NCBI GenBank assembly: GCA_950097015.1
Contig: CATNEN010000011.1
Coordinates: 1,984,001-2,048,000 of the forward strand
DNA from: Macrostomum hystrix
Lineage: Eukaryota; Animalia; Platyhelminthes
Reading direction: 5' to 3'
Length of the DNA stretch: 64,000 bases
Below, piece after piece: positions 1-64,000 of this stretch. Positions within the stretch are counted from its first letter, which is position 1. Each line of letters begins with the position of its first letter. The position numbers and the translations under genes are program-made. The notes below the pieces were generated by a model, which had not been told where the DNA came from, made no database searches, and was given only the letters and a program-made list of their open reading frames with translations.

Positions 1-2
1 AC

Positions 3-1838
3 AGCAAGACAACTCTGCAGTGGATCACCAACACCGACAAGCTTCGCCAAGTTTTCGTTCAAAACCGCGTTAAGGAGATCCGGACTCTCACGTCAACGTC
101 CGAGTGGCGACATGTTCCCGGGGAACTGAACCCCGCCGACCTGCCATCTCGAGGCTGTCTTCCAGGGCAGCTACAGAAAAACAAGGTGTGGTTTAGTGGT
201 CCCGAATTTCTTCGATCAGGCATCTACCCAGCTTCGTCTGAAGATAAGCATTCGAGCGCAGTCGCGGAAGATCATAACTCTGCAGAAGCACTATCAACAG
301 TCGCTGAACAGCCCATGGAATCTAAGAACGTCGATCGTATCTCTTTAATCATTGACATCGGCAAGTTTTCGAACTATTCGAGAGAGTTACGCGTCCTAGC
401 ATGGGTACAAAGATTTGTCCGCAACCTACGGAGTGCTCGAGCTCAATCGTTGGTCAATAAATCAAGGACGGTGACCGCCGAAGAGTTGACTGATGCAGAA
501 GTCCTATTGGTAAGGTCAATTCAAAGGGAATCGTTTTCAAAGGAAATCGATCACATTCGGCGTAGCTCTGCTGCAACACATCTGAACAGGAACTTGAATC
601 TGTGGTTAGATGATAAGGGACTTTTGCGTTCACAAGGTCGTATCTCCGCACTGTCCTTCGAAGTTAATAATCCTATCTTAGTACCTCGCCACAGTCACTT
701 GGAGCAGCTCATTATTCGACAAGCTCATCAGTCCGTTGCTCACGGGGGAGTTGCCTCAACGCTTAGTAAAGTTCGTGAAAAATATTGGATTCTGAAGGGA
801 CGTCAACGAACTAAGCAAGAACTATCGAAGTGTGTGGTGTGTAGGAAGGTACAAGGACGCTCATACGTTGTACCTCAGATCTCTCAGCTACCTGAGTTTC
901 GCCTTTCCGACATCCGACCCTTTCAATCAGTCGGCGTGGACTACTGTGGTCCGATATTCTATCGGACGGGGGAGGATGGTTGTGACTCTCGGAAGGCGTA
1001 CATTCTACTTCTCACATGCTCATCGACTCGCGCAGTGCATCTGGAACTGCTTCCTGACATGACCGCATCGCAGTTCTTGAATGGATTACGTCGTTTTGTC
1101 AGTCGTCGCGGAATACCTTCCATCATCAGTGACAATGCCAAGACGTTCAAGGCTGCCGCGAATATTCTTGGAGCTAGCACCAGCTATAAAGTTCAATCAT
1201 TCTGTGCCAACAAGAAAATCTCTTGGGAGTTCATTCCGGAGAAGGCCCCGTGGTGGGGCGGATTTTGGGAAAGACTCGTTGGAATCGTTAAGGATGGATT
1301 GAAAAAGAGCATTGGCAAAGCTCTGCTAACATTCGATGAGCTATCAACTTCGGTTATCGAAATGGAATCTGTGGTGAACAGTCGACCACTTATGTATGTG
1401 TCGGCGGATGAGATCAACGACGTATTGACGCCTGCGCACTTTCTCTTCGGAACTCGGTTGACTCAGGAGCCAACTCTCTCGTCGAACCGTATCGCCAACG
1501 TCCTGCCATTGCCAGCTCGACTCAAACATCTCAGAAGAGCGTTGAATATTTTTTGGGATGTATGGAAAACGTCATATGTCACCGCCCTGCGTGAGAAAGC
1601 GCTCAAGTCGCATGGAGGAGGACCAGTTGCAAAACCCGGAGACGTCGTTTTGGTTCAGGGAGAACCGCATCAGCCAAGACTGCAATGGAAGATGGGTGTG
1701 GTAGAGTCTGTCCGTGAGGGTCGAGATGGTGCCGTTCGTTCCGCAGTTGTACGTCTGGCGAAGGAAAGGGGCTCTCGGGGGGCTGAGCGCATCAGACGGC
1801 CTGTCCAAGCTCTCATTCCTCTTGAATTGTGCATCTAA
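3..1838 (+). CDS. Bel/Pao pol polyprotein C-terminus: RNase H end, integrase (HHCC zinc finger and DDE core), DUF5641-like tail; ORF is open from the window edge
   Basis: Frame 3 reads SKTTLQWI...WRHVPGELNPADLPSRG, HQSVAH...CVVC, GVDYCGP, SDNAKTF, PWWGGFWERLV, WKMGVVESVREGRDGAVRS, RRPVQALIPLE; no stops or frameshifts. Confidence 0.95.
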   Translation, partial: SKTTLQWITNTDKLRQVFVQNRVKEIRTLTSTSEWRHVPGELNPADLPSRGCLPGQLQKNKVWFSGPEFLRSGIYPASSEDKHSSAVAEDHNSAEALSTVAEQPMESKNVDRISLIIDIGKFSNYSRELRVLAWVQRFVRNLRSARAQSLVNKSRTVTAEELTDAEVLLVRSIQRESFSKEIDHIRRSSAATHLNRNLNLWLDDKGLLRSQGRISALSFEVNNPILVPRHSHLEQLIIRQAHQSVAHGGVASTLSKVREKYWILKGRQRTKQELSKCVVCRKVQGRSYVVPQISQLPEFRLSDIRPFQSVGVDYCGPIFYRTGEDGCDSRKAYILLLTCSSTRAVHLELLPDMTASQFLNGLRRFVSRRGIPSIISDNAKTFKAAANILGASTSYKVQSFCANKKISWEFIPEKAPWWGGFWERLVGIVKDGLKKSIGKALLTFDELSTSVIEMESVVNSRPLMYVSADEINDVLTPAHFLFGTRLTQEPTLSSNRIANVLPLPARLKHLRRALNIFWDVWKTSYVTALREKALKSHGGGPVAKPGDVVLVQGEPHQPRLQWKMGVVESVREGRDGAVRSAVVRLAKERGSRGAERIRRPVQALIPLELCI

Positions 1839-2378
1839 TCCGTCTCCGTCTCGGATCTCTGTTTCTCTAAATCTTTCTGTTCTGTTCATTGGTGCGAGAT
1901 CAGCTACCTTGATAATTTTTGCTCATTTTTGGTTCTCGACTCTTGTTATCGCGTTTCCATCTGTTCTCATTCACTTACCCTTTTTTTGCTTCCCTGACCC
2001 TCATTTTGTACCCGGTAGTTATCATTCAGTCATATATTTTTTGCGTCACAACTCGGTTGCAAATTATCATATCATCATTCAATATGTTAATGAGGGACTC
2101 GTGACTCGTGAACGTACTTGTAAGGTAAATTTCAATATAATTTCTGTCGGCTAGGTCGTTGTCAGTTTTGTTAATTTTTGGCCAACTAATTTATCTACTC
2201 GTAAAATCGTAGGTCATTGCTTAATCTTCGTGGAGGAAACATTTATTTTTCGTCAATGCTCGTACTTGTGTCCCTTTCAGTCTCTCAAAATTGTCGTTTT
2301 TTTGTTCCGTTGCCCTTGTTCAATTGTTTCATGCTTAGTTCGAGCTCGAAATGACAAAGTCTTTGTCATTTGGGGGAG

Positions 2379-2761
2379 TGTAGCGACTTTTGGTTACGCG
2401 ACTTGTTTGTACTTGCTCTGATTGTGTCTCTCTTTTCTTTATCGCTGCACCCCCCTCCTTCCCCCTGCCCCTGCTACTCTCCACGATTGTACCCCAACCC
2501 CCCTTTCGTCGCTTTCCTTTGTCTGCCTATGTACATCTGAGGCGGGGTTTAACCCTATCCTTACTATCGATCGCTTCTCTCTAGCCGCTAGTGTTAAGTT
2601 CAAATATAATGTCTGGCCCTCTGGGCCTTTGTGAGTCATCCCCCATTGCGCTCTCTGTCTCGTTTGAGGTTTGGCCGTATGAACGGGCTCTTGCTGCGAA
2701 GATTCAATTAATTGCATGACTTCAACTCGCTTCGCTTCTTAATTCACTCGAAGTAAAGACA
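2379..2761 (+). repeat. 3' LTR of the Bel/Pao element
   Basis: Starts TGTAGCG right after the PPT and ends GTAAAGACA at the satellite junction; the 5' LTR is not in the window for confirmation. Confidence 0.8.
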
Positions 2762-5700
2762 GTAGATGTAGGAATTCAACTGTTGATGTAGGAACTCAAC
2801 TGTAGATGTAGAAACTCAACTGTTGATGTAGGAACTCAACTGTTAATGTAGGAATTTAACTGTTGATGTAGGAATTCAACTGTTAATGTAGGAATTTAAC
2901 TGTTGATGTAGGAATTCAACTGTAGATGTAGGAATTCAACTGTTGATGTAGGAATTTAACTGTTGATGTAGGAATTCAACTGTAGATGTAGGAACTCAAC
3001 TGTAGATGTAGAAACTCAACTGTAGATGTAGGAATTCAACTGTTAATGTAGGAATTTAACTGTTGATGTAGGAATTCAACTGTAGATGTAGGAATTCAAC
3101 TGTTGATGTAGGAATTCAACTGTAGATGTAGGAATTCAACTGTTGATGTAGGAATTCAACTGTTGATGTAGGAACTCAACTGTAGATGTAGAAACTCAAC
3201 TGTTGATGTAGGAACTCAACTGTTAATGTAGGAATTTAACTGTTGATGTAGGAATTCAACTGTAGATGTAGGAGTTCAACTGTAGATCTGGGAACTCAAC
3301 TGTAGATGTAGGAACTCAACTGTAGATGTAGGAATTCAACTGTAGATGTAGGAATTCAACTGTAGATGTAGGAATTCAACTGTAGATGTAGGAATTCAAC
3401 TGTAGATGTAGGAATTCAACTGTAGATGTAGGAATTCAACTGTAGATGTAGGAATTCAACTGTAGATGTAGGAATTCAACTGTTGATGTAGGAATTCAAC
3501 TGTTGATGTAGGAACTCAACTGTAGATGTAGAAACTCAACTGTTGATGTAGGAACTCAACTGTTAATGTAGGAATTTAACTGTTGATGTAGGAATTCAAC
3601 TGTAGATGTAGGAGTTCAACTGTAGATCTGGGAACTCAACTGTAGATGTAGGAACTCAACTGTTGATGTAGGAATTCAACTGTAGATGTAGGAATTCAAC
3701 TGTAGATGTAGGAATTCAACTGTAGATGTAGGAATTCAACTGTAGATGTAGGAATTCAACTGTAGATGTAGGAATTCAACTGTAGATGTAGGAATTCAAC
3801 TGTAGATGTAGGAATTCAACTGTTGATGTAGGAATTCAACTGTTGGTGTAGGAATTCAACTGTTGATGTAGGAATTCAACTGTAGATGTAGGAATTCAAC
3901 TGTAGATGTAGGAACTCAACTGTAGATGTAGGAATTCAACTGTAGATGTAGGAACTCAACTGTAGATGTAGAAACTCAACTGTTGATGTAGGAATTCAAC
4001 TGTAGATGTAGGAATTCAACTGTAGATGTAGGAATTCAACTGTAGATGTAGGAACTCAACTGTAGATGTAGGAATTCAACTGTAGATGTAGGAATTCAAC
4101 TGTAGATGTAGGAATTCAACTGTAGATGTAGGAATTCAACTGTAGATGTAGGAACTCAACTGTAGATGTAGGAACTCAACTGTAGATGTAGGAATTCAAC
4201 TGTTTATGTAGGAATTCAACTGTAGATGTAGGAATTCAACTGTAGATGTAGGAATTCAACTGTTGATGTAGGAACTCAACTGTAGATGTAGAAACTCAAC
4301 TGTTGATGTAGGAACTCAACTGTTAATGTAGGAATTTAACTGTTGATGTAGGAATTCAACTGTAGATGTAGGAATTCAACTGTAGATGTAGGAATTCAAC
4401 TGTTGATGTAGGAATTCAACTGTTGATGTAGGAATTCAACTGTTGGTGTAGGAATTCAACTGTTGATGTAGGAATTCAACTGTTGGTGTAGGAATTCAAC
4501 TGTTGATGTAGGAATTCAACTGTTGATGTAGGAATTCAACTGTTGGTGTAGGAATTCAACTGTTGGTGTAGGAATTCAACTGTTGATGTAGGAATTCAAC
4601 TGTAGATGTAGGAATTCAACTGTAGATGTAGGAACTCAACTGTAGATGAAGGAATTCAACTGTTTATGTAGGAATTCAACTGTAGATGTAGGAATTCAAC
4701 TGTAGATGTAGGAATTCAACTGTAGATGTAGGAATTCAACTGTAGATGTAGGAACTCAACTGTAGATGTAGGAACTCAACTGTAGATGTAGGAACTCAAC
4801 TGTAGATGTAGGAATTCAACTGTTTATGTAGGAATTCAACTGTTGATGTAGGAATTCAACTGTAGATGTAGGAATTCAACTGTAGATGTAGGAATTCAAC
4901 TGTAGATGTAGGAATTCAACTGTTGATGTAGGAACTCAACTGTAGATGTAGAAACTCAACTGTTGATGTAGGAACTCAACTGTTGATGTAGGAATTTAAC
5001 TGTTGATGTAGGAATTCAACTGTAGATGTAGGAGTTCAACTGTAGATGTAGGAATTCAACTGTAGATGTAGGAATTCAACTGTTGATGTAGGAATTCAAC
5101 TGTAGATGTAGGAATTCAACTGTAGATGTAGGAATTCAACTGTTGATGTAGGAATTCAACTGTAGATGTAGGAATTCAACTGTAGATGTAGGAATTCAAC
5201 TGCAGATCTGGGAACTCAACTGTAGATGTAGGAATTCAACTGTAGATGTAGGAATTCAACTGTTGATGTAGGAACTCAACTGTAGATGTAGGAATTCAAC
5301 TGTAGATGTAGGAATTCAACTGTAGATGTAGGAACTCAACTGTAGATGTAGGAATTCAACTGTTTATGTAGGAATTCAACTGTAGATGTAGGAATTCAAC
5401 TGTAGATGTAGGAATTCAACTGTAGATGTAGGAATTCAACTGTAGATGTAGGAACTCAACTGTAGATGTAGGAATTCAACTGTAGATGTAGGAATTCAAC
5501 TGTAGATGTAGGAATTCAACTGTAGATGTAGGAATTCAACTGTAGATGTAGGAATTCAACTGTAGATGTAGGAACTCAACTGTAGATGTAGGAATTCAAC
5601 TGTTTATGTAGGAATTCAACTGTAGATGTAGGAATTCAACTGTAGATGTAGGAATTCAACTGTTGATGTAGGAATTCAACTGTAGATGTAGGAATTCAAC

Positions 5701-8700
5701 TGTAGATGTAGGAATTCAACTGTAGATGTAGGAATTCAACTGTAGATGTAGGAACTCAACTGTAGATGTAGGAACTCAACTGTAGATGTAGGAATTCAAC
5801 TGTAGATGTAGGAACTCAACTGTAGATGTAGGAATTCAACTGTAGATGTAGGAATTCAACTGTTGATGTAGGAATTCAACTGTTGATGTAGGAACTCAAC
5901 TGTAGATGTAGAAACTCAACTGTTGATGTAGGAACTCAACTGTTGATGTAGGAATTTAACTGTTGATGTAGGAATTCAACTGTAGATGTAGGAGTTCAAC
6001 TGTAGATGTAGGAATTCAACTGTAGATGTAGGAATTCAACTGTTGATGTAGGAATTCAACTGTAGATGTAGGAATTCAACTGTAGATGTAGGAATTCAAC
6101 TGTTGATGTAGGAATTCAACTGTAGATGTAGGAATTCAACTGTAGATGTAGGAATTCAACTGCAGATCTGGGAACTCAACTGTAGATGTAGGAATTCAAC
6201 TGTAGATGTAGGAATTCAACTGTTGATGTAGGAATTCAACTGTAGATGTAGGAATTCAACTGTAGATGTAGGAATTCAACTGTTGATGTAGGAATTCAAC
6301 TGTAGATGTAGGAATTCAACTGTAGATGTAGGAACTCAACTGTAGATGTAGAAACTCAACTGTTGATGTAGGAACTCAACTGTTAATGTAGGAATTTAAC
6401 TGTTGATGTAGGAATTCAACTGTAGATGTAGGAATTCAACTGTAGATGTAGGAATTCAACTGTTGATGTAGGAACTCAACTGTAGATGTAGAAACTCAAC
6501 TGTTGATGTAGGAACTCAACTGTTAATGTAGGAATTTAACTGTTGATGTAGGAATTCAACTGTTAATGTAGGAATTTAACTGTTGATGTAGGAATTCAAC
6601 TGTAGATGTAGGAATTCAACTGTTGATGTAGGAATTTAACTGTTGATGTAGGAATTCAACTGTAGATGTAGGAACTCAACTGTAGATGTAGGAATTCAAC
6701 TGTAGATGTAGGAATTCAACTGTAGATGTAGGAATTCAACTGTAGATGTAGGAATTCAACTGTAGATGTAGGAACTCAACTGTAGATGTAGGAACTCAAC
6801 TGTAGATGTAGGAATTCAACTGTTTATGTAGGAATTCAACTGTAGATGTAGGAATTCAACTGTAGATGTAGGAATTCAACTGTTGATGTAGGAACTCAAC
6901 TGTAGATGTAGAAACTCAACTGTTGATGTAGGAACTCAACTGTTAATGTAGGAATTTAACTGTTGATGTAGGAATTCAACTGTAGATGTAGGAATTCAAC
7001 TGTAGATGTAGGAATTCAACTGTTGATGTAGGAATTCAACTGTTGATGTAGGAATTCAACTGTTGGTGTAGGAATTCAACTGTTGATGTAGGAATTCAAC
7101 TGTTGGTGTAGGAATTCAACTGTTGATGTAGGAATTCAACTGTTGATGTAGGAATTCAACTGTTGGTGTAGGAATTCAACTGTTGGTGTAGGAATTCAAC
7201 TGTTGATGTAGGAATTCAACTGTAGATGTAGGAATTCAACTGTAGATGTAGGAACTCAACTGTAGATGAAGGAATTCAACTGTTTATGTAGGAATTCAAC
7301 TGTAGATGTAGGAATTCAACTGTAGATGTAGGAATTCAACTGTAGATGTAGGAATTCAACTGTAGATGTAGGAACTCAACTGTAGATGTAGGAACTCAAC
7401 TGTAGATGTAGGAACTCAACTGTAGATGTAGGAATTCAACTGTTTATGTAGGAATTCAACTGTTGATGTAGGAATTCAACTGTAGATGTAGGAATTCAAC
7501 TGTAGATGTAGGAATTCAACTGTAGATGTAGGAATTCAACTGTTGATGTAGGAACTCAACTGTAGATGTAGAAACTCAACTGTTGATGTAGGAACTCAAC
7601 TGTTGATGTAGGAATTTAACTGTTGATGTAGGAATTCAACTGTAGATGTAGGAGTTCAACTGTAGATGTAGGAATTCAACTGTAGATGTAGGAATTCAAC
7701 TGTTGATGTAGGAATTCAACTGTAGATGTAGGAATTCAACTGTAGATGTAGGAATTCAACTGTTGATGTAGGAATTCAACTGTAGATGTAGGAATTCAAC
7801 TGTAGATGTAGGAATTCAACTGCAGATCTGGGAACTCAACTGTAGATGTAGGAATTCAACTGTAGATGTAGGAATTCAACTGTTGATGTAGGAACTCAAC
7901 TGTAGATGTAGGAATTCAACTGTAGATGTAGGAATTCAACTGTAGATGTAGGAACTCAACTGTAGATGTAGGAATTCAACTGTTTATGTAGGAATTCAAC
8001 TGTAGATGTAGGAATTCAACTGTAGATGTAGGAATTCAACTGTAGATGTAGGAATTCAACTGTAGATGTAGGAACTCAACTGTAGATGTAGGAATTCAAC
8101 TGTAGATGTAGGAATTCAACTGTAGATGTAGGAATTCAACTGTAGATGTAGGAATTCAACTGTAGATGTAGGAATTCAACTGTAGATGTAGGAACTCAAC
8201 TGTAGATGTAGGAATTCAACTGTTTATGTAGGAATTCAACTGTAGATGTAGGAATTCAACTGTAGATGTAGGAATTCAACTGTTGATGTAGGAATTCAAC
8301 TGTAGATGTAGGAATTCAACTGTAGATGTAGGAATTCAACTGTAGATGTAGGAATTCAACTGTAGATGTAGGAACTCAACTGTAGATGTAGGAACTCAAC
8401 TGTAGATGTAGGAATTCAACTGTAGATGTAGGAACTCAACTGTAGATGTAGGAATTCAACTGTAGATGTAGGAATTCAACTGTTGATGTAGGAATTCAAC
8501 TGTTGATGTAGGAACTCAACTGTAGATGTAGAAACTCAACTGTTGATGTAGGAACTCAACTGTTGATGTAGGAATTTAACTGTTGATGTAGGAATTCAAC
8601 TGTAGATGTAGGAGTTCAACTGTAGATGTAGGAATTCAACTGTAGATGTAGGAATTCAACTGTTGATGTAGGAATTCAACTGTAGATGTAGGAATTCAAC

Positions 8701-11560
8701 TGTAGATGTAGGAATTCAACTGTTGATGTAGGAATTCAACTGTAGATGTAGGAATTCAACTGTAGATGTAGGAATTCAACTGCAGATCTGGGAACTCAAC
8801 TGTAGATGTAGGAATTCAACTGTAGATGTAGGAATTCAACTGTTGATGTAGGAATTCAACTGTAGATGTAGGAATTCAACTGTAGATGTAGGAATTCAAC
8901 TGTTGATGTAGGAATTCAACTGTAGATGTAGGAATTCAACTGTAGATGTAGGAACTCAACTGTAGATGTAGAAACTCAACTGTTGATGTAGGAACTCAAC
9001 TGTTAATGTAGGAATTTAACTGTTGATGTAGGAATTCAACTGTAGATGTAGGAATTCAACTGTAGATGTAGGAATTCAACTGTTGATGTAGGAACTCAAC
9101 TGTAGATGTAGAAACTCAACTGTTGATGTAGGAACTCAACTGTTAATGTAGGAATTTAACTGTTGATGTAGGAATTCAACTGTTAATGTAGGAATTTAAC
9201 TGTTGATGTAGGAATTCAACTGTAGATGTAGGAATTCAACTGTTGATGTAGGAATTTAACTGTTGATGTAGGAATTCAACTGTAGATGTAGGAACTCAAC
9301 TGTAGATGTAGAAACTCAACTGTAGATGTAGGAATTCAACTGTTAATGTAGGAATTTAACTGTTGATGTAGGAATTCAACTGTAGATGTAGGAATTCAAC
9401 TGTTGATGTAGGAATTCAACTGTAGATGTAGGAATTCAACTGTTGATGTAGGAATTCAACTGTTGATGTAGGAACTCAACTGTAGATGTAGAAACTCAAC
9501 TGTTGATGTAGGAACTCAACTGTTAATGTAGGAATTTAACTGTTGATGTAGGAATTCAACTGTAGATGTAGGAGTTCAACTGTAGATCTGGGAACTCAAC
9601 TGTAGATGTAGGAACTCAACTGTAGATGTAGGAATTCAACTGTAGATGTAGGAATTCAACTGTAGATGTAGGAATTCAACTGTAGATGTAGGAATTCAAC
9701 TGTAGATGTAGGAATTCAACTGTAGATGTAGGAATTCAACTGTAGATGTAGGAATTCAACTGTAGATGTAGGAATTCAACTGTTGATGTAGGAATTCAAC
9801 TGTTGGTGTAGGAATTCAACTGTTGATGTAGGAATTCAACTGTAGATGTAGGAATTCAACTGTAGATGTAGGAACTCAACTGTAGATGTAGGAATTCAAC
9901 TGTAGATGTAGGAACTCAACTGTAGATGTAGAAACTCAACTGTTGATGTAGGAATTCAACTGTAGATGTAGGAATTCAACTGTAGATGTAGGAATTCAAC
10001 TGTAGATGTAGGAACTCAACTGTAGATGTAGGAATTCAACTGTAGATGTAGGAATTCAACTGTAGATGTAGGAATTCAACTGTAGATGTAGGAATTCAAC
10101 TGTAGATGTAGGAACTCAACTGTAGATGTAGGAACTCAACTGTAGATGTAGGAATTCAACTGTTTATGTAGGAATTCAACTGTAGATGTAGGAATTCAAC
10201 TGTAGATGTAGGAATTCAACTGTTGATGTAGGAACTCAACTGTAGATGTAGAAACTCAACTGTTGATGTAGGAACTCAACTGTTAATGTAGGAATTTAAC
10301 TGTTGATGTAGGAATTCAACTGTAGATGTAGGAATTCAACTGTAGATGTAGGAATTCAACTGTTGATGTAGGAATTCAACTGTTGATGTAGGAATTCAAC
10401 TGTTGGTGTAGGAATTCAACTGTTGATGTAGGAATTCAACTGTTGGTGTAGGAATTCAACTGTTGATGTAGGAATTCAACTGTTGATGTAGGAATTCAAC
10501 TGTTGGTGTAGGAATTCAACTGTTGGTGTAGGAATTCAACTGTTGATGTAGGAATTCAACTGTAGATGTAGGAATTCAACTGTAGATGTAGGAACTCAAC
10601 TGTAGATGTAGGAATTCAACTGTTTATGTAGGAATTCAACTGTAGATGTAGGAATTCAACTGTAGATGTAGGAATTCAACTGTAGATGTAGGAATTCAAC
10701 TGTAGATGTAGGAACTCAACTGTAGATGTAGGAACTCAACTGTAGATGTAGGAACTCAACTGTAGATGTAGGAATTCAACTGTTTATGTAGGAATTCAAC
10801 TGTTGATGTAGGAATTCAACTGTAGATGTAGGAATTCAACTGTAGATGTAGGAACTCAACTGTAGATGTAGGAATTCAACTGTTTATGTAGGAATTCAAC
10901 TGTAGATGTAGGAATTCAACTGTAGATGTAGGAATTCAACTGTAGATGTAGGAATTCAACTGTAGATGTAGGAACTCAACTGTAGATGTAGGAACTCAAC
11001 TGTAGATGTAGGAATTCAACTGTAGATGTAGGAATTCAACTGTAGATGTAGGAATTCAACTGTAGATGTAGGAATTCAACTGTAGATGTAGGAATTCAAC
11101 TGTAGATGTAGGAATTCAACTGTAGATGTAGGAACTCAACTGTAGATGTAGGAACTCAACTGTAGATGTAGGAACTCAACTGTTGATGTAGGAATTCAAC
11201 TGTAGATGTAGGACCTCAACTGTAGATCTGGGAACTCAACTGTAGATCTGGAAAATCAACTGTAGATCTGGGAACTCAACTGTAGATCTGGGAAATCAAC
11301 TGTAGATGTAGGAATTCAACTGTAGATGTAGGAATTCAACTGTAGATGTAGGAACTCAACTGTAGATGTAGAAACTCAACTGTTGATGTAGGAATTTAAC
11401 TGTTGATGTAGGAATTCAACTGTAGATGTAGGAATTTAACTGTAGATGTAGGAATTCAACTGTAGATGTAGGAACTCAACTGCAGATCTGGGAACTCAAC
11501 TGTAGATCTGGGAACTCAACTGTAGATCTGGGAACTCAACTGTAGATCTGGGAACTCAAG
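2762..11560. repeat. 20-bp tandem satellite (TGTAGATGTAGGAATTCAAC)n, ~440 copies, with higher-order duplications
   Basis: Exact 20-bp period without indels; variants TGTTGA/TGTTAA, GGAACT/GAAACT, GATCTG; degenerates only at the right end. Confidence 0.99.
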
Positions 11561-11670
11561 TTTAGATCTTGGAGATCTAGAAAGAAGTCAAATTTAATAT
11601 CTAGAATCAAAATTATTTGTTCAATTTCTAATCGAAGTTTTAAATGGCACAACGAATTGGCTTTGCAGCG

Positions 11671-12507
11671 ATGAACCCCCTGACGCAGGTGCGAAATCAG
11701 CGCTTGTTGAATGAACGAGAGCTGAAGATGGGAACTGCCAATACCGGCTCCTCCTGGCACTCCATGTTCAAAGACTCGGCCTGGATCTACATCGGCGGCT
11801 TAGACTTCGACCTGACTGAGGGCGACGTCATCTGCGTGTTCTCCCAGTACGGCGAAGTTGTCAACATCAATCTGGTTCGAGATCAGGCCACCGGCAGAAG
11901 CAAGGGCTTCGCTTTCCTCTGCTACGAGGATCAGCGATCAACAGTTCTAGCCTGCGACAATCTGAATGGCGCCAAGGTTGTTGGCCGAACTCTCCGCGTC
12001 AACCATGTTGAAAGCTACAAAGTCAAGGAGCTGATCAAGCCGGACTTGGATCCCGTCAGGCAGCACCTCCGCGAGCAAGGCTGCGCGCCCGGTGCCGCCG
12101 CTGCTGTTGCTGAAGCCGTCTCGGTTGCCGCCGCGGTTGCCAAGGAAGCGGATTCGAGTCCGAAGCGATCTTCACAATCCCCACCGGCTTTGAATGCCAA
12201 AACTGACAGAATGCCCGTCAGGGTGAAACGCGAACGCATCGATCCCGGCTATCCTGACTATCGAAGTCGCCGTAGCCGTAGCCCTAATCAATCTGGAAAT
12301 CGGGCATTCGCTACTAGTTCAAATCGTCACCGAAGCCGTACCCGTAGCCGTAGCCCTAAGCGTACAGGAATACAACGAAGTCGTGATCAGGCCTCGCCGG
12401 CTAGACCTGTACATCGTAGCCGTAGCCGTAGCCGTAGTCCACGTGCCCACAGTAGCCGAAGTGATCATCGAGGCAGTGGAGGCGGCGGCCATCGTACTGT
12501 TCGATGA
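11671..12507 (+). CDS. RBMX2: RNA-binding motif protein X-linked 2 (IST3/Snu17, RES complex): RRM plus RS-rich tail, single coding exon
   Basis: MNPLTQVRNQRLLNERELKMG...SWHSMFKDSAWIYIGGLDFDLTEGDVICVFSQYGE...SKGFAFLCYEDQRSTVLACDNLNG; RSRSRS tail; an alternative in-frame ATG is at 11644. Confidence 0.95.
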   Translation: MNPLTQVRNQRLLNERELKMGTANTGSSWHSMFKDSAWIYIGGLDFDLTEGDVICVFSQYGEVVNINLVRDQATGRSKGFAFLCYEDQRSTVLACDNLNGAKVVGRTLRVNHVESYKVKELIKPDLDPVRQHLREQGCAPGAAAAVAEAVSVAAAVAKEADSSPKRSSQSPPALNAKTDRMPVRVKRERIDPGYPDYRSRRSRSPNQSGNRAFATSSNRHRSRTRSRSPKRTGIQRSRDQASPARPVHRSRSRSRSPRAHSSRSDHRGSGGGGHRTVR

Positions 12508-12574
12508 TGTACTTTTATGACTTGCTCAGACGCATTTGATGACTCTTTTTATGTCAGCCTGAATATCATGAAGA

Positions 12575-13665
12575 AGATCATGAAGTGTGGGATTTCAGCC
12601 TGAAGATCGTGAAGTGTGGAATTTCAGTGTGAATATCATGAAGTGTGGGATTTCAGTGTGAATATCATGAAGTGTGGAATTTCAGTGTGAATATCATGAA
12701 GTGTGGGATTTCAGTATGGATATCATGAAGTGTGGGATTTCAGTGTGAATATCATGAAGTGTGGGATTTCAGTATGAAGATCATGAAGTGTGGGATTTCA
12801 GTATGAAGATCATGAAGTGTGGGATTTCAGTATGGATATCATGAAGTGTGGGATTTCAGTATGAATATCATGAAGTGTGGGATTTCAGTATGAATATCAT
12901 GAAGTGTGGGATTTCAGTATGAATATCATGAAGTGTGGGATTTCAGTATGGATATCATGAAGTGTGGAATTTCAGTATGAATATCATGAAGTGTGGGATT
13001 TCAGTATGGATATCATGAAGTGTGGGATTTCAGTATGAAGATCATGAAGTGTGGGATTTCAGTATGGATATCATGAAGTGTGGGATTTCAGTATGGATAT
13101 CATGAAGTGTGGGATATCAGTATAGATATCATGAAGTGTGGGATTTCAGTGTGAATATCATGAAGTGTGGGATTTCAGTATGGATATCATGAAGTGTGGG
13201 ATTTCAGTATGAAGATCATGAAGTGTGGGATTTCAGTATGAAGATCATGAAGTGTGGGATTTCAGTATGAAGATCATGAAGTGTGGGATTTCAGTTTGAA
13301 GATCATGAAGTGTGGGATTTCAGTATGGATATCATGAAGTGTGGGATTTCAGTATGGATATCATGAAGTGTGGGATTTCAGTATAGATATCATGAAGTGT
13401 GGGATTTCAGTATGAATATCATGAAGTGTGGAATTTCAGTATGAAGATCATGAAGTGTGGGATTTTCAGTATGAAGATCATGAAGTGTGGGATTTCAGTA
13501 TGAAGATCATGAAGTGTGGGATTTCAGTATGAAGATCATGAAGTGTGGGATTTCAGTATGAAGATCATGAAGTGTGGGATTTCAGCCTGAATATCATGAT
13601 GTGTGGGATTTCAGCCTGAAGATCATGAAGTGTGGGATTTCAGCCTGAAGATCATGAAGTGTGGG
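12575..13665. repeat. 29-bp minisatellite (ATGAAGTGTGGGATTTCAGTATGAATATC)n, ~37 copies
   Basis: Direct inspection. Confidence 0.97.
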
Positions 13666-13738
13666 AGAAGTGTGTTGATATTTTTGTGTATGATTTCCGA
13701 TTTCGTCATGTCAGTTTCCTAATAACTTTCTAATTTTA

Positions 13739-13744
13739 AATAAA
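13739..13744 (+). terminator. Candidate polyadenylation signal (AATAAA) for RBMX2
   Basis: First AATAAA seen downstream of the stop codon, after the 29-bp array. Confidence 0.45.
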
Positions 13745-14094
13745 TTTAATTCAGTATGTAAATACCAATTATACACGCAGCAAATCTGTTTAAAAATGAA
13801 TTTAACGCAATAGTGAACAAAATGTTGCAATAATTACTTATTATATTGGTGGGAAATCTATGACTTAATTATAGAAACAACTGTTAAAAATTAGTGTGTA
13901 TTGTGAAAACTCACCAAAACTTTTTGACAGGGAAGTTACTGGCACTTTTACTTCGCTGAATCTGCACTAAGCAGAAAAAAGTTTCAACAAAAAAGTTCGG
14001 CTTTTAAGTCCATTAAAAATCTCAGACGGCACTACATTTATATGTTCTATACGTTTCATATGCTATATATAATTCTTATAGCCAGACAGATGTC

Positions 14095-15017
14095 CTCTGA
14101 CCTATCACAGCTCGCAACAGGTGCTTCCTGACAGCTACAGCCAGTTCTAGACACTCCCGACCAATCACAACCCTCCAGTTTCTTTCTGACAGCTACAGCC
14201 AGCTCTAGACAGTCCCGACCAATCACCAGTTTCTTTCTGACAGCTACAGCCAGCTCTAGACAGTCCCGACCAATCACCAGTTTCTTTCTGACAGCTACAG
14301 CCAGTTCTAGACAATCCCGACCAATCACAGCTCACTCCACTTGCTTCTGGACAGCAATAGGCAGTTCTAGACAATCCCGACCAATCACAACCCTGCAGTT
14401 TCTTTCTGACAGCTACAGCCAGTTCTAGACAACCCCGACCAATCACAACCCTGCAGTTTCTTTCTGACAGCTACAGCCAGTTCTAGACAACCCCGACCAA
14501 TCACAACCCTGCAGTTTCTTTCTGACAGCTACAGCCAGTTCTAGACACTCCCGACCAATCACAACCATTCAGTTTCTTTCTGACAGCTACAGCCAGTTCT
14601 AGACACTCCCGGCCAATCACAACCCTCCAGTTTCTTTCTGACAGCTACAGCCAGTTCTAGACACTCCCGACCAATCACAACCCTTCCGTTTCTTTCTGAC
14701 AGCTACAGCCAGTTCTAGACACTCCCGACCAATCACAACCCTCCAGTTTCTTTCTGACAGCTACAGCCAGTTCTATACACTCCTGACCAATCATAACCCT
14801 CCAGTTTCTTTCTGACAGCTACAGCCAGTTCTATACACTCCCGACCAATCACAACCCTTCAGTTTCTTTCTGAGAGCTGCAGCCAGTTCTATTATCTATG
14901 CACTCCCGACCAATCACAACCCTCCAGTTTCTTTCTGACAGCTACAGCCAGTTCTAAACACTCCCGACTAATCACAGCTCACTCCACTTGCTTCTGGACA
15001 GCAATAGGCAGTTCTAG
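14095..15017. repeat. ~58-bp minisatellite, each unit containing GACCAATCAC
   Basis: Unit CTGACAGCTACAGCCAGTTCTAGACACTCCCGACCAATCACAACCCTCCAGTTTCTTT with some shorter variants. Confidence 0.95.
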
Positions 15018-15266
15018 AAATAACAGTAGTATACTACGTGGTAGCAGTACATGTAAATACTAATTTGATACAATATTAATGGGCGCAGCATTGTAACATG
15101 TTTCATTTAATTGTATGTACGAGCTAGAATCTTTAAAATCTATAGCAAAAATTTGCATCAAGTGTATGAGTCATATTATAGTTCAAAGCCGAAAGTTCAG
15201 TTTTTTCATCTTGCCTTAATATTCTCGTGTGGCTACTTTAAGTAGACAATCCAGGGAGTCCGTGTG

Positions 15267-18200
15267 CTATAGCCGCAGATGCTCAGGCAGGCCTGGAACT
15301 TGACGACGCCAATTGCTCTTGTCGTCATTAGTCAGCTTGGCTACCGGGCGCAAGAACTCCTCAGTTTGTTTCCACTTTCTGGCCTTCCTTTCCACCTCCT
15401 GTTGGGTTGAGATGTTGCACAGTGCCATATGAATAGGAATCTTGGTTTTTACTGGGAGATTTCGAGAACATTGTGTCACAAATGGGAGATTTTCAGAAGA
15501 TTATCACAATGAGAGATTTAGAAAACATATTGTCACTATGGGAGTTTTTATAACAATGGGAGATTATAAGAACATAGGGCCACAATTGCGAGACAAATCT
15601 CTTGGAATATGAACTGAGTTTAGCTACCTGAGTCCCAGAACGTCGGAACGAAACATTCTCAACGGACAGCAGCGGAAAGTACAACTTGCCGTGGCGAACA
15701 ACTTTGGCCACTTTGATGCCGCAATTCTCGCACAACAGATCAACGCCAATCTGTTCCATGCCAGGCACCTTCTTGACCTCGCCGCCCTGCTGACCTCTCA
15801 GCCGACTGATGAACATGGTAGCATCCAAGACGATGCGGTGAATGTCTCCGATGAGTTTGAGTTTAGTTGAATGTGTCAGAAAATCCTGGCACTTGCCGCA
15901 CAGAATGTCGTGGTCACTGTCTGCTGGCCTGCCACCCCCGCCGACAGCTCCGTCGTCATCCTCACGATCGAGCAGATGAGCTTGATATTCAAGCATCTAA
16001 GGAAAATATGTTCCTTATTTTAAGATCCTCACACTAAATTCAAGATCACTAAATCCTCGTCCTAGAATCCTCATCCGGAATCTGAGATCCTAGAATCCCC
16101 TTCTGGAATCTGAGATCCCAGAATCCTCATCCGGAATCTGAGATCCTAGAATCCCCTTCTGGAATCTGAGATCCCAGAATCCTCATCCGGAATCTGAGAT
16201 CCCAGAATCCTCATCCGGAATCTGAGATCCCAGCTTACTCATCCGGAATCTGAGATCCTAGAATCCCCTTCTGGAATATGGGATCCTAGAATCCCCTTCT
16301 GGAATCTGAGATCCCAGAATCCTCATCCGGAATCTGAGATCCCAGCATCCTCATCCGGAATCTGAGATCCCAGCTTACTCATCCGGAATCTGAGATCCTA
16401 GAATCCCCTTCTGGAATATGGGATCCTAGAATCCTCATCCCGAACTGGAAATCCCATAATCCTTATTCCGAACTTGAGATCCCAAAATCCTCATACCGGA
16501 AACCTTATTCGGGATCTGGATCCCATTTCGGGCTAATAAAACAGCAGTACTCACTTTGACCTCCAAATCCTTCGGCTGCATTCCTGTAACATCCATCACA
16601 GCCCGCTTCATCATTTCGTCTCTCTGCTGATTGGTCCGCTCCTTCTCCCTTAGCCACTCCTGGGTTTCGGCCACGATCACGTGATATTCGCTGTCCTTGG
16701 CGCGACCCCTACCTTTGGACTGCACCATGGAGATTTCGTTGGTGAGGTGGCAGTAGCGAACCACCAAATTGCAGTCGGGAATGTCGAGGCCCTCCTCCGT
16801 GACGCTGGTGCAGGCGATCACATTGAAGCGGCCATCCTTGAAGTCCTTGAGTCTCGCCCGCTGTTCAGCGACGTTGGTGCCGCCAGCGGCCTCGCTGGAA
16901 GTGGCGCCTGTCACGTAGGTTGCGGCGAAAGACGAGTCTGGCATGGTCCCGGGCTCATTCAAATAATCGGCCAGCACCCTAGCGTAGAATTTCTGTTGCA
17001 CAAACACGATGGCCCGTGACTTGGTCCTGCCATTCTGGCCGGCTGGCCTGCAGAACTGCTTCTTCAAGATTTTCACGAGCTCTCCGAGTGGCGGACTCGA
17101 GTCCTGCGGGTTCGGATTGTCTCATCTAGCTCATCACCCGGTTCATCTCTCCCCTGTCCTGTCTTTCAACAGTCTATGTCTAATCTTTACTGTTTCTAGG
17201 GAGGTGAGTGATGAGACTGGGGAGAGATGAGACAGGGGAGAGATGAGATTCTGGAGGGATAAGACAGGGGAGAGATGAGACATGGGAGAGATGAGACTGG
17301 GGAGGGATAAGACAGGGGAGAGATGAGACAGGGGAGAGATGAGACTGGGGAGGGATAAGACAGGGGAGAGATGAGACTGGGGAGGGATGAGACTGGGGAG
17401 AGATGAGACAGGGGAGAGATGAGACTGGGAGGGATAAGACAGGGGAGAGATGAGACAGGGGAGAGATGAGACTGGGGAGGGATAAGACAGGGGAGAGATG
17501 AGACAGGGGAGAAATGAGACAGGGGAGAGATGAGACTGGGGAGGGATGAGACTGGGGAGAGATGAGACAGGGGAGAGATGAGACTGGGGAGGGATAAGAC
17601 AGGGGAGAGATGAGACAGGGGAGAGATGAGACAGGGGAGAGATGAGGCTGGGGAGAGATGAGACTGGGGAGGGATAAGACGGGAGAGATAAGACTGGGGA
17701 GAGATGAGACAGGGGAGAGATAAGACAGGGGAGAGATGAGACGGGAGAGATGAGACTGGGGAGAGATGAGACAGGGGAGAGATGAGAATGGGGAGGGATA
17801 AGACAGGGAAGAGATAAGACTGGGGACTCGTGGGGAGAGATGAGACAGGGGAGAGATAAGACTGGGGAGGGATGAGACAGGGGAGAGATGAGACTGGGAG
17901 GGATAAGACAGGGGAGAGATGAGACAGGGGAGAGATGAGACTGGGGAGGGATAAGACAGGGGAGAGATGAGACAGGGGAGAGATGAGACAGGGGAGAGAT
18001 GAGACTGGGGAGGGATGAGACTGGGGAGAGATGAGACAGGGGAGAGATGAGACTGGGGAGGGATAAGACAGGGGAGAGATGAGACAGGGGAGAGATGAGA
18101 CAGGGGAGAGATGAGGCTGGGGAGAGATGAGACTGGGGAGGGATAAGACGGGAGAGATAAGACTGGGGAGAGATGAGACAGGGGAGAGATAAGACAGGGG

Positions 18201-21200
18201 AGAGATGAGACGGGAGAGATGAGACTGGGGAGAGATGAGACAGGGGAGAGATGAGAATGGGGAGGGATAAGACAGGGAAGAGATAAGACTGGGGACTCGT
18301 GGGGAGAGATGAGACAGGGGAGAGATAAGACTGGGGAGGGATGAGACAGGGGAGAGATGAGACTGGGAGGGATAAGACAGGGGAGAGATGAGACAGGGGA
18401 GAGATGAGACTGGGGAGGGATAAGACAGGGGAGAGATGAGACAGGGGAGAGATGAGACAGGGGAGAGATGAGACTGGGGAGGGATGAGACTGGGGAGAGA
18501 TGAGACAGGGGAGAGATGAGCACAGGGTTCGTGGACCCTACATTAGCAGCTAGAATAGATACAAACAGTGTTTTAGTTTCTGCCTAAAACTAAAATACCC
18601 AATCCACAAGAATCCCTTGGGATAATTACACTTTCAAAGCCATCGAGTGCGCAATATTATAATGAATTACTTCTGCCTGGAACTGCGCACCAGCCTGCGC
18701 AGATCAATCCCATAATGTCTGAACCGATACCAATTAACAACTGCAACACTCACTTTGGCCTCGTTCGTGTCGCAATACGTAATCAGAGGCCCCATGAATT
18801 CATCCAAGCTCTCCCTCAGGATGTTCTCAGCTCTACTGGCTGGCTGTTTGGCTATCTCGTCCGGCGCCCTGAGCGCCTTCTCCAGGTAGTGCAGAGCATC
18901 AATTGAGCGAAAATACTGGCCAATCATAAGCGTCTCATTGTAGGTGCGCAGATAGCGACTGCAGGCCAATAGATTCTTTCTCGCGGACTCGTCAGCAACT
19001 TTGTGCACATTGTACTCAATGTCCGTGCAGAAATTGATGTAGTTGGGCACGCCTCTGGGCGGCGGCGACGCAGTCGGCAGGCCCTCGCCCTGGCCCTGCG
19101 GCAGGGCGTCGATGAAATCTCTCAGCAGTGCCTCGCCCCTGCGCATCAGTCCTTTAAGCAGTCGGGCGAATTTTTCCGAGCCCGGATTACCTGGCACAAT
19201 GTGAATCTCACAGTCCGGATTCGAGGTCACGAGGTCCAAGGATGCTTTGCAACGCTGAACAGTCACCGGATAGGGGCTGTCCAGGTTGGCGCACAGGCGG
19301 ATGAGGTGGTCGTTGGCCTGCTCTGGGCGGGACGCTCTGCCGGTGCCTTGACAGTGTTAAAGTGTTGTTTAAACGCGAACGCCATCTATAGGTACTGATT
19401 TTGTGCTGGTCCAATAACCCTGCACAAACTGGTCCAATAACCCTGCACAAACTGGTCCAATAACCCTGCACAAACTGGTCCAATAACCCTGCACAAACTG
19501 GTCCAATAAACCTGCACAAACTGGTCCAATAACCCTGCACAAACTGGTCCAATAAACCTGCACAAACTGGTCCAACAACCCTGCACAAACTGGTCCAACA
19601 ACCCTGCACAAACTGGTCCAACAACCCTGCACAAACTGGTCCAATAAACCTGCACAAACTGGTCCAACACCCCTGCACAAACTGGTCCAATAAACCTGCA
19701 CAAACTGGTCCAACAACCCTGCACAAACTGGTCCAACAACCCTGCACAAACTGGTCCAATAAACCTGCACAAACTGGTCCAACACCCCTGCACAAACTGG
19801 TCCAACAACCCTGCACAAACTGGTCCAACAACCCTGCACAAACGGGTCCAACAACCCTGCACAAACTGGTCCAATAAACCTGCACAAACTGGTCCAACAA
19901 CCCTGCACAAACGGGTCCAACAACCCTGCACAAACTGGTCCAATAAACCTGCACAAACTGGTCCAACAACCCTGCACAAACTGGTCCAATAACCCTGCAC
20001 AAACTGGTCCAACAACCCTGCACAAACTGGTCCAATAACCCTGCACAAACTGGTCCAATAACCCTGCACAAACTGGTCCAAAAAACCTGCACAAACTGGT
20101 CCAACAACCCTGCAAAAACTGGTCCAACAACCCTGCACAAACTGGTCCAATAAACCTGCACAAACTGGTCCAACAACCCTGCACAAACTGGTCCAATAAC
20201 CCTGCACAAACTGGTCCAACAACCCTGCACAAACTGGTCCAACAACCCTGCACAAACTGGTCCAACAACCCTGCACAAACTGGTCCAACAACCCTGCACA
20301 AACTGGTCCAACAACCCTGCACAAACTGGTCCAACAACCCTGCACAAACTGGTCCAACAACCCTGCACAAACTGGTCCAACAACCCTGCACAAACGGGTC
20401 CAACAACCCTGCACAAACTGGTCCAATAAACCTGCACAAACTGGTCCAACAACCCTGCACAAACTGGTCCAACAACCCTGCACAAACTGGTCCAACAACC
20501 CTGCACAAACTGGTCCAACAACCCTGCACAAACTGGTCCAACAACCCTGCACAAACTGGTCCAACAACCCTGCACAAACTGGTCCAACAACCCTGCACAA
20601 ACTGGTCCAATAACCCTGCACAAACTGGTCCAATAACCCTGCACAAACTGGTCCAAAAAACCTGCACAAACTGGTCCAATAACCCTGCACAAACTGGTCC
20701 AATAAACCTGCACAAACTGGTCCAACAACCCCGCACAAACTGGTCCAACAACCCTGCACAAACTGGTCCAACAACCCTGCACAAACTGGTCCAATAACCC
20801 TGCACAAACTGGTCCAACAACCCTGCACAAACTGGTCCAACAACCCTGCACAAACTGGTCCAACAACCCTGCACAAACTGGTCCAACAACCCTGCACAAA
20901 CGGGTCCAACAACCCTGCACAAACTGGTCCAACAACCCTGCACAAACTGGTCCAACAACCCTGCACAAACTGGTCCAACAACCCTGCACAAACTGGTCCA
21001 ACAACCCTGCACAAACTGGTCCAACAACCCTGCACAAACTGGTCCAACAACCCTGCACAAACTGGTCCAACAACCCTGCACAAACTGGTCCAACAACCCT
21101 GCACAAACTGGTCCAACAACCCTGCACAAACGGGTCCAACAACCCTGCACAAACTGGTCCAATAAACCTGCACAAACTGGTCCAACAACCCTGCACAAAC

Positions 21201-24200
21201 TGGTCCAACAACCCTGCACAAACTGGTCCAACAACCCTGCACAAACTGGTCCAATAACCCTGCACAAACTGGTCCAACAACCCTGCACAAACTGGTCCAA
21301 CAACCCTGCACAAACTGGTCCAACAACCCTGCACAAACTGGTCCAACAACCCTGCACAAACGGGTCCAACAACCCTGCACAAACTGGTCCAATAAACCTG
21401 CACAAACTGGTCCAACAACCCTGCACAAACTGGTCCAATAACCCTGCACAAACTGGTCCAATAAACCTGCACAAACTGGTCCAACAACCCTGCACAAACT
21501 GGTCCAATAACCCTGCACAAACTGGTCCAACAACCCTGCACAAACTGGTCCAATAACCCTGCACAAACTGGTCCAATAACCCTGCACAAACTAGTCCAAT
21601 CTGAAGTCACCTTCAAGGCCAATCGGCCTTCCTATTCTCGATCCTTCTGAGCTCACCTGGACTAGCCGTGAGTCCAAGGATCTGTGGCAGTTTGATTCCT
21701 GGCTGGCCAGTCTCGCTTAGGTCCCTTCTGAGCCGGAAGTAGTGCAGCATCACCTCGCTGCTCGGATGCCCGCCCTGGCAGTTGTGGCACTCGTCGAATA
21801 TGAGCAGACGAAATGCAGCCAATTCGCGGCCGCCAAAACTTTCGATCTCGCGGTTGAGCGCATTGACAAGAATCTGTGTGCTCAGTACAAGCACTGAGTG
21901 CCTTTTAATAGCCTGGGCAAAGGGCAGCCGATCTTTGGTGTCTGAGCCGCCGTGAATCTTGCAGATTTTATTGCACCACCTGGCCGGCAGGTGGGCTCGA
22001 AACTCTTCGTACTGCTGCTGAACCAGCTGCGATGTTGACGCCAGGAAGGCCACCTATAATATTTGAAGGTTGGTGAATTTTAGTTTGACAAACCTGACAA
22101 GTCCTCTCATGGCTATAAATCCTGAACTCAGTTACCTTAGCATCCGGTTCCTTCTCCAGCACCTGCAGAGTCACATAGACTGCCACCAGAGTCTTGCCAG
22201 AGCCAGTCGGCGCGATTACAATCGAGTTGCGGCCAGCCAACGCCGGCTCGGCTAACTCCAGTTGATAGTCCCGCAGTTGACGATCGTTGCTAAGCAATCC
22301 AACGTTGCTAGGCAACTGAGCCGGCAGCTGATGATTGGTAAATCGGTGCGTTTCCGGTTCGAATTCGATGGCGTTGCGGTCGAACCAGTCATTGGAATAG
22401 CGGGACACTGCGCTCTGAGCTGCGTGAAACTTCTCGTCTGACTTTACGTTGTCAAGCTGCTGCTGCAGAGATGTCACCTCTGTTGATGCACCATTTTGGG
22501 AGAAATTGTCGAGTAATGATCGTTGAGCAAGTACCTCCCATTTCTCAAGCCTTCTCATGCCTCCATCCCAAAACAATCCCTCTCCCACTACCAGTCTCAT
22601 ACTCTTCACTTCCCAAACTATTTTTCTCCCCTTCACAATCTCCTCTCCCCTTCACAACCTCACTTCTCTCCCCTTCACAACCTCCTTCTCTCCCCTTCAC
22701 AACCTCCTTCTCTCCCATTCAAAACCTCCTTCTCTCCCCTTCACAACCTCCGTCTCTCTCCCTCACCATCTCCTTCTCTCCCCTTCACAACCTTCTCTCC
22801 CCTTCACAACCTCACTTCTCTCCCCTTCACAACCTCCTTCTCTCCCCTTCACAACCTTCTCTCCCCTTCACAATCTCCTTCTCTCCCCTTCACAACCTCC
22901 TTATCTCCCCTTCACAATCTCCTTCTCTCCCCTTCACAACCTTCTCTCCCCTTCACAATCTCCTTCTCTTCCCTTCACAATCTCCTTCTCTCCCCTTCAC
23001 AACCTTCTCTCCCCTTCACAACCTCCTTCTCTCCCCTTCACAATCTCCTTCTCTGCCCTTCACAATCTCCTTCTCTGCCCTTCACAATCTCTTCTGAAAG
23101 TCACTAGTTCATGACTCACTAGGCCCACACGCGTCAATAAACGGCGCAATGACGGTCAACAATTCGACAACCTCCTCCTCGTTGGCAGCGCTAATGGCGG
23201 CCATGACGAGCAGCTCGAACCAGTCATCTGGCCTTTCCTGGATGAGCCGGCAAATGGTCTCTGCGGTGATGTTAACCAGGAATTCCATTGCATGACTTAA
23301 TGCTGTGCAGTGCAGGAAAATTGGCTGGGGCATATTAGCATGAACTAGATAATGATTAAGGAACAAAATGAAGGGGTCGGGTAGAACAGGTGGCAGGGAA
23401 CCTGGTGGCACAGGTAACACAGGTAACACAGGGGAATGGATAGCCATCGCAGGGAACCTTGTGGCACAGGTAACACAGGTAACATATGGAGAATGGATAG
23501 CCATCGCAGGTGACCGGTGGCACAGGTAACACAGGGAGAATGGATAGCCATCGCAGGTGACCGGTGGCACAGGTAACACAGGGAGAATGGATAGCCATCG
23601 CAGGGAACCTGGTGGCACAGGTAACACAGGTAACACAGGGGGAATGGATAGCCATCGCAGGGGACTGATGGCACAGGTAACACAGGTAACACAGGGGGAA
23701 TGGATAGCCATCGCAGTGGACTGGTGGCACAGGTAACACAGGGAGAATGGATAGCCATCGCAGGGGACCGGTGGCACAGGTAACACAGGTAGCACAGGGA
23801 GAATGGATAGCCATCGCAGGGAACCTTGTGGCACAGGTAACACAGGGAGAATGGATAGCCATCGCAGGGGACCGGTGGCACAGGTAACACAGGTAGCACA
23901 GGGAGAATGGATAGCCATCGCAGGGGACCGGTGGCACAGGTAAAACAGGTAACACAGGTAGCACAGGGAGAATGGATAGCCATCGCAGGGGACCGGTGGC
24001 GCAGGTGGCACAGGTAACACAGGGAGAATGGATAGCCATCGCAGGGGACCGGTGGCGCAGGTGGCACAGGTAACACAGGGAGAATGGATAGCCATCGCAG
24101 GGGACCGGTGGCACAGGTAGCACAGGTAGCACAGGGAGAATGGATAGCCATCGCAGGGGACCGGTGGCACAGGTAGCACAGGTAGCACAGGGAGAATGGA

Positions 24201-26536
24201 TAGCCATCGCAGGGGACCGGTGGCACAGGTAGCACAGGTAGCACAGGGAGAATGGATAGCCATCGAAGGGGACCGGTGGCACAGGTAGCACAGGTAACAC
24301 AGGGGGAATGGATAGCCATCGCAGTGGACTGGTGGCACAGGTAACACAGGGAGAATGGATAGCCATCGCAGGGGACCGGTGGCACAGGTAACACAGGTAG
24401 CACAGGGAGAATGGATAGCCATCGCAGGGAACCTTGTGGCACAGGTAACACAGGGAGAATGGATAGCCATCGCAGGGGACCGGTGGCACAGGTAACACAG
24501 GTAGCACAGGGAGAATGGATAGCCATCGCAGGGGACCGGTGGCACAGGTAAAACAGGTAACACAGGTAGCACAGGGAGAATGGATAGCCATCGCAGGGGA
24601 CCGGTGGCGCAGGTGGCACAGGTAACACAGGGAGAATGGATAGCCATCGCAGGGGACCGGTGGCGCAGGTGGCACAGGTAACACAGGGAGAATGGATAGC
24701 CATCGCAGGGGACCGGTGGCACAGGTAGCACAGGTAGCACAGGGAGAATGGATAGCCATCGCAGGGGACCGGTGGCACAGGTAGCACAGGTAGCACAGGG
24801 AGAATGGATAGCCATCGCAGGGGACCGGTGGCACAGGTAGCACAGGTAGCACAGGGAGAATGGATAGCCATCGAAGGGGACCGGTGGCACAGGTAGCACA
24901 GGTAGCACAGGGAGAATGGATAGCCATCGAAGGGGACTGGTGGCACAGGTAACACAGGTAGCACAGGGAGAATGGATAGCCATCGAAGGGGCCGGTGGCG
25001 CAGGTACTTCTTAACTGTTTGCATCGCCCTTGTTAGGCACGTTGAATTCGGCAAAGTCGGTTAAGGCCAGGCAGAATAATTCGTTACAGAGAGCCAACGG
25101 CAGCGCCTTCTCTGCCGCAAACTGCAGCCGGTGCAGCCGAGACAGGTCTCGCTGGCTGCTCAAATGCAGCAACTGCAGCACCTGCTCAGAATTCGGTGCA
25201 CCTGCGGGTGAGAATTGGCTCATTGTGCCTCTGCGAATCTGCAACGAAAAGGTTATAGATTAGGTCGCAGAGGAGTTAGATAGGGAGAGAATGAGAGGTA
25301 GACAGGGAGAGAATGAGAGGTAGACAGGGTGAAAATAAGAGGGAGACAGGGAGAGAATGAGAGGTAGACAGGGAGAGAATGAGAGGTAGACAGGGTGAAA
25401 ATAAGAGGGAGACAGGGAGAGAATGAGAGGTAGATAGGGAAAGAATGAGAGGTAGACAGGGAGAGAATGAGAGTTAGACAGGGAAAGAATGAGAAGGTAG
25501 ACAGGGAGAGAATGAGAGGGAGACAGGGAGAGAATGACAGGTAGAAAGGGAGAGAATGAGAGGTAGAAAGGGAGAGAATGAGAGGTAGACAGGGAGAGAA
25601 TGAGAGGTAGACAGGGTGAAAATAAGAGGGAGACAGGGAGAGAATGAGAGGTAGACAGGGAAAGAATGAGAAGGTAGACAGGGAGAGAATGAGAGGTAGA
25701 AAGGGAGAGAATGAGAGGTAGACAGGGAGAGAATGAGAGGTAGACAGGGAGAGAATGAGAGGTAGACAGGGTGAAAATAAGAGGGAGACAGGGAGAGAAT
25801 GAGAGGTAGATAGGGAAAGAATGAGAGGTAGACAGGGAAAGAATGAGAAGGTAGACAGGGAGAGAATGAGAGGTAGACAGGGAAAGAATGAGAAGGTAGA
25901 CAGGGAGAGAATGAGAGGTAGAAAGGGAGAGAATGAGAGGTAGACAGGGAGAGAATGAGAGGTAGACAGGGAAAGAATGAGAGGTAGACAGGGAGAGAAT
26001 GAGATATAGACAGGGACAGAACGACAAGTATTATTAAAGAATGAGAAGTAGATAGGGAGATAAAATAACAGCCAGACAAAGAGAAGATAGTGAGGTTAAG
26101 AGGTTAGACAATTGGAGAACACACTGAGACCATTCATAGGCATCACTTACACTCCCTGATGCAGTGGAGCAGCTGGCTGAATGCATTTTCAACTGGCATG
26201 TCGGCAGCAATGAGCAGCATCTCAGCCCAACTGCTGGGCCTCTTAATCGTGATTCCCTGCGTCTTATCGCCTTCGGGGCAGAAATTATTGCATGATAAAT
26301 TTGGGCATTTTAGTACTCTGAATATTTTACTATGCGAGAGAACTAGTCGGATGTGCTTGAAAAGTTTTAAAAGTACATAATACTATCAGATAGGGTTGAA
26401 GCTCACCATTTCGAATGGCTTCTTCAAACGCACCACTGAGTTTACTGAGGTCACACAGCTGATGCAACTCCAAGTCATCTAAGAAGAATTTCAACAGAAA
26501 GCTAAGGAAACTCTCCTCAGCTTCTTTTATGTCCAT
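15267..26536 (-). CDS. RIG-I-like receptor DExD/H helicase (RIG-I/MDA5/DRH family), ~10 exons, ~1000 aa. Exons: 26536-26407, ~26270-26151, ~25238-25016, 23302-23120, 22479-22136, 22053-21657, 19346-18754, 17103-16556, 15996-15628, 15398-15267
   Basis: Q motif LRDYQLELAEPALAGRN, APTGSGKT, DECH, TASPGTG...HLIRLCANLD, IVFVQQK, CTSVTEEGLDIPDCN, MVQSKGRGR; C-terminal domain with CGKC and CENC zinc pairs, YFPLLSVENVSF, RKWKQ; GT-AG phases are consistent from exon 3 onward, the exon 2/3 junction is unresolved. Confidence 0.93.
16045..16520. repeat. 28-bp minisatellite (AGAATCCTCATCCGGAATCTGAGATCCC) in an RLR intron
   Basis: Direct inspection; two alternating variants. Confidence 0.93.
17200..18520. 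repeat. ~16-bp GA-rich minisatellite (GGGGAGAGATGAGACA)n in an RLR intron
   Basis: Direct inspection; indels not multiples of 3. Confidence 0.96.
19405..21600. repeat. 23-bp minisatellite (CTGGTCCAACAACCCTGCACAAA)n, ~95 copies, in an RLR intron
   Basis: Direct inspection; explains the three 700-800 aa pseudo-ORFs. Confidence 0.98.
22620..23090. repeat. 19-22-bp pyrimidine-rich minisatellite (CCTTCACAACCTCCTTCTCTCC) in an RLR intron
   Basis: Direct inspection. Confidence 0.94.
23385..25003. repeat. Composite minisatellite (~47-56 bp: GGAGAATGGATAGCCATCGCAGGGGACCGGT plus a variable number of 9-bp GCACAGGTA subunits) in an RLR intron
   Basis: Direct inspection. Confidence 0.95.
25280..26015. 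repeat. ~22-bp purine-rich minisatellite (GAGAGAATGAGAGGTAGACAGG) in an RLR intron
   Basis: Direct inspection. Confidence 0.95.
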
Positions 26537-26646
26537 GCTGATTGTTTAATTAGCTGGAGCAAATATTTTGGTGCTATTCAAGAGTTCAACAAAAATTATT
26601 TCCTGTATATTTTAGCTTTCGCTGCTTTTTATTTCCAGAAAACCTG

Positions 26647-26660
26647 AGTTTTCGCTTTCA
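26647..26660 (-). promoter_or_regulatory. ISRE/IRF-E-like motif ~110 bp upstream of the RLR ATG
   Basis: Minus strand TGAAAGCGAAAACT matches GAAANNGAAA; function untested. Confidence 0.35.
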
Positions 26661-28618
26661 AGAAAACGCGTGTGCGTCCCTGCCGCGTACATTCATTTTG
26701 GTTGTGAGATTTCTTGGAAATAATTATACTGACTAGTGCGTTCTACGAGTAAAAATATCTAAAAATAGCCTGGGTGTTAAAATATTGTACATTTACACAT
26801 GTACATTTAGCTTAAGGGCCAGAAAAAAGATATCTGTGTCGCAGAGTCTTCAGCGCCTCGTGATCATCGAGAAACAGAATAGAATATTTTGGACTATTAA
26901 CATTGTGTAATAGGCCTCTAAATTATTAATTCCAGATTTTACAAGTCAAATTTACGTGAATAACAATTTGTATAAATTGTTGCAACAGTAAAAAATATTT
27001 TCTCAATAAAATTTCGTTAAAATTAGCGCGATCGAAAATATATATTTTGTAATAAAATTTTGTAAATAATTGCTAATAAAACACTATATAAGAGTAGGAA
27101 TTTGTTGAGAGGAAAGTCATATTTTTGTGCCTTCGGGACAACTTTCCTTGCAAACAAGTGAACAAACATACCAGTTAAAATCCGAGAAAAGGAGAAAAGC
27201 TTCTGAGGGTTAGTTCTTCAGAATCTATACCTGAGCAGAGTGTTCAGAGAGTGAGAAAGGTTTACCTGAACAGGAGAGCTCAGAGGATATAACCAGAGTA
27301 ATTCCCGAAGAAGTACTTTCGGAGTCTATCCATAGGTGTTTAAAGGCCTATTGCTGTGACCCTCTAATCCGCAGGTACTCCTGACGGATTGAGTGCATAA
27401 CCGGTACCAAAAGGACCTCTCAGGCCACGTAAACAAGAGAGAGAGAAATGCTACCCTAGAGAAATAAAAGTGCATTTAGTAGTATAAATAATGAATATCT
27501 TATGAACATTCCTCTGATAGCAGTCCCTTCTGATTGGTGGCAGCGGTACTAGTAATAATTAGTGACTTTAGTAACTAAAGGCTAAGATTGGTATTAATGA
27601 GAGTAGAGACAGTAATAGTGATAGTGTACTCTACATTACAGTAGAGAATATTAAAAAGAGAGTACTGTAGCAATTGCAATAACGCAAGATTAAAAAAGAA
27701 ACTAATTATTTATGTTATAAAAACGCATGTTGCTAAGGAAGCGAAAGTTGGCCCCATCGCAGCTGTTTCTCGAGCCTCTGGCATCTGTGCTATGTTATTT
27801 GCTAGTAGAGGACCTCGTCTGATACACTTATTACCAATTACTGTGTCAATATTTACGTGACGTTATGGTACTCTTTTCTCTAGTAATATTACTAGTTTAT
27901 TGCAATTATGTTCGCTGTTCATTCTATAATATTATATATTCTAAATTATTATTTATGTATATTATTTACGCACAGCATTTAATATATATAATTTTAGGGA
28001 AATACGTCGTATGCTACTCATTAGATGATAAAGTAATATAAGTAGTGTAATGACTTGTGTGTGACGTCAAGACTGAAGTGAAGACTGGGGGTCTGCACGC
28101 CCAGGCCATCACAAGTAGGGCATGGTTGGTATAATGCCTTGAATTGTACAGGAACCAAGCGTACGTTATGTACATGTACAAATGTACTGAAGAGAAGACA
28201 TCGTGGTATTACGAGTAGTACATTGACTTTTACACCACCATGTGGATGGAGGTACGGTACATTGCGACACCCGCGTGACCTTAGCACACTGAGCTGTACG
28301 TCACAATGTGAGTGCGGATATTCCAGCAGGTCATATGCTACTTTTACGCTCATGCTATTAGGGAATTCCGTGTCATACGATCAAGAGGTGATCCTATGAC
28401 CATTGCGATGACGTGTACATGTACCTCCCACGTATACATCAGTCGACGTACAATGCGAAACGTGTCTAGTGAAAATACAACTGCTAGAATAGGAAACGGT
28501 TGTCTAAACGGAAACCGAGACACATAGAAGACATAGAAGACTTCTCCGGCGATAGGAGTTATAGGAGACACTCACGGATCTTAGACTACGAGTTCGCTCA
28601 ACCAGTGCAGACCCCCCG

Positions 28619-28864
28619 GTGTTCGTGGGATACCCAGCAGTTAGAATGGTGCGCAAAAGGCGCACAATGTCCCGATTTCGTCTAGGAAACCACAAACTGG
28701 CCTGTCAGACATTGCGCACTGTAAGACCGAAAATCGCTTATGAAAACAGAACATGTCCGAAATGTAGAGTCGAGGTAGAGAACGAAATTCATATTCTTTT
28801 TAGACGCGATAGTTACAATATATTACAACAAATACAATATATAAACAGCCGCGTCATTACATGA
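28619..28864 (+). mobile_element. Degenerate non-LTR retrotransposon (LINE) 3' fragment, C-terminal cysteine-rich domain
   Basis: MSRFRLGNHKL...RTCPKC...VENEIHILF resembles the RFRxGNHxL..C..C..E.E.H tail of LINE ORF2. Confidence 0.7.
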
Positions 28865-30289
28865 TGTTCAGCCTCTGCAATTAAAACTAGTGTTAGATAA
28901 GTAGTTAGTTAGTAGTATGACATTTCAATAGCAAATTTCTCATTTTCGACGTCTGTCAAGACAGCCGTCAATCAAACTTTTGCTTATTTCAAACTTCATA
29001 TCTTGGCTAATCAATTTGCTCATCTGTACACATATGTTGATACTCATTGCTTATTGCTCACCTTTGATTCATACTATCAAAGGAACAGGTGTCCGTAGTT
29101 TCAGTCCGAATTCTTAGGTTTGGAGGACTTGAGTTATTTTCAGTTAAAATTTATGGGTCATTTATGCGTATGAAGGGTGCCGGTTTTAATTCTAAGGGTG
29201 TTTGCTAGAGATTAATCAGTACGAGGTAGCTACTGGCATCGTGGCAGATGTGGCAGAGGGTGTGGTCTAGCTCAGGCAGTAGATCCCCTGTGGACGAATC
29301 GCTATCTTACGTTCGTGAGAACAATCTCGCGTATCACTAGGTAAGTTCGTCCGTGTTGCATAGGCAAGGCATAGGGCATTTAGTTGTTCTATATAGTACA
29401 TTTGTATTTGTGGAATCTCACCCGTTGATGCTATGGCGAATCCTTTACAGTCAACAAATATCCATCGAAATTCCATGGCTAATTATACTCGTAGTTCCGA
29501 GCACCTAATTAACAGCCGCCATGTACGTACTCTGTTATACTTTTTCGCGCCGTTACACGACCTACACGAGTAGTTAATTAGGCTAATGCTAATAAACTTA
29601 GGATTTTAAAAGCCCCGCGTATGACCGGCATTCTCAATGTACGAGTTGGTTAAAAAGATGTGTAGAAGCTCACTTGATGCTTTCCAAGAAGCTTGTATAA
29701 TTTACAATGCGTTTTGAAATTTTTTTGTTTTGGGTTTATTATCCCAAGGGGGCTTAGGCAAGTTAACCTAGGGGGAAATTTTTCCATTTCTGTGCTGTAG
29801 ACAATGTTTTGTGCTGCACCCGAACGGAGCAACGCAAGCACACGAAACTCAAGAACTCTTCAGACCGTCGAGATATTCAATGGTTCTGGCCGAAGTTCAG
29901 ATTTTTCCCATAAGCGCTATAGGGTATTTCGTACACCCCTAAACACGAATTAGCACTGCGCCTCAGTGCGGCCTTGCCAGGCCTTCAAAATGTATCATCA
30001 TGTCACCCGAATGTGCCTGCATCATCTCCGTCTTCGGTGGCCACCTAACTGTATCTAGACGGATCTGCTGGACTTCAAGGGCTACAACAGGATAAAATTG
30101 GTCACTATGGACACCCTGACGCGAATTTCTCCAATTTCACTGCTCTAGCCAAAATATTAGGCGCAGCTCAACCACAGTACACTATCGCCTAGAACACCAT
30201 ATCTTTTACATTCTTTCAACTCAGTTTTTTCCTGGCACGAGTCTTAATAGAATTTACGAGTTTAAAGTGACAATAACAACAACCTGTAG

Positions 30290-30710
30290 TCCGCGCCGGT
30301 GGCAGTGTCGGGCGCCCCGGCGTCGCTCAGCAAGCAGTCGACGTCCGAACCTGGCCGCACCTGAACGGGACCTTCAGGGAGAGCAGCAGGACGTTCTGGG
30401 CGGGCTGGCGGCAGTAGCTCTCGGCCCGAATAACGTGGCCCGCTATTCGAAGTCGCCGCTGGCGCAGGATGGTGGACGGGCGTTGCAGCTGGGCTCTCTC
30501 GTACAGAGCCTCGGTACCGACACTCTCGTCAGCTGGAAAGGCCGCACGGAGCAGCCCCGAGTGCGCCGAGTCCAGCTGCTGCTCCAGCGTAGCCGTCAGC
30601 GTCCACGACTCGGCATTGTACAGCAGGACGGTCTCGACCACCGCCTGCCACAGCCGAGCCCTCTGGTGGTCAGGCAGGGCTGTGGACTGAAGGACGGCCC
30701 AGATCGATAG
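30290..30710 (-). mobile_element. RTE-type LINE fragment (post-RT C-terminal region)
   Basis: LWQAVVETVLLYNAESWTLT...LDSAHSGLLRAA...LYER...ILRQRRLRIAGHVIR. Confidence 0.85.
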
Positions 30711-31228
30711 ATATGTCGCCCAGCAAGCGTGATAGAAACTAAAAAAATCACACTTTCTATGTGAAATAAAAAAGAATAAATAACTTCACTGCAGAAAAAG
30801 ATTTCTCCCAAAAAAAACAGAGGGCTGTGCCCACGCTTAGGGTTAGTTTAAAGTTATTGAAATTCATCTCGTATATCATATTTAGCTTTTTTATTAAGCA
30901 TTAGTAAGCGTAAGTTTATATTTATTGTACTCATGAAAATGTGAAAATTGCCATTGATTTGATTTTAGGTTGGTAAAAGGCTTGACAAACAATGTACAGA
31001 GCTAGGTTGCTAGTCGAGACGACATTTTTAGCTTGAAACAGAGCAAATTCACTACAGAGTCAAGTGATAATTCAACGGTAAGCCTTCCCAGCTACCCACA
31101 GTGAAGTGTCAGCACTCCATTATTGGGAATTTGGTCTTGTTTGCTTGTGTGATTGTTACACACAATTTTTGTTCCACACAATTTTAAATTTGTGAATTTG
31201 TCAGCGCGCTAGAAATGCGAAGCTGGTA

Positions 31229-34200
31229 TCACACTCGCCTCATCAAACGGTCCGACTGTTGAGCTGGTGCCTGCGATATCTCCACAACCGAGAGCCCGGT
31301 CTCTCGCACCTGTCGTTTTCTCTGCTGCAGTCGCTTTCTGGCCGTCAAGCAGCGTTTTAATCCGGCGATAATTTCAGCAAAATGTCTGCGAAAACCTGCC
31401 TGGCACAGAAATTGAATCAGCGGGCGGCATGATAGCCAGGTGAGAATTAACAGCTGGCACACGGAGTCGATGTTGAAGAACAGGTCCTATTTTGGTGGAA
31501 AAAATCGAGGTGTTAAAAAATATTTTAAGCTATTACAAGAACAAATGAATCTGGAAGATCAATAATTATCGCAAACTCATTAGGACCATTCCTCAGTAGC
31601 AACAATGGAAATAGAATATTCAGAAAACTAACAATCAGTTCTGGTGATTTCTTATTTGCTCTGTCCTGGTGACTGATCAGCGCTTCGGCACTCAAGGCAG
31701 ACACAGCTTCATCCCCCATTCTCCCACCTCTCCAAATTTTCGTTTCATCTCTCCTCTCTTATCTTTTCCCTATCTGAAATTTCCCAGTCTTGAATTTCGC
31801 CTGACTAATCACTGGCCTGTCTTATATCTGTCAAATATTATCTCTCCCCTGTCTCATCCCTGTCGTATCTCATCTCTCCCCTGTCTCATCTCTCCCCTGT
31901 CTCATCCCTGTCGTATCTCATCTCTCTCCTGTCTCATCTCTCCCCTGTCTCATCCCTCCCCTGTCTCATCCCTGTCGTATCTCATCTCTCTCCTGTCTCA
32001 TCTCTCTCCTGTCTCATCTCTCCCCTGTCTCATCCCTGTCGTATCTCATCTCTCTCCTGTCTCATTTCTCCCCTGTCTCATCTCTCCCCTGTCTCATCTC
32101 TCCCCTGTCTCATCTCTCCCCTGTCTCATCTCTCCCCTGTCTCATCTCTCCCCTGTCTCATCTCTCCCCTGTCTCATCTCTCCTGTGTCTCATCTCTCCC
32201 CTGTATCATCTCTCCCCTGTCTCATCTCTCCTGTGTCTCATCTCTCCCCTGTCTCATCTCTCCCCTGTCTCATCTCTCCCCTGTCTCATCTCCCCCCTGT
32301 ATCATCTCTCCTGTGTCTCATCTCTCCCCTGTATCATCTCTCCTGTGTCTCATCTCTCCCCTGTCTCATCTGTGTCATTTCTCATATCTCTGGTGTTTTT
32401 CCAAAAAATCAAAGCTAATCCAGATGCACACCTGTCGGTTTTTTCTATCCAGAAAGTTGGCATGCGACTGAGTCCCTAGCAACGACCTCAAACTCTGCGG
32501 AACGAAGATGTGCTCCTGCATCATGTGGCTGGCGCTGTTGATGAACTTCACCAAGCTGAAAATCGAGCCTGGCATGCTGAACGGCAGTTCAAGCGCCACA
32601 GCGATCAAGCTAGCCCGCCTGATTTGGACGAAGCTGTCCGGATCCAGGTAGACGACGCGGCTGATGCTGTCCACGTCTAGCCACTGGCATTTGCCCTTGG
32701 CGCACAAGTGCAGCAGCCTGAAGCTGCAGTACATCGATGCCAGGCACGGCAGCAGGTCCCCGATAGTCAGGTCGATGAGTGGCCAAATGACAGCCCTGTA
32801 CCGGATTTCGACCCACTTGTCGGAGAAGCCGCAGTGATAGCCGCGATTAGTTTCGCCCGGATTGTCTAAGCGAGACAGAGAATAAGTCCACAGGAACTGA
32901 CAGTTGAGGCTGAGCAGCAAGGCGCAGAACAGGACAAAACAGTTGAACACTCGCTCCCTGTCGTACTTCGGGTAGAATCTGTCCAGGCGTTGGTACAGCT
33001 GCAGGGTATCCAACGCGATGGCCAGCAAGCAGAGCTGTCTCATGTGAGCTGCGAATGTGAAAACCATCGGATAGACCTGGCAGCAAGTCTCGCAAGCAAA
33101 CAGAAGCATGAAGTTGGCGTCGACACGGGCAACGGAACGAAGCCATAAATCACCGGCGCTGATCGAAATGAGCAGAGAGTCTAATGCAGCCACCGCGCTT
33201 GAGAAGTAGCACAACGGGAGGATCTTGCGGCCCATTCTGGCTAAAGTTAGTGAGGCCAGTAGGTTGCCAAGGCCGCCGAATAGCAGGAAGGCAGGCAGCG
33301 AGACTGCGAACAAAATGCGCCACCTATCCGGCAGGTCGGCCCTGCCACGGTACACCGTACAGTCTGGCAGCAGGCGGCGCTCTTCATCTTTCTGGTGAGT
33401 CTCAACTTCTGTCTTCGCGTTAACGTTGTGCACCGATGGCGCCAGATCCGGTCGCACCGCTTGCAGGATGCCACTGATTGCTGAGGCGTTGTCCAGTTTT
33501 ATCTTTGCACCGCCGCCGCCGCCGCGGGATGGTCGCTGAACATCAATTGATCCGAAGCCTTCAGAAACTGCGGCATGGGAAGCGTATTGGTATGGAGGAC
33601 TTTTAGTTACGAGGATAAATTAAAAAATATTTATAATTGTTTTGGTCCGCACTGTATTTAGGACAACTTTTCTCAACTCTTAAGATTGAAACAGAAGGAC
33701 AGCGAACGCACAGCAGACAAACGCTTTCAGACGAGCAAAGTAGAAGAAGAGCGTGTATGAAATCATCTTCAAATAGAAGACAACTTAGCAACTTTTCAGC
33801 TTGCTAAAGCCAGAGAATAATCAAACACCATTTTTTCTTGAAATCCACACCCGTTTCTGTCCTTTATTTAGCAAAACTCTTGTGTCCTTACTGTCCATAT
33901 TCTCGAAGAAGTCCGCTCCCAGACCCAGCTTTTTAAGATTCTCCTCTACTTTAGCGCCGCCCTTGAAGCTGTTGGTCTTGTCACCGGCGTGTGTGTCGAT
34001 CCAGTACAGGCAGGAGAAGCGGCTCATGCGGTTACTGCAGAAGCGAGTCACATCGTGATCAAAACAGCCGTGCCGCAGAATCTTGAAGATGCTGACATTG
34101 GGAAACTGGCGAGACCGGCCATCCACCTCCAGATCCGGCGGATAATTGGAGTGCTCCAAGTCCCAGCTGTTCGCGTCTCTGGCAGTTCTCGCCGGATTCT

Positions 34201-34291
34201 CATTGTTCTCATCCAGAGAGACGCAGACGCAGACGGGGCTTCTAGCAATCAGGCCAAGCGCCAGGCATGACAGCACTAGGCCAGCAATCAT
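31229..34291 (-). CDS. Orphan rhodopsin-like GPCR with signal peptide and long N-terminal ectodomain, ~600 aa. Exons: 34291-33892, 33567-32432, 31486-31229
   Basis: Hydrophobic leader MIAGLVLSCLALGLIA; TM1 FLLFGGLGNLLASL, TM2 VAALDSLL, ECL1/TM3 Cys, ECL2 YHCG, TM7 and helix 8 in the last exon; splice phases 1/1 and 0/0 are consistent. Confidence 0.75.
31840..32372. repeat. 16-bp minisatellite (CTCCCCTGTCTCATCT)n in the GPCR intron; reverse complement of the 17.2-18.5 kb array
   Basis: Direct comparison. Confidence 0.95.
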
Positions 34292-35194
34292 CGCGCTCGA
34301 GTCTAGACAACTCAAAAAATGTTGAAAGTTTACTGGGTCGAGCGGGGAGCCGATGCGAAGCAGATAGAGCTGTAAAAATGGCTCCAGGGGTTGTGCTGGC
34401 TGCGCTAGAAGGGAATAATATTGTCCCTGGGGCAGATTAAATTCTGGCGCATAAAAAGAGAGAGAGAGAGCACACAGGGCGCAAACCAAGCACTGGCTGG
34501 CTCTCCGCCTGGTATTTCCCCGTCTTGAGTCGAGGCTGATTCGTTCAACCCGGGGGGTAGAGGCGGCTTAGCCGAGTCAGACCGGATAACGCGCGGCGAC
34601 ATTAATTTCATTCTCCAAGTCTTATTAATAATTAATGCGCGTGCTTCTCCCCTTGGAAAGTTTTGCATTGAAAAAAGTGAGGAATAACGAAAACGTGTGT
34701 TTGCTTGTCATCTGCGTCTTGCAGATTTTTTGCTTTATGAATCTGAAGCGAGTTGCCATGCTGCCCGCGAATATGCTCTCCCGCTGATAAATCATTATAA
34801 TTTTCTGTCATGGGTTCAACAAATTTTATTGAAGCGGATATTGTTGCTCGGGTAACTTGTGAAAGAGCAGAGCCATTGATTCGCATAAAAAATCGATCCC
34901 AAGCTCTCACACTGAGCCAAGTAAGTTGACGCCGGGCAGACAGTTTTTATAAACAATTGATAATGACTTGAGTTTGCTACAATGTTCACTGAATTGCTAC
35001 AATGACTAACAGAAGGCCAAATAAAAAAACTGTTCTCATTTTTTGAAAGTTCACATTGAGCTTGAATGAAATTTCGATCCTATTTATGCTGTATTTTGGT
35101 GACTGGCAAATATTTTCTAATCTTAATTTAGCTTGCACAAACTTTACAGCGGGAACTAGCATCTAGCAATGTCAGAGTATCATCGGCTGCTCTG

Positions 35195-35335
35195 ACTCCT
35201 GAAGCACACACGAACACACACACACACACACACACACCGGTACACAGTGAAAATTTTGTGTATGTGGCCTCGCCGCCGATTCGAACTCAAGGACCTTGGT
35301 GCGCGAGGCTAACGCGGCGTTAACAGCTCAACCCC
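35195..35335 (-). mobile_element. Internally deleted copy of tRNA-derived SINE family A, containing a (CA)n tract
   Basis: Shares CTGACTCCTGA..CACAC and TGGCCTCGCC...CTCA.GGACCTTGG with the copies at 39.4 and 50.0 kb. Confidence 0.7.
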
Positions 35336-36833
35336 CATTTCAGCTTATTTCTGCTTTATTAACAGAAAAACATTTCATGAAACGCGTCAAATGCGACATA
35401 AACAAACCTGACACTTAAATAGGCCTTATAAAACCCAGGTCGCACGCAATATCACAAAGAAATTCGCATCAATGCATTAGCTATGAAATGTTCAGTATTC
35501 TCTGGTCTAGTGAACTGCAGCAGCAAGCAGGATTACGGCTGTCGTTTGTCCAACCAATCCAAGCTGTTGTCAGTGAGTTGCTTAATAATACGGCACTAAT
35601 TCCTGTGATTTTCCAGCGCGATTATAATCGGAAATTGTCAGTAGCATTGGCCAGTTTGGGTTAGCCAAAATGACATAGCAGAAAAGGTTCTGTTTTCCGG
35701 CGAATTCCTGGCAGAGGCTGAACTTGCTCGACATTGCGTGGATTCAGTGTTGGCGCTGTAGCTTGCCAATAGGGTGCCGGTGTGAAGCTGTAATTTGCTG
35801 CTCAAAAATTGGTTCGCCGTCGAGCTGGTTAATTGAATTTCGCATCCAAGGCTCTCGATAGAGCTTTAACACTGAGGTTCTTTATTACAGAAATCTCATA
35901 GACGCCAGTTGCGGCTGGAACTAAACACAGCAAATTATGAAACTAAAAAAGTAACTCAAAAAACGGATCCATGTAAAATTGGTAGGAGCAGTGTCATAAC
36001 CGCTGTCCATGGACCATGGATTGACACTGCTTGACACAATCATTGTACACGCCTTTGACTGACTATTAGGCCAAACTAGGCTTGGTGTAATTTATGTTTA
36101 ATCTAATCTATATTTCGCCCATAGACAATCAATAATGTTGATAGACGTCTCTCTTTCTATTACCATAAATTACTTAATTACACAAAATATAGCGTAACAC
36201 AGATTATTAATAATTGTCTATGTAGACATAGTAATTGTAATCTGGTTCAGATTCTCTTATTTCTACTTTTAGCAGTAGGATGTGTAGAGTACGATTTGAC
36301 AAGTGTTTTACTAATATCGAAGGTCAAAATTGGTCGATAGTCAGGTTTGAAGTTGCTTACTGCATGGCTTGATAATTCAGTGCAAACCTGTGGCCAGACG
36401 TGTATGTTCTTGCAGCCTTCTCTAAGCCGGTTCATAGCGAGATTTTTACTTAATTGGCGCTTACTTCAAATTTAAATATCTGCGTATAGTGAGACATTGA
36501 GTGTGTTTGCTTCCAATACCATGCAGTAGTTTACAGACTTCAAGACTTTGTTAAAAACGGGCTTTAGGCCATCTACAGGCCCCCATCTTGCGTTGCTCAG
36601 CTCATTAATTATTAGCGACTCTGCATTTTAGCAAGGCAAGTCAGGGAAGGACACTGTGGCTTTGTATAGAGTCTAAAGAATTTTAGTTTAGCTTCGCTCA
36701 ATATTTCAGCCATTAGTTACTTTTACATTACATTAGCATCAGACACTGCGAATCTATTTTTCGTTAATGAGGTGCATTCTAATTTCTGACAAATTTATTA
36801 ATCGATCCATGGATTGGAAGCGACTGGGATAAA

Positions 36834-37407
36834 TCTCTCTATCTATCTATTTGCAGGGGGCCCGGGGCACTTGTCGCACAAGCGACGGAGCGGCACGCCC
36901 CCAGACTGGCGAACTAGGCGCTTAGCGCCCATCGCGCCGCCTCCCCTGAGCAGGCACCACACACAGCAGCACAGACCAGCCGGGAGGGAAGGAGGCACCC
37001 AGAATAGGCAGCAGTGCCCCCCACCCCAGCCCCACACGCACATAGCAGACCAAGCGGAAGGCTGATAAGAAATCAGTCCTCAGGGGGGGTGATGAGTGTA
37101 CACTTATCCAATCGCGCTGACGGAAGTCCAGAAAGCGCGCGGCGGTGTACACCCACCCTCCAGCCACCCCCCGCAAGGTCACACGCCCCAGCGCCAACGC
37201 ACACAACGCAGAACAGGCACACAGAAGGTAGGAGCGAAGCTATTATTTCAAGCTTTGATTGCACGAAATATGGTGCACCTCCGCCGGTCGCTACTGTCCA
37301 AACCCCCCAACAAGTCCCGAAATTAATCGTGACTTGAAGGGTGAATCGAACTAGCGTCCTTTGGATTGCGAGGCAGCGACGTTAGCCGCTGACCCACTCG
37401 CCCCCTT
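36834..37407 (-). mobile_element. Full-length ~570-bp tRNA-derived SINE with (GATA)n tail and 15-bp target-site duplication
   Basis: TSD AGCGACTGGGATAAA at 36819-36833 and 37408-37422; minus-strand head GGGGGCGAGTGGGTCAGCGG (A box) and AGTTCGATTC (B box); tail AAATAGATAGATAGAGAGA. Confidence 0.85.
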
Positions 37408-37585
37408 AGCGACTGGGATAAAACGTGAATGGAAAATTACAGGAATGAGTTACACACATGAGTTACTGTGTGCTCAGGAGTCAGCGAAATGGGCAGAATT
37501 ACCTTAAAAATGTAATTATAACCTCAAACAGTGTCTGCCCACCACAGCCAGCATGGAGAGTCACTGACCAGGTTGTTCAACAGGC

Positions 37586-38743
37586 CTAGCCGCGGCGTAG
37601 CTGCATCCCTGAACCAAGTCGTCGCAGCGGTCGATTCGCTGTCCCCTCGGTAGCTTTCGGTGGCCACCAGCAGCTGCAAATGTCTGCCAACACCGTCCGG
37701 AACTTCTCGCTCTGCCTGATGTAGATTGGAAACTGCACGCAGCAGGCCAGGACTTCCAGAGTCCACGCCAGCGAGCGAAGACCTCTAGCAGACGTCGACG
37801 TTGCTGTCGCACTGTTGGCTCTTTGTCTGGCAGCAATGCTGAGAAAAATGGCGGGCGTCAGGAGCAAGAGATGCAGGCTGGACATGTACAGCAGCATGCA
37901 GGTGGTTCTTCGGTGCCGCCGGACCACTGGCGGACACGCAGCTGGGCGCAGCAGCGCGCGTTGAATGCCGAGAAGGCCGGCCAGGAGGCGTTCTCGTTGA
38001 CGAAATGAGCGACGCAGAACTCGAAATGTGCAAGCGTTCAGGACCAAAATGGCCAACAACGGAAGGCCTCGCAGAGCGGCATCTGCGGCGGCGAAGCTCA
38101 CTGAAAAATAATCGTATTTTCCCGTCGCCCGCATGACTGACGTCAAGTTTTGATCCTGGACTCTTTCCACAGTCAGGACAGTGATCAGCTCAGTTGCGTA
38201 AACAACTGTCGGTAGGACAGTCGCTGCGGCGAGAGCTGCGAAAATGATTCGGCGTCGAGAGCTGGCTGCTCCGGCTGGCAGGTGGCGCGGCTGCCGCACC
38301 GCGCAGAGCCGCTCGGCGCTGATCACCGACACGGACAGCAGCGAGGCGCGGGCCAGCGATGGCATTGCTAGGCGACGCGTAACCATAGCAACCGGACTGG
38401 AAGGCTCTGCGGGCCAGGACTGCGTGGCTGCCAGGCAGTGCAGCAGAGCCAGCGTCAGGAACAACAGGTCGGTCAGGGCCAGAGTCAGGATGCACCGGTT
38501 GATGAGGTGAGGCAGCATCAGCCGGTGCAAGGCCACCCGAGCGATGACGGCCGAGCTGATAATGCCGACTAGGCTGCAGGCGGGGATCAGGGCGAACTGG
38601 CAGGCAAAGTCCAGCAGCTCCATGCCTCTTGATCTTGAGTTGTCTCTCAAGGAGGCGAGGAGGTGTTGATGAGTAGAGAGACTGAGAAATCGACCGTTTC
38701 TCTGCCGCCGGGTTTCCCGTTGCACTTGGGCAAGCATCTTCAT
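37586..38743 (-). CDS. Single-exon orphan rhodopsin-like GPCR (peptide receptor-like), 385 aa; start Met uncertain
   Basis: LALTDLLFL (TM2), SAERLCAVRQP (DRY equivalent), RRTTCMLL (TM6), CCVQFPIYIRQSEKFR (TM7 and helix 8). Confidence 0.88.
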   Translation of the reverse strand: MKMLAQVQRETRRQRNGRFLSLSTHQHLLASLRDNSRSRGMELLDFACQFALIPACSLVGIISSAVIARVALHRLMLPHLINRCILTLALTDLLFLTLALLHCLAATQSWPAEPSSPVAMVTRRLAMPSLARASLLSVSVISAERLCAVRQPRHLPAGAASSRRRIIFAALAAATVLPTVVYATELITVLTVERVQDQNLTSVMRATGKYDYFSVSFAAADAALRGLPLLAILVLNACTFRVLRRSFRQRERLLAGLLGIQRALLRPAACPPVVRRHRRTTCMLLYMSSLHLLLLTPAIFLSIAARQRANSATATSTSARGLRSLAWTLEVLACCVQFPIYIRQSEKFRTVLADICSCWWPPKATEGTANRPLRRLGSGMQLRRG

Positions 38744-39437
38744 CTTCTTTTATGCCGCCTCACGCGCTTTACTCACTGTGTGTGTGAGTGTGTGAGTGAG
38801 TGTGAGTGTGAGTGTGTACACACGCCGAACAATTAGAATTGGTTGAAGCACGAGAGAATGCCACAACAGCAACTGCAGTGGAGTGGATGCAGTCGCATGC
38901 GTGCTAGCGGATTGATTGGGAGCTTGGATCTTAAGCTCCTCAGGGATGTAGCACTCACTGGCCTCCCTTCCTGTCCCCCCTAGCTCCCCCTGTTGCGACG
39001 TAGGCGGAGAAACAATCGGATACAAGATGAAGGCTTGAAGGGATTCCGCGTGACAAGGAACCGTGTTGAAAGATGCAAAGAGGAGTGTGAGAGAGAGAGA
39101 GAGAGAGCTGTAAAGAAGGCTGCTTGCCCCCACTGCCCCCGTTAATCAAGTATGCTAGTATTCACACATTCCTTTCCTCTGTTTTACAGCTCAACATTGC
39201 CCATAGAAAGCGGACTTGACAGGTGTGGTCGATGTTAACACCTGTGGGAGACTCTGTTTGGGAGCTGCACAATCATTAATTAGACTAAAACTCTAATAAA
39301 AACCATTTAGATGTTACTTTTGTCATTTGCAGTCAGTGCTTTGTACTTAGAACTATGACAAATAAAAGTTTAATGTCGATACTGCTACCTGTGTTAATGA
39401 CATGGAATGGCACATCATTTGGTGCCAGCGAGGAGGC

Positions 39438-39714
39438 AATTCTGCCCATTTCGCTGACTCCTGAGCACACACGCACACAGATACTGTACGCAGGCATAAG
39501 CTCACACAGGTGTGTACATGTGATCTGACTTTCTCATCGTCAGGCAGTGCACACTCTCAACGGAGGTTGGCCCTCAAGGGCGTAAATTGCACGACAAGCC
39601 CCGAAGCCTTCTCTTTGCAGTTGCGCCCCAATTTAATATGGCCTCGCCACAGAATTTAGCTCAGGAACCTTGGTGTGAGAGGCAAACACGTTAGCAGCTC
39701 TGCCACTCACCCCC
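39438..39714 (-). mobile_element. tRNA-derived SINE family A, near full length (~275 bp)
   Basis: Minus-strand head GGGGTGAGTGGCAGAGC (A box); body matches 50015-50269; a 3' fragment also lies at ~37460-37503 (+). Confidence 0.85.
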
Positions 39715-39734
39715 ACTCCCTACCATAGACTACA

Positions 39735-41740
39735 TTTAAGTTGGGATTTTTATTCTTTGGGATTCAGAGTGATTGGGATCTGAGAATGGGGATTAAGGTA
39801 AGTTGGGATTTCAATCCTTTGGGATTCAGAGTAATTGGGATCGGAGAATGGGGATTGAGGTAAGTTGGGATTTCAATCAATAAGGATTCAGAGTAACTGG
39901 GATCGGAGAATCCTCGAGGTAAGTACTAAGGTAAGTTGGGATTTCAATCATTAAGCTGTAAGTTTGGATGGCTTCATTCAAGCTGTAAGTTTGGAATGGG
40001 GATTGAGGTAAGTTGGGATTTTATTTCTTTGGGATTCAGAGAAATTGGGATCGGAGAATGGGGATTGAGGTAAGTTGGGATTTCAATCCTTTGGGATTCA
40101 GAGTAATTGGGATCAGAGAATGGTGATTGAGGTAAGTTGGGATTTCAATCATTAAGGATTCAGAGTAATTGGGATCGGAGAATGGGGATTGAGGTAAGTT
40201 GGGATTTCAATCCTTTGGGATTCAGAGTAACTGGGATCGGAGAATGGGGATTGAAGTAAGTTGGGATTTCAATCAATAAGGATTCAGAGTAACTGGGATC
40301 GGAGAATAGGGATTAAGGTAAGTTGGGATTTCAATCATTAAGCTGTAAGTTTGTATGGCTTCATTCAAGCTGTAAGTTTGGAATGGGATTGAGGTAAGTT
40401 GGGATTTTATTTGTTTGGGGTTCAGAGTAAATGGGATCTGAGAATAGGGATTGAGGTAAGTTGGGATTTCAATCATTAAGGATTCAGAGTAATTGGGATC
40501 GGAGAATGGGGATTGAGGTAAGTTGGGATTTCAATCCTTTGGGATTCAGAGTAATTGGGATCGGAGAATGGGGATTGAGGTAAGTTGGGATTTTATTTCT
40601 TTGGGATTCAGAGTAATTGGGATCGGAGAATGGGGATTGAGGTAAGTTGGGATTTCAATCCTTTGGGATTCAGAGTAATTGGGATCAGAGAATGGGGATT
40701 GAGGTAAGTTGGGATTTCAATCATTAAGGATTCAGAGTAATTGGGATCGGAGAATGGGGATTGAGGTAAGTTGGGATTTCAATCCTTTGGTATTCAGAGT
40801 AACTGGGATCGGAGAATGGGGATTGAAGTAAGTTGGGATTTCAATCAATAAGGATTCAGAGTAACTGGGATCGGAGAATAGGGATTAAGGTAAGTTGGGA
40901 TTTAAATCATTAAGCTGTAAGTTTGTATGGCTTCATTCAAGCTGTAAGTTTGGAATGGGATTGAGGTAAGTTGGGATTTTATTTGTTTGGGGTTCAGAGT
41001 AAATGGGATCTGAGAATAGGGATTAAGGTAAGTTGGGATTTCAATCATTAAGGATTCAGAGTAATTGGGATCGGAGAATGGGGATTGAGGTAAGTTGGGA
41101 TTTTATTTCTTTGGGATTCAGAGAAATTGGGATCGGAGAATGGGGATTGAGGTAAGTTGGGATTTCAATCCTTTGGGATTCAGAGTAATTGGGATCGGAG
41201 AATGGGGATTGAGGTAAGTTGGGATTTCAATCATTAAGGATTCAGAGTAATTGGGATCGGAGAATGGGGATTGAGGTAAGTTGGGATTTTATTTCTTTGG
41301 GATTCAGAGAAATTGGGATCGGAGAATGGGGATTGAGGTAAGTTGGGATTTCAATCCTTTGGGATTCAGAGTAATTGGGATCGGAGAATGGGGATTGAGG
41401 TAAGTTGGGATTTCAATCCTTTGGGATTCAGAGTAATTGGGATCGGAGAATGGGGATTGAGGTAAGTTGGGATTTCAATCATTAAGGATTCAGAGTAATT
41501 GGGATCGGAGAATGGGGATTGAGGTAAGTTGGGATTTTATTTCTTTGGGATTCAGAGAAATTGGGATCGGAGAATGGGGATTGAGGTAAGTTGGGATTTC
41601 AATCCTTTGGGATTCAGAGTAATTGGGATCGGAGAATGGGGATTGAGGTAAGTTGGGATTTTTATTCTTTGGGATTCAGAGTAATTGGGATCTGAGAATG
41701 GGGATTGAGGAAAGCTTGGAGTTAAATCATTTGAGATTCA
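39735..41740. repeat. 62-bp G-rich minisatellite built from four GGGAT subunits, ~30 copies
   Basis: Unit GGGGATTGAGGTAAGTTGGGATTTCAATCCTTTGGGATTCAGAGTAATTGGGATCGGAGAAT. Confidence 0.96.
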
Positions 41741-42225
41741 GAATAAATGGGATCGGAGTATTATAATTTCTAAAATCCCTATACAAGCGTAGGCTGGACC
41801 CATTCCGAGTCCTCAGCAGAATATCCGAAGCCTTGTGAAGTGGAATTTACTTTAATTTAACCAGTTTGAATAATTCCCTGACATTGATCGGTTCCTCAAA
41901 CTTAAATTTTCCTAGTCAAACCTATTGGACCCAGATCGCCATATTTGAAAATGTTTGCTATAAGACTTCAACCTACTTGAAAATGTTTCACTTCAATGAG
42001 AAAGAAGAGAAAATCGATCTTTCAAAAGCAGCTTGACGATTTCGGAGAATTCAATTCGAACTGTCACAATGCAATTGCCAGAGGTTGTCAACTCGTTTGC
42101 CCACGCATTCTTCAGTAAGGACAGATTTTTGTTTAACTTTTTCCTGTATATATACCATCGAGGCAAAAGATTTCTCGGACATTCAGTTTCTAGGTCCAAA
42201 GATTTCAGTCAAGACCAAAATCAAC

Positions 42226-44346
42226 ATGAAGCTGCTAAATCTAGTTGGCTTTCTGCTTTTCCTATCGTCAGTTTGCGGTAGGTAGTTCAGACAGTTATTA
42301 TCGATGCTTTTCCTTCTAGACTGTTTAAATTGAGTTCTGTCGTTTGTTTCAGATGAGTCCGATGGAAGAGCAGTTGGACAACCAGCTGCGGCACTTAAAA
42401 GCCTTCCTTTCGGAGGCCGAAACGGAGGAGGACCCGGCGGATTTGGTGGCAGAATCGGAGGAAGACCCGGTGGATTTGGCGGCAGAATCGCAGGAAGACC
42501 CGGCGGATTTGGTGGAAGAAACGGAGGATTTGCTGGAAGAAACGGAGGAGGACCCGGCGGATTTGGTGGTCCGTCTTTCGGCGGAAGAAGGAAAATTGGA
42601 TTAAGGAACAAAATCGGAGGAAGACCCGGCGGATTTGGTGGAAGACCCGGCGGATTTGGTGGAAGACCCGGCGGATTTGGTGGAAGAAACGGAGGATTTG
42701 GTGGAAGACCCGGCGGATTTGGTGGAAGACCCGGCGGATTTGGTGGAAGACCCGGCGGATTTGGTGGAAGAAACGGAGGATTTGCTGGAAGAAACGGAGG
42801 AGGACCCGGCAGATTTGGTGGTCCGTCTTTCGGCGGAAGAAGGAAAATTGGATTAAGGAACAAAATCGGAGGAAGACCCGGCGGATTTGGTGGAAGACCC
42901 GGCGGATTTGGTGGAAGACCCGGCGGATTTGGTGGAAGACCCGGCGGATTTGGTGGAAGAAACGGAGGATTTGGTGGAAGACCCGGCGGATTTGGTGGAA
43001 GACCCGGCGGATTTGGTGGAAGACCCGGCGGATTTGGTGGAAGAAACGGAGGATTTGCTGGAAGAAACGGAGGAGGACCCGGCAGATTTGGTGGTCCGTC
43101 TTTCGGCGGAAGAAGGAAAATTGGATTAAGGAACAAAATCGGAGGAAGACCCGGCGGATTTGGTGGAAGACCCGGCGGATTTGGTGGAAGACCCGGCGGA
43201 TTTGGTGGAAGACCCGGCGGATTTGGTGGAAGAAACGGAGGATTTGGTGGAAGACCCGGCGGATTTGGTGGAAGACCCGGCGGATTTGGTGGAAGACCCG
43301 GCGGATTTGGTGGAAGAAACGGAGGATTTGCTGGAAGAAACGGAGGAGGACCCGGCAGATTTGGTGGTCCGTCTTTCGGCGGAAGAAGGAAAATTGGATT
43401 AAGGAACAAAATCGGAGGAAGACCCGGCGGATTTGGTGGAAGACCCGGCGGATTTGGTGGAAGACCCGGCGGATTTGGTGGAAGACCCGGCGGGTTTTCT
43501 GGAAGAGGCGGAAGAGGACCCGGCGGATTTGCTGGAAGAAACGGCGGATTTGGTGGAAGACCCGGCGGATTTGGTGGAAGACCCGGCGGATTTGGTGGAA
43601 GACCCGGCGGATTTGGTGGAAGACCCGGCGGATTTGGTGGAAGACCCGGCGGGTTTTCTGGAAGAGGCGGAAGAGGACCCGGCGGATTTGCTGGAAGAAA
43701 CGGCGGATTTGGTGGAAGACCCGGCGGATTTGGTGGAAGACCCGGCGGATTTGGTGGAAGACCCGGCGGATTTGGTGGAAGACCCGGCGGATTTGGTGGA
43801 AGACCCGGCGGGTTTTCTGGAAGAGGCGGAAGAGGACCCGGCGGATTTGCTGGAAGAAACGGCGGATTTGGTGGAAGACCCGGCGGATTTGGTGGAAGAC
43901 CCGGCGGATTTGGTGGAAGACCCGGCGGATTTGGTGGAAGACCCGGCGGATTTGGTGGAAGACCCGGCGGGTTTTCTGGAAGAGGCGGAAGAGGACCCGG
44001 CGGATTTGCTGGAAGAAACGGCGGATTTGGTGGAAGACCCGGCGGATTTGGTGGAAGACCCGGCGGATTTGGTGGAAGACCCGGCGGATTTGGTGGAAGA
44101 CCCGGCGGATTTGGTGGAAGACCCGGCGGGTTTTCTGGAAGAGGCGGAAGAGGACCCGGCGGATTTGCTGGAAGAAACGGCGGATTTGGTGGAAGACCCG
44201 GCGGATTTGGTGGAAGACCCGGCGGATTTGGTGGAAGACCCGGCGGATTTGGTGGAAGACCCGGCGGATTTGCTGGAAGAAACGGAGGAGGATCCAACGG
44301 ATTCAGACACAAAAACTATGTTAGTCAACGCGCATTCAGTGGCTAA
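42226..44346 (+). CDS. Secreted Gly/Arg/Phe-rich repeat protein, 681 aa, (GGRPGGF)n. Exons: 42226-42277, 42353-44346
   Basis: Signal peptide [17 protein letters not shown], phase-1 intron GTAGGT...TTTCAG, 2-kb uninterrupted frame ending TAA; TATA-like sequence ~42147; AATAAA at 44436. Confidence 0.88.
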
Positions 44347-44559
44347 AACTGACCATTGATAAGTTATTTGGCTTTTCAAAAAGCGGAACTGAAATTATAT
44401 TTTACGGTTATCAGGGGGTTCTATCTAATATGAAAAATAAAAAAAGTATTTGAAACGTATTTCATAACAATTTCTAACTTTTTATGGCTTGTTTTGTTTC
44501 AGTCCAAAGTTTTCACAGAGAAGAGACATGTTGACATATTTGTCTTCCTTGGTAAGGAC

Positions 44560-46060
44560 AGTCACTCCGTAGATAGTTATATTTCTCACCGGAAGACAAT
44601 TTAGATTTTCACTCCGTAGATAGTTAGGATCGTCACTCCGTAGACAGTTAGGATCGCCACTCCGTAGACAGTTAGGATCGTCACTCCGTAGACAGTTAGG
44701 ATCGTCACTCCATAGACAGTTAGGATCGTCTAGATAGTTAGGATCGTCACTCCGTAGACAGTTAGGATCGTCTAGATAGTTAGGATCGTCACTCCGTAGA
44801 TAGTTAGGATCGTCACTCCGTAGACAGTTAGGATCGTCACTCCGTAGACAGTTAGGATCGTCACTCCGTAGACAGTTAGGATCGTCACTCCGTAGATAGT
44901 TAGGATCGTCACTCCGTAGACAGTTAGGATCGTCACTCCGTAGACAGTTAGGATCGTCACTCCGTTGACAGTTAGGATCGTCACTCCGTAGACAGTTAGG
45001 ATCGTCACTCCGTAGACAGTTAGGATCGTCACTCCGTAGACAGTTAGGATCGTCACTCCGTTGACAGTTAGGATCGTCACTCCGTAGACAGTTAGGATCG
45101 TCACTCCGTTGACAGTTAGGATCGTCACTCCGTAGACAGTTAGGATCGTCACTCCGTAGACAGTTAGGATCGTCACTCCGCAGACAGTTAGGATCGTCAC
45201 TCCGCAGACAGTTAGGATCGTCACTCCGCAGACAGTTAGGATCGTCACTCAATAGATTGTTACAATTGTCACTCCGAGGACAGTTACGATTGTCACTCCG
45301 AGGACAGTTACGATTGTCACTCCGAGGACAGTTAGGATTGTTACTCCGAAGATAGTTAGAACTGTCACTCAATAGATAGTTAGGATTGTCACTCAGTAGA
45401 AAATTACGATTGTCACTCCGAGGACAGTTACGATTGTCACTCCGAGGACAGATAAGATTAGTACTCCGAAGACAGTTACTATTGTCACTCCGAGGACAGT
45501 TACTATTGTCACTCCGAGGACAGTTACTATTGTCACTCCGAGGACAGTTACTAGTCACTCCGAGGACAGTTACTATTGTCACTCCGAGGACAGTTACTAT
45601 TGTCACTCCGAGGACAGTTACTATTGTCACTCCGAGGACAGTTACTATTGTCACTCCGAGGACAGTTACTATTGTCACTCCGAGGACAGTTACTATTGTC
45701 ACTCCGAGGACAGTTACTATTGTCACTCCGAGGACAGTTACTATTGTCACTCCGAGGACAGTTACTATTGTCACTCCGAGGACAGTTACTATTGTCACTC
45801 CGAGGACAGTTACTATTGTCACTCCGAGGACAGTTACTATTGTCACTCCGAGGACAGTTACTATTGTCACTCCGAGGACAGTTACTATTGTCACTCCGAG
45901 GACAGTTACTATTGTCACTCCGAGGACAGCTACTATTGTCACTCCGAGGACAGTTACTATTGTCACTCCGAGGACAGTTACTATTGTCACTCCGAGGACA
46001 GTTACTATTGTCACTCCGAGGACAGTTACTATTGTCACTCCGAGGACAGTATTTTCACTC
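44560..46060. repeat. 24-bp minisatellite with two variant domains (TCACTCCGTAGACAGTTAGGATCG on the left, TCACTCCGAGGACAGTTACTATTG on the right)
   Basis: Direct inspection; 2-nt deletion at ~45553; probably non-coding. Confidence 0.9.
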
Positions 46061-46594
46061 CGAAGACAGAAACACAGGGAGACTGAAGCATATTAGAGTA
46101 ATCACTCAAAATATAATTATAACTCTGCAAATTAATGCTCAACTTAGTTAAACAGACCGTACAGGTTTCTATAGAACAATAATTTCTAAGAGCAAAGGCG
46201 GTAGAAAACTTTTTCAGTTCCATAGGGACTTTTTCTAACCACAGACAAGTACCGAGAGTAGTCTAAAATATAATCGTATGTCTAAGATCTGACAGAACCA
46301 TTCTCACACCCTTAGTGGATGGCAGCTGGCTGATCGGTGACTTCTCCAGTGGCTCTTGAAAAAAAGACAGTTCCATGGACTAGCGAGTTTTTCTCTCGAG
46401 AAATAATGAGAAGGAACAGGAAAGTTCCAGTTAGGAACCAGTCAGATCTTCACGGCGGTGCCAAGTTGAAGCCTATTAAAGTTTGACTGCGGCAGAAAAT
46501 TATACTTGTTGATCATTGAAGAGCACTTCTCAGTCTCGGCACTTCGTTAAAGAAATTCATTGCGAATTGATAATTCTGCTGTCAATCAACAATC

Positions 46595-47423
46595 ATGAAA
46601 TTGCTGCATCTGGCCGTGATAATTCTACTGCTCTGCGTCTTCTTTGGTAAATTCAATTTGAAGCTTTGCTTCAGTGTCATTCGTCTTCTGTCTCACCCCG
46701 TCTATCTCTCTCCTAGCCTGTCTCAACTTTTCTCTCTTACCCTGTCGCCTTGTCTATCACATCTCAACCTGTCTATCTTATCTCACCCGGTCTGTCCACC
46801 TCTCTCTCTGTTTATCGATATTTCGACGTCGATCTCTCTTAACCCGCCAGTCTATCTCACCCTGTCTATCTCACCCTGTCTATCTCACCCAGTCTATCTC
46901 AACCTGTCTATCTCACCCTATCTATCTCACCCTGTCTATCTCAACCTGTCTATCTCAACCTGTCTGTCTCACCCTGTCTACCTCACCCTGTCTATCTCAC
47001 CCTGTCTATCTCACCCTGTCTATCTCACCCTGTCTACCTCACCCTGTCTATCTCACCCTATCTACTTCACCCTGTCTATCTCACCTTGTCTTTCTCACCC
47101 TGTCTCCTGTCTCCCCTATCCACCCCGCATTTCCAGGCGAATCCGCCGCAAAACGCAGAGGCGGCAGCTCCCATAGCCGCGGCAAGTCAAGGCCCCACCA
47201 GTCGAAATCATGGAGCTCCGGCAGCGTCGGCAAGTCCCACGGGTCCAGCCGAGGTTCATCAGGATCAGGAGGCAAGGCTCACCACTCGGGCAAGGCTCAC
47301 GGCAAGACAAACAAGCACTCAGGCTTGAGCAAGAGGCACAATAGGCAGAGGCACTCGAGTCATGGATCTGGCACCTACCACTGGGGCAGGAGGTATAGTC
47401 ACTACGGAAGACACAGCGGTTGA
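46595..47423 (+). CDS. Secreted His/Gly/Ser/Arg/Lys-rich cationic peptide precursor, 112 aa. Exons: 46595-46646, 47137-47423
   Basis: Signal MKLLHLAVIILLLCVFF, phase-1 intron GTAAAT...TTCCAG, then GESAAKRRGGSSHSRGKS...YSHYGRHSG*; AATAAA at 47492. Confidence 0.85.
46850..47105. repeat. 14-bp minisatellite (CTGTCTATCTCACC)n in the intron of the His-rich peptide gene
   Basis: Direct inspection. Confidence 0.93.
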
Positions 47424-48274
47424 AAATCCAAAATATTTGAATATTTGACTAGTCAAATAAGCATTGGTGATGAGTTACTTTCTCAATTCAAAATAAAACC
47501 GCTGAATGAGACTACTACAGAAGTAGTACGCAAAGAAAAATAATGGTGAAATAGTTTTGCTTCCTATCAAAAATAGATTTACACGTATTTCCGTATTTTT
47601 CATTTGATTTCATGAAGTTTTTCTCTTTTACGAGTTTGCAATCCAATTAAAACCCGCGTAGGTGGGGTGAGTTGCAGAGTGGTCTAACGCTGTTATGATT
47701 CGAAGGCAACCCGCTTATCACATTCCTACCGAGTTAAAAAGCAACATGGGTTTATTAGATTGCAATTTACTGAACAATTCACTTGTATGAACAGATTTGC
47801 AGCTTTGAGGCTTTGACAATTAGAAGTTTATTTTTTGTTCAGGTAGCAATCAGGGTTAAGAATGGGCCGTGGATGCGGCTGTACTTAAGATCATAAAATG
47901 GTGGTAGTGCTGGCTATGTGTGAGGTCACTAATAAACACAAGTATGTATATTAAGCGGAGGAAAAAATCTACGAGTTTTAATACGGTCACGCCGCCCACA
48001 TTTCTGATAGCTTTTGTATGCGTCAGCTTATCAGTGAAGAAAGTTGCAATAACAAGAGTACAATTCCGGCGAGCTTTCTAAAAAAGTAAATTTACAACAG
48101 GCATAAGCAAGACGCACAAAACACTGATAATTATGAGGAATTTAAAGCCTATTTAAACAGGTTCGACAAAGATCTTCTAAAACTAAGAACACAGTTGCTG
48201 GAATCTACAAGAGGAAAACTATTTGCTTTTAGAATTTGCGAAATACAATTTAAATTCGGACTAAATTTGAAGCA

Positions 48275-51200
48275 TCAGTTGTCGTTGCGTCGATGCGTCA
48301 GCACCGCTGGCGGTCGCGGCGGCGGCGGCGGCTGTGACGACTGCTGCATGTCCGCGGTGGTGTTGGCGTCAGGCAGCTCGCTGGTGAATTTGCTGTCAAC
48401 CGCCCAGCCCTCGCCGTTGGCGGTTTCCACAGCCCCGGCATTTGAGATGGTCCCAGCCTGGGCTGAGTAGCCCATGTAGTCCTTGGTCTCGCCAACGATT
48501 TCCGTGTAGTCCTCGGTGACGAAGGAGCCGACGCGGTAGCGCCAGATCGCTGGAATGCCGCCGAAAACCAGCACCTGGGCCAGGTAGAGGCCGCCGCATA
48601 CAAGCCAAACGTCGTCGTAGCTGTGGCGAAAGTCGAAGATAACACCTGTGATGTAGATTTTGAGCAGTTGCGTCTCAAAATGGGTGTTTCAATGATTTTT
48701 TATGCTTATTTGAGTCCCAATATTGAACCTCCAGGCACTGTTACACTATGAACTATATCATTATTGCCACAAACTTCACTATCACAATTGTAATAATAAT
48801 GGATTATCTGAAGACTGCGTACTGCCGTTCAGTGAATGAACTAAGGGTAACGCCACACCCACCTTCCCCCAGCTGATGCTGATACACATTTAACAGCTGG
48901 GGGAACTGGGGCAATGCAGAGCTACAGTGAGTGTCTTGCGAAAGGACACAGATAGTTCCAATGGAGTCGGGAATCGAACTCCTGACCTTTAAGTCGGGAT
49001 TACGACGCTCTAACTCTCCTGACTATCAGTAGTGACAGCAACAGCATCATCAGTTTATAGCACCAGGTCACTCTAATTGTCATTTTTAGCATCACTCTAA
49101 TTGGTTGATATTACTGTACTAAATATACTAAATCTCAAATATTTAACAAAATATTGATTGACTCGCCAGAGAACAGCGGTCCGACTAGAATGCCGAGACC
49201 GGACCAGAGGTTAGTAGCCGACCAGGCCACATCTATCGGCAGTTTGGTGACTTCGCCAGAAGCTGCGTACTGGTACACGATGGTGAGTCCCAGTAGGCCG
49301 CCCAGAACTGCAAGTTATAAATGAATATTTATGTATTTAGTTTTGTTTCAATTTGAAAACTCAGTCACGATGTTAATTCGGTCAGGCGATATTTAGTCTC
49401 GGATTCTGATTTTGTGAAATATTATGAATGGAAAAGCGAGTTGAGGAGAGAAGACACTCAGGCAGCTCTTCGAAGCATCCAGCATTTTCCTTATCGACTC
49501 ATCTGCGCTAGGAATACTGCTGAGCAACACTGTGCAGGCAGTGAAAGCCGGCAGGGAGAACTCAATTATTCCTCATCCTTTTCTAAGCGGCAGCTGTGAA
49601 AATTCGTCCACTAGATTCGCTTCGCGTTGAAATGCGATAAGCGTATAGCAGTTCCATTCGGGCTAACCCAAGATTTCGGGTTCGGGTAAGGGCGTAAGGA
49701 TTTTTTTTTATTCGAACAAATATGCTCCAACCATTCGAGACATAATTTCACAGCGTCTCTTCCAGAGCAAAGAGACTGAATGAAAAATTGCTGACAGACA
49801 GGCGGGTGGCGACAGTGTGGGTGCTTGGGCACTCACATAGGACCCATTAATCGAGGAATGAAAGCACTTTGCTTTCAAAAAGTGTGGATTTAAGCATTTC
49901 TCGGTCATAATACTTCTTAATACTAATAATAATAAAAAAAATAATAACTGCAGGAGGGCAACGGACAATGGGATATCATTTAGTGACACTAGACCCACAG
50001 CTAGCGTGGGAGCTATTCTGCCAGTTCCACTGACTCCTGAGCACACGTGTACACAGGTGTGTACATCTGCCCTGACTTTCTCATCGTCAGGCAGTTGTAC
50101 AGTCTCACTGTGCCTTGTAGGTTGGCCCTCATGGGCGTAAATTTCACGACAAGCCCCCAAGCCTTCTCTCCGCGGCTGCACCCCAAATGAATGTGGCCTC
50201 GCCGCGGAATCGAGCTCAGGGACCTTGGCGCGAGAGTCAAACGTGTTAGACCGCTCTGCCACTCACCCCTTTAGATCTTTAGATCTTGAGCTTACAGCTT
50301 CAGGTCTTGAGCTTACAGCTTTAGATCTTGAGCTTACAGCTTCAGGTCTTGAGCTTACAGCTTCAGGTCTTGAGCTTACAGCTTCAGGTCTTGAGCTTAC
50401 AGCTTCAGGTCTTGAGCTTACAGCTTCAGGTCTTGAGCTTACAGCTTCAGGTCTTGAGCTTACAGCTTCAGGTCTTGAGCTTACAGCTTCAGGTCTTGAG
50501 CTTACAGCTTCAGGTCTTGAGCTTACAGCTTCAGGTCTTGAGCTTACAGCTTCAGGTCTTGAGCTTACAGCTTCAGGTCTTGAGCTAAAAGCTTTAGATC
50601 TTGAGCTTACAGCTTCAGGTCTTGAGCTTACAGCTTCAGATCTTGAGCTTACAGCTTCAGGTCTTGAGCTTAGAGCTTCAGGTTTTCGGCAAACGGACGC
50701 AGACTCGAATCTAGCTAGTGACACGTTCAAATTTCGCCCACTGCATACTCATACTCAGCCGTGTACTCACTCGCAGACGTAGCCAGTATGGAATTATAGG
50801 AACTGTCAACGAACGGCCACAGAAAGCAGATTATCGATAAGCCAATAGCTGAGATCAGGTTGATAATGATCAGGCGGCCTTTGAAATGATCGCCAACAGT
50901 GGAGGCGATCACATAGGTGATGCATTCGGCCAGGGACAGAACAGTGACAGCCCACTTGGACTGTGACAGTCCAATGTTCTTGCGTTTCATATAGTAGGCC
51001 TGTGTGTTGAGAAACGCGAAGTATATAGTCGTATGTACTTAAAACTTCTAGCTTCGTACTCAATACATGGCACTTTTGAAAAGATTCGTAGCGATAAGTC
51101 AATTACCATCTGAAAGGCATATGGTCCTAAGTCACGTGACTCAATCTAAAAAGTTGGTCCTAAGTCACGTGACTAAATGTAAAAAGTACTTGGTCCTAAG

Positions 51201-54200
51201 TCACGTGACTAAATGTAAAAAGTACTTGGTCCTAAGTCACGTGACTCAATCAAAAAGTACTTGGTCCTAAGTCACGTGACTCAATCAAAAAGTACTTGGT
51301 CCTAAGTCACGTGACTCAATCAAAAAGTACTTGGTCCTAAGTCACGTGACTCAATCTAAAAAGTACTTGGTCCTAAGTCACGTGACTTAATCAAAAAGTA
51401 AATGGTTTAAAGTCATGTGACTCAATCTAAAAAGTACTTAATCCCAAGTCCCGTGCCTCAATCTAAAAAGTACTTGGTCCTAAGTCACGTGACACACTCT
51501 GAAGGGTGCCAGGTCCTTATTGCACAATCATAAAGCAATCAACAAGGTCACCAGGTTAACGAATGGCATGTAGAAGCCAATGAAGGACATCATGTTGCCC
51601 AGTAGCCAGAGGCCGATCTCCGGGCGGACCATGCACTGCTTCGGGTTGCAGCAGGATCCCATTCGCCGATTGTAGTCGCCATAGTCTATGGGATCGTTGG
51701 TGTCGATCTCCAGCTTGGAGAGGAACGGCAGACAGCAGGGTAGGCCCACGATGAGAATGAGGATGCCGCAAACCCTGAATGCGACCGAAACACCGTAGAA
51801 TTCCACCAGCCAGCCGTTGATGGGGTTGAACAGGAGACTGCCTGCATTTGTGTCAGACATTTCATTCAGACGTATATAATTGGCGCACTTACTTGGGTGC
51901 ATCCCGACTGTACTGGGTAAAAAACTGGCTCTAAATTTGAATAAGACGAACATATTCGGAGATTTATCAAAGCCTAGACGGATAAATTAGAGAAACCAAC
52001 CGAATTTTACAGCCAAAAACCTACCAGAAATCATTTTGATTGGCAGAAATTACGACTCAATAAGCCAGACTTGTTTTTATTGCCGCCCACTTTCAGCGAT
52101 TTCCCCCAAATCCCGGATATTATTTGTCGGGGATGCATTTGCCCGTCTCAGAATAAAATTCCTTATTTGATTTCGCAGGCAGGCAGAATGTCGAACGATC
52201 TCAGCAGATTGCTGCCGACAGGCCGCAGGAACTCTGAGATTAATCTCCCGGGCTATAAAGCATCCTCAGCGTTAACACGCTTAGCGCAATAATACTGTGC
52301 TCAAAGTGTGCTCAAAGTCCGGGAATGTCTGAAGGCAAAGTGGATCTTCCACCGGACACCGGCCTGACTTGCTTAATGCGCCACTGTGTCAGCCGGAATC
52401 CTTCCATGATGAAGCAATTCGCCAAATTGAAGCGAACATCCGGCCGCAGTGAGATGTGCTCAAAATGTAGGACAGAAACGTCAGTGACACAGGCCTTCAA
52501 TCTCACTGGCGCAGGTTTTGTTCTGAATTATTTAACCATTAGGCCAAGAAAAGGAATGCGGGGGGGCTGTAAATGAAGATTATAAACAAAACACGGCGAG
52601 GCACATTGCACTCAGCTGATTAATGACCTGCAAAGACCGCATACAGAACGGTAGAGGAAACATGTAGATTCATTATTGACTGAATCATTAATAACGTCCT
52701 CCGAGCATTTTTAGGTCATTACAGTAACTCAGAAATTATTTAATCATTCGCATCGGAATCTATCTTAGAATATCTGAATTTCGGTATGACTGTGCTCGCT
52801 ATGCAAGCATTTTAGTGTGATGCTAACTCGAGGGAAGCTGTTCAACTAGCGGTTGGATGTTTATTAACTAACAGAGATGCACTTTCGCACTAACAGTAAA
52901 GTGTTTGTGAACTAAAATCTTGGTTCTTATGGACTAACAGAAAGATGTTTTTTCCCAAGCAGAGAGGTGTTTATGAACATCATTGGACTATCAGTTGGAT
53001 ATTTATCGGCTGACAGCGAACTGTTTATTAACAAACACCTAGCGAGGTGTTTTTTTACTATCGGTGCGGTGTGTACGGACTAACAGTGTTTATGGGCTAA
53101 AATCGAGGTGTTTACGGACTAACAGTGTTTATGGGCTAAAATCGAGGTGTTTACGGACTAACAGAGAGGTGTTTACGGACTAACAGAGAGGTGTTTATGG
53201 ACTAACAGAGAGGTGTTTACGGACTAACAGAGAGGTGTTTATGGACTAAAATCGAGGTGTTTATGGACTAGAAGAGAGGTGTTTATGGACTAAAATCGAG
53301 ACATTTATGGACTAAAATCGAGGCGTTTATGGACTAAAATCGAGGTGTTTATGGACTAAAAACCGAGGCGTTTATGGACTAAAATTGAGGTGTTTATGGA
53401 CTAAAATCGAGGTGTTTATGGACTAACAGAGAGGTGTTTATGGACTAAAATCGAGGTATTTATGGACTAAAATCGAAGTGTTTATAGGCTAAAATCGAGG
53501 TGTTTATGGACTATAATCGAGGTGTTTATGGACTAAAATCGAGGTGTTTATGGACTAAAATCGAATCGAGGTATTTAAGGACTAAAATAGAGGCGTTTAT
53601 GGACTAAAATCGAGGTGTTTATCGACTAAAATCAAGGCGATTATGGACTAAAATCGAGGTGTCTATGGACTAAAATCGAGGCGTTTATGGACTAACAGAG
53701 AGGTGTTTATGGACTAAAATCGAGGTATTTATGGACTAAAATCGAAGTGTTTATAGGCTAAAATCGAGGTGTTTATGGACTATAATCGAGGTGTTTATGG
53801 ACTAAAATCGAGGTGTTTATGGACTAACAGAGAGGTGTTTATGGACTAAAATCGAGGTATTTATGGACTAACAGAGAGGTGTTTATGGACTAAAATCGAG
53901 GTGTTTATGGACTATAATCGAGGTGTTTATGGACTAAAATCGAGGTGTTTATGGACTAACAGAGAGGTGTTTATGGACTAAAATCGAGGTATTTATGGAC
54001 TAACAGAGAGGTGTTTATGGACTAAAATCGAGGTGTTTATGGACTATAATCGAGGTGTTTATGGACTAAAATCGAGGTGTTTATGGACTAAAATCGAATC
54101 GAGGTATTTAAGGACTAAAATAGAGGCGTTTATGGACTAAAATCGAGGTGTTTATCGACTAAAATCGAGGCAATTATGGATTAAAATCGAGGTGTCTATG

Positions 54201-57200
54201 GACTAAAATCGAGGCGTTTATGGACTAAAATCGAGGTGTTTATCGACTAAAATCGAGGCGATTATGGACTAAAATCGAGGTGTTTATCGACTAAAATCGA
54301 GGCGATTATGGACTAAAATCGAGGTGTTTATCGACTAAAATCGAGGCGATTATGGACTAAAATCGAGGTGTTTATCGACTAAAATCAAGGCGTTAATGGA
54401 CTAATATAAAAAGTTGCAATGTCTATGCAATTAGATTCTGTTACGGATTAACAGCGTGGTGTTTCATTGTCTAATATTGCGTCTCATTGGTTTTTAGGCA
54501 TAATATTTTTAGTCAGGAACAGCCATTTTCGACTTGCTTTGTCTTTATATGTTTAAATGTTTGGCATACCTAAAATAGGTAAAAGTTTTTTTGCAGAAAA
54601 TAAGCCGAACATATCCTCATTTTAGATTGTTCCTCAGTCAGTCGTAACGAATAACTCCGCAAACTGCATTAATTTGCATTGATTTGGACTGGCTATAGTT
54701 ATTCAGGCTTAGCGTAAGCAATTTTATGCCCCACTGACAATTTTGTTGTTCCGTGAAGAATAAATGATCACAGACACTAAATTAGCTAAAAAAATCATTC
54801 AAGCCATAAGGATTCTGAGCAATCTAAAGGTTTCGCTGATTTGGAATAGATAATGAGCGAGCGCTTTGGTTCATTCTTTCCTCTCGCAAAAATCCATCCG
54901 GCCCAAATTCCGCGTGTTTGTCCGGAAGCAGGGGGTGAATCAACCATGTTCTACTTTCACACCTTGCTTCTGTCTTCAGCTTGTACGGGTACGTGTTTGT
55001 CAAAGTTTCACTGTTTGCCTTCAGGTCTATGGCGACTGTGTGCAGTCAAACAGCTCTAGTCCCGATACTGCTGTCTGAAAATGCGATTCCCTCTCTATCT
55101 TGCGAATTAGTTCTATAGATGAAAGTTGAGCACAATGGCACATTATAACATTTTTTAATGTGGATGAAATTTAGCTGCAACTACTCGTAGTTAAATCAAT
55201 CTCTTTTACGAAAGTAATTGAGATATAGCTTAAACTCGAAATGAAGCAACTGTTGAGAAATTGTGAAATTTCGAATTTCAAAAGATTTTTGACGTTAAAA
55301 AACCTCTCGGGGTTTTCCGGATTTTTGTGGAATTTCCGGATTTTTTAAGTTTCACGGATTTTCGGAATTTCCGGATTTTTTTTAATTTCCGGATTTTTTT
55401 AATGTCACGATTTTTGTGGAATTTCCGGATTTCTTTTAAACGTCACGATTTTTTTAATTTGCGGGTTTTTTTCTGGATCGTTGGGGAACTTCTATATTTT
55501 TATAGATTTCATGATTTTTTGTGGAACTCTGCATTTTTAGAGTTTCCGTATTTTTAGGAATTCAATTTTTAAAAAAGATTTTTGTTAATTTTAGAATGAT
55601 TATAATTTCAAGAATTTAGATAGTTTTTCATAATTCTGATATAATGAACATCGGCAAGAAATGTTTCTTTATTCCAAACAAATGTCGCTCACCCACAGGA
55701 TAGCCGCAGAGAAGGATGCTGGTGGCCAGGACGTGATGCTTGTGCTCCTTATCAAAGTACTCGCCAATCACCAGGCTGGAACTCATGTAGGTCAGCGAGG
55801 ACCCGATTCCATACAGAATCGAGTGTGTCAGGAACATCCACAGTTCGTTGACCTGGGCTACTGCGGACGATAAGAAACAGGATATTGTGAGGATTAGAAC
55901 CCCAGTCACCGCGGCGATCTGGTAGCCGTGCTGCCCGAGGGTGCGAATCAGCAGTACAGACACCGGACTCATGCTCAGCGAGATCGTGAAGGACAGCGTG
56001 CCGATCCAATCTGAAGATGGGGGGCAGTGGTGGATCTCAATCAGCCTTATCTGACTCTCTATCAGCCTTATCTGACTCTCTATCAGCCTTATCTACTCTC
56101 TATCAGCCTTATCTAACTCTCTATCAGCCTTATCTAACTCTCTATCAGCCTTATCTGACTCTCTATCAGCCTTATCTACTCTCTATCAGCCTTATCTGCT
56201 CTCTATCAGCCTTATCTAACTCTCTATCAGCCTTATCTAACTCTCTATCAGCCTTATCTGACTCTCTATCAGCCTTATCTACTCTCTATCAGCCTTATCT
56301 GACTCTCTATCAGCCTTATCTAACTCTCTATCAGCCTTATCTAACTCTCTATCAGTCTTATCTGACTCTCTATCAGCCTTATCTACTCTCTATCAGCCTT
56401 ATCTGACTCTCTATCAGCCTTATCTAACTCTCTATCAGCCTTATCTAACTCTCTATCAGCCTTATCTGACTCTCTATCAGCCTTATCTGACTCTCTATCA
56501 GCCTTATCTACTCTCTATCAGCCTTATCTGACTCTCTATCAGCCTTATCTGACTCTCTATCAGCCTTATCTGACTCTCTATCATTGGATCTCACTAGATC
56601 TCATGTGACTCTCACTAGATCTCATCTGGCTCTCACTAGATCTCATGTGACTCTCACTAGATCTCATCTGGCTCTCACTAGATCTCATCTGACTCTCACT
56701 ATATTTTATCTGAATCTCACTAGATCTCATCTGAATCTCACTAGATCTCATCTGACTCTCACTAGATTTTATCTGAATCTCACTAGATCTCATCTGAATC
56801 TCACTAGATCTCATCTGGCTCTCACTAGATCTCATCTGAATCTCACTAGATCTCATCTGACTCTCACTAGATTTTATCTGAATCTCACTAGATCTCATCT
56901 GAATCTCACTAGATCTCATCTGACTCTCACTAGATTTTATCTGAATCTCACTAGATCTCATCTGAATCTCACTAGATCTCATCTGGCTCTCACTAGATCT
57001 CATCTGAATCTCACTAGATCTCATCTGACTCTCACTAGATTTTATCTGAATCTCACTAGATCTCATCTGACTCTCACTAGATTTTATCTGAATCTCACTA
57101 GATCTCATCTGAATCTCACTAGATCTCATCTGGCTCTCACTAGATCTCATCTGAATCTCACTAGATCTCATCTGACTCTCACTAGATTTTATCTGAATCT

Positions 57201-58339
57201 CACTAGATCTCATCTGGCTCTCACTAGATCTCATCTGAATCTCACTAGATCTCATCTGAATCTCACTAGATCTCATCTGAATCTCACTAGATCTCATCTG
57301 AATCTCACTAGATCTCATCTGAATCTCACTAGATCTCAGTTTCAAACTACTCAACAAACTTGAGTAAATCTATCATGAGATGTCGTCCACTGTTGTTTAC
57401 TGAGATCAAGTGGCACCAGATTCACTTAATTCGATGCAAAACTCGTTCAGAAAATTGTGATTCCAGAAAATACTGTTAGCTGTCCGGGCACACGCGGGGT
57501 TTGCTTATTGCGTCGCACTCTGTATCCTGTCAGCAAGCGTCGTGTTTCTTTCAGTTTTACTCCATAGCCCGGCATTTTCTATTCGATTTGGTTCGATCCT
57601 TTTTTCAGGTTCCATCCACTCCATCACTGTCTGTTGGGCCGTGCATTAACCTGGTCAAACAGGACAATGCCTGGCTAAATGGACTTGTGAGTGGCGTGGG
57701 CAGCGGGGATAGAGGGTACCGAACATGTATGAGCTGAATTTAATCGACTGCCTAGGCAAGGTTGTGACGCTGAGCTGAGATAAATGAAGTGTTTGAGTTG
57801 GTGAACTAACTTGCATGACAGTGAGAGAGTGTAGCTGAATTCGTGATTGAAATCACGAGTAAGTTCATGAGTGAGTTCATGAGTGAGTTCATGAGTGAGT
57901 TCATGAGTGAGTTCATGATTGAGATCATGAGTAAGTTCATGCTTGAGATCATGAGTGAGTTCATGATTGAGATCATGAGTGAGTTCATGCTTGAGATCTT
58001 GGGTGAGTTCATGAGGGAGATTTTGAGTGAGTTCATGATTGGGATCATGAGTGGGTTCATGAAAGAGATTTATTCATAATGAATATTTATTTATTTATCA
58101 AGCATTAGCAGGTATTTTTCACGAGTCCATAAGTCCATGAGTTCGTGAGTGAGCGACTCACTCTGCACCGCCATAGCCGTATGGTTATCCTCGGACTCCA
58201 GCTTGACAACGAACACACCGAAGCTGTAGGTGATGCCGCTTCGAACCACCGTGAGCAGCAGCACAGCCAGGCAGATCACCCAGCCCTGGGTTCGACTTTG
58301 CAACTGGCGAAATTTTCTACTAAAAGCAGACACAAGCAT
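48275..58339 (-). CDS. Monocarboxylate transporter (SLC16/MCT, MFS). Exons: 58339(or 58370)-58162, 56010-55693, 51841-51552, 50999-50771, 49307-49167, 48645-48275
   Basis: GWVICLAVLL...GITYSFGVF, WIGTLS, HSILYGIGSSLTY, GEYFDKEH..LATSILLCG, FIGFYMPFVNL, GPLFSGVIFDFRHSY; all junction phases are consistent. Confidence 0.92.
48800..49030 (-). mobile_element. tRNA-derived SINE with a Deu/Nin-like central domain
   Basis: Minus strand: A box, GAGTTCGATTCC B box, then TGTGTCCTTTCGCAAGACACTCACT...TTGCCCCAGTTCCCCCAGCTGTTAAATG. Confidence 0.7.
50015..50269 (-). mobile_element. tRNA-derived SINE family A copy
   Basis: Head GGGGTGAGTGGCAGAGCGGTCTAA, B box GAGCTCGATTCC; body matches 39438-39714. Confidence 0.88.
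50270..50685. repeat. 21-bp minisatellite (TTGAGCTTACAGCTTCAGGTC)n in an MCT intron
   Basis: Direct inspection. Confidence 0.96.
51120..51495. repeat. ~35-bp minisatellite carrying the palindrome GTCACGTGAC, in an MCT intron
   Basis: Unit AAAAAGTACTTGGTCCTAAGTCACGTGACTCAATC; 9 perfect palindromes and 2 variants. Confidence 0.95.
53080..54400. repeat. 22-bp minisatellite (GGTGTTTATGGACTAAAATCGA)n in an MCT intron
   Basis: Direct inspection. Confidence 0.96.
56040..56582. repeat. 21-bp minisatellite (CTCTCTATCAGCCTTATCTGA)n
   Basis: Direct inspection. Confidence 0.96.
56585..57337. repeat. 21-bp minisatellite (CTCACTAGATCTCATCTGAAT)n
   Basis: Direct inspection. Confidence 0.96.
57860..58075. 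repeat. 12-bp minisatellite (GAGTGAGTTCAT)n
   Basis: Direct inspection. Confidence 0.92.
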
Positions 58340-59978
58340 GTTCCAGGCTGGATTAATGAGGCTGACTGTCCTGCAATGCAAATTAGAGTTCCGTATACTC
58401 CGTCACCAAACTGACACATCAATTTCTATGGAAAGTAGGTCCAGCTGAAGGTACTGGTCAGACACGCTTGGTTTCGCTTTTTTCCTTTAGTCTCAAACCT
58501 AAGTAGGCATCTGCGTGATTTGGGTTCCTTTAATCTGTGTTGGGTAGATATTTGCTTAAATTCTGAGTACAGGTACATTTTTTAGTGCGGCCTCGTATTA
58601 TTAGGTCCCTGCAGCTCAAACTCTTTTGCGCCAAGGTCAAATATGGTTAAAAGGTTTTCCATCTCTAGCTTCCCATATGATGATGGAAAAGGAGACTGCG
58701 GATGAGGCGCTGAAGCTGAGAGACACAGGAACAGAAATCGCGCGCCAGATCAATAAAATATTTATGAGACTCGGCTGGGCAGCAACCGAGGACCGAAATT
58801 CTGCTTCAGCCCTCCGGCCTGACACAGACTCTCAGGTGACCGACACGACCATCATCGCTGTAAATCTCGGGATATGGGAGAAATATACCCTCACACACAC
58901 ACCAGTGGGATATGGTCTGGTAGGAAAAGCCTTGGTGACCGAGGGCAGACAACACTCTCTTGAGACTTCCCCCAGCGGTTCCGCCACCCCAAGCCCCACT
59001 TGACAACAACGGAGTAGTTTGTTTCTGGGCCTAGGTGCAGAAGATGGGACTTGTTTATTGAATCCCCTGACTGCAGCATCCAGTCCTGCCCTAACTCTCC
59101 CTGCTTCTCCAGGTCTACATGCGAGTACAAGAGAAATAAGAAAGAACACGGACCAAAGCCTCTGAAAACCTAGCTGGATGTGATTTCTAAGTTTCTTGGC
59201 GGGGATGGGACTTTGACTCTGGCTTGGATTATTGATCCGAACTAACTAGCTCACGTGCATGCTCTCCGCTGCTACAAGCAATTATTTCATTGGAAGACAG
59301 GTCCTAGATTGAAATCATGGATATTAACTTCTATTTTTAGTGTCAAATGCGTTGAAAGTTGGAAAAACAGATCGGATGGCCGAATGAAACAGAGAATGGG
59401 AATATAGTGCAATTTACAAACTCTATCAAGTTGTTTTAGCTCTTAAACGATCCATTTTTACGTCAATCAAAACTTTATAATGAAAAACAAAAACTAAATA
59501 AAAAAATATGTAAACAATAGTTTCGATTCTCACCTTTGTATCACACAATGAAGCTGAACAGTTAATTATTCTGTAGATCAATCAAGCTAAAAAAATAGAT
59601 TTTTTAATGTTGATTCCGTAGCTGGCAGCAATGACAGGATCAGGGAGTTCAGGGGATCAAGGAAAAGATGGTGCAGTTTTGTGAGAGTGTTAGGGGGATT
59701 GGAGCAGCTCTTCCCTTATGCAATGGGGTTTGGCGCGGCTTGGGAGAGGTGAGGTGAGGCTGAGCGGAGCTGGAGATGACGGAGACCGAGCTAGCTGCTC
59801 AGCGAATTGCAACTCACCGGGCGCCACGGGGTCCAACCACTCCTGATCGTTGGGCCGTCTGAAGCCAGTCTCACAATTTCCCTGCCAACTGACGGCGCCA
59901 AGAAAACGTCCTACGCCTGTGACCGCTGAGATTCCTGCTGCCTTTCTAACTCGCTCGCTCCTAGATCTTCCTTTCATC

Positions 59979-61389
59979 ATGGCTTCGTCATCCGCCGCTA
60001 ACAATGGCAAGCCAACAATTCTCTGGGCCGTGCCTCGCAGCATCAGCACGGCCTTCTTTCGCGCTATGGAGAACCATTCGAGAACTCGAGTCTACCTGGA
60101 GCCCTACTCAAAGGCTTATTATTTTGGACCGGAGAGAGTTAGCGATCGGTACGCTGATCAGCCAGTCCAGCCTGACTGCACCTTCCACAGCATCAAGAGC
60201 ACCCTGGAGGCTGCGGCTGCCGAAAACCCTGACAAGCTAGTCTTTGTCAAGGACATGGCCTACTACCTGTACGGTGGCAGGTATCGGCCTGAGGATTTGC
60301 TGCCGAGAGGCTGTCGACACACCTTTCTGGTGCGCGATCCGCACAAGACGGTGAAGTCGCTCTACAAGATGTCAATCAATACGCAGCTCACAGGTTTGTG
60401 CGAGATAAAATGTCTATTAGTCTAATATTTTTTGAAAATGTTGAATGCTACTTAAGCCAGTAGAGTAGAGCGGAAATATCAATGATAAATGTTTTACACT
60501 CTCTAACCAAAAGGCTGGGACAGTTTCGACGAACAGGAAATCGGCTTCAAGGAGCTCTGGTCGCTCTACGAACTGCTTCGAGCTGTTGACGATGAGCCGC
60601 CGATTGTCATTGACGCCGACGATTTGCTTCAACAGCCAGGTTTGTGCGACATTGATGTGCAATTGCTAATCAAACTTGTAATTAATATCTTACAGCTGCC
60701 CTAATTAGACCACATTTGCTGCCTACAGCACGGCCGCAGCTATTGCGCAAGTCTGAAGACTGCGTACGGCTGTTCAGTCCATGGACTGAGGGGACTCCGC
60801 GCCCAACCCTCATTTGCCCAGCTAATTCTGGTACCAATTTAACCGCCAGGTGAAATGAAGCAAATTTTCCAGTCAAGTCGAGATTCGAACCCCCGACTTT
60901 CAAGTCATTTGTCCGACGCTCTAACCACTAGACTACAACCTCCTTGTAGAGATCGTAGAAAAAATCGTGTTTTAAGGCGAAGGCACACGAAGGCACACGC
61001 TCACACGGGCGTGTACATGTTTGCTGGCTTTCTTATTGTCAGGCAGTGTACAACTCTCACAGTTACACTCTCACAATTCACACAAATTCCAATCGCGGCT
61101 CATTGCAGAGGACTACTTCAAAGCCTACTGCAGCCGCATCGGCCTTCAGTACGAGCCCAGCATGCTGAAGTGGGACTCCGGCCAGGAATCGGTCGCCGCC
61201 ACTGACGAGTGGGCCGGCTGGTTCGAGGGCGTCCTCGGGACGACGTCGTTTGTTAAGCCGCTGGCCAGGAAGCGGCAGCCGTCCATTGATCTGCCCGACT
61301 ATGTGATGCTGAGCATCGAAAGAAACGTGCCCTATTATCACAGCTTCCTGGCTGTCAAGACTCGCCTTGGCGACATTGCCGAGGACTGA
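59979..61389 (+). CDS. P-loop sulfotransferase-like protein, 273 aa. Exons: 59979-60393, 60514-60639, 61109-61389
   Basis: LWAVPRSISTAFFRAM, EPY, VFVKDMAY, HTFLVRDPHKTVKS, PIVIDADDL, YCSRIGL.Y..SMLKW, GWFEGVLGTTSF; two phase-1 introns join in frame (822 nt). Confidence 0.9.
60770..60942 (-). mobile_element. Second tRNA-headed Deu/Nin-like SINE copy (degenerate), followed by a SINE A fragment at ~61005-61070, in sulfotransferase intron 2
   Basis: Minus strand GGTTGTAGTCTAGTGGTTAGAGCG...GGGGTTCGAATCTCG then TTGCTTCATTTCACCTGGCGGTTAAATTGGTACC. Confidence 0.65.
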
Positions 61390-63119
61390 GCTATGACTGA
61401 AGATCACAATGGATTTTCTAAATTCAAACTGAGACAGCAGCACTTTGAGCACTTTCTGGCTGCGTGAGAAATTGAACGACCTTTTGTCAGGTAGAATCAA
61501 ATCATTCTTTAGTCTAGGATATTATCTTTCAGTAAAGGTCATAGACTTACCTGTTCATGATTATATTCCCTGCTGATAACCAACTTATAAAGTCACTACA
61601 CCTTATTGTCAATAAGAAAATGCTAAATAGGATTTTTTAAATTCCGTAGTTCATTAGAACTTCTGTTGTATTTAATATTACACTTTAGTTACGTAGAATG
61701 CAAGAAGCTGTTGTATTTATGTTTTAGATTTATACAAAGTTAAATGCTTTATAATATATAGTAGTAGTAGGTACAGCACCGAATTTTTTTTTTCGTAATC
61801 ATACTCACTTATCACAATTTTTGTGTAACTTTAGCTTTATACTCAAACGAGTTTTATGCTCTTTTTCGATTATATATCGTTACTTTAGACATTTATGGAA
61901 GTTTTTAGTCGGCATGATTACAAAAAACTATTTAATTCATAAGTGTTGTGCTCCAAACGTGTGAAAAGCGAGAAATGAAAAAAACTCACTCAGTTCTTTT
62001 GCATCAGTTTTATTTTGCTGAAATTAAATAAATTTATCTTTCTGTTCGCGTAATAAGCCGAGAGTAAGAGCACACAGCAATGCAATTAATGAAGCCAAGG
62101 TGTACAGTATAAACACACCAAGATTACTAGTAAATAATATAGTCATAATTAATTATTATTAATTAATTTAATTAACATAAAATATTCATAACCTTTAAAG
62201 CTCACATTGTGTACAGTTCTGAAAAAGGAGAAATAGTCACAAAATAAGCAACAAAAATGCTTGCTGCGTCTGTTTAACAGGACACAGAGCGCGAGAAAGC
62301 ATTTTGAAGCGCTCTTCTGTAATTTGAATTTCTAGGACACGAAGGTTTTTAGGAGAAAGTTCACTATTTTGAGTATAAAGTCTAATAATCTAATATCAGC
62401 TAACGAAGCTTTTTTATATTTACACCCTGCGTAAATAGCGATTAAATAATCATGTCACCAGATGCAGGGGCAACTATGTATAAGTTTATAATATATGTAA
62501 CTGCTTGTGCCCTACCTCGAAACTAAAGGACATAAGTTCTGGCTCTGGGATGACTGATTTAGCAAGACTTCTCAGGAATTAACGACTCACGTGTCTCCAT
62601 TTTAAAATACCTTAAACTAAATGTCAGCAAAAACAGATACGGCAGTTTTTGAGGCTTTATTTGAGACAGTTTTTGAGTTTATTCTTATGTAACAGGTCTA
62701 AGTATCATTTGTTAAAAACAACTATAAATTATAAATATCGTGGCTTCCAAGAACTCGAGTTTTCGTTTTCGCTTTTAAACCGAAAATCCAGTGTTACCAT
62801 AAGTTAGTACCTTGTTCATTGTTTCTGATTTAAAGATGCATTTACAATTGTGTGTTCGGCAGATTTAACATTCAGAAAAATTAACTTACAACTTAACTAT
62901 TATGAGCAATCTGGTTCGCTAATAATAAAAATAATTTTTTAATTAGGCATCAGTCTTCAGATCGAGTCTATAATATTTCTTTGTGTTTCAGTAGCAGAAA
63001 TATCAAGTTCGATATATAATTTTCTGCGTATAGATAGCCATTCTTACATCATTACAGATTGAATAGTTTATTTTAATTCTAATAGAACTTTAATTCTATA
63101 TAATCAGTATTTGTTTAGG

Positions 63120-63700
63120 CAGAGCTTATTCCCACGGTCCCATGCCAATAATTTAAATTTTATTCACACGGATCCATGCCGATAATTTTCTGCTTATCCT
63201 TACGGCAGCGGAAGTGCTTTTTCCCATGGTCCCATGTCAATAATTTCAATTTTATCCACATGGATGTACGTGCCAATAATTCTCTGCCTATCCACACAGC
63301 AGCTTGTTTTGCCAATAACTTTAAGAACTTAAAGCACATATTTTACAGGAACTATGTAGCAATTTTCATGTACTATATACAACTGGCCATACATGTTTTC
63401 CAGAACCTGCAGTACCTATAGTAGTGCCTCTTAATTACAAGCAATGCATACATCAAATTTCAAATAATCGTTAATTTTGAATAATATGTAACGTTGCTAA
63501 CAATTGCATGAGAAATCGCAAAAGATTTAGTAAGTTTTTATTACAATAATTAAAAAGGATAACATTAATGTCTAGGCCTAGGATATATAGGATTCATACA
63601 AGCTGCCATGTGGATAGGCAGAGAATTATCAGGACGGATCCGTGTGGATAAAATTGAAATTATTGGCACAGGACCATAAGAATAAGCACTTCCACTTGTT
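63120..63700. mobile_element. Foldback/MITE-like element with ~95-bp inverted arms
   Basis: 63210-63307 is the imperfect reverse complement of 63597-63695; a further direct copy of the arm is at ~63120-63205. Confidence 0.6.
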
Positions 63701-64000
63701 TAAGCCAAGTTTTTTTAATAAGATGTTATACTTATCTACTAAGGCTTTACTAGATTGATTGGAAAAGTTATATCAACATAAAAACACAATTTGAGTTTCT
63801 GCTATCTTTGTTTTGATTTTTAAGCTAAAGATTTAGAAACATAGCGGACAAATCTATTTTTACATTTATCACACTTATTAAGTTAGATTAGTTAGATTAG
63901 TTTTATTTAAGAAAAAAGTCTAATTAACTATTATTATTAAATGCAAAACAATTGTTTTTGCTCTGGTATTAGTTGGGAAAGTTGGTATGCCACAAAATCA

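Follow-up and report, generated by a model that had tools for sequence, protein, structure and literature searches.

Orphan, repetitive, secreted proteins of low complexity are common in invertebrates. Glycine-rich cationic antimicrobials and their precursors, such as the NLP/caenacins of nematodes, the acanthoscurrins and ctenidins of spiders, and apidaecin and Baramicin of insects, combine a signal peptide with a Gly-rich, cationic repeat containing an aromatic residue. These antimicrobials are usually shorter than 200 aa, and in place of Phe they use Tyr, His or Trp; clear RR/KR or RXRR sites occur in their precursors. The sandcastle-worm cement protein Pc-1 and the mussel foot proteins are secreted, basic and composed of short Gly-rich repeats with one aromatic residue per repeat. 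They act by coacervation, and their curing requires Tyr/DOPA and Lys.

The Sp185/333 (SpTransformer) genes consist of two exons, including a leader exon of 51 or 54 nt; they encode a Gly-rich region in which GGFGGRPGG occurs, and they lie in repeat-flanked clusters (PMC3342357). The glue of Macrostomum lignano contains Mlig-ap1, an extremely cationic protein of K/R repeats whose function is blocked by heparin (PMC6410801). The GGRPGG motif has also been found in the elastomer resilin (PMC7794388). Ddx4, a disordered protein rich in RG and FG, phase-separates, and changes of F to A or of R to K abolish phase separation (PMC5847340).

The Macrostomum locus described here lies in a 64,000-nt stretch of DNA, referred to as the window. 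It is a genuine, expressed, lineage-restricted two-exon gene, and it is highly probable that the gene is real and that its product is secreted. The protein is of a known kind, that of the secreted glycine-rich low-complexity repeat proteins, and of no known family. Within that kind it has an unusual chemistry: Arg is combined with Phe, curing residues are lacking and the net charge is about +105.

Gene structure and transcription

The gene is on the plus strand, with an ATG at 42226, a TAA ending at 44346 and a coding sequence of 2046 nt, or 681 aa. Its features are listed in the table below, together with those of the surrounding DNA. The intron is bounded by the donor G/GTAGGT at 42278 and the acceptor TTTCAG/ ending at 42352. 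Upstream of the start codon, the element TATATATA at 42147 is the sole match to TATA[AT]A within 42000-42225, and 42150-42225 contains no ATG. A frame scan of 42353-44346 found no in-frame ATG, GTG or TTG in exon 2; it is for this reason that a mechanical list of open reading frames shows only antisense and off-frame ORFs here. An earlier note on this DNA had described just such a hidden 681-aa frame, which takes its ATG from a 52-nt signal exon and lies beneath antisense and off-frame entries in the ORF track, and both the coordinates and the anatomy check out.

Features of the gene and of the surrounding window (positions are those of the window)
Feature	Positions	Strand	Remarks
Retroelement integrase ORF	186-1838		
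RRM protein gene	11644-12507		
RIG-I-like gene, C-terminal domain	15496-15996	minus	
Weak 7TM (GPCR-like) ORF	37589-38743	minus	
TATA-like element TATATATA	42147-42154	+	Some 45-55 nt before the earliest bases found in RNA contigs; putative promoter element
5' UTR, minimum extent	42198-42225	+	From RNA contig starts; contigs cannot fix the true 5' end
Exon 1, coding part	42226-42277	+	52 nt: ATG, 17-residue signal peptide, first base of codon 18
Intron	42278-42352	+	75 nt, GT..AG, phase 1; skipped exactly in contigs of 3 runs
Exon 2, coding part	42353-44346	+	1994 nt including the TAA stop; RNA contigs over 42353-42640
Unique N-terminus and degenerate first module, closing in linker 1	42353-42615	+	
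Linker 1	42574-42615	+	42 nt, 14 residues
Modules 2-4, heptads	42616-43413	+	84, 91 and 91 aa
C-terminal heptad block	43414-44289	+	Five 10-residue motifs, no linker
Unique C-terminal tail and stop codon	44290-44346	+	18 residues; last residue of the chain is Gly
AATAAA, candidate polyadenylation signal	44436-44441	+	90 nt past the stop; sequence motif
Downstream gene, exon 1	46595-46646		52 nt, phase 1, encodes MKLLHLAVIILLLCVFF
Downstream gene, exon 2	47137-47423		95-residue Ser/Gly/His/Lys/Arg-rich cationic chain
Weak sulfotransferase-like ORF	59850-60422		

A run search of public sequencing data returned five runs from two studies, presumed to be RNA by guess only, each of which held 12-29% of the sampled words. 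Contigs from four of the five were placed on 41760-42640 (881 letters). The earlier note had made the gene depend on a transcript spliced at 42277/42353, and this exact joint is present in contigs of three runs from the two studies, namely X1 and X2 (study P1) and X5 (study P2). In each of these runs one contig bears the joint: it begins at 42198 (X5) or 42202 (X1 and X2), 24-28 nt before the ATG, reaches 42276/7, skips exactly 75 nt and enters exon 2. By contig placement, depth is zero across the intron and throughout 41760-42197. As a DNA sample would cover both the intron and the upstream flank, a spliced plus-strand mRNA is the simplest reading. In this mRNA the first ATG (42226) opens the only frame that runs through. 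In X3, a run with a different organism label, one contig has repeat sequence joined to that of the C-terminal tail as a loose contig end, indicating that the 3' coding end is transcribed too; this contig is a collapsed assembly or else represents a shorter form.

The RNA contigs placed on 41760-42640 showed base differences at four positions, and no indels were reported in them. Those at 42471 and 42558 are synonymous third-position changes, two sites being too few to weigh, while that at 42601 replaces Leu with Ile. The difference at 42559 copies the sequence of modules 2-4, that is, it reflects cross-placement.

Other frames across the locus were considered and ruled out. An antisense ORF of 709 aa (PPNPPGL) is incompatible with an intron that has GT..AG on the plus strand only, and the first ATG of the mRNA does not lead into the acidic +2 frame (EDPADLV), which is also broken by stop codons.

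In the window, large tandem arrays account for 42% of the sequence. Across 42415-44280, four of the six frames are fully open. Fourteen other large arrays are present, and 9 of these likewise have one or more fully open frames, even where the period is 16, 22, 23 or 56 nt. The earlier claim that the frame is preserved here, unlike in neighbouring minisatellites, therefore did not hold, and an open or preserved frame was dropped as evidence of coding, since the large arrays of the window are mostly open by construction. It is the RNA, and not the open frame, that lifts the gene above chance. The lack of an internal start codon in the frame, together with surrounding DNA that is 42% minisatellite, makes the gene invisible to ORF-based or repeat-masked annotation, and the large protein collections searched hold nothing like its product.

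Repeat architecture

The repeat unit is a heptad, present in some 56 copies (49 GGRPGGF and 7 GGRNGGF). Four identical 42-nt linkers, at 42574-42615, 42826-42867, 43099-43140 and 43372-43413 (spacings of 252, 273 and 273 nt), end modules of 88 (mature), 84, 91 and 91 aa. In the C-terminal block, 10-residue motifs start at 43492, 43651, 43810, 43969 and 44128, with an exact period of 159 nt (53 aa). Repeat and spacing analysis thus recovers the hierarchy that had been proposed for the chain, consisting of a 7-aa unit, four linker-ended modules and five 53-aa modules. A collagen-like reading was rejected: the period is 7 and Gly occupies positions 1, 2, 5 and 6 of GGRPGGF, rather than every third position.

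Modules 3 and 4 show no differences over 273 nt, and the first four of the 159-nt modules are likewise without differences, the fifth having four. Nucleotide identity of this order implies very recent amplification or homogenisation rather than long-term conservation, and it carries no signal of selection.

Each linker contains a GRRK site (GRRKIG), and beyond these four the protein is free of dibasic sites, its last 310 aa having none. The protein has no furin-type RX[KR]R, and at GRRKIG the P1 or P1' residue would be Lys. Of the suggestion that the linkers are basic cleavage sites, what stands is the position of the four GRRK at the module ends, while RX[KR]R is lacking; processing is possible, but not strongly indicated.

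Signal peptide and chemistry of the mature chain

The predicted signal peptide begins with MK, followed by a hydrophobic core of 11-12 residues that scores 2.1-2.6 on a 9-residue Kyte-Doolittle window, and ends in S-V-C, which fits the rule of small residues at -3 and -1. Predicted from hydropathy only, this 17-residue peptide would route the product into the secretory pathway, and its cleavage site is putative.

The whole protein (681 aa) contains 333 G, 98 R, 81 F, 66 P and 25 N, a single His, and only three acidic residues, D18, E19 and D21. This count agrees with the earlier description of a mature chain made almost entirely of G/R/P/F/N, with no acidic residue past about position 21. The mature chain of 664 aa has a computed mass of about 61.6 kDa and a computed net charge of about +105; Gly accounts for 50.0% of its residues, Arg for 14.8%, Phe for 11.9%, Pro for 9.9% and Lys for 1.5%. 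Arg and Phe each recur at a spacing of seven residues. It contains neither an N-glycosylation sequon nor an RGD. As Cys is absent from the mature chain, Tyr occurs once and Lys only 10 times, covalent curing is impossible, whether through disulfide, dityrosine or DOPA cross-links.

There are 60 Pro-Gly sites, and 50 Arg residues, around half of the total, have Pro next to them (RP dipeptides). Arg-Pro bonds resist trypsin-type proteases, and most of the chain should therefore resist them as well. From its composition, the mature chain is predicted to be an intrinsically disordered polycation. AlphaFold2 gave a mean pLDDT of 50.7 and no secondary structure for the first 174 mature residues, a single-sequence prediction and hence a weak one, which is consistent with disorder.

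Homology searches

Pfam returned no families at E values up to 1. When the whole of exon 2 was used in a word-indexed search of 5.8 billion clusters, the only matches were low-complexity ones of the bacterial IF2/BamB type, and the first 89 mature residues gave no match in the same search. Exhaustive phmmer comparison with 1.84 billion representatives produced 281 matches, none better than 3.6e-30, and none of the 281 covered the unique N-terminus or a linker. The matches inspected were unrelated low-complexity proteins with GGxPGG(F/Y/M) runs from snails, nematodes, bacteria and protists, among them an ECE-like protein of Biomphalaria, a scramblase-like protein of Aphelenchoides and a myxobacterial protein. 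ESM Atlas yielded no usable match. The protein appears to be an orphan, meaning that it is without relatives in the collections searched (Pfam, the two large protein searches and ESM Atlas), and all of these agree with the earlier note, in which no named family had been recognised.

In the literature searched, GGRPGGF, RPGGFGG and PGGFGGR occurred in no paper, and GGFGGRP only in a review of Sp185/333. Literature searches covering glycine-rich proteins and antimicrobial peptides in Macrostomum, and rhabdite histochemistry, yielded nothing on the gene.

Genomic neighbourhood

The window also holds several other coding features (see table), among which the protein of the GPCR-like ORF at 37589-38743 is not on record. 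A second small candidate gene, 2.2 kb downstream, is predicted to encode a cationic, His-rich secreted chain. Its 490-nt intron is filled by a 14-nt minisatellite. Both proteins would start with x-Glu-Ser after the signal peptide and end in Ser-Gly-stop. The two leader exons have length, phase and MKLLxL in common, with about 56% DNA identity elsewhere. The idea of a signal exon conserved between the two genes proved weak, as a pattern derived from both matches no more often than chance.

Proposed function and alternative explanations

The reading that we favour, tentatively and with a confidence that stops a little short of even, is that the product is a disordered, secreted polycation with a material or condensate function, forming a reversible condensate, glue or mucus. 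Arg and Phe, occurring every seven residues, would act as interaction points, with Gly and Pro-Gly turns as spacers between them. Before secretion the protein would reside in a gland granule, where acidic or sulfated glycans, or some other polyanion, would probably neutralise it. Once released into sea water, it would condense reversibly and non-covalently through Arg-Phe and Arg-polyanion contacts, giving a glue, mucus or cement its cohesive or viscoelastic phase. The four linkers may serve as extra polyanion-binding patches, or they may be the sole places where the chain can be cut.

A reversible, non-covalent condensate is favoured on the precedents of Ddx4, Mlig-ap1 and resilin. Several points count against it. 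Phe is a weaker interaction point than Tyr, as mutational studies of the FUS family indicate, and a chain of +105 may simply stay soluble. With its regularly placed dibasic linkers and a Gly at the C-terminus, the chain has more the look of a processed peptide precursor than of a structural protein. Moreover, given the lack of homologues and the nucleotide-identical modules, there is no conservation to show that the protein matters.

One may go further, and regard the secreted, cross-link-free Arg/Phe/Gly polymer as an extracellular counterpart of the RGG/FG condensate formers, serving as a glue or mucus that could be switched by polyanion or salt, perhaps in company with the His-rich neighbour in a cassette of ‘one leader, unrelated cationic payloads’. 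This extension is speculative, and we would call it doubtful. Provided that the protein is produced and does form a material, it would represent a minimal natural design, with one heptad, no cross-linking residues and a charge of about +105, and such a design could serve reversible underwater cohesion or condensation. The Macrostomum model of temporary adhesion already relies on a polycation.

The main rival is that the chain is a host-defence polyprotein, an explanation that we consider unlikely. Cutting at the GRRK sites would release Gly-rich cationic peptides, four with lengths of 84-91 aa and a further one of 310 aa, which would bind and damage microbial envelopes as other glycine-rich antimicrobials do, and the final Gly may give C-terminal amidation. 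Such a function would fit the signal peptide and the extreme positive charge, the placing of the only dibasic sites exactly at the module ends and the Gly that ends the chain. It would fit, too, the cationic His-rich gene 2.2 kb downstream, with its equal 52-nt phase-1 leader exon, and the resemblance in design to the sea-urchin Sp185/333 immune genes (PMC3342357). However, no furin-type RX[KR]R occurs in the linkers, the chain has no cleavage site in its last 310 aa and no amphipathic segment is present. The products would also far exceed the length of most Gly-rich antimicrobial peptides. If the polyprotein reading should be correct, the gene would add a Gly/Arg/Phe class to the very poorly known immune effectors of flatworms. 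Much finer processing is envisaged if the chain is taken as a multi-copy neuropeptide precursor, from which cleavage after each single Arg would release around 50 peptides of PGGFG-amide type. This would account for a short, Arg-flanked unit that is repeated and whose terminal Gly-Gly could donate the amide; in 50 units, however, Pro comes directly after the Arg, and neither trypsin-like enzymes nor prohormone convertases normally cut such a bond; there are neither dibasic sites nor acidic spacers between units. The neuropeptide reading is very improbable, and was rejected as disfavoured by the Arg-Pro bonds.

A quite different view is that the locus is a young, transcribed coding minisatellite of little or no function, in which a 21-nt array expanded beside a pre-existing leader exon; mRNA and perhaps protein would be made, with nothing depending on either. 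The abundance of large arrays in the window, most of them open by construction, is in keeping with this, as are the nucleotide identity of the modules and the lack of a homologue among 1.84 billion representatives or 5.8 billion clusters. Against it, assemblies of three runs contain the transcript, the runs coming from two studies and three organism labels, and the gene has a clean TATA element, polyadenylation signal, signal peptide and pair of splice sites. The array is set between non-repetitive termini and structured linkers. Among the allelic differences that the RNA contigs show, the two clear ones are synonymous, although these are too few to weigh. On this evidence an idle minisatellite seems improbable. 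Slightly less probable again is a secreted role in reproduction, as a protein of the prostate or seminal fluid or as a cement for eggs; the polycation would then bind sperm, the tissue of the partner or the egg surface instead of a substrate. An orphan with a signal peptide and a rapidly expanding repeat would suit such a role, and according to published screens the prostate-limited transcripts of Macrostomum are largely without homologues, which counts in its favour; yet no sequence feature sets the protein apart from a somatic gland product.

Comparison with known systems

The closest resemblance in gene design is to Sp185/333. Both have two exons, the first of which is leader-only (51 or 54 nt there, 52 nt here), with a single intron here, and in both exon 2 encodes a repeat-built, disordered, Gly/Arg-rich mature protein and lies amid simple repeats. 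GGFGGRPGG occurs in both (PMC3342357), although a low-complexity 9-mer of this sort is not evidence of homology. In contrast to Sp185/333, the flatworm protein has no RGD, one His and no His-rich region, the His-rich cationic sequence here belonging to a separate neighbouring gene and not to the same chain. The flatworm repeats are also far more regular and more numerous, and the phylum is different.

Within the same genus, Mlig-ap1 of M. lignano is likewise a secreted orphan with extremely cationic repeats that act through charge and are blocked by heparin (PMC6410801). Mlig-ap1, however, exceeds 5,000 aa, is rich in Lys and Arg and contains C-type lectin, vWD, TIL and EGF domains (PMC6410801), whereas the protein described here is rich in Gly, Arg and Phe, has only 1.5% Lys and no domain, and has no sequence match to anything. 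Insect resilin, with its repeats GGRPSDSYGAPGGGN and GYSGGRPGGQDLG, shares with the flatworm protein a secreted, disordered, Gly/Pro-rich chain with a GGRPGG/GGRPS core (PMC7794388), and in both Pro-Gly turns lie between interaction residues. Resilin differs in having Tyr, which forms dityrosine cross-links, a chitin-binding (R&R) domain and acidic residues; the flatworm protein has one Tyr in 681 residues, no Pfam domain and a charge of about +105.

The signal peptide and the Gly-rich, cationic aromatic repeat that characterise the Gly-rich antimicrobials are found here also, and the basic cleavage sites between the repeated modules of their precursors have a possible counterpart in the GRRK linkers; no homology to them was found. 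With respect to Pc-1 and the mussel foot proteins, the flatworm protein differs in using Phe and Arg and in having no curing chemistry, and any material that it forms would therefore be reversible.

A second predicted secreted gene near the GGRPGGF gene

Downstream of the gene for the GGRPGGF protein, a secreted polycation of Gly/Arg/Phe repeats, a reading of the sequence predicts a second two-exon secreted gene, the 490-nt intron of which contains a 14-nt minisatellite. The predicted product shares with the GGRPGGF protein an x-Glu-Ser motif directly after the signal peptide and a Ser-Gly-stop ending; a Pfam search with it returned no match.

Features of the window around the GGRPGGF gene
Feature	Position	Strand	Remarks
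Retroelement integrase ORF	186-1838	+	Integrase_H2C2, rve, DUF5641; at beginning of window
Single-exon ORF, 385 aa	37586-38743	-	weak rhodopsin-family 7TM match, E 3.5e-4, under cut-off
62-nt minisatellite	39994-41758		ends 440 nt before TATA-like element of GGRPGGF gene
24-nt minisatellite	44561-46069		begins 215 nt past GGRPGGF stop
Second predicted two-exon secreted gene	46595-47423	+	sequence reading
Exon 1 of second gene	46595-46646	+	52 nt, phase 1, MKLLHLAVIILLLCVFF
Exon 2 of second gene	47137-47423	+	codes 95-residue cationic chain rich in Ser/Gly/His/Lys/Arg
Sulfotransferase-like ORF	59850-60425	+	weak match to PF19798, E 0.003, under curated cut-off

Other open reading frames and tandem arrays

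About 42% of the 64-kb window consists of large tandem arrays, whose periods range from 14 to 62 nt. Nine of the 14 arrays can be read without a stop in one frame or more, so most of the long ORFs in the window are artefacts of the repeats, as exemplified by those of 804 and 735 aa at 19208-21622. The PF19798 match may be a chance similarity, and the ORF that carries it is relevant only if the GGRPGGF polycation partners a sulfated glycan. The exact 7TM-like protein has no record in the gene-position collection.

A possible shorter form and the genomic setting

In X3, a single public sequencing run from a differently labelled organism, the linker (the 14-aa module end), a single block of heptads and the C-terminal tail are joined directly in one 244-nt contig, which corresponds to window positions 42493-42639 and 44290-44320. 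Either the repeats collapsed when this contig was assembled, or it represents an allele or orthologue of the GGRPGGF gene that is much shorter.

The GGRPGGF gene itself is closely enclosed by the 62-nt and 24-nt minisatellites, an arrangement reminiscent of the repeat-flanked layout of the clusters of Sp185/333, the two-exon immune effector genes of sea urchins.

Follow-up and report, generated by a model that had tools for sequence, protein, structure and literature searches.

Two adjacent genes on the same strand of the Macrostomum hystrix genome, here called gene 1 and gene 2, are read as separate two-exon genes coding for secreted, disordered polycations, which would derive from an old local duplication or from the re-use of a common scaffold and would act in a gland secretion; taken as a whole, we give this reading an even chance. 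As for the more specific proposal of the initial annotation, namely a secreted-effector family with a conserved signal exon, it is largely refuted: the two leaders resemble each other no more than expected by chance and no further member was found in the genome, so that the two genes make up an orphan pair and not a demonstrated effector family.

Anatomy of the two genes and transcription of gene 2

The features of both genes are listed in Table 1. Reading and translating the sequence bore out the initial description of the locus: both first coding exons are exactly 52 nt long (17 codons plus G), adjacent and on the same strand, and each is followed by a phase-1 GT..AG intron. The heptamer AATCAAC is also present 5' of both ATGs, although at different offsets (in gene 1 it directly abuts the ATG, in gene 2 the two are 4 nt apart). 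After the intron, the translations continue with DESDGR in gene 1 vs. GESAAK in gene 2, and the payloads are indeed unrelated and strongly cationic, with Gly/Arg/Phe repeats in the former vs. a Ser/Gly/His/Arg/Lys composition, as computed, in the latter.

Table 1. Positions of the features of gene 1, gene 2 and the repeat array between them
Feature	Position	Strand	Remarks
Gene 1 TATATATA box	42147..42154	+	72-79 nt 5' of the gene 1 ATG; sequence, motif scan
Gene 1 AATCAAC heptamer	42219..42225	+	directly adjoins the ATG
Gene 1 exon 1, coding part (predicted signal peptide)	42226..42277	+	52 nt, 17 codons + G; ATG at 42226
Gene 1 intron (predicted)	42278..42352	+	75 nt, phase 1, GTAGGT...TTTCAG
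Gene 1 exon 2, coding part, stop included	42353..44346	+	664 codons, DESDGR head
Gene 1 AATAAA	44436..44441	+	90 nt past the stop
Intergenic 24-nt minisatellite	44561..46069	.	about 64 copies, two sub-families; outside both genes
Gene 2 TATTAAA	46474..46480	+	about 50 nt 5' of the most 5' transcript contig end; motif scan
Gene 2 5' UTR, minimum extent	46528..46594	+	transcript contigs (most 5' start 46528); includes AATCAAC at 46584-46590
Gene 2 exon 1, coding part (predicted signal peptide)	46595..46646	+	52 nt, MKLLHLAVIILLLCVFF + G; ATG at 46595; spliced contigs
Gene 2 intron	46647..47136	+	490 nt, phase 1, GT..AG; spliced contigs
Gene 2 exon 2, coding part, stop included	47137..47423	+	95 aa: GESAAKRR, Ser/Gly/His/Arg/Lys-rich tail, end ...GRHSG
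Gene 2 3' UTR	47424..47548	+	AATAAA at 47492-47497; longest contig reaches 47548

Gene 2 is transcribed and spliced exactly as predicted: the splice (46645 to 47136, GT..AG, 490 nt skipped) is present in transcript contigs of 416-507 nt obtained from three runs of one study. Its intron includes a 14-nt minisatellite (46850-47105). The mature part contains 25% S, 20% G, 14% H, 12% R and 9.5% K; its KRR site lies eight residues into exon 2, and 87 aa follow GESAAKRR.

Concerning gene 1, exons, intron and coding sequence are predicted. In its second exon, the DESDGR head, which is monobasic, is followed by 658 aa of repeat, arranged as four modules and then five 53-aa modules of GGRPGGF heptads. 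The first half contains four spacers with GG-RRK, whereas the second half, i.e. the five 53-aa modules, has none and no other dibasic site. In multi-copy neuropeptide or polyprotein precursors, by comparison, every repeated peptide lies between dibasic sites, often with a Gly for amidation. The mature product is made up of 50% G, 15% R, 12% F and 10% P, and it has approximately 90 heptads, a net charge of about +105, no Cys and a single Tyr.

Gene 1 is surrounded by many non-coding minisatellites in the window (the whole 64,000-nt stretch of DNA analysed), which holds about 20 such arrays; the long ORFs of the intergenic 24-nt array are repeat artefacts. Such a setting would suit a non-functional gene 1, in which a period-21 minisatellite happens to lie 3' of a signal-peptide-like ORF, gene 2 alone being real, and so would the identical DNA sequence of 43 units, the differences between units, which do not favour third codon positions (35/27/14 by codon position), and the fact that the other frames and the antisense strand of the array are open too. 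We consider this highly improbable given the canonical TATA box, the ATG in a signal-peptide context, the GT..AG intron with a pyrimidine tract (sequence, motif scan), the non-repeat head and tail in frame with the repeat, and the stop followed by an AATAAA. Moreover, all 68 copies of the 21-nt unit (at most 3 mismatches) and the irregular spacers are kept in one frame, the one joined to the signal exon, this unit is found at the gene 1 locus and nowhere else in the 220-Mb genome, and the identically built neighbour is expressed. Gene 1 is probably expressed as well.

Likeness between the genes and search for relatives

Both products are predicted to be secreted. Read by eye from the translations, both leaders show M-K followed by a hydrophobic core of 11-13 residues, and the -3/-1 rule fits S-V-C/D in gene 1, the best fit in gene 2 being G-E-S/A.

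The initial annotation had taken the pair for two representatives of a secreted-effector family comparable to those of antimicrobial peptides, toxins or seminal peptides, with a selectively conserved prepro exon and hypervariable mature peptides. The equal length and phase of exon 1, the MKLLxL start (K2-L3-L4-L6 in common), the upstream AATCAAC, the E-S followed by a basic residue after the intron and the cationic payloads agree with it, as do the KRR of gene 2 and the Ser-Gly that ends both proteins, a possible amidation signal. Against it, the leaders share 7/17 residues (P=0.12 when residues 3-17 are shuffled behind a fixed M-K) and 26/52 nt (codon shuffle, P=0.13), both values within the null, and the first 12 post-leader residues, ES motif included, give P=0.83 vs. 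shuffles. The 5' flanks show no similarity either, an equal or better score being reached in 57/300 shuffles, and the likeness between the two mature parts is within shuffle expectation. In true families with a conserved leader and a hypervariable payload, the leader is much better conserved than in this pair. Frog skin peptide precursors, conotoxin superfamilies and Hydra arminins are such families, and both genes resemble them in that a cationic payload, unrelated in sequence, comes after a signal exon and that the genes are clustered, but neither their strong conservation of the leader nor their expansion to many members was found here when looked for.

Further members were sought in the whole M. 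hystrix genome (220,453,370 bases, 42 contigs; about 220 Mb and 42 contigs in the published assembly, PMC10468722). Four pattern scans over these 220 Mb found no third exon of the leader design, the exons of gene 1 and gene 2 being the only genuine ones; as the patterns were built from the pair itself, the rarity of this design is partly circular. One look-alike leader exon turned out to be a TTA microsatellite and was rejected. No third gene was detected when 184 kb surrounding the locus were scanned in a splice-aware manner, and the 220-Mb genome holds no paralogue of either mature protein. At the protein level, no homologue of the two products was found among 5.8 billion clustered proteins, nor of the gene 2 product among 1.84 billion representatives; the ESM Atlas held no relative of either, no Pfam domain was detected in either, and protein-library matches included none that was significant in animals, only low-complexity bacterial noise. 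By these searches, both genes are single-copy, taxon-restricted orphans without a detectable relative.

The initial annotation had itself named, as speaking against a family, the lack of further members and a leader similarity no higher than among random signal peptides of the species, and this is essentially what was found. With only two members genome-wide and a gene 1 product that is a 664-aa repeat polymer and not a peptide, an effector family is very unlikely; the same-strand pair, the signal exon with its phase-1 intron and the cationic payloads stand, the leader conservation and the additional members do not, and an "effector" role is hypothetical.

The opposite reading, in which two unrelated neighbours would have gained generic Leu-rich signal exons independently, their matching 52-nt length, MKLL start and AATCAAC being due to chance, is unlikely in our view, yet it deserves more weight. 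Every sequence comparison is within shuffle expectation. The common 7-mer AATCAAC reaches P ~0.05; it is found 5' of 4.5% of the ATGs in 184 kb and shows no enrichment as a general start-site motif genome-wide (137 matches vs. 150 in the control). Signal peptides commonly start with M-K and a run of Leu, as also seen (MKLLLL) in the unrelated TSP1-motif pair L026/L027. Phase-1 introns likewise peak near codon 20 in animal signal-peptide genes, a generic position (PMC1626468). On the other side, same-strand adjacency, equal exon length and phase, the two-exon plan, K2-L3-L4-L6 and the unusual class of product (acid-free, Cys-free, pI 12) are jointly unlikely for unrelated genes, the coincidence being put at roughly <1 in 100 (an estimate that was inferred, not computed), and across the 220 Mb even a loose pattern is fitted by no further real exon. 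The common exon length, phase and adjacency are suggestive, whereas the likeness in sequence itself is not significant.

Nature of the products and proposed mode of action

Both mature products lack Cys, are nearly acid-free and have a pI of about 12. They are predicted to be disordered: AF2 gave mean pLDDT values of 59 and 50 and no secondary structure, single-sequence AF2 being a weak test of disorder.

Their composition and charge would also suit host defence, gene 2 coding for a histatin-like, His-rich antimicrobial or metal-binding peptide freed at KRR, and gene 1 for a polyprotein from which cleavage at the four RRK sites would release cationic peptides rich in glycine. The KRR near the N-terminus of gene 2 and the four RRK-type spacers of gene 1 point in this direction, and cationic antimicrobial peptides rich in glycine or histidine occur in other animals. 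However, the second half of gene 1 offers no dibasic site for such processing, Arg-Pro bonds, which are poor convertase substrates, prevail, neither payload has an amphipathic helix or other predicted secondary structure, and no relatives were found among the known families of the protein libraries and Pfam. A role in defence thus seems improbable, if less so than an effector family.

According to the favoured reading, both proteins would be exported by gland cells and would act through bulk physical chemistry, without a folded effector domain. Polyanionic glycans or surfaces would be bound through the charge of Arg, Lys and His and through Arg-Phe cation-pi "stickers" set along a "spacer" chain of glycine, with condensation into a gel, a glue or a mucus. 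In the secretion of a gland, both proteins would most likely work by their bulk charge and by Arg-aromatic chemistry.

Within the genus, the closest comparison is with the KR regions of the Macrostomum adhesive (cohesive) protein ap1 (Mlig-ap1), which are secreted, extremely basic and charge-driven, attachment being blocked by heparin and release by polycations (PMC6410801), and which have also been described as GRK-rich low complexity (PMC8621496). Like these regions, the products of gene 1 and gene 2 are extremely basic Macrostomum repeat sequences of low complexity (Gly/Arg/Lys), predicted to be secreted and without outside homologues. However, ap1 is a protein of >5,000 aa whose core of C-type lectin, vWD/C8/TIL, TSP1 and EGF domains has the polycationic regions on its flanks, whereas both present genes are small and stand alone, each with its own start, predicted signal peptide and stop and with no Pfam domain; their repeat motifs, GGRPGGF in gene 1 and Ser/His-rich in gene 2, differ as well.

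The tick cement protein GRP, a secreted adhesive material, condenses via Arg/Phe cation-pi and pi-pi contacts on a glycine-rich chain (10.1101/2023.03.27.534361). Like GRP, gene 1 is predicted to have a signal peptide and, behind it, a disordered chain rich in glycine, with Phe and Arg regularly spaced, but GRP has 77 aa, 26% Gly and an acidic N-terminus vs. 664 aa, 50% Gly and a strict periodicity in gene 1, and there is no sequence homology. Abductin, the elastomer of the scallop hinge, with the repeat GGFGGMGGGX (reviewed in PMC9999432), is a random-coil extracellular protein that combines a signal peptide, predicted in gene 1, with a Gly-dominated repeat containing GGFGG (58% Gly vs. 50% in gene 1). 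It nevertheless has 116 aa, much Met, almost no Pro and a weak charge, while gene 1 has Arg-Pro in each heptad and a charge of about +105; no significant animal match was obtained, and the likeness is confined to the GGFGG motif and the Gly content.

Proposed origin of the pair and significance

Each gene has a TATA-like box, a 17-codon exon for the predicted signal peptide, a phase-1 intron and one exon for the whole mature protein. In the proposed scheme, the signal-exon and intron scaffold would have been duplicated locally long ago, or re-used, exon 2 being later reshaped by repeat expansion. Such remodelling would leave only the architecture and the generic MKLL start common to both genes. 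Gene 1 and gene 2 may thus be old tandem duplicates now alike in architecture alone; we infer this common origin with leaders, flanks and mature parts all within shuffle expectation. A parallel is offered by the vertebrate SCPP locus and the salivary histatin and statherin genes, with gains of exonic repeats in secreted proteins (PMC10888740, PMC9417175): there, tandem secreted genes are still alike in signal exon and exon plan, their disordered mature parts having diverged past recognition, His-rich cationic peptides are one outcome, and exonic repeats yield new function. Homology is demonstrable at these loci through flanks, leader and many members across species, which is not the case for the present pair, only two genes in one genome.

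A bolder version, which we hold to be improbable, is that in this minisatellite-rich genome new secreted proteins may arise when a signal exon and its phase-1 donor are duplicated locally and spliced onto a downstream open codon-periodic repeat. The pair would then be an example caught in the act, with a locus-specific 21-nt minisatellite as the payload of gene 1 and an older, degenerated one as that of gene 2, and M. hystrix would in this way acquire lineage-specific polycationic components of its secretions.

For annotation, the lesson is a negative one: "MKLL", a 52-nt exon and a phase-1 intron are insufficient to define a family, each being generic to animal secreted genes when taken alone, and a species-wide null is needed first. 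If the pair proved to be gland-specific, gene 1 would represent a very pure natural Arg/Phe/Gly "sticker-spacer" polymer, relevant to coacervate adhesives and bio-elastomers, and stand-alone polycations would join the charge-based model of attachment and release in Macrostomum adhesion.

Structure of the two genes and transcription of gene 2

The pair is composed of two neighbouring genes, each starting with a leader, i.e. a signal-peptide-like first exon, whose product is followed by a mature part encoded by exon 2. All the structural elements initially described were found to be correct, both in the sequence and in its translation: the 52-nt first exons, the intron joins, the AATCAAC upstream of each start, and the DESDGR (gene 1, upstream) and GESAAK (gene 2, downstream) continuations.

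Coordinates of the elements of gene 1 and gene 2 (window positions)
Feature	Position	Strand	Description	Basis
Gene 1 TATA-like box	42147-42154	+		motif scan
Gene 1 AATCAAC	42219-42225	+	directly abutting ATG	sequence
Gene 1 start	42226	+	ATG	read from sequence, translated
Gene 1 first coding exon	42226-42277	+	52 nt = 17 codons + G	read from sequence, translated
Gene 1 intron	42278-42352	+	75 nt, from GTAGGT to TTTCAG	sequence, predicted
Gene 1 exon 2 frame	stop at 44344-44346	+	D-E-S-D-G-R, open for 664 codons, TAA	translation
Gene 1 AATAAA	44436	+	3' of stop	motif scan
Gene 2 TATA-like box	46474-46480	+		motif scan
Gene 2 AATCAAC	46584-46590	+	4 nt upstream of ATG	sequence
Gene 2 start	46595	+	ATG	read from sequence, translated
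Gene 2 first coding exon	46595-46646	+	52 nt, encodes MKLLHLAVIILLLCVFF + G	read from sequence, translated
Gene 2 intron	46647-47136	+	490 nt, starts GTAAAT	sequence and spliced contigs
Gene 2 exon 2 frame	stop at 47421-47423	+	G-E-S-A-A-K-R-R, 95 codons, TGA	translation
Gene 2 AATAAA	47492	+	3' of stop	motif scan

Transcript evidence was gathered by comparing public runs with the stretch 46400-47600, which contains gene 2. One contig of 416-507 nt was found in each of three runs belonging to one study. These contigs cover 46528, 46552 or 46590 to 46645, pick up again at 47136 and reach 47433-47548. The 490 nt left out have GT..AG ends, so that transcription and splicing of gene 2 match the prediction exactly. 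In two studies, another seven rows contain 22-38% of the words sampled from this 1.2-kb stretch, which is about the fraction occupied by the gene 2 mRNA. The mature protein of gene 2 (95 aa, in a spliced product of 112 aa) is made of 25% S, 20% G, 14% H, 12% R and 9.5% K, with a single Glu, no Cys and a pI of ~12. A KRR site follows its residues 1-5, and GK(S/A)H recurs as a loose repeat.

As for gene 1, its predicted mature protein of 664 aa consists of 50% G, 14.8% R, 11.9% F and 9.9% P, with no Cys, one Tyr and three acidic residues, all within positions 1-4 (computed pI of ~12). It is built from GGRPGGF heptads, arranged as four modules with an 18-aa ending, followed by five 53-aa modules. 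The genome scan detected 68 copies of the corresponding 21-nt unit at ≤3 mismatches, all at the gene 1 locus, and a single, unrelated match elsewhere. Since all 68 units at this one locus keep a single reading frame despite irregular spacers, the array is a coding minisatellite that preserves the frame and is specific to this locus, as opposed to a dispersed satellite. Differences between units do not cluster at third codon positions, and hence give no signal of selection either way.

The gene 1 array is mirrored on the opposite strand by an ORF of 709 aa with PPNPPGL repeats (42183-44312, minus strand), which remains open across the intron and exon 1 of gene 1 and exceeds the sense ORF in length. 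This antisense ORF is most likely an artefact of the stop-free repeat unit.

Similarity of the leaders and search for further members

The initial annotation had interpreted the pair as a candidate new family of secreted effectors, sharing a conserved signal exon and carrying unrelated cationic payloads. The two leaders are identical at 7 of 17 residues (P = 0.12, shuffling residues 3-17 in one leader while M-K stays in place), a likeness equalled by 12% of the shuffles, even though such shuffling erases the n/h/c organisation that real signal peptides have and so makes the null generous to the conserved-leader claim. At the DNA level, 26 of the 52 nt of exon 1 are identical (codon shuffle, P = 0.13). 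The similarity of the 12 residues that follow the leader, including the 'ES' motif, did not rise above shuffles (P = 0.83), nor did that of the N-terminal and C-terminal ends of gene 1 aligned with gene 2 or of the whole mature parts (P = 0.74-0.88). Over ~550 nt, from the 5' flank through exon 1 into the intron start, the local alignment score was reached by 57 of 300 shuffles. Concerning the upstream regions, a 7-mer common to the two 30-nt windows has a P of ~0.05; of the ATGs in 184 kb, 4.5% have a 7-mer in common with gene 1. AATCAAC was discarded as a general start-context motif, AATCAAC followed by ATGAAR giving 137 genome matches vs. 150 for the control.

Further members were sought in the whole genome (220,453,370 bases in 42 contigs, the window being C11:1984001-2048000). 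Six-frame searches with either mature protein found no second copy in the genome, returning their own loci and noise at E >0.09. The leader pattern M-K-[LF]-[LF]-x-[LF], followed by 24-42 nt and G|GTA, matched 44 times vs. 61 for the reversed-pattern control, and the open hydrophobic exons among those 44 matches were those of genes 1 and 2 only. The sole look-alike, at C30:436090 (MKFLLLLLTLLLLFLFF, also 52 nt), was ruled out as a TTA/TTATTA microsatellite without a gene. The pattern M-K-h-h-x4-h5, followed by 7-25 nt and G|GTA, gave 11 matches, in which only the pair represented genuine signal exons. When the exon was fixed at 52 nt, M-[KR]-h-h...h5 followed by G|GT had five matches vs. five for the control, and the design fits the pair only. 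Lastly, a splice-aware scan of 184 kb, with the window at the centre, revealed no third gene in which a signal exon precedes a low-complexity exon poor in acidic residues.

Without the splice requirement, M-K-h-h-x4-h5 matched 17 times in the genome; apart from the pair, these matches comprise (CTG)n poly-Leu leaders belonging to other genes, a tandem repeat on contig C38 and junk, none of them having the architecture of the pair. The poly-Leu 'MKLLLL' matches (L026-L030, L034, L041 and L042) were set aside, being either bare repeats or leaders that (CTG)n encodes in other genes; in none of them is a 52-nt exon and intron followed by a cationic low-complexity exon.

Two side observations arose from these matches. 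L026 and L027 (G000:C1:3203874 and G000:C1:3217114) form a tandem gene pair 13 kb apart, with a thrombospondin-type-1-like motif (WSQCSVSSC), and their (CTG)n-encoded poly-Leu signal peptides differ by two Leu, i.e. by microsatellite length variation within the signal peptide. The C38 repeat (G000:C38:2844027-2844442, minus strand), surfacing only through the leader pattern, reads as a 252-aa repeat ORF whose copies are 54 or 108 nt apart, each starting ATGAAGCTTCTGAGACTGCTC... (MKLLRLLRMLIML).

As a whole, no single similarity between gene 1 and gene 2 is significant, and the family reading thus essentially falls. The initial reading is thus supported in part, for a pair of genuine cationic neighbours of secreted type that share one architecture, but not for a demonstrable conserved leader, a family extending beyond the two genes or an effector role. 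In animal signal-peptide genes, phase-1 introns are as a rule over-represented around codon 20 (PMC1626468). Nonetheless, an old shared origin of the pair, which is not demonstrable from these sequences, is slightly favoured because of a conjunction of features: the genes are immediate neighbours on the same strand, with equal exon length and phase and the same two-exon plan, they have K2, L3, L4 and L6 in common, and their products belong to the same rare class. The evolutionary pattern resembles that of the vertebrate SCPP/salivary gene cluster and of secreted proteins that have gained exonic repeats, where signal exon and exon plan persist and disordered payloads diverge (PMC10888740, PMC9417175).

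Minisatellites and other features of the window

About 20 minisatellite arrays form a large share of the window. The largest, at 2762-11567, is an 8.8-kb array of ~440 copies of a 20-nt unit (94% matches). Related 14-22-nt minisatellites with a GTCTC..CTCCCC(T) core, in either orientation, lie at 17202-18527, 25273-26021, 31840-32371 and 46850-47105, the last within the gene 2 intron, and suggest one satellite family seeding many sites. Between genes 1 and 2, a 24-nt minisatellite (44561-46069) comprises two sub-families, …CCGTAGACAGTTAGGATC and …CCGAGGACAGTTACTATT; the ORFs of 158-518 aa in several of its frames were rejected as repeat artefacts.

Three other features were observed. At the window start (186-1838, plus strand), a 550-aa ORF resembles the integrase portion of pol from a retroelement. 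Directly 3' of the 8.8-kb array, an intronless ORF of 287 aa (11644-12507, plus strand) looks like an RNA-binding protein of the RRM type whose tail is rich in Arg and Ser. On the minus strand, a signal-peptide-like start at 35039 (MRTVFLFGLLLVIVAI), with a phase-2 GT donor at +50, possibly marks a gene's first exon and is unrelated to the pair. The conserved genes on either side of the pair include a GPCR-like ORF at 37.6-38.7 kb and genes beyond 48 kb.

Relatives and possible role of the products

Searching 5.8 billion clustered proteins gave no homologue of gene 2, of the whole of gene 1 or of its first module, the bacterial matches IF2, BamB and PF18914 being dismissed as low-complexity noise. 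An exhaustive reading of 1.84 billion representatives returned no homologue of gene 2, and Pfam and the ESM Atlas gave nothing for either product. As far as these tools see, both genes appear to be orphans within reach of searches limited by the length window of the word index and by rapid sequence evolution. AlphaFold2 without alignment predicted no secondary structure (mean pLDDT of 59 and 50 for the two products), which is weakly compatible with disorder of both products.

Neither of the two defining features tested was found, and the pair therefore lies outside the class of conserved prepro regions with hypervariable payloads. It is classed instead with taxon-restricted genes whose products are secreted polycations of low complexity. 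The predicted signal peptides would lead to export of a disordered polycation. By analogy, the closest functional precedent is Mlig-ap1, a secreted adhesive protein of the same genus with >3,600 aa of Lys/Arg-rich regions (PMC6410801), named GRK-rich in PMC8621496. These regions act electrostatically, attachment being blocked by heparin and release by free polycations (PMC6410801). The pair is not ap1-like, since the domain core is absent.

Two materials, neither homologous to the pair, offer further analogies: the tick cement glycine-rich protein (GRP), which condenses via Arg/Phe cation-pi contacts spaced on a glycine-rich chain (10.1101/2023.03.27.534361), and abductin, whose GGFGG-type repeat with roughly 58% Gly forms a random-coil extracellular material (PMC9999432). 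By comparison, the gene 1 product would come very close to an ideal sticker-and-spacer polymer of this type, and gene 2, with its 13 His, would contribute pH- and metal-sensitive charge. An antimicrobial or a reproductive function is a serious alternative. From the three precedents, the favoured role is that of bulk parts of a secretion from glands, such as glue, cement, or a mucus or rhabdite matrix, in which the two products would bind polyanions and condense.
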